Shown here: piece after piece, positions 1-64,000 of the stretch
Numbering within the stretch: position 1 is the stretch's first letter
Layout: every line of letters begins with the position of its first letter
Source: Macrostomum lignano
Taxonomy: Eukaryota
Length of the DNA: 64,000 nucleotides
Direction of reading: 5' to 3'
Assembly: GCA_002269645.1 (NCBI GenBank)
Contig: NIVC01003919.1
Location: 5,668-69,667, forward strand
The notes under the pieces: model-generated
Database searches by the model: none
Told to the model about the DNA's origin: nothing
Seen by the model: only the letters and a program-made list of their open reading frames with translations
Position numbers and translations under genes: made by a program

Positions 1-119
1 AAGAAAATCGGTGGAGCCATTTTTTCTTTAATCGATCACATAGATATCGACAAACCATTTTTAGTATATGGATTAACGGATTAGCTTGATTAACGGAACA
101 AATTCAAAATAATACGAGC

Positions 120-300
120 TAGTGGTTGGAGCGTCGGACTTACTACTCAAAGGTCGCACTCGGAACGATTTATGTCCTTCAGCAAGACGCTTAACTCTGC
201 ATTGATTCACTTCAACCAGCTGTAAAATGGGTACCAGGATTAACTAGGGTAATTAAGGGTGGGTATGGCTGAAAGGCGTATGCAGTTGTAAGGATTTAAA
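120..300 (+). mobile_element. tRNA/CORE-type SINE fragment (family 2)
   Basis: agtggttggagcg...aaaggtc...agcaagacgcttaactctgc...cagctgtaaaatgggtaccagg aligns by eye with the reverse complement of 40915-41047. Confidence 0.5.
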
Positions 301-1299
301 GTAAATAAAAGAAAGTGAAAGGAGATAGGCGGTATTTTTACATGTTCATCCGCCTCGCCGGACCAGTTGTAGCGGGTTTTTCAGTAATGAGGCGAGAGCA
401 AGGTGGTGTTTCAACTGGTTAATGGGTTTATGGAATAATGTTACTGGAATCTAGAAGAAGAAGATTCGTGAAGAGATTCCAGCTGAGCTGCTGTATATTT
501 ATAGTGTTGAGATGCTCTTCCGGAAAGTTCTAGAAATAATGCATTATAACAAAATGATTGTTAAGAAAATACTGCTAGTTATTTATCGCTAGTTTTACCC
601 ACAGACTGCGAATACTCGTTAATTATTAAATATATTGAAATGCAGTAAATGAGAAATTGTTTCAGACACAGAACTTTCTAGAAAACGTACGAATAGAAAT
701 TTCTCGAAGGTCACTACACAGTCTTTAGATGCGCTGCGCAATAGCTCGCACAAAAGCTGACATGTCAACTCAAGCCAGCTAAAGTCTGCGCGTGCCTGAC
801 AGCGTGAAAGTGTGCTCTATGGTTTGATAGTCATTTTAATCTGCAATAAATACTTACGGAACATAGCAACATTACCCTTTACCAAACGGTCGGAAGACTT
901 ATATCGTTTGCTCTCTGGTCGGAGCACGAAAAAACGACATTGGAGAGCCATTTTTATTCAGATTACGAAGTTTCCAGTTCACAATAACTAAAAAAATAGT
1001 AGCAACTAACTATCAGTAGGAAAAAAACAGACGAGCATAGAAGATAAAATCATTTGCCGGCTGAGCAAACAGACAAGTGGTCTGAGTCAATTCGAAAGGC
1101 CTTAAAACCGGGGCGGAGGAGACAGGTAGAGGTGCACGAAAAGGAAAAAAGCAGGGAGAACGCGCACCTGGGACAGGGCCCGAACGGATATTAAACAGCC
1201 TAAAGTCCCCCAAAAAGTGTCAAGCTTACGTCCAAAAACTTGATGGGCCAGTACCCACGATTTCAAACGACTTTATGATGCGAAATCTTGTTTGGGACG

Positions 1300-1467
1300 C
1301 CAGGAGTGGACCCAGAGGGGGCAGGGGCCATGACCCTCCCTCAGCCGTGGCCAAAATATCGGGCCTTACTTTTTTACCTGTAACTATGCATGTAGATTTT
1401 CCAATTTTTAGTTTTACTTGCGTGGCATAGCTTGCCCCTCTCAAATACATTCCGGCTCCATCCCTGG
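1300..1467. mobile_element. possible small MITE
   Basis: imperfect inverted termini ccaggagtggaccc / ggctccatccctgg with subterminal ggggcagggg / cttgcccc. Confidence 0.25.
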
Positions 1468-1618
1468 ATATCGATGTATCAACTGTAAGTTGAGTTCAAA
1501 GTGGTAAGCACAGTGGGTCACACGGGGTGTGTTTTATAACGCATCTAAAATTCAAACCGCTCACCAAGCAAGTCATGCGTAACACAAAAGTTGAATTGGC
1601 TTTTCACTTTGCTTGCAG

Positions 1619-1861
1619 CCTCCGCAGACATCGCTCTACCTTACTCGATGGCTCGAGCCAAGAGACGGATTAGCAGCATCGACCCGAGCAGCTACTCGTA
1701 TATCAACCTGAGGCCGAACGACGGCTACGTTGGTGCGATCAGCTCTAGCAGTAACTTCTACACGCCGCATCTGGACTTTACCAGGACTTATCACTACTGG
1801 ATGGTGGACCTGGGCATTGATACCGATATCAGATTCATCCGGGTCTACACTTATATTACAA
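1619..1861 (+). CDS. exon of F-type lectin/discoidin-like domain (phase 1-1)
   Basis: acceptor gcttgcag|, donor |gtacgt; encodes HYWMVDLGIDTDIRFIRVY, the W-x-VDL..I..IRV strand pattern of FTP/F5-8C folds. Confidence 0.6.
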
Positions 1862-1889
1862 GTACGTTATACTGACAGTAATATAAGGG

Positions 1890-1910
1890 GTGTGTGTGTG
1901 TGTGTGTGTG
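1890..1910. repeat. (GT)n microsatellite
   Basis: direct read. Confidence 0.95.
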
Positions 1911-4371
1911 TTTGTGCATTAGGCATTTCTTGGGACAAGCGTGTATAAACTGACCCGTGCTATTAGGACCAAAAATGTGTTGGGCCAGGCCCAATAAGTG
2001 CGTCCCGACACTTCCAAAAATGAATTCTATTGAAATGAAAAAATATTCATTGGAACCGTCTTTCGATTCTCCTTTCAAAAATCAATGTCATTTTTTCATA
2101 TTTTTAATCAAACACAAGGAATATAATGATTTGCAGTGTCCTAAGAAGTTTAAAAAATTATGCGAACTGATGGTCTGATCCAACAGAACAATTGGGTCTT
2201 AAATCGGAATTCTCGTTTTATTACAATATTTCTTACAATATCAAGAAAGTCTACTACAAGTAACAGATAGAGGTTCTCCACAGGGCTGCCAATCGACACT
2301 TGAAAGGATCCTGACATTTGGCATCGTGTTTACTATAAAATATGAAATAATTTAATAAAGATTTAGAATATTACAATCAAGCATACAAACCTTATAGATT
2401 TAGTATATTTAGATTTTTGCATAGAAACAGCTAGCATCTAAATTCATTAGCTTCCAATTTCACTTATACACGAAACATGGCAAATTAAGGTTACATCCGC
2501 CTGTGCCCTCGGCCATTTTAACTGAAATTCTCGTTTTCAGTCAGCTGCATTAATCTATTTGTCATATGTGAATGGGTATTAACTGACTCAAGTTAGTGAC
2601 TGGAGGCCATTAACGTAAAGTGACACTTTGAGTGAGGTAGTTTTCCGGTGGAAATTCTCACAGTCTTATGAAGCGCTTTTAGAGCAAAGAAATAAAGGGC
2701 AAAGAAAAACTTTGCATTTCCCGAGAAAACCGAGGACGAGTATTAGAGGGAAACGTTTAATCTCTAAGGCTTCAAATGACTTCCTTATTGGCCTGGGTTC
2801 GGGCAGCTATACTATGTAGCAAAATTTTTCCTAGAATTATGATAATTTTATCGTCTGGTATACTGAAAAGTACGGAGATACCAAGAAACTTAAGATGACT
2901 GCATGGACTGCTAGCACATGTTTGAGTGTCACTGTCACTGTAAAGTCGAAATCGATGACTAGTTGGCCCCTAACTACTAGGCCTTCCTGGAAAACAATTC
3001 TGCTTATCTTGGATCGTAAAGATAAACCCACGTACAGTGCAGAAGTGTTAGGACAAGCGTGTACAAGACCCAGGCAATCCCTTACCCAGGCCACGCGTAC
3101 ATTCCTATCGCGGCGGGGGGAAGCGGGGAGGAGAGGCGGGCGCAAGGGAGTCAGGATAAAGTTTACACTGAAGTTGAGGCCTACAAGAGGAAGAGCCAAT
3201 TCTAACGGAAAGGTACATGTAGAAGTTCCCTTTGACAAAAGGCGTACTGGCGGTACTGCATATGTTCAAACGAATATAATTCATTTACGAGACCTGCACT
3301 ACACAGACAAATTGTGCCACGTCACAAGAGTTTCCATGCATGACCTGGCATGAAAAGACTTGGCTAGGAACCATTACACATATGTAAGTAGAATTTAAAA
3401 TTCTTTTTAAAATTTTATGATTAAATAAAAACTTAACTGGAATTTACATATGTACTTTTCTAAAATTCCAGATACGTTGATATCGATAAGCTACCGTTTT
3501 CTTCTATAACAAACAGATTTGCCTTCATTGTCCAGTAAGTATTGTCTCGTACTCGTATATGTCGTATTTTTGTACGTTGAAAAAAATAATTAGCAGCCTA
3601 GTAATACTCTGAGCTCAGTGAAATATAAGAGAGGCGGCACGATCACCTTATTTATCAATTAATTTACAACAGCACTACACAGCACTCATAAGTAGGCAAA
3701 ATTTACACTTCTAGGAAGAACAAATTTTACTAAAAGTTTCAATCAAAACATTTAGGAAAGAAATCTCGCATAACACATCGCCCACAGTACTAGAGACTTG
3801 GAGAAATACCATGTGAGTTTGCTGGGCAACTAATATAATATATTACTGTTATAATTCGATAGTCAAATTATTTTTCTACTCAAAGCAGTATTATTACATA
3901 ACTAAAGAACAGTATAAAATGACAGCATTCTAGAACGAGAAACAAAGCTTACTGCAAAGGCAAACGCCGAAAGAAAAGCAGGGCAGAGTCAGCAACAAAA
4001 AAGAAGCTCATCTGATTGGGAAGATGGGCGGTCAGCAAAGAGATAGGATCTCAGAAAATTGCAACTCCCAGTAACTGAAACTTAATTGCAATAAGTGTTT
4101 TGTTTTCTAGGGCATTATTAAAACAAGCAAGCCTGCCTGCAGTCAGCTAAGGGCAAAGTAAGTTGCTGCGGCACTATCGAGAAAGTGAAATTTGTACTCC
4201 ATCTAACTGACACAAGCAGCACCGTTGGGACAAACTACGAGTATTTTAATTGTACAGTAAAATTTCATTGACAATGAAGCATTTATTAGAACAGCGACAT
4301 TTAAATCTGTTTTCAAACAAATCAAAAAGATTTCTCAATAAATGATTTTTCTTTTGTGCGCTCACGCACAG

Positions 4372-5068
4372 GTTCGTCCGCATTCAAACTCGCCGCTGCA
4401 TCCGTCATTTGGTTCACTTGCTGCTCACAAGCCGCAGCAGCAGCAGCAGCAGCAGCAGCCGCTATCCGTGCAGGCAGTCAGTCTATTTGTGAATTTTCTG
4501 GTCGATCTGAAGAAAACCCGTCCGGCACAGGATTAAAGAGAAAGAGACGATCTGTTTTGGGTGAGTATTATCTGCTGTAGAAGTATTGTACACCAGAGTA
4601 CTTGTGTTACTTGGTAGAGCACAATTCAAAAGCAATGCAACAATCTCAGTGGCATTGTTGGGACACAAGCTACAAACGCAATGAATAGTAAACACAGCCC
4701 AGCCTAGCTCAAGGCTAGTAATTTGTTGGGCATTTATTGGGACATTGCAGCCAGGCCTATTTTTTGAACAGCATTTGTTGGGTCGCACTTATTGGGACAA
4801 TACTGATTCTAATCGCGACTACTTCTGAGTTCTGACTTTTCAAAACAGACCCAGCATTAGTTGAACACGTTCTATTAAAGGGTTCCTTTATAGCCTATTA
4901 ATGATTACTAAGCAAGCCTATCTTAATTGATTTCTTTTCCTCGCAGATTCTGAAGTCAGCCACGCCAGCGACATGCCTAAGAGACAAGAATGCGCTTTAA
5001 CGATCAGCAGCGAGCATTCTGATCTCGCCGCTGCATCCGTCATTTGGTTCACTTGCTGCTCACAAGCC

Positions 5069-5101
<33 letters not shown>

Positions 5102-8100
5102 GCTATCCGTGCAGGCAGTCAGTCTATTTGTGAATTTTCTGGTGGATCTGAAGAAAACCCGTCCGGCACAGGATTAAAGAGAAAGAGACGATCTGTTTTG
5201 GGTGAGTATTATCTGCTGTAGAAGTATTGTACACCAGAGTACTTGTGTTACTTGGTAGAGCACAATTCAAAAGCAATGCAACAATCTCAGTGGCATTGTT
5301 GGGACACAAGCTACAAACGCAATGAATAGTAAACACAGCCCAGCCTAGCTCAAGGCTAGTAATTTGTTGGGCATTTATTGGGACATTGCAGCCAGGCCTA
5401 TTTTTTGAACAGCATTTGTTGGGTCGCACTTATTGGGACAATACTGATTCTAATCGCGACTACTTCTGAGTTCTGACTTTTCAAAACAGACCCAGCATTA
5501 GTTGAACACGTTCTATTAAAGGGTTCCTTTATAGCCTATTAATGATTACTAAGGCAAGCCTATCTTAATTGATTTCTTTTCCTCGCAGATTCTGAAGTCA
5601 GCCACGCCAGCGACATGCCTAAGAGACAAGAATGCGCTTTAACGATCAGCAGCGAGCATTCTGATCTCGCCGCTGCATCCGTCATTTGGTTCACTTGCTG
5701 CTCACAAGCCGCAGCAGCAGCAGCAGCAGCAGCAGCAGCCGCTATCCGTGCAGGCAGTCAGTCTATTTGTGAATTTTCTGGTGATCTGAAGAAAACCCGT
5801 CCGGCACAGGATTAAAGAGAAAGAGACGATCTGTTTTGGGTGAGTATTATCTGCTGTAGAAGTATTGTACACCAGAGTACTTGTGTTACTTGGTAGAGCA
5901 CAATTCAAAAGCAATGCAACAATCTCAGTGGCATTGTTGGGACACAAGCTACAAACGCAATGAATAGTAAACACAGCCCAGCCTAGCTCAAGGCTAGTAA
6001 TTTGTTGGGCATTTATTGGGACATTGCAGCCAGGCCTATTTTTTGAACAGCATTTGTTGGGTCGCACTTATTGGGACAATACTGATTCTAATCGCGACTA
6101 CTTCTGAGTTCTGACTTTTCAAAACAGACCCAGCATTAGTTGAACACGTTCTATTAAAGGGTTCCTTTATAGCCTATTAATGATTACTAAAGGCAAGCCT
6201 ATCTTAATTGATTTCTTTTCCTCGCAGATTCTGAAGTCAGCCACGCCAGCGACATGCCTAAGAGACAAGAATGCGCTTTAACGATCAGCAGCGAGCATTC
6301 TGATCTCGCCGCTGCATCCGTCATTTGGTTCACTTGCTGCTCACAAGCCGCAGCAGCAGCAGCCGCTATCCGTGCAGGCAGTCAGTCTCTTTGTGAATTT
6401 TCTGGTGGATCTGAAGAAAACCCGTCCGGCACAGGATTAAAGAGAAAGAGACGATCTGTTTTGGGTGAGTATTATCTGCTGTAGAAGTATTGTACACCAG
6501 AGTACTTGTGTTACTTGGTAGAGCACAATTCAAAAGCAATGCAACAATCTCAGTGGCATTGTTGGGACACAAGCTACAAACGCAATGAATAGTAAACACA
6601 GCCCAGCCTAGCTCAAGGCTAGTAATTTGTTGGGCATTTATTGGGACATTGCAGCCAGGCCTATTTTTTGAACAGCATTTGTTGGGTCGCACTTATTGGG
6701 ACAATACTGATTCTAATCGCGACTACTTCTGAGTTCTGACTTTTCAAAACAGACCCAGCATTAGTTGAACACGTTCTATTAAAGGGTTCCTTTATAGCCT
6801 ATTAATGATTACTAAAGGCAAGCCTATCTTAATTGATTTCTTTTCCTCGCAGATTCTGAAGTCAGCCACGCCAGCGACATGCCTAAGAGACAAGAATGCG
6901 CTTTAACGATCAGCAGCGAGCATTCTGATCTCGCCGCTGCATCCGTCATTTGGTTCACTTGCTGCTCACAAGCCGCAGCAGCAGCAGCAGCAGCAGCAGC
7001 AGCCGCTATCCGTGCAGGCAGTCAGTCTATTTGTGAATTTTCTGGTGGATCTGAAGAAAACCCGTCCGGCACAGGATTAAAGAGAAAGAGACGATCTGTT
7101 TTGGGTGAGTATTATCTGCTGTAGAAGTATTGTACACCAGAGTACTTGTGTTACTTGGTAGAGCACAATTCAAAAGCAATGCAACAATCTCAGTGGCATT
7201 GTTGGGACACAAGCTACAAACGCAATGAATAGTAAACACAGCCCAGCCTAGCTCAAGGCTAGTAATTTGTTGGGCATTTATTGGGACATTGCAGCCAGGC
7301 CTATTTTTTGAACAGCATTTGTTGGGTCGCACTTATTGGGACAATACTGATTCTAATCGCGACTACTTCTGAGTTCTGACTTTTCAAAACAGACCCAGCA
7401 TTAGTTGAACACGTTCTATTAAAGGGTTCCTTTATAGCCTATTAATGATTACTAAGGCAAGCCTATCTTAATTGATTTCTTTTCCTCGCAGATTCTGAAG
7501 TCAGCAACGCCAGCGACATGCCTAAGAGACAAGAATGCGCTTTAACGATCAGCAGCGAGCATTCTGATCTCGCCGCTGCATCCGTCATTTGGTTCACTTG
7601 CTGCTCACAAGCCGCAGCAGCAGCAGCAGCAGCAGCAGCAGCCGCTATCCGTGCAGGCAGTCAGTCTATTTGTGAATTTTCTGGTGGATCTGAAGAAAAC
7701 CCGTCCGGCACAGGATTAAAGAGAAAGAGACGATCTGTTTTGGGTGAGTATTATCTGCTGTAGAAGTATTGTACACCAGAGTACTTGTGTTACTTGGTAG
7801 AGCACAATTCAAAAGCAATGCAACAATCTCAGTGGCATTGTTGGGACACAAGCTACAAACGCAATGAATAGTAAACACAGCCCAGCCTAGCTCAAGGCTA
7901 GTAATTTGTTGGGCATTTATTGGGACATTGCAGCCAGGCCTATTTTTTGAACAGCATTTGTTGGGTCGCACTTATTGGGACAATACTGATTCTAATCGCG
8001 ACTACTTCTGAGTTCTGACTTTTCAAAACAGACCCAGCATTAGTTGAACACGTTCTATTAAAGGGTTCCTTTATAGCCTATTAATGATTACTAAAGGCAA

Positions 8101-9528
8101 GCCTATCTTAATTGATTTCTTTTCCTCGCAGATTCTGAAGTCAGCAACGCCAGCGACATGCCTAAGAGACAAGAATGCGCTTTAACGATCAGCAGCGAGC
8201 ATTCTGATCTCGCCGCTGCATCCGTCATTTGGTTCACTTGCTGCTCACAAGCCGCAGCAGCAGCAGCGCAGCAGCAGCCGCTATCCGTGCAGGCAGTCAG
8301 TCTATTTGTGAATTTTCTGGTGGATCTGAAGAAAACCCGTCCGGCACAGGATTAAAGAGAAAGAGACGATCTGTTTTGGGTGAGTATTATCTGCTGTAGA
8401 AGTATTGTACACCAGAGTACTTGTGTTACTTGGTAGAGCACAATTCAAAAGCAATGCAACAATCTCAGTGGCATTGTTGGGACACAAGCTACAAACGCAA
8501 TGAATAGTAAACACAGCCCAGCCTAGCTCAAGGCTAGTAATTTGTTGGGCATTTATTGGGACATTGCAGCCAGGCCTATTTTTTGAACAGCATTTGTTGG
8601 GTCGCACTTATTGGGACAATACTGATTCTAATCGCGACTACTTCTGAGTTCTGACTTTTCAAAACAGACCCAGCATTAGTTGAACACGTTCTATTAAAGG
8701 GTTCCTTTATAGCCTATTAATGATTACTAAAGGCAAGCCTATCTTAATTGATTTCTTTTCCTCGCAGATTCTGAAGTCAGCAACGCCAGCGACATGCCTA
8801 AGAGACAAGAATGCGCTTTAACGATCAGCAGCGAGCATTCTGATCTCGCCGCTGCATCCGTCATTTGGTTCACTTGCTGCTCACAAGCCGCAGCAGCAGC
8901 AGCAGCAGCAGCAGCAGCCGCTATCCGTGCAGGCAGTCAGTCTATTTGTGAATTTTCTGGTGGATCTGAAGAAAACCCGTCCGGCACAGGATTAAAGAGA
9001 AAGAGACGATCTGTTTTGGGTGAGTATTATCTGCTGTAGAAGTATTGTACACCAGAGTACTTGTGTTACTTGGTAGAGCACAATTCAAAAGCAATGCAAC
9101 AATCTCAGTGGCATTGTTGGGACACAAGCTACAAACGCAATGAATAGTAAACACAGCCCAGCCTAGCTCAAGGCTAGTAATTTGTTGGGCATTTATTGGG
9201 ACATTGCAGCCAGGCCTATTTTTTGAACAGCATTTGTTGGGTCGCACTTATTGGGACAATACTGATTCTAATCGCGACTACTTCTGAGTTCTGACTTTTC
9301 AAAACAGACCCAGCATTAGTTGAACACGTTCTATTAAAGGGTTCCTTTATAGCCTATTAATGATTACTAAGGCAAGCCTATCTTAATTGATTTCTTTTCC
9401 TCGCAGATTCTGAAGTCAGCAACGCCAGCGACATGCCTAAGAGACAAGAATGCGCTTTAACGATCAGCAGCGAGCATTCTGATCTCGCCGCTGCATCCGT
9501 CATTTGGTTCACTTGCTGCTCACAAGCC

Positions 9529-9561
<33 letters not shown>

Positions 9562-10792
9562 GCTATCCGTGCAGGCAGTCAGTCTATTTGTGAATTTTCT
9601 GGTGATCTGAAGAAAACCCGTCCGGCACAGGATTAAAGAGAAAGAGACGATCTGTTTTGGGTGAGTATTATCTGCTGTAGAAGTATTGTACACCAGAGTA
9701 CTTGTGTTACTTGGTAGAGCACAATTCAAAAGCAATGCAACAATCTCAGTGGCATTGTTGGGACACAAGCTACAAACGCAATGAATAGTAAACACAGCCC
9801 AGCCTAGCTCAAGGCTAGTAATTTGTTGGGCATTTATTGGGACATTGCAGCCAGGCCTATTTTTTGAACAGCATTTGTTGGGTCGCACTTATTGGGACAA
9901 TACTGATTCTAATCGCGACTACTTCTGAGTTCTGACTTTTCAAAACAGACCCAGCATTAGTTGAACACGTTCTATTAAAGGGTTCCTTTATAGCCTATTA
10001 ATGATTACTAAGGCAAGCCTATCTTAATTGATTTCTTTTCCTCGCAGATTCTGAAGTCAGCCACGCCAGCGACATGCCTAAGAGACAAGAATGCGCTTTA
10101 ACGATCAGCAGCGAGCATTCTGATCTCGCCGCTGCATCCGTCATTTGGTTCACTTGCTGCTCACAAGCCGCAGCAGCAGCAGCCGCTATCCGTGCAGGCA
10201 GTCAGTCTATTTGTGAATTTTCTGGTCGATCTGAAGAAAACCCGTCCGGCACAGGATTAAAGAGAAAGAGACGATCTGTTTTGGGTGAGTATTATCTGCT
10301 GTAGAAGTATTGTACACCAGAGTACTTGTGTTACTTGGTAGAGCACAATTCAAAAGCAATGCAACAATCTCAGTGGCATTGTTGGGACACAAGCTACAAA
10401 CGCAATGAATAGTAAACACAGCCCAGCCTAGCTCAAGGCTAGTAATTTGTTGGGCATTTATTGGGACATTGCAGCCAGGCCTATTTTTGAACAGCATTTG
10501 TTGGGTCGCACTTATTGGGACAATACTGATTCTAATCGCGACTACTTCTGAGTTCTGACTTTTCAAAACAGACCCAGCATTAGTTGAACACGTTCTATTA
10601 AAGGGTTCCTTTATAGCCTATTAATGATTACTAAGGCAAGCCTATCTTAATTGATTTCTTTTCCTCGCAGATTCTGAAGTCAGCAACGCCAGCGACATGC
10701 CTAAGAGACAAGAATGCGCTTTAACGATCAGCAGCGAGCATTCTGATCTCGCCGCTGCATCCGTCATTTGGTTCACTTGCTGCTCACAAGCC

Positions 10793-10825
<33 letters not shown>

Positions 10826-12169
10826 GCTATCCGTGCAGGCAGTCAGTCTATTTGTGAATTTTCTGGTCGATCTGAAGAAAACCCGTCCGGCACAGGATTA
10901 AAGAGAAAGAGACGATCTGTTTTGGGTGAGTATTATCTGCTGTAGAAGTATTGTACACCAGAGTACTTGTGTTACTTGGTAGAGCACAATTCAAAAGCAA
11001 TGCAACAATCTCAGTGGCATTGTTGGGACACAAGCTACAAACGCAATGAATAGTAAACACAGCCCAGCCTAGCTCAAGGCTAGTAATTTGTTGGGCATTT
11101 ATTGGGACATTGCAGCCAGGCCTATTTTTTGAACAGCATTTGTTGGGTCGCACTTATTGGGACAATACTGATTCTAATCGCGACTACTTCTGAGTTCTGA
11201 CTTTTCAAAACAGACCCAGCATTAGTTGAACACGTTCTATTAAAGGGTTCCTTTATAGCCTATTAATGATTACTAAGGCAAGCCTATCTTAATTGATTTC
11301 TTTTCCTCGCAGATTCTGAAGTCAGCCACGCCAGCGACATGCCTAAGAGACAAGAATGCGCTTTAACGATCAGCAGCGAGCATTCTGATCTCGCCGCTGC
11401 ATCCGTCATTTGGTTCACTTGCTGCTCACAAGCCGCAGCAGCAGCAGCAGCAGCAGCAGCCGCTATCCGTGCAGGCAGTCAGTCTATTTGTGAATTTTCT
11501 GGTCGATCTGAAGAAAACCCGTCCGGCACAGGATTAAAGAGAAAGAGACGATCTGTTTTGGGTGAGTATTATCTGCTGTAGAAGTATTGTACACCAGAGT
11601 ACTTGTGTTACTTGGTAGAGCACAATTCAAAAGCAATGCAACAATCTCAGTGGCATTGTTGGGACACAAGCTACAAACGCAATGAATAGTAAACACAGCC
11701 CAGCCTAGCTCAAGGCTAGTAATTTGTTGGGCATTTATTGGGACATTGCAGCCAGGCCTATTTTTTGAACAGCATTTGTTGGGTCGCACTTATTGGGACA
11801 ATACTGATTCTAATCGCGACTACTTCTGAGTTCTGACTTTTCAAAACAGACCCAGCATTAGTTGAACACGTTCTATTAAAGGGTTCCTTTATAGCCTATT
11901 AATGATTACTAAGGCAAGCCTATCTTAATTGATTTCTTTTCCTCGCAGATTCTGAAGTCAGCAACGCCAGCGACATGCCTAAGAGACAAGAATGCGCTTT
12001 AACGATCAGCAGCGAGCATTCTGATCTCGCCGCTGCATCCGTCATTTGGTTCACTTGCTGCTCACAAGCCGCAGCAGCAGCAGCAGCAGCAGCAGCAGCC
12101 GCTATCCGTGCCGGCAGTCAGTTAATTGATGAGTTTTCTGGCGGAGCTGGTTATTTTTTAAGTTTCTGA
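4372..12169 (+). repeat. tandem array of ~623-642 bp units (12 full periods, 13 CAG-containing segments), each with a variable (CAG)n tract
   Basis: MPKRQ ORF starts recur at 4973, 5615, 6254, 6879, 7518, 8158, 8794, 9433, 10074, 10697, 11339, 11975; units near-identical. Confidence 0.98.
4947..5201 (+). other. representative repeated exon-like unit (255 bp, phase 1-1) encoding DSEVSHASDMPKRQ...poly-Ala...GLKRKRRSVL
   Basis: acceptor ttcttttcctcgcag|att and donor ttg g|gtgagt in every full internal unit; length is a multiple of 3. Confidence 0.5.
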
Positions 12170-12321
12170 ATCGAGAAGCCGATTAACTGTTGTGTGCTTC
12201 ACTGGAATATTATTCAGAGGACGCATTTTTTTGCAGTCTGTTTCTAATAAAATCCGGTGCAATGACCGCGGTAGAGCTCTAGCATTTGCTTTTTATAGTA
12301 TTTGTGTATATTCTTTTTCAA

Positions 12322-12468
12322 GCTATGCTGGAATTGTTGGGACAGCCCCATCCACACTGGCTATGGTGGAATTGTTGGGACAGCCCTATCCACACTGGCT
12401 ATGGTGGAATTGTTGGGACAGCCCTATCCACACTGGCTATGCTGGAATTGTTGGGACAGCCCCATACT
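12322..12468. repeat. 38-bp tandem repeat x~4
   Basis: unit gctatg(c/g)tggaattgttgggacagccc(c/t)atccacactg. Confidence 0.9.
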
Positions 12469-13239
12469 ATAGTGTGTGCTGGCTTCTGCTATAGTGTGGT
12501 TCATTTCCGCATCCTTTTACGTAGCATTCTGTGGGTCCGAATAGCTGACATGTACCTTTTGAGTAATTCTAGTGATTGTGTCATAATCAATAAAGTACAT
12601 TTTTATGAACAGTGGAGTTTCGCTACAGAATTGTTTTTTTCCCAGTGGCACTAAATGTAGCAAATTTTGTTTATTCAGATCGTAAAATTTTTTTGATATG
12701 TGTCAATGTCGTTTGTTTTCGATAACCTTAAAGTCCCTTGCCATTTACCATCCTGTCTTCTATAATCTATGATCGCTGAAATTATCCTGTGAAATTTGAC
12801 GCGCTGATATTATTGCCTTAAGTGGAATTCAGCAAGACACCAGGGTTTTTTAATTCTGTTTTAGACAAGTATACATGTACAATCTGTTGTGAGTTCAATG
12901 CACCTCGAAAAATGCTTTCCAACTGTTTTCAGTAAGCCAAAAGCATGTTGTCAATAAAAATCGATTTGGTGGGTTGAAAATTGCCCGTGTGGGGACGTGT
13001 GTGTGTGTGATTTTTCGTGTGTCGGAGCAGTCCCAATATGTGCAAGCTTTTGCACACTTGGCCAATAAGTGCCTCGTGCACGTTTGTGTGTGTGTGCACG
13101 TGTGTGTACAAAAGGGCCCTATCAGCACATGGGTTTTTTACAATTTAAGAGTGTAAAGGTATCCTGGCAAAGTGATTTAAAAACCGAATTTATTGTAGGT
13201 TTTTTGCTTCTGTAAATTGCTTTATGGCTTATTATTCGT

Positions 13240-13517
13240 AATCAAATCGAATCATATCGAATCAAATCGAATCATATCGAATCAAATCGAATCATATCGA
13301 ATCCAATCGAATCATATCGAATCAAATCGAATCATATCGAATCCAATCGAATCATATCGAATCAAATCGAATCATATCGAATCAAATCGAATCATATCGA
13401 ATCAAATCGAATCATATCGAATCAAATCGAATCATATCGAATCAAATCGAATCATATCGAATCAAATCGAATCATATCGAATCAAATCGAATCATATCGA
13501 ATCAAATTCGAATCATA
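13240..13517. repeat. 20-bp minisatellite built from ATCGA-like pentamers
   Basis: unit aatcaaatcgaatcatatcg x~13. Confidence 0.95.
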
Positions 13518-13776
13518 GATTCCTGTTACAATATTTTTATAATATTTGATTAAAAATGCCTCGGAGAGTACTTTCATTTTTCCGCTTACATGTCTGGCAT
13601 AGCATTTTTACATTTTACCTTCACATACTTCGCTCAACATAGTACTCATATGGAACAAGCAAAGGTTTAATTTGCTATTATGGAATTTAAAATTTGAAGA
13701 ACTAGTCAATTTAGTGCCCCAAAATTGAGCAGCGCCATTCCAAATGTACATAAAACTTATCCCTGATGACTTTTAG

Positions 13777-14070
13777 CTGGTTACGGCCATGACGTATGCG
13801 GCACTGTGTCCTACAAGAACTACTATGGCTTGCAGAATGTAACCGTAGGAGGCCTGGCCTGCCAGAACTGGAGCAGCTCCGGACCGCACACCATACCCTA
13901 CCAGTGCCAGCTTGATGCAAACTTTCCAGGAGATGGCGCCAAGAACCGCTCTAGAAACTATTGTCGCAATTGCGAGAGCAAAGATTTTTACTACTGCTAC
14001 ACAATGGACCCGACTGTGCCGTTTCAGGCCTGTGAGGTGCTGCCCTGCAACAGGCAGTCAATGCACTACG
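13777..14070 (+). CDS. kringle-domain exon (phase 1-1)
   Basis: C..Y.G....T..G..CQNW....H.....NYCRN....YCYTMDP....C kringle signature; acceptor ttttag|, probable donor |gtttgt. Confidence 0.85.
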
Positions 14071-14685
14071 GTTTGTACAGACAATCAATCAGAGCAATCA
14101 GAAACACACAGCTGGCTGGCGAGGGTGCTGGAATATAAGAATTGTTTATCCGTGGTCATAGGTTCATCTAAACTTGGGGTTTTCCAAACCGTGGCGTCTG
14201 CAACTGACTACTGCAATTTGCCTGCCACAAATTGACTGTAAACCCTAAACCCTGTGCTTCTACATGGATTAACTGGTTTTCAAGTCTTATAAATCTTTTT
14301 CTGCATCAACCCTAGTGGTAGAAAACTGAACGAATGCAGGTACTCATGGTTTTAATTGTTGTGTAGCAATAGCTTTGTCCATATTTCCTAACGCTTGTTA
14401 AAATATTGGCAACTTGACTAGGCATGGCTCTGCTCGTCATTGGTTGTTTCTACGACTTATACGAGTAGTCCGCATATGAGCAGAATAATATATTCCTTCA
14501 TCCATGCTCCGTAGAACAAATTACGCTCGTATCTTCATTGTATCGGCTTCCGGTGATTTAATCATAAATGGTTTCTTACTGCCCTAATTGTTCTGCTGTG
14601 TTTTGTCAAAAAACTTTCAAGATGTAGAATGCATTTTTGGATACTTAAAGATAACAACAACTAACTAAAATACTATTGATTTCAG

Positions 14686-15066
14686 ATTACGAATATTTGG
14701 ATCACTCAGAAATATTCATTTCGAATAGCTCTGCCGTCGAGAGTCCTGCAGTAAAGGTGGTCAGCAGACATACCGTTGGTCCCCAAAGGAGCGATACTGG
14801 ATGGTACCATCTATCAATCAGGTATGAATACTTATGATTCGTTTTAGAAGTTATTGTGCATCAGTTTAGACATCCGAGTGATTTTTCTAGGCCGCCGTTA
14901 AATCGTTCAGGCTAGTTTGAGTAAAAGTCATAGCAAAATTGAAATGAAAATAAAGCTAGCTTTGTTGAAATTCAGGTTGCTCGGTACGCTGGAATCAGGA
15001 AGCTGACCTACTATCGGCGCCCCATCTACCTGCCCGAGTTCGAAGTGTTCGGCTTTCCTGCTGCTA
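14686..15066 (+). pseudogene. two exons (14686-14821, 14976-15066) encoding the C-terminal half of an F-type lectin-like domain; in-frame TAG at 14726-14728
   Basis: LRIFGSLRNIHFE*LCRRESC...NQ|VARYAGIRK...IYLPEFEVFG resembles the FTP GRYV / L.LCEVEV motifs; canonical splice sites. Confidence 0.5.
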
Positions 15067-16309
15067 GTGAGTAATTTATTAGTTTGGTAACCCATAAACC
15101 AGGCTCGGTGTAGAGTCAACATTCATCATCATCACCAATATACTAAATCTCTCAGGTTTGACCGGTATTTCAGTCTACAGCCTGAATGCCTGAACCGATT
15201 TTTTTCAAACTTGCTTTATTCAATTGCAAATTTTTGTGAGATTGTGCGGATCTAATTGCATTGAAAAATTCGAATGGGAAGATGGTTAAATATTCGAAAA
15301 ACGAGTTTTCCCAATGCTTTCAATGGGAGGCTAGAAAAGGTCAAAATCTTGACTAACTGAATAGCAATTCCAATTAAGATTGCGCCACAACTTTTCTCTC
15401 TTCATTGTGAGTAGTAGGCCTCAGTACTGGATGCAGCAAGGGAGAGGAAAATAATGCTCAGTGGCGGCGTGTGTACATTTTGCTCTGGCTGACTGCATAG
15501 ACAATTGCTATTTATAGATTTCACTCAATTGTGCATTTGCTCTGCCTGCACACAACCTGTGCACACTGAGCAGCCAATCACTGCTATGTATTTGACTGCA
15601 GTGCCGAAGCATATATGGCTGATTTTTGCGATTTTTGAGGATGATTAAAATTAAATTCATTTATTCATTTATTGCTTCCTGCTCAACTAATAGGGATATT
15701 TTTGTTGAATTCGCAAGGCACACTTAATAAATAATTTTTGCCATACAAAATTTGATTTGTAAAAAACTGCTTCGAGTATTACTCATCGCATCAATGGGTA
15801 TTGCCTAGATCCATGAAAGTATCAAAGTGCTATGCTGCTAAATTTATAGTTAAAATGAAGGCTGAATTGTGAAAAAACTGCCGATATGTATCGAAAATTG
15901 ATTTAGTGAACCATAATAAATGATGAGAAAAATTCTGATTCTTAAAAGGATCCTTTATTTCAGTTTGCTGAGGATTCTGAGGAGTGGGCCGAGAGGAGAA
16001 CTGCAGACTGCTGAGGGACAAACTGAAAACTGCTAAGGTAGTTCATATAGATCATATTGTCTGGAGGATCATAACATAGATGTAAAGATGTGAGATGTGC
16101 AGACGGAGTTTCTCCAGACCATATTCAGAAGCAATGATATGATTTTTGCTCCAGACTTATGAGTGTATAGCTGCAAACTGCTGAGGTAGTAAGTGTGGAC
16201 TACTGAGTAAATTATTGTTTGCTGTGGGGACAATTCTAGGCCGCTAGAGTATGACTGAAGCCTGTTTTTTGGGATTGGAAGGGATAATTTCAGGTTGTTG
16301 TGGAGACAT

Positions 16310-16630
16310 CTCAGGAATTGCTGAGATTTCAAGGCTTATTGGTTGAATTGCTGAGATGTCATGGCTTTTTGGGGTAATTTCTGAGATTTCAAGGCTCATG
16401 GGAATTGCTCAGATATCAAGGCTTACCAGTACTGGGGTAATTGCTGAGATGTCAAGGCTTACTGGGGGAATTGCTGAGATGTCAAGGCTTACTGGGGGAA
16501 TTGCTGAGATGTCAAGGCTTACTGGGGGAATTGCTGAGATGTCAAGGCTTACTGGGGGAATTGCTGAGATGTCAAGGCTCATGGGGATGGCTGAATTGTT
16601 GAGATATCAAGGCTTATGGGAGATGGCTGA
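16310..16630. repeat. 30-bp minisatellite (same family as 51105-51930)
   Basis: unit ggggaattgctgagatgtcaaggcttactg. Confidence 0.9.
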
Positions 16631-17086
16631 ATTGTTGGGGGGGGGGGTTAGGTTGTTGAGCGATTGTCAGATCGTCAAGTAGTACGGCTCAAGTAGTTCA
16701 TTTAATTCAGATAATAAAATAGTACACACAAGTGACGCTGAATTCTGCTGATAGGAAATACCAGCGTATTTATTAAAGATTTGATTCTTTGAGTTAGGCT
16801 AATAAAGAGGCCGTCAGGGATTGGCATATTGAGCTCCTGCTGCGGACCAGAATATGCCCAGGCCAATGACGATATGCACTAAGAGTTTGTGCTTGAAAGC
16901 AATTTTATTTTTTTTCAAAATGAGAAAAAGTAACTTTTTATTAATGGAAATGAAAATTAATGGTTACTGTTGGGCCAAAATAAAAACCACTAGGTGTCAT
17001 TTTAAAGCCCCCCAGCGGGGGGCTAAATGGCTAGTCATTACTACTGAAGTGATAAATTTGGCCCTGAAATTTTCCATAAAGTTTAA

Positions 17087-17313
17087 GGGGGGCCGTAGCC
17101 CAGCGGTAGCGCAGCTGCTCTGGTGTGCCAGCGACCCAGGCTCGATTCCAAGTGCAGTCACATTAATTTGGGGCTGAATTGGAATCTCGGCTTGGCTCTG
17201 CTCGTGCAATTAACGGCCTTGAGGGCCAACCCCCCAAGGCGCAGTGAAGTGTACATGCCTAACGATAAATAAAGTTAGGGCCGCTGTACACTCCTGTGTG
17301 AGTGTGTGCCTGC
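17087..17313 (+). mobile_element. tRNA-derived SINE family 1, 5' part (split by P element)
   Basis: A box tagcccagcgg, B box ggctcgattcc; colinear with intact copy 31209-31570. Confidence 0.85.
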
Positions 17314-20300
17314 CACAGACCAAGAAATATAACTAGACTGCGCATGAGGGTAAAAAAAGTTGTGCCTTTTTCCTAGTAGGAAAAGTGGCACCCCAGTGCC
17401 CACTCCCCCACGATCGATAATTGTGCCCGGGCCTTTCTTCTTACCCTCAGCCAACTCAGCTTGTCGGGGTCTCTTTTTTTTATGTTCGTAACTAGTGAAA
17501 ATTCAGACTCAGTAAGAAATAGGATTAACAAATCAACAACTACAGATTCATTTTTAATTTATCTAGAATTTTTTGCACGCATTTAATGGCAAATATATAG
17601 TTTATCACGGGAATAAGCTTAAACAGAATCCATTGAAGCCATAACTTACCAGCTTCCATATTCGGATACGCTGATTACAAATTAAGAAAAATCGATGTTC
17701 GAAGCAGCCTTTGCCTCTTGCCGGGTTTTCTTCCAGCGCGTGAAAGATCCTTAGCCAGCTTCTTCATTCGAATATTTATAAAAAGCATAGCCATTACTCG
17801 AATCAAATGCAGCTTGTGAGACTCAATGCTGATACTCGCGGATGCCGAATGAGAGTCCAGTTCAGGGAACAGATCGATTGACATGCGCAGAATCTCCTGA
17901 ACAGCTACATCACTAGAGAATCCGCTGCTGTAGCTGGCACGCCGAACAACAGTCTCTGCATTGAGCAGCACCCGCAGGACATTGCTGCTAGGAAAAATCA
18001 GGCCGCCAGTTCCTTCCTTGTTCAAAACATTTTTATGGCAACGAGTGAGCATGGTCCGCGTGAAGCTCCTGGCGTCTCAGAGCTTGCGATCAGAGCTGAC
18101 CTGCACGGAGCACATTCAACTGCTTTCATCATTCTTCGGACGACCGCGCCTGCGATATAGCACACGATGGACTGGCAAATTTCACACACCGATGCATTCT
18201 TGCAGTGTTGGATTGAACCCAGACTCAGTCCCATTTCATTTTGAGCTTTCATCTGCTTCCATGGCTGCTGTCCTGATGATGATGGCAGACAAGACAATGA
18301 TAACTGAATAGTGGCATCCTGCTGCCTCACATTCGGACTCACGGACTGTAGAATTCCACCTCCGGCATGCACCAACAGCTGCCTGAATGCTGAGCGAAAT
18401 TGCGTGGGCGTTGGGTTATGGTTCCAGCCATTTCGTAGCCTTACTGCATTAAAAAACAGTTCGAGAAAATCCTGCGAAAGCTTGTAAGTGCAAAGAAAGA
18501 AGAATTCGCCAGTCGAAAATAAATACTTAGCGAGCTCCATAATGCCATGGCAGTTGGTGATGAAGCCTAGGAAGCCAGTCTTCTTTGCGGTTTCTACTAT
18601 CTTACAGCCAGCCGGAGTTTCAAGGCTACGGAGAAGTTCGATCGAGCTAGAGAAGAAATCGATCCAATCCGACTGATTGTCAGCTCTAAGCGCCATTTTG
18701 GCGCCATAACTGACCAGCCGCTTGGAATTGAAAGCGTCGAACAAATCATTCATGTGCTCAACGAAATCTGCGGTGACTAGCACATCAGAGTGCTCAAATC
18801 CGATCACACCTTGCTGATGCACCCATCGCAAAGAGTCGGCCACTGACTTGCTAAACAGTTGTGATGCCAAATAGACCTTCATCTTTAAATTAGCAAAGTT
18901 GATGTGATGCCTGCTTAACTTGTTTCCAAGTCGGAGTCCATGACTTTCTTGTACTTGCTGCAACATGGAAACATATTTCCATTCAATATTTCCTCTGTTC
19001 GGCCAAACAAATCTTCCCAGTGACTGCCACTGATTGCGAATCAGCTTTAACATGTGAGGCACATCCAGGAAGGCTGCAACCTGAATGCTAGGATCGCAGG
19101 GGTGCGGGAAGCAGGCGACGACCTCGTTCGGAGAACTTATCCTGGAGCCAAGGAGTTCGATCGCTCGAATGTTGTGCTGAGTTCCATCGCATGTGAATGA
19201 TGTTGCTATGACGCCAACCTGGTACAGTCGCTGAATGGATTCCTCTACAACGCTCGAAAGAAATTCGCCGTCAACTCCATTCACTAGAAAATACCCTAAA
19301 GGCAGCTTCCAATAGCTCTTAAGCCCCACTGCCATCACTACCAGTGCCGAAGACGCCTCCTGATCACTTGGTTTGCCATCACCTTTGTCAACGTAGCCAA
19401 AAAACATACCTTCGCTTGAATTCCATTCAATCATCGACTCTAGCGACATTTCATCAGCAACAACGTTGCAGTAGTCAAAGGCTTGGCCGTCAGTGGAGCT
19501 GCGTCGCCGCGAAAGTTCCTGGAAAGCCTGATCGCAAAACCCTGGAAAGCACTTTGCATTTGAGAGCCATTTTCTAAGTGACGCAGGATGTGGAAGCTGA
19601 AAGTACTTTCGTACATACTCATAAGCCTTCGGACTATAGAAATGCAATGTAGAGGCGAATTTGCGCACTTCGTCAGAGAACCTCTTTGTCCTTTTTCTAT
19701 TGCAAGGCACGATGCTGCTCAGCAGTGAATCGGAGGTCAAGAAATTCAATCGAGATGCCGCTGCTTCGTTTAACATGCACTTGGCCTTTAGATCCAGAAT
19801 TGCGTCCTTCAATGTTTTGGCTCTATGTTTAATTTGCCTGTGCTTTGAGCGCAGAGATCGAATTTTTCTGTACTTGCTCTGTACCGTCCGACGCAGGATT
19901 TCAATGGCCTTAGCACTTTTCTTAGATCTCTTATGAGCAGCCAAAAGCCTTTTGTATCTGCGCCTCAGGTTTTTTAGGACTCTCACCTTTTCTTCGAATA
20001 GTTCTCTGGCCACACAGTTGGCATGCAGTTCTTGTAGGGGTTGTTCTGGTTCATCTGCCTCCGTGTCAGTTGGCTGAGCCTTCGTCTTGCTACATTCCGG
20101 CGCTTTCAAAAATGCAGCAAAGTCAACTTCCTGAGCAGCGGCGGCGGCGGTGGCTGTTTTTCGCTTCTTTTCAACAGGCTGCAGGCGGTCAGGGAGCGTC
20201 GGGAAGATAGAAGGAACAGCATTTGGATACAGCCGCCTTCTTGTGGTGGGCAGAAAGCCGGCTAGTTGTTCCTTGAAGCAAGACTCTGCAAAGTGGACCG

Positions 20301-20796
20301 AGCAGACTTGGGTGGTCGCCGATGGTTTGAACTCCTTGCGTCGGAGCGCAACCAGCCACTTTCTCTTCATTTCAGTGTCTTTTGGAAAAAAATGGAAGGA
20401 CACTGCCGGAGACATTGACGAGTTGTTCGAGCAGCCTAGAGCGCAGCAAAAGCTGCCGTGACTTTTTCTGCTAGGCAGTTTTGAAGAATTAGATTCTTCC
20501 ATGGCAGTTCGATTTGGTGAGGATTGATTTAGATTAGACTGAAGCAGCTTGCTTTGTATTTCAAGTATGTGTTTTATAAGTTTATATTTTTGGCCCCAGA
20601 CCACTTTAATATATAGCTACATATCAACGCAGGCGGAAAGAAAAGCAGGCCTGTACCCTAACTTCTTGCCCAAGCACAATTATCGATCGTTTTCGAGTAG
20701 GGAGAGAGGGACCATTTTTTCCACTGTCATTTGGTCAAAAACAAGCCCAAGCAAGAAATGCGGGATGCGCAGTCTAGTTATATTTCTTGGTCTGTG
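17314..20796 (-). mobile_element. P-element superfamily DNA transposon, 3483 bp
   Basis: perfect 32-bp TIRs (cacagaccaagaaatataactagactgcgcat at 17314-17345 and its complement at 20765-20796); 8-bp TSD gtgcctgc at 17306-17313 and 20797-20804. Confidence 0.95.
17675..20502 (-). CDS. THAP9/P-element transposase, intronless, ~942 aa if one frameshift at ~18030 is corrected
   Basis: THAP domain (CCALGCSN..FHFFP..W..CSVHF..AVP), coiled coil, ADEM / DVPHMLKLIRN / LSQDFLELFF motifs, C-terminal YIAG..C..C..GGLIFPS split across two ORFs. Confidence 0.92.
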
Positions 20797-20939
20797 GTGC
20801 CTGCGTACGTATCCGCGCGCTTGTATGCCTGCTCAGGGGAGTCGGCGAAATGGGCAGTAATGCCTCTCGCCGGTTGTGTGACAATGTCGCTTGAAGTGCG
20901 CCAGGGTGCACACAACCCCCTGCCTCTAATAAAAAAAAA
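20797..20939 (+). mobile_element. tRNA-derived SINE family 1, 3' part with poly(A) tail
   Basis: resumes exactly where 17313 stops relative to copy 31209-31570; degenerate TSD ttccataaagtttaa (17072-17086) / ttccatccagtttaa (20940-20954). Confidence 0.85.
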
Positions 20940-21810
20940 TTCCATCCAGTTTAAAGGTATTACCAGACAATCAATGCGCTCAAACAAGCAAAAAGTTGAG
21001 GATACGACTCGAGCCTCAGTCAATGAACACTATTCATGTACCATCTAAAATATTCCTCAATTGGAAAGACCAGAAAATCTATATAAAACTTTTTTTAAAC
21101 CACACAAGAAGCTCGTCTTCGCCACCCTTTTGCGCCTTTCGCCTTTTGCTCACCTTTTGCCCGTTTCCTTGCTCTTCTCCTTGCTCCTCCTATGCCCTTG
21201 CTTTGCTTTTGACTTCAACAGAGAATACACGAATCTAATCAAACTAAAATTAAAGGATAACTAATCCCCTCCTTACAACTTGAGCTAGTCGAGCTTCTTA
21301 TTTGGAACATCCTTTCATATTGTTTTTCTTTGTAAGACAACATTCTGATATTGTGAACATTTAATTAAACGGTCTGTGAGTTAATATTTCCTGATTGCAT
21401 CATCAGGAAAAGTTTAGTCGAATCCGCCGCCCCAGTTATTTGGCTCTCACATTAATAATAGAAATTATTGTAGAGCCGCAGCAGTAGTGAGAGTCCAGAA
21501 GACCAAGGACACTAACATTATAAAATATTTCACTTCAGCAGACAGACAGTTTATGCTACCCTGTCAAATTGTGGCTGCATGGAAAAATAGGCGTCGCATT
21601 TCACTTTTTCTATCATAATGAATCATCATTTCTGCATATAATGGTCAAAATAGAAACGAAACGTACTTATATATCCGATGCATGTGCTTAAATTCAACTA
21701 AACGTACATAACTATTGGCCCCTTCACTGGCTGCAGGTCGAATTTCATTTTGATAACGAAGAAATGAAGGAGATCATGTTTCTATATAAACTAACGCGTA
21801 CTTTTATTAG

Positions 21811-23109
21811 GAGTGCCACTGGATGCGACCTTGTTAAAGCTGCCCCTGTTCAAGCCATGTTTTAAAAATCCCACAGGCCCGAAACACTTGATTGGAAATC
21901 CTGTTGGCATCGAGGAGGGAATAATCGGAGTCAATCAGCTTGACGTTCAGTTCCATAACTTCAGTGGCTACTCTATACAGCCAACCACGCATCCTTCGCC
22001 CTACATGCTGCGACTGAACTCTCCGCAGAAGCCACTGCAGCCTCCCGGCATGTTTTTTACCCACGGTGAGTAGCTACTATTTTGCATTAAGAGTAGTCAA
22101 TGTGTAACAACAATATAAGCGCGTTCACGCAGCCCCGTTAAATCTTTTCAATTTCCAGTTTTCTCCGTAAATATTTACTTGATAACGAGGCACACGATCT
22201 TAGGCGTTGTCGTGCAGGGCTCGTCCACAATGGATTTGACACGAGCTTGGTTCGCTTACGTGAGGTCTTTTACTCTGTCATACGGTGATCACCACAGAGC
22301 CTTGATACCTGTGACATCATATCAGATGTCGAATACATTAAATGTTGTAAGTTGAAGGCAGATTTTATTGAGGTTAATCGACCATTATAGTTACTATCTT
22401 CTATAGAAAACAAGAAAACTAATTAAGAGAACTCCACTTTTTTGTAGCACAAATTCAACGACTTCGCCAATGACAACACGCCGATTCGAATGGACCTGCC
22501 AGTGCCAATCAAAGCCAAGATTGTTCAGTTCACGCCGCCAGACACTAACTTTATCGGGAATCGGGTGATGAAACTGGAGCTACTCGGCTACCCCGACGGT
22601 AAGAATTTGCTGTGTTATTCAGACGCACACAAAAAGTTCTGTGACTTTAGTTAGCAGCAAAGATTTTTTAATTCAAATTTTAGACTGCGAGCTAATCCCG
22701 ACTAGTGAAATGACGGCCAGCAGCATCTCACCAACTGTGATAAGTTTTGAGTTCACGGAATTCTACCACATCACGGGTCTTGCATTGTCTGTCAGCGATG
22801 GAGTGAAGTTTTTGTTGCAGTTTAAGACACTGCAAAACTGGACGTTTGTCAACTTTACAGTGTTTGGCACCGACACGGTAACTGATTTCGCGCATCAACT
22901 GCCATGGTTCCTAGGTCTAATATGAGCTAACTTGGCTTGACGCCAGATTTAGTTCACAAAATATATGAAATTTTAGATTTTTGATTCAAAGAATGGCGCC
23001 GACCAGCCTTTGCCGCATTTGATTCGTTCGAATGAGCTGCGAGTCCTGCTGCTCAACGGGTCTGCAGCGGCGAGCCAGTTTCAGTTCCGCGGTTGCATCA
23101 TCAAAGAGG
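21811..23109 (+). CDS. five exons (21811-22065, 22159-22346, 22448-22598, 22684-22877, 22977-23109) encoding tandem F5/8 type C (discoidin) domains
   Basis: phase-compatible GT-AG exons reading NPVGIEEGII..QL..RLNS, ILGVVVQG..YVRSFTLSY, PIKAKIV..MKLELLGY, QFQFRGC. Confidence 0.8.
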
Positions 23110-23320
23110 GTATGAATTTCGGGGTTACTGAGGCTATTGTTGATTTTTATTAGTCGGCTTCTTTTAATCCAGTCAGCTACTTTGTGACACTTTTGGTCGA
23201 AGTGTATTGCGAGTACTCAACTTTACTGGTTCATTTGTGTTATCAGTAAGCAAGTAAAATTACAGGTTTTCCTAATCATCCTATCTCCAGCAGGGTGTCG
23301 CTAAAGGGATAATATAGAGT

Positions 23321-24104
23321 AAAGAAATATAAAAGTGAAAATCAACATAGATTATATTCTTTCGACGCGTTTCGGTCCAACTAGGGCCATCTTCAGGTCT
23401 GGTGTATTTTTAGTCACACAACAACTTTTTTAAGAGATAAGCGAACAAATGTTTACTGTACAGTCCAAGGGGCATATCATGGGCAGAATTTTCAAAGTTG
23501 AGCAGAGATTACGAGTACATTGTTCAGGTTTGTGCCTTCACTTAGAACACCTTGAGCAAATGGCCCGCACCACTATGGGAGAGCTGAATATTCAGATTTG
23601 GTTTTTGGTTTTTAATGTACATGGATTCAAGTATATTAAGCCTAAAGTCAGTCCTACACCGATCAATAAATTTGAACTGCTGAGTTTGCTCAATTTCGCA
23701 GCAACTGTTGCAACAGAGCAGGTGGTCTTGGATAGCCGACCTTTTCAACCAATGCTCTCTGACTCTGGTGTACAAGTGCCTTTTAGTTTTACCTATATAG
23801 GTAATGTTCTGGTCAACAGAACAAGAGAACTTATACACAAACACCTGTTGCCAGAGCAAGAGGAACATGGGATTTCAGTCTACTAACGTATTGGCCGACC
23901 TTAGCAGTGTGGAAAACTATCTTAATAGGCGTGTTAAAGAATTTACGGAAGAATTTACGGACTGTACAGTAAACATTTGTTCACTTATCTCTTATAAAAG
24001 TTGTTGTGTGACTAAAAATACACCAGACCTGAAGATGGCTCTAGTTGGACCGAAACGCGTCGAAAGAATATAATCTATGTTGATTTTCTCTTTTATATTT
24101 CTTT
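23321..24104 (-). mobile_element. 5'-truncated Penelope-like retroelement with inverted terminal repeat (arms 23321-23466 and 23959-24104)
   Basis: 146-bp near-perfect inverted arms flank a GIY-YIG ORF; arms contain ctgaaga...ccgaaacgcgtc. Confidence 0.8.
23542..23868 (-). pseudogene. GIY-YIG endonuclease C-terminal fragment of Penelope-like element
   Basis: VYKFSC...YIGKTKRHLYTRVREH..SAI..H...LESMYIK..KPNLN. Confidence 0.85.
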
Positions 24105-24384
24105 GCCTTCTAAAGCGTGCTCCCTTACCTCAATATAGAGGTAAATTTTTGCAGAAAGTATACCAGGGGCATACGAGTATATCGGTAGGTATTAAAAGTT
24201 CGTCTGCGATCAAAAACCATTGGTTGCTAAACGTACATGTAATCGGAATAATTCAATGTATTTTTTCAGCGGCAATAAACTTGAAGACACTATCTCTCAG
24301 TAATAATATAAACGTTGCATCTTCTTAATAGAACTAGTCGTTGCAAGAGACATGCCTCCGGCAATGGTGCGGACGCTTCAATTT

Positions 24385-24653
24385 TGTTGTGTACGCTCGT
24401 ATGGACTTTTGGTTTAGCAAATGCACTAATGCTTCCCTTCTTTTGTCTATAGTCTAGGGTACAATCTTTTATTTCTTTAAGAGCCGAAGGCTAACAGTAT
24501 TACAAAAAGGCAAGCAAGACGTGCGCTAGCTAGAGGCAAATAAAGCTTGTGAACAGCTCGTATTTTAAATAATGCTTCTTCGACTTGACTTTGATGTCAG
24601 ATGGTAGCCTGGAGGCAATAGTCGGTATAGAAGCAGAAGAAGAGGACATAACA
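24385..24653 (+). repeat. 5' LTR (269 bp)
   Basis: tgttgtg...ataaca; differs from 3' LTR by ~7 substitutions and 2 indels (hand alignment). Confidence 0.92.
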
Positions 24654-25958
24654 ATGGCGAGGAGTGTAAAAATCGGAGAGTTCGACGTGGCTAAACCGGA
24701 GCAATGGGAAGCTTATGAAGAACGACTCGAGCAGTTTTTCGTCGTAAACAAAGTGACCGAGGAGGCACATAAGCGAGCAAATCTGATTACAGTGATTGGT
24801 AATGACTGCTATCAATTGCTCCGCAACCTGCTGTCACCAAAGAAGCCCAAGGATGTGAACTTCGACGATCAAGTCAAGGCCCTGAGGGAGCATTTTAACC
24901 CAAGGCCTAAGATCGTTGTCGAGAGATTCAACTTCCACAGCAGAGCCCAACATGAAGGAGAAAATGTGAGCGATTTCATCGCAAGTCTGCGGAAGTTGGC
25001 TGCCACGTGTGGTTTTAATGAATTCTTGGACGAGGCACTGAGAGACAGGTTCGTTGTCGGCCTAAGGAATCGCCTGACACAGCAGCGTCTGTTGCAAGAA
25101 GACACACTGACACTAACTGGAGCACTTACCCTTGCGACTGCGATGGAAGCAGCGGAAAGAGGTGTGGTGACAATTTCGTCAACCGGTGCAATCCAGGCGG
25201 TGAAGTCTTCGAGAGCCAGTAAAAATCTGACAGACGGCTTGTCAGAGAAGAACAACAGAAACAATCAATCTGGATGCTTCCGCTGCAATGCACAAGATCA
25301 CTGGGCAAAGAACTGCCCCTACCGTAGCAAGACGTGCAGCAAGTGCGGTCGAGTGGGACATAAAAGTGATGCCTGCCGCACAAAGGACAGGACTAAAGAT
25401 TCCGGAGGTGGAAAGCAAAAGAAACTCAGCTCGTCCAGACATAAGAGACACGGCAGAGTGCACTATGCACAGGACAAAGCTAGTTCAACCAGCTCACACA
25501 GCAGGGACTCAAACTGTACGAGTCAGGGACACCACAGGGAGTGCTTTGAAGTCAGGACAGTGTGCTCGACTGGACAGGTCGCGCATGTCACTTCTCCACC
25601 ATACGAGTGCGAACTGGAACTGAACGGAAAAGCTGTAAGATTTCAAGTGGATACTGGTGCGGATAAAACCCTGATCAACGAGACCAGCAAGCAACTAGGC
25701 CTGAAGCTTTCAAGGACTACCGTAAGGTTGTCCAGCTACACGGATCACTCAATCCCAGTATTAGGTGAAGCAACAATCGACGTGGTTAGCCACAACGTCC
25801 GGCGTTACCAATTGCCTGTACTGATTGTCAAAGGAGAACGAGTAAATCTGCTTGGACGCGACTGGCTTTCTAAGATCAAGATTGACTGGGACAAGTTTGC
25901 GAGTGTGAACGTGACCACATTAGTCCAGCCTATTGGATCTATTGGTAAGGAGGCATGA
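24654..25958 (+). CDS. Gypsy gag + aspartic protease
   Basis: MARSVKIGEFD..W..Y.ERLEQFF; two CCHC knuckles; FQVDTGAD protease site. Confidence 0.9.
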   Translation: MARSVKIGEFDVAKPEQWEAYEERLEQFFVVNKVTEEAHKRANLITVIGNDCYQLLRNLLSPKKPKDVNFDDQVKALREHFNPRPKIVVERFNFHSRAQHEGENVSDFIASLRKLAATCGFNEFLDEALRDRFVVGLRNRLTQQRLLQEDTLTLTGALTLATAMEAAERGVVTISSTGAIQAVKSSRASKNLTDGLSEKNNRNNQSGCFRCNAQDHWAKNCPYRSKTCSKCGRVGHKSDACRTKDRTKDSGGGKQKKLSSSRHKRHGRVHYAQDKASSTSSHSRDSNCTSQGHHRECFEVRTVCSTGQVAHVTSPPYECELELNGKAVRFQVDTGADKTLINETSKQLGLKLSRTTVRLSSYTDHSIPVLGEATIDVVSHNVRRYQLPVLIVKGERVNLLGRDWLSKIKIDWDKFASVNVTTLVQPIGSIGKEA

Positions 25959-28900
25959 GCAAGTGTTTGCTGAGACATTGGGAACCATTAAAGGATTGAA
26001 GGCCAATATAGTGCTGAAGGAGAATTCAATACCAAAGTATTTCAAAAGTCGGCCAGTTCCATTTGCAATCAAGGGTCTCATTGAGGACGAGCTCAAAGAG
26101 TTTGCAAGCCCAAGGAATCATCACGAAGGTGAAGGCATCGGATTTCGCATTGCCAATCGTTCCTGTTCTCAAGCGCGATGGAAAATCAGTGATAATTTGC
26201 GCTGACTTTAAAAGGACAGTCAATCCACAATTAGAGGTCGACAAGTATCCTCTGCCACGACCAGAAGAAATTTTTGCAACATTAAATGGCGGGAAATATT
26301 TTACCAAACTGGACATCTCGCAAGCATTCCTGCAGCTTGAGTTGGAAGAATCCTGTAGAAGGTTCACCACTATCAACACTCATCTCGGTCTGTTTCATTA
26401 TAACCGACTCACAATGGGACTGGCATCCGCACCGGCTCAGTTTCAGGAGGCCATGGAGAAAATACTGCAGGGCCTGGACGTCGTTGTATACATAGATGAT
26501 ATTCTGGTGTCTGGAACCAGTCTGGAAGACCACGATAATAGGTTGAACGCTGTGTTGGAGCACCTTTCAGATTATGGCGTGCATTTAAACAGAAAGAAGT
26601 GTGAAATTCGTCTCAACAAGATTGCATTCCTCGGATACGTTATTGACGAAAATGGACTTCACCCATCAAACGAGAAAGTTGAGGCAATTCACAATGCACC
26701 GGCACCAACAAATGCAACCGAAGTTCGCTCTCTAATTGGAATGATAACCTACTACGCGAAGTTCATCCCGAATCTGTCGTCGATTCTGGTACCGCTCAAT
26801 CGACTGTTGTGCAAGGAATCGGAGTTTCACTGGAGTGAGGAGTGCAACGCTGCATTTGACAGAGTGAAGAAAACGCTGACATCTGACCGAGTGCTAGCGC
26901 ATTTCGATCCGAAGAAGCAGCTCGTTCTACAAACGGATGCTTCAAAGTATGGAATCGGATGTGTCATCTCGCACGTGATGCCGAATGGTGATGAAAGGCC
27001 AGTTGCCTATGCTTCGAGGACGCTATCAAAGCCGGAGATTAACTACTCGCAGTTGGAGAAGGAAGCGCTGGCCATAGTATTCGGAGTAAAAAGGTTCCAC
27101 CAGTACCTGTTTGGACATCATTTCGTGCTTGTGACGGACCATAAGCCGCTCCTAACCATCTTTGGAGACAAAAAGGATATCCCTAGCATCGCAGCAAGTC
27201 GTCTTCAGCGTTGGGCCGTACTTCTGTCCGCCCACCAATACACAATCAAATTTCGAAGGACAGAGGACCATTCAAATGCGGACGCGCTTTCACGCTTACC
27301 AGATCGAGCCAAGAACATCTCATGTGACAAAATTCTGGAAGTCAGGCTTGAGATGCTACCGATCACGGCAGAGACGATTAGAACCGCGACACGGAAGGAC
27401 GCAGAACTTCGAAAAGTCGTTCACTACTGCCAAAACGGCTGGCCAGAAACAAGTGAGCCAGGTTTGGAACAGTATTTTCGTAAAAAAAATGAGCTTTGTA
27501 TCGAGCAAGGAGTGATTTTCTGGGGACTGCGCGTCGTTATTCCAAGGAGTGTGCAACGAATGGTTTTGGAGTTGCTTCACGACGGACACCCTGGAATAGT
27601 TGCTATGAAGTCTATCGCTAGGCTGCATGTTTGGTTTCCTGGAATCGATAGTGCCATCGAAGACCTAGTCCGAAGCTGTGAAGGTTGCCAGTTGCAAAGA
27701 AATTTACCTGCACAGGCACCTGTACAACCTCTTGTTTGGCCAGAGCAGCCATGGACAAGAATCCAGATGGACTACATGGGACCATTTCACGGATATTTCT
27801 GGCTTATCATTGTCGACGCAACTAGCAAATAGGTCGAGATTTTTCCTATGAAACATGCGACTACAAGTAAGACAATTGAGTGCCTGCGAGATACTTTCAC
27901 AAGGTTCGGAATTCCTCAGCAAGTCTTAAGTGATAACGGCAGTCAGTTCTGCTCATCTGAGTTTCGTGCGTTTTTGAAGCGAAATAATATTCGTCAAATT
28001 TTAACGGCTGTTGGACATCCGCGTACTAATGGACTTAGCGAAAGGATGGTCCAGACTGCGAAGTCTGCTATTAAAGCCGGAATCAAAACGCATGGAGACC
28101 CAATACTGAGTATGCAGAACTTCTTGTTCAGATACAGAAGTACACCTCACTCTACAACTGGTAGGACGCCAGCTGAAATGATGCTGTGCTACAAGCGCCG
28201 GACTCAATTGGACTTTCTTAGGCCGGACACCTACTCAAAAGTACTGGATAAGCAGACTGATGTGACCGAACGACAAAGCCATAGAGGAGCGTCGCCGAGG
28301 AGTTCCAGGAGGGAGAAAAAGTTCTGACGCTGGATTTCAGAAGGGAGAAAGAGAACAGATGGATTCCTGCCGAGGTGGTCACCCGCACAGGACCAATGTC
28401 TTACAGACTGCAGGTCAACGGTCAAATCTGGAAGAGGCACGTTGATCAAATTGTCAAGACAGACGTTCTTCCCACCCGAATTCCACCAATCATGAAGAGG
28501 CATCAGGACGATCAGACTGATATATTCCTGCACGGTCACGAGTGCGGGAATGACATCTGCACGAGTGCGCGCTAGCGCACGAGTGCACGATGTCCTTCAC
28601 GCACGAGTGACCGTGAAGGAATTCCATTGTCGGGTGATTCATCGTGCAGGAATGCACAAAACCGTGCAGGAATGCATTTCTGCGCCTAATGCTTTTTCAG
28701 TGAGATTTTACCATAGACATCCATTCCTGCACGCAAAAGAGTGCAAGAATGCCATTCTTGCATGGAAAATCAGCCGACAATGACTTGGCTCGTGAGCAAA
28801 TGCAGAGTGAGGACATCTCAAATCCAGCAACCCAAAGCGTGCCCGTGCAAGACGAACCACAGACAACCGACTCAGACGGAACTCGTGGCAAGAGCACTGA

Positions 28901-28973
28901 CACATCGGCTAAAGAACCTAGACGACTGAGGGACAGAGACAAATTGCAGAAACCGGACCGGTTGAGATATTAA
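25933..28973 (+). pseudogene. Gypsy pol (RT, RNase H, integrase) with frameshifts at ~25935, ~26098, ~28290 and a TAG at 27830-27832
   Basis: YIDD, LQTDASKYG, YSQLEKEALA, HDGH..C..C, SDNGSQF, GLSERMV motifs spread over consecutive ORFs. Confidence 0.92.
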
Positions 28974-28989
28974 TTGACAAAGGGGGGAA

Positions 28990-29249
28990 TGTTGTGTATG
29001 GACTTTTGGTTTAGCAAATGCACTAATGCTTCCCTTCTTTTGTCTATAGTCTAGGGTACAATATTTTATTTCTTTAAGAGCCGAAGGCTAACAGTATTAC
29101 AAAGGGCAAACAAGACGTGCGCCGGCTAGAGGCAAATAAAGCTTGTAAACAGCTCGTATTTTAAATAATGCTTCTTCGACTTGACTTTGATGTCAGATGG
29201 TAGCCTGGAGGCAATAGTCGGTATAGAAGCAGAAGAAGAGTACATAACA
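28990..29249 (+). repeat. 3' LTR (260 bp)
   Basis: follows the PPT; matches the 5' LTR. Confidence 0.92.
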
Positions 29250-29385
29250 CCTCTCCTCTCCTCTCCTCTCCTCTCCTCTCCTCTCCTCTCCTCTCCTCTC
29301 CTCTCCTCTCCTCTCCTCTCCTCTCCTCTCCTCTCCTCTCCTCTCCTGTCCTCTCCTCTCCTCTCCTCTCCTCTCCTCCCCTCTC
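29250..29385. repeat. (CTCTC)n pentanucleotide microsatellite abutting the 3' LTR
   Basis: direct read. Confidence 0.95.
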
Positions 29386-30076
29386 ATAACCCCTACCTTA
29401 GAATAGAGCATAACCTTGGCGTGATTGACAACCAGGTGCTCTTTCTATGCACTCATCATGAGCCTTGAAAATAGCAAATTAAATGCAAGCTTGATGCCCT
29501 CATTTACGGAATGCTGTCAATTTTAAAGTTAAATTAAATAAAAAATTTTCTTTTGACGTCAATGCCATATCGACTTGTGTAGTTAATCAATTAGCAAATA
29601 GACTAACTATTAAAAGTTAAATAGCAACTTACTATTTTGATAAATTCTTTTAGAAAGAAATCTTTTTAAGATCTGTCAAGAAAATCTATATAACTAAATG
29701 ACTTTCAGTACTAAAATTAGAATGCCCCTTCTTAATTGGCAACTCAAGTTTCAGAAATGATATTTCCGCTCAAGTTTATTGGTGTTTTCGATTGCCTGCT
29801 TGTTTGTCTGACCTTTCGTATTTTCATTGTAGGCCTTGTGTATATCTGTACGGACATTATCAACTTTTATCGATTGCCTCTACCGTGTTGCTCTCTCAAG
29901 TATCTAATGTACGGCTCGTACGCTCTGTACTCTGCAATCAAAATTACAGATGTATCGATCCAGAGGCTCTCGCCGAGAAGGGTGTTGTTTACTTTGCAGT
30001 GTTTTTGTTGCGCACTTTTGTTATACTTGTGAATCTTGCCTTCGATTTATTTAATATGGTTGATTTCCGAAAAAAA

Positions 30077-30406
30077 GGCCATAGTCTAGTGGTCTAGCAC
30101 GGCGCTCTGATGTGCCAGCAGCCCAGGCTCGATTCCAAGTGCAGTCACATTAATTTAGTGCTTAATTGGAATCTCAGCTTGGCTCTGCTCGTGCAATTAA
30201 CGCTCCTCCAAGATACAGTAAGGCGTACATGCTTAACGATAAATAAAGTTAGGGCCACTGTACACTCCTGTGTGAGTGTGTGCCTGTGCGTATGACTGCG
30301 TACGTATCCGCGCGCTTGTGTGCCAGCTCAGGGGAGTCGGCGGAATGGGCAGTAATGCCTCTCGCCGGTTGTGTGACAATGTCGCTTAAAATGCGCCAGG
30401 GTGCAC
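30077..30406 (+). mobile_element. tRNA-derived SINE family 1, diverged and 3'-truncated copy
   Basis: aligns with 31209-31570; has A/B boxes; lacks tail. Confidence 0.8.
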
Positions 30407-30451
30407 GCCGCCACCCTTGAGCATTGACTTCAAGCTCACCGCACCGCAGAG

Positions 30452-30634
30452 CTGATCATAAACCCCATCGAGCATGTCTGGAATTTCCTCAAGCGCAGCA
30501 TACTCGTACAAAGAGAAAATCCACCGCAGAATGTTGTGCAGCTGCGCCAGGCCATTGCAGATACTTGGCAGAACCTTTCCCAGAACTTTCTCATCCGCCT
30601 CATCTTGGAGATGCTTATTGACAACACGTGGTAA
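30452..30634 (+). pseudogene. Tc1/mariner transposase C-terminal remnant
   Basis: unannotated frame reads NPIEHVWNFLKRSI...PPQNVVQLRQAIADTWQNLSQNFLIRLILEM, matching the DDE_3 NPIE.vW..LK pattern. Confidence 0.75.
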
Positions 30635-31208
30635 CACGTGATGACAACACGTGGTATCAAGCATTGCAATTTCTTCTTCTTATGCAATACATAATTAACA
30701 TGCAATATTGTTTGAATATTGCTTGATAATCGATGCACACCTCAATCAAAATAGTTAATAAGCAAACACGCTCGTAAACTGTTGAACTACTGAAGTTCTC
30801 TTTGACTGACGCACGATATGCTTGCGGGTTTCCGAGAATCAGTGAGCTTAGTGCGGAAGAGCTCTGCAATTTCTGACAGGAAGATTAATGGGATAAAGGC
30901 GGTGACTGGAAGTTACCTAAAAGAGTCGCACAGGGAGTTCAAGCCACAAAAGCCCGACTTTGATGAAAGCTTGGACTTCATCTCTGGAAATCTATCGATA
31001 AGCAATACCTGGTCGTCAGTACCAATGCATGAGCAAGTTGCGCAATACTAAAGATCACTGGAATTCATGGAGACTGTGACTCACACAGTTTGGAGTCACT
31101 GTGAAGCATATCTCTTCACTGTGAAGCTGCAGAGAATGAGAACTCTGAGGACAAGCTGGAGAATGCAGCTGCAGTTGCAAAGCAAGCTGAAAGTAAGGCA
31201 GCCGTTCA

Positions 31209-31570
31209 GGGGGGCCGTAGCCCAGCGGTAGCGCAGCTGCTCTGGTGTGCCAGCGACCCAGGCTCGATTCCAAGTGCAGTCACATTAATTTGGGGCTGAA
31301 TTGGAATCTCGGCTTGGCTCTGCTCGTGCAATTAACGGCCTTGAGAGCCAACCCCCCAAGGCGCAGTGAAGTGTACATGCCTAACGATAAAATAAAGTTA
31401 GGGCCGCTGTACACTCCTGTGTGAGTGTGTGCCTGCGTACGTATCCGCGCGCTTGTATGCCTGCTCAGGGGAGTCGGCGGAATGGGCAGTAATGCCTCTC
31501 GCCGGTTGTGTGCCTATGTCGCTTAAAGGTGTGCCAGGGTGCACACAACCCCCAGCCTCTAATAAAAAAA
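31209..31570 (+). mobile_element. tRNA-derived SINE family 1, intact copy
   Basis: A/B boxes, poly(A) tail, 13-bp TSD aaggcagccgttc (31195-31207 / 31570-31582). Confidence 0.9.
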
Positions 31571-32615
31571 AGGCAGCCGTTCTGGCGTTGTTGAAAACAA
31601 CCGGAAGCTCGAGTTTGCGATGGTCTTGATGGTAGATCCGCTGCTCGCCTCCAGTACAATACTAGTCGGTTGTAGCGGATGCCTCGCGAAGAGATTCATG
31701 AAAGTCTTCGTGTTTAACAACGAAACGGTGGGGGGGGGATTGTCACTGACTATTGACTGGTTGTCGTTCCGATGCGAGGTACACAGGTTTCCTCAAGGAG
31801 TTCATCCCCGATCAACTCTTGAAGCGTCGTGAAAAGTGCCGAAGTTGCAAGTTCTCCTAAGGCCATCATCTAGTCACCGATGCTCTCGCTGTCGTGCTGG
31901 GCTCGCTACAAAAAAGGCGAATGACGCTCTGCAATGACACTTCTTGACTTCTCTTCTGAATTTGTACTTAAATTAAAGTACAAAAACATATTAAAAACGA
32001 CGATGGTGTTTAAAATCTTCAAGAGAAGAGTGCCGGTTTGTAATGATCTGGCTTTCTTAGTCAGTTAGTGCGTTAATATTGTATATGAAAGAAAGGCTTG
32101 GCAGGACAAGATTTGAGTTTCTTTGGAAAAGCAACGTGAGTTCGAGTCCTGAGGGTCCTCCATCGTCTTCTGTCACTAGGTGCAGAAACCTGTTAATGCA
32201 CCTGCTTGAGCTGCCATGACTAAATATGACAACAAGCAGGTATCAGCAATGGTAAAGTTTGCATTAACTAACATATTCACGCGCTGAACATGTGTTGACT
32301 TTTCCCACGTGTCCACAAAGTTAATCAGCTTGAGGGCCATCCGTCGGTGTTAAGACAATCTTAACACTGAAGTGTGTATTAGGGACGGAATCAATTATCA
32401 ATAAACCAATAATAGCAATACAGCGCTAAAATTAATATTACCAAATCAAAATATAAGACTGCGTGCCCAAATGTTTTGAATTTACTCTGAAATATAATTT
32501 TAGCATTCATATCCAGCATATAAATTGCCAGCGATCTGTAACCGTGACAGCCAACACCAACTGAGCTTTCATCAATGTCTGAATTTCAATAAGCCACACT
32601 TATTGGTGTTTCGAC

Positions 32616-35600
32616 ATGCAAATGCCGATGTGGCTGCTGCTGCTGCTGCTGCTGCTGGCCTCATCAGTGAGCACCAGCATCCGAGGAGACTGTGAGTGCG
32701 TTTTCACCAAATCAACAATTATAAATGAATAGCACGGAATTAAATTGAGCTGACTGCTCAGCCTGTGCTCACCATTGCAGGCGAGTTCCCGATTCGCCAG
32801 AGCCGCGTCCTGAGCTCCTGGCAGTCGTCCTTTGATGACGGCCCGACTTGCTTTTACAACAGAAGCCGCGCTGATGAGGAATCCGTGCTCAAAAACAAAA
32901 CCTTTAGCTACCGGTTCTTCCACAGCAAAGGCCAGAGCTCAGCAGACGGCGGGTTTCACTGGTTTGCAGTGCAGCTGAATGAGCCAGTGCTCATCAGATC
33001 TGTGACTGTGAAGGGCAGAGAGGGTGAGTCACTCACTCAAATGCGGGCTCAAAGTCTGCTTCCTCTGCTCACGGTGCTCTCGCATTCCAGATCATGCATC
33101 GTGGGTCTTTGAAAGAGCCAGAGGCGTTGAGATCTGGACATCAGACAGCAGCAGCCAGCTGTTCTCAGGAGATCACTGCAGCTCAAGGAGCATGAGCAGC
33201 CAGTTCAATCAGTCCCAGCAGCACTGGAGACTGTGTGGGGTCACGGAGAGCAACAATTCACAAATCATAGCTGGAGAGATCTTCACAGTGAACTGCGTTG
33301 CAGAGGTAAGATTACAGATAGAGATGTGTACAAAAAGTTGAAAAGCTGAGGGCGTGATCAACTCAAGTAATTAATGATCATGCAATGCATGGAGGAGGAA
33401 CTCTCTTGACCTTAAATCCATTTCGATACTTATAAATCTGTTTGACACATCTTTCTAAGTCTATTTCAACAAAATTGATATGCAATTCAGACAGTTCTCG
33501 TTTCACTCTCAATTGTCTCTTAAGACAAATTCATATTAATCAGTCATCATCTTATTTAGATAAGTTTTATTCAGTCATTTGGGCGACACTTTCCAATCTT
33601 TCCAATCTTTCTATTCGATGCTGGCATGCCTAAACAGACGCATAGAAATAATTTTCTAAAATGATATTACGAAATTGCATAATGAGATATCTGAATCACA
33701 GAATTTACAAAACACACAGTATATTCTGTGGTCTGAATTGCATATCGGTTTTGTTGAATTAGACAGGGAAAATGTGATAACTCATAACGTATTTTGTTTT
33801 ATCATTCGATTCTCTCAACTTTAGACAAGGCAGCTGCTGCTCAGAAGAAACATTACGTCAGCCGATGCATCGAGCTATCACGATTACATGAGCTTTGCAG
33901 ATCTCAGGCTTCAAACATTTCAGCTGGGTGAGTCCGCAACTCTGATATGTAATTCTGCAGATTGTGGATACTGTCGAAACATGAATTAATGCAAAAAGCC
34001 CATCAAGATGATGCTCTTTGAAAATCCACTTTGGAAATTTACAGAGGCCTCAAAAGCTGAGTTGGTGGCGGAGAACTCCAGCTTCTCAGTGAGCTGCGCA
34101 CTGCGATGCAGCGGCCCACCGGACGCAACTTCAAGGGATCTGCAGCTCTGCTCTCCGAACGGCAGCTGCACTGCATCACAGGAGCTGCGGGTTCCCAGAG
34201 CGCAGCCTCAGCACTCTGGAAACTACACATGCAGACTGGGCTCTGTGGAAAAGCGCACTGGCGTGGCTGTGCTGTGTTAGTGGCAATACTTTGTTCGGCT
34301 TCATTTTAAATATACTTTCGGGCTTTCTCAAATGATAGAAATATTATTAAATGCTCGCATGGTCGAAACACAGAAAATTATTCTCTTTGTAAATCTTGCT
34401 GCATCACTTAACATGCATTTTTTATCAAGCTAGCATTTTCAGAAGCGGTCAAGGAATATTGTGCTAAACTCGATCTCTCCAGCGCCCTCAGGCCCACAAG
34501 TGGTGGCGGAGAACTCCAGCTTCTCAGTGAGCTGCTCGCTGCACTGCAGCGGCTCAGATCTGTGCTCAAATTCAAGCACACTGCAGTTCTGCTTGCCGAA
34601 CGGCAGCTGCACAGGCAGCCACAGGATGGCCGTTGCAGTGGCGCAGCCTCAGCACTCTGGAAGCTACACCTGCAGACTGGGCTCTGTGGCGACTCGGACT
34701 TCCGTCACCGTACTGTGTGAGCTCTTGAAACTTTATATTTTGATGTGCACAAGCGACTAATGCTTTGAAACTTCTGAAAATGCTTCCAGTGAAAAGAAGT
34801 TTATTCTAAATATTAGAACTAGAATCATGAACGAGTAGGCACACGAGTCACAACGTGGCGCACGTTTCGCACCTGGAAATGAATGCTCTGTACATTATTT
34901 TTGTCTGACTTACGCTCGAATTCATTCCTAATTGACTTATTACACGCTTTTGTTTTCGAAAGCCCAGCTGAACAAATGAATTTGCTTCATTGGTTGAGTA
35001 ACAAAAATTACCTGCCTCTTTCTCATTCAGCATCCTCTCAGCCCCAGATCGTGGCGCAGAACTCCAGCTTCTCAGTGAGCTGCTCGCTGCACTGCAACTG
35101 CTCAGATCTGTGCTCAAACTCAAGCGGACTGCAGCTCTGCTTGCCGAACGGCAGCTGCACAGGCAGCCACAAGATGGCCGTTGCAGTGGCGCAGCCTCAG
35201 CACTCTGGAAACTACACCTGCAGACTGGGCTCTGTGGAGTCTCTGACTTCAGTCACCGTGCTGTGTGAGTGGGCGAACTACTTTGATTTGCATGTACACT
35301 CTTCTATAGATGGTTTAACTGAGAAACCTAATCGAGCACTGACTGCATCGCTGCAGACCCGCCATCGAAGGTGTACATAACATTTCTGAATCAGGGTAGC
35401 TGCGTCAGCCCATCGGATGTGACAGTGCAGTTCGCTTCCTCTGCGTCTCATCCGCGTGTTGAGCACAAATGCAGCGCCGCTGACGCCAAGGGTGTCTCAC
35501 TGCTCAATATGACACGCCTGTCTTTGGTGAGTTGCAGTTTGAGAAAATATGAGTCAAGATTGGCTGACTGAATCATATGACGCGATGCGCATTGCAGAGC

Positions 35601-36988
35601 TCGGGTGGAGACGGCTCTGTCAGCCAGTGGAAACTGGACAGCGATGGAGAACAGAGTCTGGGACTGAAAATCCGCATCAACTGTAGCGCACTGCAGGAGC
35701 TTCCAAAAAATCAGCTTCCAGGCCACCAACCTCCAGGACTTAGCTGAGCTGACCTGCCCAATGCTTGCCACCATCCAATCTCTCTTTGGTGTCCTCGCAG
35801 CATCCGTCATCTGTAGCGCCGGTCTGGTCTTCCTCAGTGCAACCATCGCAGCTCTGGTAAATGATAAGCCTCTCCTTGAGTCAGTTCTCGTCACAGACAC
35901 ACACTAGTTAACTTACTAGATTGCTTGAAAAAACATGAAACACCTAAATACAGCGCGTGTGCATGGCGAGCAAGAGATAAGAGGAATGGTGTCCCTGCCC
36001 CCAGCCAGGCGATAAACAGTTAGGCGCTATGTCTAACCTTAACCTCTCTCCTTACTGCTCTCTCATTGGCTGAGCTAGATTGGGCCTGCCCCCTAGGCTG
36101 AGTTCGTCCGTCTAACTTTCACCTCTCTCCTTACTGCTCTCTCATTGGCTGAGCTAGATTGGGCCTACCCCCTAGGCTGAGTTTCGTCCGTCTAACTGTA
36201 ACCTCTCTCCTTACTGCTCTCTCATTGGCTGAGCTAGATTGGGCCTACCCCCCTAGGCTGAGTTTTGTCCGTCTAACTTTAACCTCTCTCCTTACTGCTC
36301 TCTCATTGGCTGAGCTAGATTGGACCTACCCCCTTCTATGCTGAGTTTCCGTCCGTCTTGCATTTACTGTGTACATGGAGTTAAACATTCTCAACTCCAT
36401 TATGCTGGTGAGGTTGCAAACCTCGAGGACGGAGAGGAAATTTTATCTGTGACAGAAAATTAAAGTGACACTGCGCAAAACAACTACTGAAAAAGAGTTG
36501 ACGCTCTGCTTTTTTTCAGAAATTTTATTGCGAGTGGCATATTTAGTTATTTTTATATCTGCAGTTCTCGTGTACTAATTGCCAGTGCATAATGCCCTGC
36601 GTTTCAGCGCAAGGCTCGGTCCAGCCACCCACCAGCAGCCCCGCCGAATGTCAACTCAACTTGCATCGTGGACTCGGAGCTGCAAGCGGTTGCTGAAGAA
36701 GCTCCCGTACAAGGCGGGGTGAGTCTCTGCTAATGGGGATAGCCATTGCTTTTTGGAATGCAAAAGACAGCGGGTCATTTGGCTTCGGTAGCGGCTGTCG
36801 GGTGCTGCTTAGATGTCAAGCAGATGGAGCCGCCTGCCCACCTCACCCGATTCCAGGCAGTCGGCAGCAGCGAGCCGGAGTGCAGCTACCTCACTGTGGC
36901 CGCCGCTGCACCAGCTGGTCAGGATGAGCTGCGCGACTCCGACAGCGAATGCACCGAGTTCATCGAGATGGTGGCTGACGGCGACTGA
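32616..36988 (+). CDS. paralog A: signal peptide + F-type lectin-like + 3 Ig + C2-like Ig + TM + YxxV tail (11 exons; +1 A at 35705-35710)
   Basis: exons 32616-32691, 32781-33023, 33091-33305, 33825-33927, 34045-34275, 34483-34716, 35031-35264, 35357-35526, 35598-35856, 36608-36718, 36857-36988; phase-compatible; SFSVSC...SGxYTCRL Ig motifs. Confidence 0.8.
36033..36356. repeat. ~80-bp intronic tandem repeat x4
   Basis: unit starts at 36033, 36112, 36192, 36273. Confidence 0.9.
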
Positions 36989-37799
36989 CTCAGCTGGGGT
37001 GCTGCAGGCTGGAGAGCAAGCAATGAAAATTTCACTCCGGCATCTGAAATTGATCTTGAATGGATCTAAGATCCTAATGATAATAAATTACTCGCAATAA
37101 ATGAGTTAATTCAGAAATCGTTAAAACAAAACATGGTTGTTAAGTGGAAATACAAACTGGAAAATATCGAGCATCTGGAGGCTGCAGGCCCATGGAGTTC
37201 TTTGGTGAACATTTAAGAGTGGCGCATTAGCTTCCTTTATAATGAATATGTTGCGTTCATAATGGATTTTTTTCTGCTAAATCAATTGGTATTTTACTAT
37301 TTAGTCTGTTGTGAATTCGTAACTCATATATTTGCCCTTACTGTAGTCTCTCTATCTCTCTCTCTCCCTCTGCCAACCCTCCCCACCCCTTCCATGCTTG
37401 CAACTTGTTGTGAGCTATTTTCTTAGAGTACTTTATTTATTTTTTTGGTGCCACTGCACTAGACCCAATCAATTGATGAACTATTATTGTAGTTGTTTAT
37501 TTGTCCAGCCTATGTCTGCAACTTTCTCACCCCTGATTATTATTATTATCCCTCCCCCTCCGTGCTCTCTCATTGGCTGTCGCTGTTTTCTGTAATTCTG
37601 GTTTTCTACCCCCCAGTCGCGTTTTGTGTGGCTGCAGCCAATCCCCGCTCGCTCTCTCTACGCACCCCGCCTTTTCTCTTACCCTGCAGCTTTTGCCCCA
37701 CCCCATGTTGTGCTGGCAGATATTTATTGGCGTGCGCTCCTGTCCTCTCCCAAACCTCGAACTAATTTTACACCAATAATTCGGAATACCAAATATATA

Positions 37800-38209
37800 C
37801 TAGTAGCGTAAGAGCCCCGGATAGGGGCTGACGCGCTCGAACTTATCAAGTGAAAAAAAGTCCTCTCCCCCCCCATGCGACCGCTTCTCCTCTGACTCCT
37901 TCGCCGCAAATAGTATATGACAATAAACCAAAAACAAGCGTGCCAACAATCGTCTTCAACATAGACGCCCAGCGCGCCAAGTATCAGCGCCACAGTAAGT
38001 ATCGTTCTGTTCCTGTTATTTCGGGGTCAAGTGCCTCTAGGATTTTGTCACCGGGGCCTGTGCGTTCGCTGCGACCCTGGTTGCTGGCCTACTGCCTGCG
38101 CGTTTGTGCGACAGTGGGTTGGCAAGCAGCAGGACTGGGGCTGCGTTTTCCTGCTCGTACAGAGCGCCAGACGTAGCTGGCTGGTCCGTCTCGGGACACA
38201 ACATTAAGA
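37800..38209 (-). mobile_element. possible non-autonomous Helitron (~410 bp)
   Basis: on - strand A|TC start, GC hairpin (agcccc/ggggct at 37813-37829) 9 nt before CTAG|T end. Confidence 0.4.
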
Positions 38210-38738
38210 TTATCATTATCATTATGATGTTGAGGAAAACTTTGAAATAATTTTCACGTTCAAGCTTTTGTTTATCAAAGCGTCAAAAAAAATTCAATCA
38301 TGAATTCTGTCAGATTTGTGGCGCAAAGTCTTCGAAATCCGTGAATTTGGTTTTTGTTAATAAATTGGTGTCTATTTTTACTTGTCAACCACAGTAAGCT
38401 GCGCCGAATGCATCCAAATTAGTGAATTTTTAGACGGAGGCGCTGTCCAATTTCTGACTGGAACAAACACTTGTTAACCTCAGTTAAACTGGTTGCAAGT
38501 GCAAGTGGTGAATGAGTTTAAGATTCCTGCAGGGTATTCTTGGCAGCAGTTGGCTATATTCGGACGGTAACATCAACTGGGCGGGCTAGGAATGCATATG
38601 CTGTGAATCACGTGACCGTCCAAAAGACTTTAAACAAAAGATCGCTAATTTAAGTGTTTTTTTCGACCATTTTCCGAATACGTCGCCGCCAACAAGACAC
38701 TTCAGAAGAGAATAAAATCTTGAAGAAAGCACTTGTCA

Positions 38739-41700
38739 ATGAGATCCTGGCTCCGTTTGATGTCGCTGCTGCTGGCATCAGTGAGCGCTACAGTCTACGG
38801 AGACTGTAAGTCTGTGCTTGCTACTGAATCTCATGCTCTGCTGAAACTAATTACCAATTTGTGCTTGACTTCCTGTGCTCACCACTGCAGGTGAGTTCCC
38901 GATTCGCCAGAGCCGCGTCATGAGCTCCTGGCAGTCGTCCTTTGATGACGGCCCGACTTGCTTTTACAACAGAAGCCACACTGATGAGGAATCCGTGCTC
39001 AAAGACAAAACCTTTAGCTACCGGTTCTTCCACAGCAAAGGCCAGAGCTCAGCAGACGGCGGGTTTCACTGGTTCGCAGTGCAGCTGAATGAGCCACTGC
39101 TCATCAGATCTGTGACTGTGAAGGGCAGAGAGGGTGAGTCACTCACTCAAATGCGTGCTCCAAGTCTGCTGTCTCTGCTCACGGTGCTCTCGCATTCCAG
39201 ATGACAAATCGCATGTCTTTGAAAGAGCCAGAGGCATTGAGATCTGGACATCAGACAGCAGCAGTCAGCCGTTCTCAGGAGATCACTGCAGCTCAAGGAG
39301 CATGAGCAGCCAGTTCAGAGAGTCCCAGCAGCACTGGAGACTGTGTGGGGTCACGGAGAGCAACAATTCACAGATCGCAGCTGGGGAGATCTTCACAGTG
39401 AACTGCGTTGCAGAGGTGAAATTACAGATAGAGATATGTTTACAATAAAATGTAAAAAATCGGAGGGCGTGATTAACTCTAAATTATATGCTTGTAAAAT
39501 GCATAAAAGAGGAACTCTCTTGACCTGAAATACATTTCGATACTCCCAAATCTGTCTGGTAAAGTGGTGGCATCTCGTAACGCATTTATGTTTTATCATT
39601 TGATTCTCTCAACTTTAGACAAGGCAGCTGCTGCTCAGAAGAAACATTACGTCAGCCGATGCATCGAGCTCTCACGATTACATGAGCTTTGCAGATTTCA
39701 GGCTTCAAACATTTCAGCTGGGTGAGTCCACAACTCTGATATGCAGATCTTCAGATTGAGGATAGTGTCGAAGTATGAAGATAAATGCTTTAAATTTCAT
39801 CAAGAAGAAGCTCTTAATAAGCCATGTTAACAAATTACAGAAGCCTCAAAAGCTCAGTTGGTGGCGGAGAACTCCAACTTCTCAGTGAGCTGCGCACTGC
39901 GATGCAGCGGCCCACCGGACGCCACGTCAAGGGATCTGCAGCTCTGCTCTCCGAACGGCAGCTGCACTGCATCACAGGAGTTGCGGATTGCCAGAGCGCA
40001 GCCTCAGCACTCTGGAAGCTACACCTGCAGACTGGGCTCTGTGGCGACTCGGACTTCGGTCACCGTGCTGTGTGAGTTCTTTTAACTTTACATTTTGATG
40101 CAGTATGTCAACAATGTCATTAATTAGCAGGAGTAGACGGAATAAGTTTTTTTTTCAATAAAATTCGAATTTGCTGTTCAGTTAGAAATAATCTTTGCAG
40201 ACCCGCCGTCGAACGTGTCAGTCCCAGTGCTGCACTGTCAGAGTCAGTCAGTTGGGATGGTGCAGTTCGCATCGTCGGCATCTGAGCCGGCGCCTGAGCA
40301 CAGATGCAGCGCTGAGTCTGTTGGTGGAATGACAGCGCAGAATCTTACTTTTCAGTCACTGGTATGTTTCCTGTATGCTCTGCTCTGATAGATCCTGTGT
40401 TTTTGGAGAATCACAATACAGTATGCCGATGCGGCATTGCAGAACTCAAACGGGAGCGGCTCCTTTAGTCAGTGGAAGCTGGACATTGGCCGGGACTGGC
40501 CCAATGGCGGGACTGTACTCATCAACTGCAGTGCTCTGCTGCTAAATAATCTCAGCTTCCACTTGTTCCAGTCGAGCATTGTACAACTCAACTGCTCAAC
40601 GTCTAGGACCATCGCAGCCCCGATCCTCTTCAGTGTCGGACTGACCCTCTTGGCTGTTGCAATAACTGCTTTGGCCGTGTTGGTGAGTCAGGAAGTAAAA
40701 ACACTGTTTTGGCGCTAGTATATTTCACAATAAGTGACAACTCCTGGAACAGCTTCAGCGCAGGGCTTGTCCGTCAAGAGATGAGCCACCAGCAACCGGA
40801 TTTAGTCCAAACTCGGACTGCATCGTCGCCTCCGACACTCGAATAGTTGCTCCAGTGGAACGAGAGACTCCTGTGAGTCTGGCTTGTAATAATAATTATT
40901 ACTATTAGCTCGCCAAAAACCCTCAATTACCCCAGCTAATGCTGGCACCCATTTTACAGCTGGGTGAACTGAAGCGATGCAGAGTTGAGTGTCTTGCTCA
41001 AGAACGCAAACTGTTCCAAGTGGGTCGAGATTCGAACCCCCGACCTTTCATTAGAGTGGGTGCCATCTCATTAGAGTGGGTGCCATCTCATTAGAGTGGG
41101 TGCCATTTCATTAGAGTGGGTGCCATCTCATTGTAGTGGGTGCCATCTCATTGTAGTGGGTGCCATCTCATTGGAGTGGGTGCCATCTCATTGGAGTGGG
41201 TGCCATCTCATTAGAGTGGGTGCCATTTCATTAGAGTGGGTGCCATCTCATTAGAGTGGGTGCCATCTCATTAGAGTGGGTGCCATCTCATTGGAGTGGG
41301 TGCCATCTCATTAGAGTGGGTGCCATCTCATTAGAGTGGGTGCCATCTCATTAGAGTGGATGCCATCTCATTAGAGTGGGTGCCATCTCATTGGAGTGGG
41401 TGCCATCTCATTAGAGTGGGTGCCATCTCATTAGAGTGGGTGCCATCTCATTGTAGTGGGTGCCATCTCATTGGAGTGGGTGCCTCTCATTGGAGTGGGT
41501 GCCTCTCATTAGAGTGGGTGCCATCTCACTGGAGTGGGTGCCATCTGACTGGAGTGGGTGCCATCTGACTGGAGTGGGTGCCATCTGACTGGAGTGGGTG
41601 CCATCTCATTGGAGTGGGTGCCATCTCATTGGAGTGGGTGCCATCTCACTGGAGTGGGTGCCATCTCACTGGAGTGGGTGCCATCTCATTGGAGTGGGTG

Positions 41701-42030
41701 CCATCTCACTGGAGTGGGTGCCTCTCATTGTAGTGGGTGCCATCTCATTGGAGTGGGTGCCATCTCACTGGAGTGGGTGCCATCTCATTGGAGTGGGTGC
41801 CATCTCACTGGAGTGGATGCCATCTCACTGGAGTGGGTGCCATCTCACTGGAGTGGGTGCCATCTCACTGGAGTGGGTGCCACCTCACCCGATTCCAGGC
41901 AGTCGGCAGCAGCGAGCCGGAGTGCAGCTACCTCACTGTGGCCGCCGCTGCACCCGCTGGTGAGGCCGAGCTGCTGGACTCCGACAGCGAATGCACCGAG
42001 TTCATCGAGATTGTGGCTGACGGTGACTGA
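38739..42030 (+). CDS. paralog B: signal peptide + F-type lectin-like + 1 Ig + C2-like Ig + TM + YxxV tail (9 exons, apparently intact, ~500 aa)
   Basis: exons 38739-38805, 38891-39133, 39201-39415, 39619-39721, 39841-40071, 40201-40361, 40443-40682, 40759-40872, 41899-42030; exon-by-exon homology to paralog A. Confidence 0.82.
40915..41047 (-). mobile_element. tRNA/CORE-type SINE fragment (family 2) in last intron of paralog B
   Basis: B box ggttcgaatc (41029-41038, - strand) followed by agcaagacactcaactctgc...cagctgtaaaatgggtgcc. Confidence 0.6.
41048..41885. repeat. 20-bp minisatellite (~42 units)
   Basis: unit ca(t/c)t(a/g)gagtgggtgccatct. Confidence 0.95.
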
Positions 42031-42644
42031 TTGAAATGGTTGCTTATCAAGGAACTGCTGGCTGAAAAGCATGGAAGTGACGTAGTGCTCGTAGTGCTGT
42101 TAAATCGCTTTTTAGTTGGAAAGCAAAGTACCTTATTCATTAATTCGAAGGTAGGGAAAATTAAGCATATCAACCTTCATTCTACCAATTTTAAAATTAG
42201 TCAAAATGTGTTTAGAGTATTACTAAAAATAGGCACAGATCTAAACCGCGTATTAAACACTGACAACGCTTAATTTCGTTATTCGAGAAGTGCAGAATGC
42301 GACAGGATTGTCATACATTAATCTATTTATCAAGCTTTGCATCCTGTATTTGTATTCCATTTCTTCACGGCTGTCTTGCTGATGTGCCCTTGAATATCCC
42401 TGTAGAATATAATTAGTATGGCTGCATGCCGAGTAAGATTTCGATGAACCTCGGTCGCCACTTTCTGTTATTCAGGCTGCACTACACAAATAGTCACAGG
42501 TGAATGTTTGAGTGCGGATGCACCTGTCTGCTTTCTGAATTGCAGCAACATTGCTGGGTTCGAATCAGAATTTTTTCAGCCTCCCACAGAGGCTGTCAGT
42601 ACTTCTCAGATGTGTTAGCATTCAACGGATGTCAGTATTTTACG

Positions 42645-43345
42645 TGTCAGCATCCCTCAGATGTGTCAGCTTCCCTCAGATGTGAGCATCCCTCAGATGT
42701 GTCAGCTTCCCTCAGATGTGAGCATCCCTCAGATGTGTCAGCTTCCCTCAGATGTGAGCATCCCTCAGATGTGTCAGCTTCCCTCAGATTTGTCAGCATC
42801 CTCAGATGTGTCAGCATCCCTCAGATGTGTCAGCATCCCTCAGATGTGAGCATCCCTCAGATGTGTCAGCATCCTCAGATTTGTCAGCATCCTCAGATGT
42901 GTCAGCATCCTCAGATTTGTCAGCTTCCCTCAGATGTGTCAGCATCCCTCAGATGTGTCAGCTTCCCTCAGATGTGAGCATCCCTCAGATGTGTCAGCAT
43001 CCCTCAGATGTGTCAGCATCTCACAGATGTGTCAGCAACCCACAGATGTGTCAGCATCCCACAGATGTGTCAGCATCCCACATTTATATGTGTCAGCATC
43101 CCACATTTATGTGTCAGCATCCCACATTTATATGTGTCAGCATCCCACATTTATGTGTCAGCATCCCACATATGATGTCAGTGGTTCTCAGATGTGTCAG
43201 CATCCCACAGATGTGTCAGCATCCCACATTTATATGTGTCAGCATCCCACATTTATGTGTCAGCATCCCACATTTATATGTGTCAGCATCCCACATTTAT
43301 ATGTGTCAGCATCCCACATATGATGTCAGTGGTTCTCATATGTGC
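42645..43345. repeat. compound 18-21 bp minisatellite
   Basis: agatgtgtcagcatccctc units grading into atttatatgtgtcagcatcccac units. Confidence 0.9.
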
Positions 43346-43735
43346 CAGCACCTCATTGAATTTGAAAGTACTTATGACAAGCCTGCAACAAAAATACATT
43401 AAATAATGATTTAAACGACTTAAAAACTAAAGCCAAAGTCTTTGCAGAACAAAGTTAAACTTACGAAAGCAGATACTCAAGCAGCAGGGCATACAGTTAT
43501 ATTAAAGCATATTATTGAAAGCTAGAGTAACAATTAAAAAACATAAAAAGCAACTCAGTAAAATGAAGCCCTGTTAACATTCGGGAATAATTCAGCAGAG
43601 TATCTCATTCAGAAGCCAATCTCGCAGCTATGTTGCAGAGAATTACGCAAAACAAACGGGATTTGAAGAAACTGGGATTAAATTTGTTAGCAACTGTCCA
43701 AGGTCAAAATGCTGTTTCACATTTCGAAGCCATAA

Positions 43736-52988
<9,253 letters not shown>

Positions 52989-53029
52989 CTGAATGAGAGG
53001 GCAGGTGCTGGGGTTAGCCTGGGTGTTTC

Positions 53030-53440
53030 TGTCTTAGTGTCTTTGTCTGCCTGTCTTGTCTGTCTCAGTGTCTTTGTCTGCCTGTCTTGTCTGTCTCAGT
53101 GTCTTTGTCTGCCTGTCTTGTCTGTCTCAGTGTCTTTGTCTGCCTGTCTTGTCTGTCTCAGTGTCTTTGTCTGCCTGTCTTGTCTGTCTTAGTGTCTTTG
53201 TCTGCCTGTCTTGTCTGTCTTAGTGTCTGTCAGCCTGTCTTGTCTGTCTTAGTATCTGCCTTAGTTTCTGTCTTAGTGTCTGTCTTAGTGTCTGTCTTAG
53301 CGTCTGCCTTAGTGTCTGTCTTAGTATCTATCTGTCTTAGTGTCTGTCTGTCTGTCTGTCTTAGCGTCTGATTTAGCGTCTGCCTTAGTGTCTGTCTTAG
53401 TATCTATCTGTCTTAGTGTCTGTCTTAGTGTCTGTCTTAG

Positions 53441-53492
<52 letters not shown>

Positions 53493-53500
53493 AGCCTATC
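53030..53500. repeat. 31-bp, 12-bp and (GTCT)n compound repeat
   Basis: unit ctttgtctgcctgtcttgtctgtctcagtgt, then gtgtctgtctta and (gtct)n. Confidence 0.9.
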
Positions 53501-54555
53501 TATCTAGCATTCTGAGGGATAGGGATCTGGTCTAGAGCACAAATGGATAATACAGTAAGTGTACCGGACAAGCATGAACTATACTAAAGCCAACTTACTG
53601 GATCATATCCCTACAGCTGGAACTATGGTAACAGTTCGGCCTAAATTCCTAACAACTGAGCAGTCAAAATAAAATGAAGAAAAACAGAAAACCAGCAATT
53701 CCGCTAAGTTGGCAAAAGACTGCACCATTTTTACACTAGATGGCAAGGCTTCGGAAAAAAGAATTTCTGACTCCACAAAATTGGAGAAAGCCGTAAAAAA
53801 CAGATGAAGCATAGCAGCTGCACAGACAAAACCGATTGAGATCATAATCGGGCTATTTAACAGTAGAACTACTAAGGGGAAATTCCCCCTGACAATTTTT
53901 TGCTGATAAACAAAACTCCAGAACACGAGCTAACTCTCAAACAAGAATCAAGTCGCCAGCCCTCCGGACCATCGATATATTCAACCATTCTGCCAGAAGG
54001 CCTGATTTTTTCCATAAGCGCAAACTGTATTCAGTACACCCCTGTGCGCCAATCAGCACTGCGCCTCGGTGCCGGCTTAGCCTCCAAATCTCATCATCAC
54101 GTTGACCACATGTCTGCATCAGCACTGACTTCGTTGGTCACTGGCCTACACCCAGGCGGAGCATCTGGACCTTCAACAGGTGGCACCAGGTGACTATGGA
54201 CACCCTGATGCGAATTTCTCTAGTTTCGCTGATCAAGCCTCGACAGTGGGCAAGCCTCAACTGCTGGGCATCCTCAGCTGGTCTCTCAAGCATTCCGTCA
54301 CCACCCCGAAGCCGTCATCGATCCTCTGACAGAATCGTCAAATATCTCGACGGTCCGGAGGGCCGGCGACTTAATTCTTGTTTGAGAAAGTGCGCAAAAA
54401 AAGTTAGCCCGTATTCTGGAGTTTCATGTCTCTGCGTTGCTCCGTTCCGGCGCAGCAAAAAAAATCATGGGGGAATTCCTCCCCCCCCCGTGGTAGTTCG
54501 ACGGGCGGAAAAAGGTTCGGTATTCCTACTGTTAAGCAAAGCTCGGGGATGCTCG

Positions 54556-55005
54556 TCAACTCTTCAATCGCGCCAGAAACTTGTCGATAGCCGCCAGAGC
54601 TTCGGATTCCTCCCTGTAGAGACGGGTCTGCACCTCCGGGCACCCGGCAACCATGGAGGACAGGTGCTTGCCGTGCACCGGCTCTCCCTCGCTGTTCAGC
54701 CTAAACAGGCACAGCGTCGGCTTCTCCATGGCAACCGCTTGGCCAATCTCGTAGCCAACGCCAAGAGAGGGAATGCTGACCTCGGCCACTAGGCAGTCGC
54801 ACTCGGTCAGCCAGGCCATGTCCTGTCCGTAGATTTCCGTGTCCGACTTAAACCCCATGCGTGCCAGCCGCTCAGGCTTGGCGACATGCTCAGTGAGCAC
54901 ACAGCCATGCTTGGACAGGTGCTGCACCAGGCTCTCGTACAGGGCGGCATCGCCTCGGCCCGCCGCTATGGAGCCAGCAAAGTAAATCTTCAGCTGCTGG
55001 CTCGA
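54556..55005 (-). CDS. DNPH1: 2'-deoxynucleoside 5'-phosphate N-hydrolase (Rcl); single coding exon lacking an ATG at its start
   Basis: KIYFAGSIAAGR...VLTEHVA...D..WL..CD.LVAEVSIPSLGVGYEIGQA...LCLFR...LSSMV.G; acceptor atcttcag|tcg. Confidence 0.92.
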   Translation of the reverse strand, partial: SSQQLKIYFAGSIAAGRGDAALYESLVQHLSKHGCVLTEHVAKPERLARMGFKSDTEIYGQDMAWLTECDCLVAEVSIPSLGVGYEIGQAVAMEKPTLCLFRLNSEGEPVHGKHLSSMVAGCPEVQTRLYREESEALAAIDKFLARLKS

Positions 55006-55074
55006 CTGAAGATGTGCAATGGGTGACTGTCACTGGCTCATGTCTAATAGTTGAATTTTGAGGCAGTCTGGTAA

Positions 55075-55480
55075 TGATGGCATCTGCTGAGGGCATGATC
55101 AGGCATTGGTGGCATCTGCTGAGGGCATGATCAGGCATTGGTGGCATCTGCTGAGGGCATCATGATCCGGCATTGGTGGCATCTGCTGAGGGCATGATCA
55201 GGCATTGGTGGCATCTGCTGAGGGCATGATCAGGCATTGGTGGCATCTGCTAAGGGCATGATCAGGCATTGGTGGCATCTGCTGAGGGCATGATCAGGCA
55301 TTGGTGGCATCTGCTGAGGGCATGATCAGGCATTGGTGGCATCTGCTGAGGGCATGATCAGGCATTGGTGGCATCTGCTGAGGGCATGATCAGGCATTGG
55401 TGGCATCTGCTGAGGGCATGATCAGGCATTGGTGGCATCTGCTAAGGGCATGGTCAGGCATTGGTGGCATCTGATGAGGG
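55075..55480. repeat. 32-bp minisatellite
   Basis: unit catctgctgagggcatgatcaggcattggtgg. Confidence 0.95.
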
Positions 55481-55579
55481 CATTATAAGCCCCAAACATT
55501 TGTCAAACAATCTAATTATGTCCAATGTAAAATATATCTAATATATTTAAAGTCTAATATATAATACATTTAAACAATA

Positions 55580-55660
55580 TTATATATACACACATACATA
55601 TATATATATATCTATATATATATAGGCTGATATAGGCTATATATATATATATATATTACT
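55580..55660. repeat. imperfect (AT)n tract
   Basis: direct read. Confidence 0.8.
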
Positions 55661-55793
55661 TTATTAGTGACAGAATACATATATAGAATATGATACTATT
55701 ATGAATATTAAAAATAAATATATGGTGCTAGCCTTTGAGTTAGCGTTAGGGGGAATTGCTAAGATTTCAAAGCTGATTGGGAGGATATTGCTA

Positions 55794-56572
55794 CGAGGGC
55801 TGTCCAAAAAGTAGTGTTACTTTCACTATATCTCTTGTTCTGCTGATCCAAAAAACATCATTTTGCACAGATTTATAGTGGCAACTCTCTTTTTTATGTT
55901 AACTTTAACATCATTAAAAACAGACAATGGAAACAAAAGTTATAAACTAAAATGTAGCAGGACCTCGACTATAGACTTACAGTAATTTGACAAGTTAGTG
56001 GAAAGTAGTGAAAGTAATTTTGATAGAATGCACTCAGACTTCTTTGTTAGGCTGCTATAACAAAGAGATATCTATGGAAAATATTGGAGAAGCATATGGC
56101 TTTTAAAGCAACAAAATATTTCAAAGTGGGCTTCAACTATATTGCTGTTTGCTCCCTCTTTTTGCTGCACTAAAATTCCTGGATTTGCATTCAAGTGTTG
56201 CTCAAAGGAGTGTAATATATACCCTTTGGGGGACGGAGGACAGTTGAGCCAAGATTCATGCTCAACTTTCATCGGCTCATAGGTCTATCACAGTCATTTA
56301 CTGCAATCATTTTGCAGCATTCACTGCAGCCAATTACCCATTTGTCAGCTACCACTTCAATTTTTTAACTTGCCTATCTACTGTAAGTCTATTGTTGAGG
56401 TCCTACTATATTTTAGTTTATAACTTTTGTTTCCATTGTGTCTGTTTTTAATGATGTTAAAGTTAACATAAAAAAGAGAGTTGCCGCTATAAATCTATGC
56501 AAAATGATGCTATTTAGATTAGCAGAGCAAGACATATAATGAAAAGTAACACTACTTTTGGGACAGCCCTTG
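55794..56572. mobile_element. Tc1/mariner-type MITE, ~190-bp imperfect TIRs, TA TSD
   Basis: ta|cgagggctgtccaaaaagtagtgttac ... gtaacactacttttgggacagcccttg|ta. Confidence 0.85.
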
Positions 56573-56823
56573 TAAGATATCAAGGCTCATAGGGGGAATA
56601 ACTAAGATGTCATAGCTTATTAAGGGAAATTGCTAAGTTTATTGCAAGGAGAAGCTAAATGCAGTTTATTCAAAAATTTATATTCTATTCTTTGCTGGCT
56701 CTACAACAAGAGGTACTGATTGCTAGTTTTAGCTAATAGGCCTAATTATTTTTGTAAATATAAAAAATATAAATATTCCTTTATAATTACTTATAACTTT
56801 AAAAGCCTAGTTAGAACAATCTA

Positions 56824-57651
56824 CGAGGGGTGTCCCAAAAGTTCCCGGAATGTCTAACGTAGCTCTTCAACAGAGCCATGAAATTTCACGCCCATGGTGT
56901 CAAATGAAAGGAAATTTTGTCACAAAGAATACAAAGTTAAAATCATGTTGATATCTTTTTTTATTCAAGAGCTACAGCAAGAAACTTGCGCAAAGGTCAG
57001 GGGTAGTGTTACACAACCTCAACAATCTATGGCAATAATTTTTTCATCTCCATTTTTGGAGTTTTTCATTTTGAATTCGTGCTACTGACGTGTCAGAAAG
57101 ACGTGGTAGTGTCTATGGAAAAAGCAGAAATGCTCATAAAGCTAATCTGAGCTTTTGCGCAAGTGCAGATAATTTGTACCAAGCACTTGCTTTCAACTTG
57201 AAATTTCTTTGCAAAAATGAGTTCTCTTCAGAGCCTTGAAAGTCAGCAAAGTCAAGTTTTTGCCCTTTGGTCAGTAGGATGGAGTGGAGCCAAGATTTCT
57301 GACCACTTATTCTTCATCCACGGTGAGAACAGCCTGAAAAAAACTGCAATTTATGGATAGATTGAACGCTTTAGAGATGGCCAGTCTGCTGTGAATGAAT
57401 TCAAAATGAAAAACTCTAAAAATGGAGATGAAAAAATTATTGCCATAGATTGTTGAGGTTGTGTAACACTACCCCTGACCTTTGCGCAAGTTTCTTGCTG
57501 TAGCTCTTGAATAAAAAAAGATATCAACATGATTTTAACTTTGTATTCTTTGTGACAAAATTTCCTTTCATTTGACACCATGGGCGTGAAATTTCATGGC
57601 TCTGTTGAAGAGCTACGTTAGACATTCCGGGAACTTTTGGGACACCCCTTG
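56824..57651. mobile_element. mariner-type MITE, ~255-bp near-perfect TIRs, TA TSD
   Basis: ta|cgaggggtgtcccaaaagttccc ... gggaacttttgggacaccccttg|ta; arms 56824-57078 and 57397-57651; internal GENSLKKTAIYG*IERFRDG resembles a mariner HTH. Confidence 0.9.
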
Positions 57652-58729
57652 TATATATCCCAATGGCCTATTCATTATTGATTAAATTTAAAAATATATA
57701 ATGGCACTTTAAAAATCATTTTGACCAAACAAATTAAAATATTTTATATTTGTTAAAAATAATTATTTAAAGAGAATACTAAATAGTTTAATTTGTAGAT
57801 TATAGTTGACAAAAAAATTATGAAATTTAGGGATAAAATTTATTAGGTCTAATGATAGAAATAATATTAGCTAGGCATAAGATAGCCCCTAGCCTGCCTA
57901 CCCCTATGGCATGTTTATGCTTAAAATAATTCAGATTAGATCTAGAAACAAAAGACTAAAAAAGCATCTTGAACATGGTCATTTAGTAGGTCATTAATAG
58001 ACTTATAGCTATGGCTTTAGGGTACATATAGATACATATTAGATCATATTAGATATTTTATTTTTGAGATAGGGTACATTTCCTTTATAATAATAGTATT
58101 TTTCTTAGTATGTATGTTACAATTGTGATTCATTTTCTTAGAAACTGCAATATTCAAATTTCCACCAATAGTAATAATTTTTTTAATGTTATGAAGTCAA
58201 ATAATATTGTATGAAATGACCTGTTTGTTATAAATACATCTTTTAAGTAGTATAAATAGAAGCCTAGAGCAGGCCAAGAAACCAACTCATTGCAAGCATT
58301 CAATTTTGCTCAGCACAGTTAATACAATTGTTCTCATAAAAATCACTAGTATTCAAGACTTATTCTTTTTATTGAGCCCTATATTGGGAATAACAAAAAC
58401 TGCTAAAAGCGAGAATTGCCTTTGGGTAGTAACCTAATAGAGCATATAACCACCTCAGGGCAGGAGAATTGCCTTAGAGCAGGAGAAGCACATAAAGGCT
58501 GTGACTCTCTGATCCAAGGAACACCCAGGACTAAGAGACAAATCCCCATAAAAGTAGATAGTGAGAAAATAGTGCCAATAGACTGCTCAGGCAAAGAGTA
58601 CAATACATGTACAAAGGCTACCAATAGACAAATAGATGCTACCAATATAGAAGTAGATAGAGAAGTAGTCATGCTACCAATAAGTAAAAGTATATGCAAG
58701 AGTATATTTATTATTGAGGGCAATTAGTA

Positions 58730-59010
58730 CTATTACAACATTAGTGGCATTGATAGGATCATTCATAAAAACAGAGGAAAACCCTGTTACAACTTTGGTA
58801 TCAGCTAGCAGGATTTTCATAGAGAGTCAAAAGACCTGTTACAACTTAGTGGCATTAGTGGAATAGCTAAAAGAGGGAAGCAAAACCCACTGTCACAACT
58901 TTGATGGCTAATGGTAGGATTTAATAGAGAGAAGCAAAACACCTGTAACAACTTTGTTATCAGCTGGTGGGATTTTTCATAGGGAGCCAAAAGGCCTGTA
59001 GCAATTTAAC
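58730..59010. repeat. degenerate ~50-60 bp tandem repeat x~5
   Basis: recurring cctgt(t/a/c)acaactt...gcat/atcagct...ggat...tcatagagag. Confidence 0.6.
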
Positions 59011-61577
59011 AAGTGAATAAATCAACACCATCATTATTTCTACAAAATTTACCCATCTAGACTAAAATAGTTGGATTCATAGATTTTCAGTTTGTTTAAC
59101 CAACTAGAAAAAATCAAGTGACAAAATCTTCTTCTTAGCTCTACCATGAACTGAAATAAATAACTTGCTGCCTTCAGAGCAGTGCCTTGTACTTGTAGGT
59201 CGTAGAAATCCATCTGACCATCTATTCTAATTTCTAGCTTAGCTATAAGTATAAATCATGTTAGATGTTATAGAATATAGTAGAAAAGGTCGAATAATGT
59301 GCAGACTTTTAAAAATTAGGCTTTTACGTAGGAAATTAATGGCAATGGAAATTCATACATTTTAGAATGTTTAGCATCGTACACACACTCTCCTTTGTCA
59401 TGCTCAATAAGACGAAGAACTTGAAATTTCTAAGAAGCATAAACAGGCTGGAATTTAAATCGCACCCTGATGCGCTGTTGCGTGTGCTTTATAGCCTTAG
59501 CTCATAAGTAGAGTTTGAAAAATGTGAAATTTTGTGTTGATTAATTTTTTAGGCAAACGTTTCATCATAATAAATGATATTGCTGAAGTGTTGATCAGAA
59601 TGTTTTTGTTAAACATAGTAAAAATGCAACTTCCCTGATGTTTAGTCGCGGTTCTTACTTTTGTAACTAGTTTTAGTTGAATTTGGAGTTGAAGCATAAA
59701 TTTACGGTTTAATGTTAAAATTTATTAGTTTGCTGGGACTACTCAATACTCGGGACGGGAAACGACAAAACTTAAAGGCCGATCTATGAATAACTTAGTC
59801 CTCGAAAAGCATTCTTGGATAACTTATGCTCTCAGCTTGAATAACTTAGTCCCGAGAATTGCGTAGTCCCTGTTAGTATGCTTATTGATGGTTTCCATAT
59901 CCGTTTTTTACAATTTACTGATACATGCACAGTATGGAAGGCATTTCAAATTCAAATCTTAGCCTTTCCGACCTGATCAGACAGGTCATTTTTTTTAAAA
60001 TAGAGATTTTTCTTACGAAAATAAGAACCACAGCACATTGGCTAACAAACTAGATTTTACACAGAACTAAAAGAGAATTTAAACAGTAAAAAATTATGTG
60101 ATTGTAAAGCATCCATCTCAAGAACAACTAGAAGCGCGGTTGTAACGCCCTGCGGCGTGGTCAGAAGACGCTGATGGATGCTAGGTTGTGCAGAAGGCAA
60201 ACTGGTGAAAGGTAGTCCTTCAGTCGTGTCGCTGAGCGTTCAGCTGTGGGTGTGGCCAACTATACCGAGGAGCCGACTATTGTCAAGTCCGAGTGCTGCA
60301 CTGCTGCGCGGTTCCTCGGTTGCTGGGACTCTGGTGCTACGTGGATTGGAAGATGAATGCGCAGAAGCTGTTTTGCTGGCTTTTTGCTTCATTTACAATT
60401 GGAGCCTGTCGCTTCCCTGCTGGCGGTGATGAGGTGGAGAGAGGAGCTGAGAGGCTACCGCCATGCTACATCATCAATAAAGGGCGTATCGAGGCGTGAT
60501 GAACTGCAATATGCCTGCGACGGAACATGAGCCTTCGAGCGTTTCACGCCCCGGGTGAATTTCAGATTTTTGCCAATGCCGCCCCACGTTGCATGAGCGC
60601 GGTCAGCTGCTTAATTTTTTACTTCTCTGCTATGGTTGCTGTAATGACTCAGACTAGCTTTTAGTTTTGGCGAGAGAAAACGATGCACTTAACTGAGCCG
60701 ACAGCTCAATTCAATATATTTATAGGCACGAGAGTATTGCGTAATAAGAATATTAATGCTATGAAATCATCGACCAAGCCAGCCGTACATTATTCAAGGA
60801 CTTCTAGAAGTCCTTGACATTATTACCGCGCAGAGCGTACACTACAGTTGCGTTTGGCCAAATGTTTTAAATTCTCAGCATCGACACGGTCTTGGCTCGC
60901 CCACCGCCTCCTTAATTTTCAGGCCGCCGCGTCGCTACTGAGTGGCGCCTACCCGGCCGAGATCAAGGCAGGCAATCGGCAGGCAAGCCCGAGAGTGGTG
61001 CGAGTTCTGTGGCATTGACTAGATGCGATCCACAATCCTGCAATGTCACATGCTTGATCAACGTACTACCTCACCAACCTGGTCGGCACGCGTCTCAACT
61101 CCTACAGCAGCGTCTCGGCCGTCGCCAGTGCGCTGTCGCTTTTAACTCAAGCTCCAGACCTGAAGCGGCCGGTGTCACATGTCATGCTGGTCGAGATTTG
61201 GTGCTGGTTGCGCTCGTCTGGAAGGAAGCTGGACCGCTTCCTGCAAGACAAGTTCTCATCGGTCAGTTTCCGCAGCTCAGCGTTCTCAGTCCGCAGCCTA
61301 CACCGCGGGGTGCGCCCTGGGCTTCAGTGCAAGTCTTGCCCGTCCCCGACATCAAGAGCATCGCGGTACCTGCCTCAGTTTCACCGGGTGGTAGAGGCGG
61401 ATGTCCACTTCGCCGCTGGAGTTTCAGCTCCAATTTTAGTGCGAAAGACTTTCGTTTTTCTTTTTGGTTTTTCTTTCCCCCTTCCTCAGTTTTTTCTTTT
61501 CTTTGCTTTGGTTTGGAGGCTTTTGCGTGCTTCTTAGCCATGTTCGGTGTTTTCTGGACTGGTTCACTAAGGACTTT

Positions 61578-61578
<1 letters not shown>

Positions 61579-61611
<33 letters not shown>
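61579..61611. repeat. (GT)n microsatellite
   Basis: direct read. Confidence 0.95.
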
Positions 61612-61612
<1 letters not shown>

Positions 61613-64000
61613 ACCTGTGCAAATTAACCGGCTTTACTGATCAGTCCAGATGCGTTATATCTATCCCCCGCCCTCCTGCCCCTCTGCCTCGTGCGCATGC
61701 TTGTACTCATGCTCTTCGGAGGAGGGAGGTTGGTGCTGGTTTGAGGTGGTGGGCCTCCATCTAGTTTTAAAGGTCTGCATGCATTGTGCCCCTGCGGTTT
61801 ATTGAATTTTTATTTTTTTACTTTTTATTGTGTGCTATATTTCCGCTTGCATGCTTGACAAAATTTTATTGCTTAATTAATTTTCTTTTAACTTCCGTTC
61901 CTCCCGAATTGCACAAATAAACGGCGCTTTGTATTGTTTGGATCACGAACTACTTTTGCGGGCCTTCGCTGACTTTGAAAGCTGAATTCGCTGACTAGAA
62001 AAGCTAATTCTTCGAAATCTCTCAATCCTATTATAGCCAGATGGTCAATCTGCATTTTCTGTGCTTTATTAGTTGAGAACTCTTAAGAAAGTCGAATTGT
62101 TCTGACAGCCTCGGAACGTGGTTAATGCGAGCCTGCATGATCGATCGTCCGATATTCGATTAAGATACTTTTCGTGGCTTCGACCTAATAGTCCTCTTTC
62201 AGAAGCCAGCTTTTTTGTGACTGCGCAGTCATTTAGTTCAATCTGGCAGCAGTTCGATATTAGAGTCTGATCCAAACGCTGATATGCAGTGTTTTGAGAT
62301 GAAAATTTACAGTCGAATTTAATCTTCATATTTTTCGTGCAATTACGAGCTCGAGCGTTTTAATTCACGTAAGTTTATTTTGTCCGTTCACTTGCATTTT
62401 TGGGTAATTGCGAGCTGGAAATATAGTTTACCATGTCGTTAAAATCTCGTATTTTTAATGAGCGGATTAACAATTTAGTGAAGAAGTTTCCATAGTTATT
62501 TTCCATAGGCGACATCGCCAGGGGTGCCTTCCTAGGGTCGTCATTCCCAGGAGCGCCATACCAAGAGGCTTTCCCACGGGCACTGAAGCTGCTGCAATTA
62601 ATTAGGTGGTGCCACATGTTTATGCTATAGTCCTACCTAGCAGACACAACATTTTAGAAGTGAATTCAGGAAAATAAATGATGACGGGACAGTGTTCTCA
62701 TTCCTAAAAAATTCTTATAATGCTAGAATATAAAATTTAGGATTTTTAGCTACAGCTAATGGATGAACGCCTATTAGAGATTCAAGTTTAATCTACAAAC
62801 TCTACGAAAACACAACCTGCAGAGACGTACGTTCTTTGAAGCAAGACTTTCAGTCCGATATTTTTCCCAGAAACGTGCTCTCACCTGCGCAGTTAGGTAG
62901 AGCTCATCGTGCTTTTCTATCTTTCAATTTAGTAATCACTGGTGTATGAAATGCTTTTTAATTAAATAGCGTCGACTCGTGTTTGACTGACATTCAAAGG
63001 GGGAGCGAGCCATCAGCGAAGTTATCCGCTAATTCATCAGAGAGTGGGGAAAAAATTGCATTTGAAGCTGGGAGTCTACGCGCGTGCATGCGTAAATAAA
63101 TAAATTTTCGCTGGAGCATTGTGGGCTACCCTGGCGCATCCTTCCCGCAACCAGCACTGCGGAGGCAACTCCAGCGTACCATTCCACTGATTCATGAGCA
63201 TACAAGCGCCAATACTGTAGGCAGGCACACGTTCTTAGACGCAAAGGTCATCGTCACGTCAGCGCGATCGGATTATTTAGGCAGGTTTTTTTAATGCATT
63301 CAAGTGCTATTTAAACAGACAGACAACACGAGCGCCATCTGCCATAAATTTCCATCAGATGCAGCAGTATGTCATCAATAGTTAATAATCAACAGATAAG
63401 TACTCCTTTGCTGTAGCTGTAATGCTACCCGAGCCCAGTATGTATAGGGGAGCTCACTGGGTGCTTTTATTCACAGCAATCTACATATAATCTTCTCTAT
63501 ATATCATTATACAGGCTAAATTGCATGCACTATTTAAGATCAATTCTGGTGAAAAGGAATTCCTGCAATTGCTATTTGGCTAACAACTTGCCTATCGGGT
63601 GAGACATTCTGTCAGTTTAGTGGATATAAATCAGATGTCAACTTGAATGACTAAGAATCTATTAAACTAGGTCATTCGACGCGAACTTTGGTACGAGTAC
63701 AGCCATGCAGCTGCAGAGCGAGCATTTGCACTTTTATAATACAGAATTTTCGAATGCATTTTCATCATCTATTCAAAAATAAATATAATGTACCGGATCG
63801 GAGATACTCAATAGCCTTGGGAGTGTAAATTACGCAGAAACAAAGAAAATTTTCTAATAAAGTGCATTGCTTGTAAACTGATGCGATTGAGATGGACAAT
63901 GGGGCGAGAAGTGTAATCTGACTAGCGTGACCTTAATTGATGCACCGGTTAATACGAGCGTACAATAGATAAATAATCACATATTACTCATCTGGTTAAT

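What the first reader, a model, noticed from the sequence alone, without database searches (positions are those of the whole stretch)
32616..42030. Tandem pair of F-type-lectin / Ig / TM / tyrosine-motif receptors: a Siglec-like architecture in an invertebrate
Seen: both genes encode a signal peptide, then a domain with FFHS..HWFAVQL..IRSVTV..R-E-D-x7-R, Ig domains, a membrane-proximal C2-like domain, a TM helix and a short tail. Established: the F-type lectin fucose-binding motif is H-x26-R-x-D-x4-R/K; here it is spaced H-x31-R-x-D-x7-R in both copies. Inference: a glycan-sensing signalling receptor family that combines a lectin tip on an Ig stalk, functionally analogous to Siglecs and to molluscan lectin-Ig hybrids but with a different lectin fold. 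I do not recognise this architecture as described. This is the best candidate for a novel system in the window.
Basis: partly seen in the sequence, partly recalled or inferred. Interest (0 to 1): 0.8.

Follow-up and report, generated by a model that had tools for sequence, protein, structure and literature searches.

The report
Flatworm lectin-like Ig membrane receptor pair
Two neighbouring genes of the flatworm Macrostomum lignano encode membrane receptors with a very diverged F-type-lectin-like tip on an immunoglobulin stalk; the family is seen almost only in this worm, sugar binding and signalling are unproven, and one copy is frameshifted as assembled.

Summary
The observation largely holds. 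Two head-to-tail genes on the + strand (G1 32616-36988, G2 38739-42030) splice with GT-AG introns. Each encodes a signal peptide, a ~187-aa N-terminal domain, Ig domain(s) (three in G1, one in G2), a further beta-sandwich domain, a TM helix and an ~80-aa tail with CSYLTV. G2 is a clean 501-aa ORF. G1 has a frameshift at an A6 run (35705-35710) and stops before its TM. The window is Macrostomum lignano.

The N-domain models confidently as a jelly roll. Its top three PDB matches are F-type lectins. hhalign gives 91% probability against F-lectins (score 44.8; shuffled null 11.6±2.2) and 0.4% against animal discoidin domains. It is not a canonical F-lectin:
- Pfam scores are 13-17 bits, against 68-86 for real F-lectins.
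- The calcium motif is absent.
- The motif spacing is H-x31-R-x-D-x7-R.
- In the profile alignment only the R, D and R align; the fucose-binding His falls on an invariant Ser.

The tail has no canonical ITIM, so "Siglec-like" is an analogy of layout only. The family has about a dozen or more paralogue groups, in tandem arrays, found only in M. lignano plus one metagenome contig. Verdict: a lineage-restricted new variant of mosaic F-lectin-like receptors; ligand and signalling are unproven.

The parts
32616..36988 (+). Gene G1, 11 exons: 32616-32691, 32781-33023, 33091-33305, 33825-33927, 34045-34275, 34483-34716, 35031-35264, 35357-35526, 35598-35856, 36608-36718, 36857-36988
   Evidence: Hand-built model; every intron is GT-AG. 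Exons 3-5 are identical to P0011. Repaired protein: Ig_2 34.7 bits, 3 stretches.
32781..33927 (+). G1 N-terminal F-lectin-like jelly-roll domain (exons 2-4). His codon 32921-32923, Arg 33017-33019, second Arg 33114-33116.
   Evidence: 92% identical to the G2 domain. H-x31-R-E-D-x7-R confirmed. Fold and profile evidence come from paralogue P0001 and the family alignment.
34045..35264 (+). G1 three Ig-domain exons (34045-34275, 34483-34716, 35031-35264), each phase 1-1
   Evidence: tblastn with the G2 Ig exon: 88, 70 and 61% identity. Pfam Ig_2 above its cut-off.
35357..35856 (+). G1 membrane-proximal beta-sandwich domain (two exons) and TM helix (about 35764-35856, in a shifted frame)
   Evidence: Homologous to G2 exons 6-7. 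The TM helix is in frame only after the A-run is corrected.
35705..35710 (+). A6 homopolymer at which G1's reading frame breaks; premature stop at 35745-35747
   Evidence: As-is translation ends ...PPGLS*. A5 or A8 restores the frame through the TM helix.
36857..36988 (+). G1 last exon: AVGSSEPECSYLTV...SDSECTEFIEMVADGD*; YLTV at 36887-36898
   Evidence: 91% identical to the G2 last exon. dN/dS 0.28.
38739..42030 (+). Gene G2, 9 exons: 38739-38805, 38891-39133, 39201-39415, 39619-39721, 39841-40071, 40201-40361, 40443-40682, 40759-40872, 41899-42030. Intact 501-aa ORF.
   Evidence: GT-AG introns, CDS length divisible by 3, single terminal stop. Homologues at E=1e-95.
38891..39721 (+). G2 N-terminal F-lectin-like jelly-roll domain (exons 2-4). 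His 39031-39033, Arg 39127-39129, Asp split across 39133/39201-39202, second Arg 39224-39226.
   Evidence: motif. (fold of the 62%-identical paralogue domain). (profile similarity to F-lectins).
39841..40071 (+). G2 single Ig-domain exon
   Evidence: Pfam Ig_2 E=3.6e-4 and Ig_3 E=7.7e-4, both below cut-off on their own. 88% identical to G1 Ig1.
40201..40682 (+). G2 membrane-proximal beta-sandwich (40201-40361 and 40443-40610) and TM helix (40611-40682)
   Evidence: AF2 of the homologous P0002 segment: 7 strands, pLDDT 78.5. Only weak Ig-like matches. Hydropathy peak at residues 396-405.
40759..42030 (+). G2 cytoplasmic tail exons (40759-40872, 41899-42030), separated by an intron filled with a 20-bp minisatellite. 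YLTV at 41929-41940; C-terminal ...SDSECTEFIEIVADGD*.
   Evidence: The tail motif EPECSYL[ST]V and C-terminal CT..[FY].EIVAD are shared with P0004 and P0005.

Best explanation
G1 and G2 are tandem paralogues of a multigene family seen almost only in Macrostomum lignano. They encode type I membrane glycoproteins.

Shown here: the order of parts is signal peptide, N-terminal beta jelly roll, one (G2) or three (G1) Ig domains, one more beta-sandwich next to the membrane, a single TM helix, and an ~80-residue cytoplasmic tail. The jelly roll is a highly diverged relative of the F-type lectin domain. Its fold and profile match F-lectins, and the Arg-x-Asp...Arg loop and one disulfide align. The canonical His position, the Cys-Cys pair and the calcium site are not kept.

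Inferred mechanism: the jelly roll is held away from the cell on the Ig stalk and binds an extracellular ligand. A glycan is the most likely ligand, bound in the pocket lined by the conserved FFHS, GRED and R loops, and not necessarily fucose. The conserved tyrosine motif of the tail (CSYLTV; in paralogues also T-x-Y-L-D/E-I-V) then couples occupancy either to SH2-domain signalling proteins after phosphorylation or to AP-2-mediated internalisation.

G2 is the intact copy. G1 is either a recent pseudogene or carries a homopolymer assembly error.
For: - Gene models, intact G2 ORF, signal peptide, TM helix and 11 N-x-S/T sites, all in the ectodomain (residues 49-390).
- Family membership: 5 hits at E=1e-95 to 1e-64, all M. 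lignano. Only 18 hits among 1.84e9 representatives. Every member whose source was looked up is M. lignano except one JGI metagenome contig.
- AF2 model of the P0001 N-domain (62% identical to G2): pLDDT 87.5, pTM 0.87. Foldseek ranks 1-3 are F-lectins 3cqo, 4gwi and 1k12 at E=4e-6 to 1.4e-5.
- hhalign of the family against 5 solved F-lectins: 91%, score 44.8, 119-142 colinear columns. R81/D83/R91 pair with AAA R79/D81/R86, and C112/C151 pair with AAA C108/C124. AAA is the eel fucose lectin, PDB 1k12.
- The column-shuffled null scores 11.6±2.2 with a maximum of 20. Against animal discoidin domains the result is 0.4%, score 15.6.
- The only recurrent weak Pfam hits are the two families that real F-lectins hit.
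- Ig_2 is above its cut-off in G1. The membrane-proximal domain models as a 7-strand sandwich.
- The tail motifs are conserved between paralogues whose N-domains are only ~60% identical. The last exon has dN/dS 0.28.
- The family lies in tandem arrays elsewhere: 3 genes plus a fragment in 22 kb of NIVC01002544.1.
Against: - No Pfam model reaches its cut-off on the N-domain (13-17 bits against 27.8).
- The strict fucose motif fails (x31 and x7 instead of x24-26 and x4). In the profile alignment AAA His52 pairs with an invariant Ser54, while the family's His49 pairs with the non-binding AAA His47.
- No Cys82-Cys83 equivalent. AIDGN aligns with AVL-KP, so the calcium site is missing.
- In divergent paralogues the R/D/R positions are not kept.
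- Fold similarity is moderate (TM ~0.5), and CBM32 (a bacterial carbohydrate-binding module), muskelin and APC10 domains score almost as well in Foldseek.
- The model coordinates could not be inspected, so the pocket geometry is untested.
- CSYLTV has Cys at position -2 and so is not a canonical ITIM or ITSM. In G1 and G2 the second motif has Phe in place of Tyr (TEFIEIV).
- No expression, binding or phosphorylation data exist.
- N-domain dN/dS between G1 and G2 is 0.82, on few changes.
Confidence: 0.55

Rival explanations
1. Protein-binding adhesion or guidance receptor. The jelly roll has lost lectin activity and binds a protein or lipid partner, as the jelly-roll heads of Eph receptors, neuropilin b1 and factor V/VIII C2 do. 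On this reading the molecule is an IgSF cell-adhesion molecule.
For: The fucose motif and calcium site are not met. The R/D/R positions vary in distant paralogues. According to the F-lectin review, F-lectin-fold domains lacking the triad bind phospholipid (FVa-C2) (PMC5712786). The family-specific, nearly invariant SGDHCSSRSMSSQF insertion has no F-lectin counterpart.
Against: The closest relatives by both fold and profile are sugar-binding F-lectins, not discoidin domains. R81, D83 and R91 are kept in G1, G2 and P0004/5, and His49 in nearly all members. No homology to any known adhesion family was found.
Confidence: 0.25
2. Endocytic or sorting lectin receptor. The tail works as a trafficking signal rather than a signalling motif: YLTV as YxxPhi for AP-2, and SDSE as a CK2-type acidic cluster. 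The receptor would deliver bound glycoconjugates to endosomes, for example in gut phagocytes.
For: YLTV fits YxxPhi. A Ser-rich acidic cluster (LLDSDSE; NSDRNSDTASD in P0004) lies between the two tail motifs. There is no canonical ITIM or ITSM in G1/G2 and no charged TM residue for adaptor pairing. That these motifs act as sorting signals rests on general knowledge, not on a test here.
Against: Paralogue tails carry motifs closer to SH2 ligands: TVYLEIV, TEYLDIV, YENS. There are no localisation data.
Confidence: 0.2
3. Reproductive (gamete or mating) recognition molecule, by analogy with oyster bindin F-lectins. The family would be rapidly duplicating under sexual selection in this hermaphrodite.
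For: The family is lineage-restricted and tandemly expanded. N-domain dN/dS is 0.82 between G1 and G2. F-lectin repeats act as sperm bindins in oysters (PMC5712786).
Against: No expression data. The dN/dS rests on about 26 changes. The differences do not cluster significantly (p=0.19). Bindins are secreted F-lectin repeats, not TM receptors.
Confidence: 0.1
4. G1 is a dead copy, and the pair is one working gene plus a decaying duplicate in a transposon-rich region.
For: Frameshift and premature stop before the last strand of the stalk domain and the TM helix. A DB copy of the same gene (P0010) carries a different frameshift in Ig1. Mobile elements lie upstream at 18-28 kb.
Against: The break is a single-base length change in an A6 homopolymer, a typical assembly error. 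All other exons, splice sites and the tail downstream of the break are intact, and the last exon has dN/dS 0.28.
Confidence: 0.3

Closest known systems
F-type lectins (eel agglutinin AAA 1k12, striped-bass MsaFBP32 3cqo, streptococcal lectinolysin and SpX modules)
   Same: Jelly-roll fold; these are the top three Foldseek matches. The profile alignment is colinear from the KATQS-like strand (WQSS) to the last strand. Equivalents of Arg79, Asp81, Arg86 and of the Cys108-Cys124 disulfide are present.
   Different: Only 12-18% identity. Pfam scores are 13-17 bits against 68-86. The spacing is H-x31-R-x-D-x7-R. The His52 position is Ser in the profile alignment. There is no Cys82-Cys83, no Cys50-Cys146 and no h2DGx calcium motif. 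There are a 19-residue conserved insertion (SSRSMSSQF...) and an extra Cys pair. The domain is membrane-anchored on Ig domains rather than a soluble single or tandem domain.
Drosophila Furrowed / CG9095 (F-lectin domain + C-type lectin domain + CCP repeats + TM)
   Same: An invertebrate type I membrane protein carrying one N-terminal F-lectin-type domain. CG9095 also deviates from the basic triad (PMC5712786).
   Different: The stalk here is made of Ig or Ig-like domains, with no C-type lectin or CCP domains (Pfam). No sequence relationship was detected.
Siglecs (for example CD22)
   Same: The layout: a ligand-binding tip, an Ig-domain stalk, a single TM helix and a short tyrosine-containing tail. 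The best PDB sequence hit of G2 was CD22 d6-d7, but it is not significant (E=0.13).
   Different: The tip is a jelly roll, not a V-set Ig domain with the sialic-acid Arg. The tail has no canonical ITIM or ITSM in G1/G2. No homology. Sugar binding is unshown.
Molluscan lectin-Ig hybrids (Biomphalaria FREPs, CREPs, GREPs; compared from my own knowledge, not tested here)
   Same: Lineage-specific, expanded invertebrate families that combine IgSF domains with a lectin-type domain.
   Different: Those proteins are secreted, with the Ig domains N-terminal and a fibrinogen, C-type lectin or galectin domain C-terminal. Here the lectin-like domain is N-terminal, of another fold, and the protein is membrane-anchored with a cytoplasmic tail.
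Discoidin-domain membrane receptors (neuropilins, DDR1/2, Caspr)
   Same: Same fold superfamily at the tip of a type I receptor.
   Different: Profile comparison with animal discoidin domains gives 0.4%. There are no CUB, MAM, kinase or LamG domains.

Membership tests
F-type lectin domain (FTLD) | Beta-barrel jelly-roll 'F-type' fold | tested here: met
   AF2 model of paralogue P0001 N-domain: pLDDT 87.5, pTM 0.87. Foldseek ranks 1-3 are F-lectins (3cqo, 4gwi, 1k12), with TM about 0.5; other members of the superfamily score nearly as well.
F-type lectin domain (FTLD) | Sequence recognised by the curated domain model that canonical F-lectins hit (Pfam PF22633 / PF00754) | tested here: not met
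   The family scores 13-17 bits against a cut-off of 27.8. AAA scores 86 bits and lectinolysin 68 bits. An HMM of the family found no canonical F-lectin among 1.84e9 proteins.
F-type lectin domain (FTLD) | Remote homology by profile-profile comparison | tested here: met
   hhalign 91%, score 44.8. 150 column-shuffled nulls reach at most 20. Discoidin control 0.4%.
F-type lectin domain (FTLD) | Fucose-binding motif H-x24(26)-R-x-D-x4-R/K (basic triad His52, Arg79, Arg86) | tested here: not met
   The spacing is H-x31-R-E-D-x7-R. In hhalign R, D and R align, but AAA His52 pairs with invariant Ser54 and family His49 pairs with AAA His47. The 3D position of His49 could not be checked.
F-type lectin domain (FTLD) | Calcium-binding motif h2DGx (AIDGN in AAA) | tested here: not met
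   The aligned segment is AVL-KP / SVLKDK. The motif definition is from PMC5712786.
F-type lectin domain (FTLD) | Disulfides Cys50-Cys146, Cys108-Cys124 and the vicinal Cys82-Cys83 | tested here: inconclusive
   C112 and C151 align with Cys108 and Cys124. There are no equivalents of Cys50/146 or Cys82/83, and the family has its own extra conserved Cys25 and Cys131. Some true F-lectin domains also lack Cys82-83.
F-type lectin domain (FTLD) | Binds L-fucose or fucosylated glycans | not testable with these tools
   Needs recombinant protein and a glycan array or ITC.
Siglec | N-terminal V-set Ig domain with the conserved sialic-acid-binding Arg | tested here: not met
   The N-terminal domain is a jelly roll, not an Ig domain.
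Siglec | Cytoplasmic ITIM ([SIVL]xYxx[IVL]) or ITIM-like motif, or a charged TM residue for DAP12 | tested here: not met
   The only tail Tyr in G1/G2 sits in E-C-S-Y-L-T-V, with Cys at -2. The second motif is TEFIEIV (Phe, not Tyr). The TM helices carry no charged residue.
Immunoglobulin superfamily | Ig domain recognised by a curated model, with the B- and F-strand cysteines | tested here: met
   Ig_2 34.7 bits against a cut-off of 27, three stretches, in repaired G1. Each repeat has the SVSC...YTC pattern. G2's single copy alone is below cut-off (21 bits).
Discoidin / F5-8 type C domain | Profile similarity to animal discoidin domains | tested here: not met
   hhalign 0.4%, score 15.6, 28 columns. 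PF00754 E-values are 0.003-0.26, below cut-off.
Furrowed-type F-lectin membrane proteins | F-lectin domain together with a C-type lectin domain and CCP repeats | tested here: not met
   No CTLD or Sushi hits in G1, G2 or paralogues. UniProt's 'Sushi/CUB/MATH domain-containing' names for members are mutually inconsistent, and no such Pfam domain is on record for them.

The most novel reading that the evidence does not exclude
Macrostomum has independently built a multigene family of immune-type receptors. A diverged F-lectin head senses glycans on an Ig stalk, and tails carrying ITSM-like T-x-Y-L-D/E-I-V motifs (and pYxN-like motifs in some paralogues) signal through SH2 proteins. This would be a flatworm counterpart of the Siglec or SLAM logic built on a different lectin fold, with tandem arrays diversifying the head.
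Probability: 0.12. Interest if true: 0.7.

Novelty: new variant of a known kind. Interest (0 to 1): 0.4.

Why it matters
Mosaic F-type lectin proteins are known with C-type lectin, pentraxin, CCP, FA58C and TM modules (PMC5712786). An F-lectin-like head on an Ig stalk with a tyrosine-bearing tail is not among the architectures listed there, and no curated domain model detects this head.

If the head binds glycans, the family would extend the known sequence range of F-lectins: a different His position, a longer binding loop and no calcium site. It would also give a genetically tractable flatworm a candidate family of surface pattern- or self-recognition receptors. If the head does not bind glycans, it is an example of an F-lectin fold re-used for another ligand.

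In either case it remains a lineage-restricted, uncharacterised family. Members are already deposited as 'Ig-like domain-containing' or 'hypothetical' proteins. The value is moderate until binding and expression are measured.

Tried and rejected
- phmmer and hmmsearch of G2 and of the N-domain profile against PDB sequences gave nothing significant. The best hits were CD22 d6-d7 at E=0.13 and an EB3 fragment at E=1.6.
- The spliced window proteins could not be submitted to the representative search, to structure prediction or to the contig look-up. Paralogues P0001 and P0002, 62% and 82% identical in the relevant parts, were modelled instead.
- Ig and stalk could not be modelled together because MAFFT misaligned the fragments. 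The stalk was modelled alone.
- The last homologue search, run with an F-lectin profile to look for F-lectin + Ig architectures, listed only the 120 best of 2309 hits. Nearly all were vertebrate (mostly fish) fucolectins without Ig domains, so it did not answer the architecture question.
- P0011 has no gene on record in the contig collection, so the G1 A-run could not be checked in another assembly.
- Searches for the family in Macrostomum papers and for locus tag Mlig012084 found nothing relevant. A search for an F-lectin architecture survey found only the Vasta review.
- The G1/G2 differences do not cluster significantly in the R-x-D...R loop (3 of 15 within 4 residues, p=0.19). That idea was dropped.
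- The ZU5 hit (24 bits) on G1 residues 386-453 overlaps Ig3 and the stalk, and I read it as spurious.
- My first repair of the G1 frameshift (A7) was wrong. A5 or A8 is required.

Full report
**What is in the sequence**

The region is eukaryotic and spliced. Reading 32400-37200 and 38400-42300, I built two gene models on the + strand in which every intron is GT-AG.

G2 has 9 exons spanning 38739-42030 and gives an uninterrupted 501-aa ORF. Its parts, in order:
- signal peptide MRSWLRLMSLLLASVSATVYG;
- a ~187-aa N-terminal domain on three exons;
- one Ig exon;
- a two-exon membrane-proximal domain;
- a TM helix at residues 397-420 (hydropathy peak 2.5) followed by RRA;
- an 81-aa tail.

All 11 N-x-S/T sites lie in the ectodomain (residues 49-390).

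G1 has 11 exons spanning 32616-36988 and the same plan, but with three Ig exons. The finding's start and end coordinates are G1's ATG and G2's stop codon. tblastn finds exactly these two copies in the window.

The quoted strings and the spacing H-x31-R-E-D-x7-R are present in both copies.

One correction is needed. As assembled, G1's frame breaks at an A6 run (35705-35710) and stops at 35745-35747. That is before the last strand of the stalk domain and before the TM helix. A5 or A8 would restore ...LPK(K)ISFQATNLQDLAELTC followed by the TM helix. This may be a homopolymer assembly error or a real lesion. A database copy of the same gene (P0010) carries a different frameshift.

**Whose genes these are**

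All homologues with a named source are from the free-living flatworm Macrostomum lignano. P0011 (UniProt A0A1I8GI92) matches G1 exons 3-5 residue for residue. The window is therefore M. lignano, and those splice junctions are independently supported. Junctions further downstream are supported by paralogue models P0001 to P0005 and P0029.

An HMM of the N-domain found only 18 proteins at E<1e-3 among 1.84 billion representatives. Every one whose source was looked up is M. lignano, except P0013, which sits on a 1.6-kb JGI metagenome contig. The hits fall into about a dozen or more paralogue groups.

Members differ in how many modules they carry:
- P0004: head + TM + tail;
- P0017: head + Ig + TM;
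- P0016: head + stalk domain + TM;
- G1 and G2: head + Ig + stalk domain + TM.

The family also lies in tandem arrays elsewhere. Three genes and a fragment sit within 22 kb of contig NIVC01002544.1. The chimeric model P0031 runs from a P0002-type gene into a G2-type gene.

In this window the pair is flanked by a P-element/THAP-type transposase ORF, a Ty3-like LTR retrotransposon and a tubulin cofactor D gene.

**The N-terminal domain**

Curated sequence models do not recognise it. Pfam gives only F5_F8_type_C_2 (PF22633) and F5_F8_type_C (PF00754) at 13-17 bits, against cut-offs near 28. The eel fucose lectin AAA (PDB 1k12) and lectinolysin score 86 and 68 bits on PF22633.

The spliced window proteins were not accepted for modelling, so I modelled the N-domain of P0001, which is 62% identical to G2, with a 16-row family alignment. 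The model is confident: pLDDT 87.5, pTM 0.87. Foldseek against the PDB puts three F-type lectins first:
- MsaFBP32 (3cqo), E=4.4e-6;
- lectinolysin (4gwi);
- eel agglutinin (1k12).

More F-lectins follow further down the list. CBM32 (bacterial carbohydrate-binding) modules, muskelin, APC10 and galactose oxidase domains score almost as well, with TM about 0.5. The superfamily is therefore certain, but fold alone only hints at the F-lectin family.

Profile-profile comparison settles more:
- Family alignment against five solved F-lectins: 91% probability, score 44.8, colinear over 119 to 142 columns.
- 150 column-shuffled versions of the F-lectin alignment: 11.6±2.2, maximum 20. The reversed alignment scores 6.5.
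- Four animal discoidin domains: 0.4%, score 15.6.

The domain is therefore a real but very distant relative of F-type lectins specifically.

**Is the sugar site kept?**

The review by Vasta et al. (PMC5712786) defines the family by four things: the fold; the motif H-x24-R-x-D-x4-R/K (His52, Arg79, Arg86 in AAA); the h2DGx calcium motif; and the disulfides Cys50-146, Cys108-124 and Cys82-83.

In the hhalign alignment:
- R81, D83 and R91 of the family pair with Arg79, Asp81 and Arg86, with a three-residue insertion in the loop.
- C112 and C151 pair with Cys108 and Cys124.
- AAA His52 pairs with an invariant Ser54.
- The family's near-invariant His49 (in FFHS) pairs with AAA His47, next to the aromatic pair Phe45/Tyr46.
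- AIDGN has no counterpart, and there is no Cys-Cys pair.

DSSP puts His49 at the end of a short strand after a helix, much as in AAA, but this is not decisive.

In more distant paralogues the R/D/R positions are not kept. A 19-residue insertion, SSRSMSSQF...C, is among the most conserved stretches of the family and has no F-lectin equivalent.

Taken together, two or three of the key contacts may survive in the G1/G2/P0004 subgroup. The strict motif is not met, and ligand specificity is open.

**Stalk and tail**

Repaired G1 scores 34.7 bits on Ig_2 (cut-off 27), with three stretches. Each repeat has the SVSC...YTC pattern.

The membrane-proximal segment was modelled from P0002. It folds as a seven-strand sandwich (pLDDT 78.5). 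It has only weak matches to Ig-like sandwiches: gamma-adaptin ear, nanobodies and CRIg, with best E=0.012. It is Ig-like in a generic sense, and C2 is not shown.

The tails of G1 and G2 share EPECSYL[ST]V and a C-terminal CT..[FY].EIVAD with P0004 and P0005, whose heads are only ~60% identical. The last exon has dN/dS 0.28.

CSYLTV has Cys at position -2, so it is not a canonical ITIM or ITSM. It does fit YxxPhi, and an acidic Ser cluster follows it. P0004 (TVYLEIV) and P0025 (TEYLDIV) have an ITSM-like T-x-Y-x-x-I, but G1 and G2 have Phe at that position. P0001 to P0003 end in EYENSEYKLENA.G.Y... Tyrosine-based tail function is plausible for the family. Whether it is signalling or sorting cannot be decided here.

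**Divergence of the two copies**

| Region | dS | dN/dS |
|---|---|---|
| N-domain | 0.056 | 0.82 (about 26 changes) |
| Ig exon | 0.197 | 0.33 |
| Last exon | 0.15 | 0.28 |

Intron 2 is 94% identical between the copies, and the flanks are unrelated. The low dS of the head may reflect gene conversion. The 15 amino-acid differences do not cluster significantly (p=0.19).

**Verdict**

Membership of the F-lectin family in the strict, motif-defined sense fails.

The Siglec comparison holds only as a layout analogy. No known adhesion or neural family matches.

The most likely function is a cell-surface recognition receptor whose jelly-roll head binds an extracellular ligand, probably a glycan, and whose tail tyrosine motif couples to SH2 or AP-2 machinery. 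The architecture and relationships are shown. Ligand, signalling and expression are inferred.

I rate it a new variant of a known kind (mosaic F-lectin-like receptors), of moderate interest.

Noticed in passing
window 18022-20604 (-): An 860-aa open reading frame encodes a P-element-type transposase, with THAP, Tnp_P_element HTH, TNP-like RNase H and GTP-binding insertion domains. It appears intact.
   Followed up: partly
window 24585-28327 (+): A Ty3/gypsy-type LTR retrotransposon coding region lies in three consecutive ORFs: gag with zinc knuckle and aspartyl protease, then RT-RNase H-integrase zinc domain, then integrase core. LTRs were not looked for.
   Followed up: partly
window 44429-52925 (-): Exons of a tubulin-specific chaperone D (TBCD) gene (ARM_TBCD, ARM_TBCD_2nd, TFCD_C) lie directly downstream of the receptor pair on the other strand.
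   Followed up: partly
window 41048-41887: A 20-bp minisatellite (TCATTGGAGTGGGTGCCATC, 42 copies, 95% matches) fills most of G2's last intron. It ends about 10 bp before the acceptor of the final exon. G1's corresponding intron has no such array.
   Followed up: partly
window 36031-36358 and 42644-43350: Further tandem arrays: an 81-bp unit x4 in G1's intron after the TM exon, and a 19-bp unit (GTGTCAGCATCCCTCAGAT) x33 with variants just downstream of G2.
   Followed up: no
P0002, P0029, P0031 (M. lignano paralogue models): Several deposited models of one paralogue jump from ...VKGRE straight into the Ig domain, omitting the second half of the jelly roll. In G1 and G2 the two omitted exons total 318 nt, so the skip is in frame. 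This is either an exon-skipping isoform or a mis-annotation. Half a jelly roll should not fold.
   Followed up: no
window 38654-38809 and 32525-32695; P0008, P0022: Two deposited partial models read the exon-1 region in the frame that is not the signal-peptide frame (…EILAPFDVAADGI-GEFPIRQ). This implies use of an alternative donor (ATCA|GTGAGC) about 20 nt upstream of the one I used. That transcript would lack the signal peptide.
   Followed up: no
L001 (NIVC01002544.1) about 10163, 14072, 18739 (+) and 2083-2261 (-): Another locus carries three family genes in tandem plus a fragment on the other strand. The third gene is 89% identical to G2 over exon 2.
   Followed up: partly
L002 (JGI metagenome 3300040801, contig Ga0450804_0569779) 284-919: The only family member not from M. 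lignano is a 211-aa ORF with a diverged head domain on a 1.6-kb environmental contig, presumably from another small flatworm.
   Followed up: no
UniProt names of family members: Members of this one family carry mutually inconsistent automatic names: Sushi, CUB, MATH, Ricin B-type lectin, Fibrinogen C-terminal, LAM_G, and Coatomer subunit zeta. No Pfam domain is on record for those whose precomputed column was shown. The names should not be trusted.
   Followed up: partly
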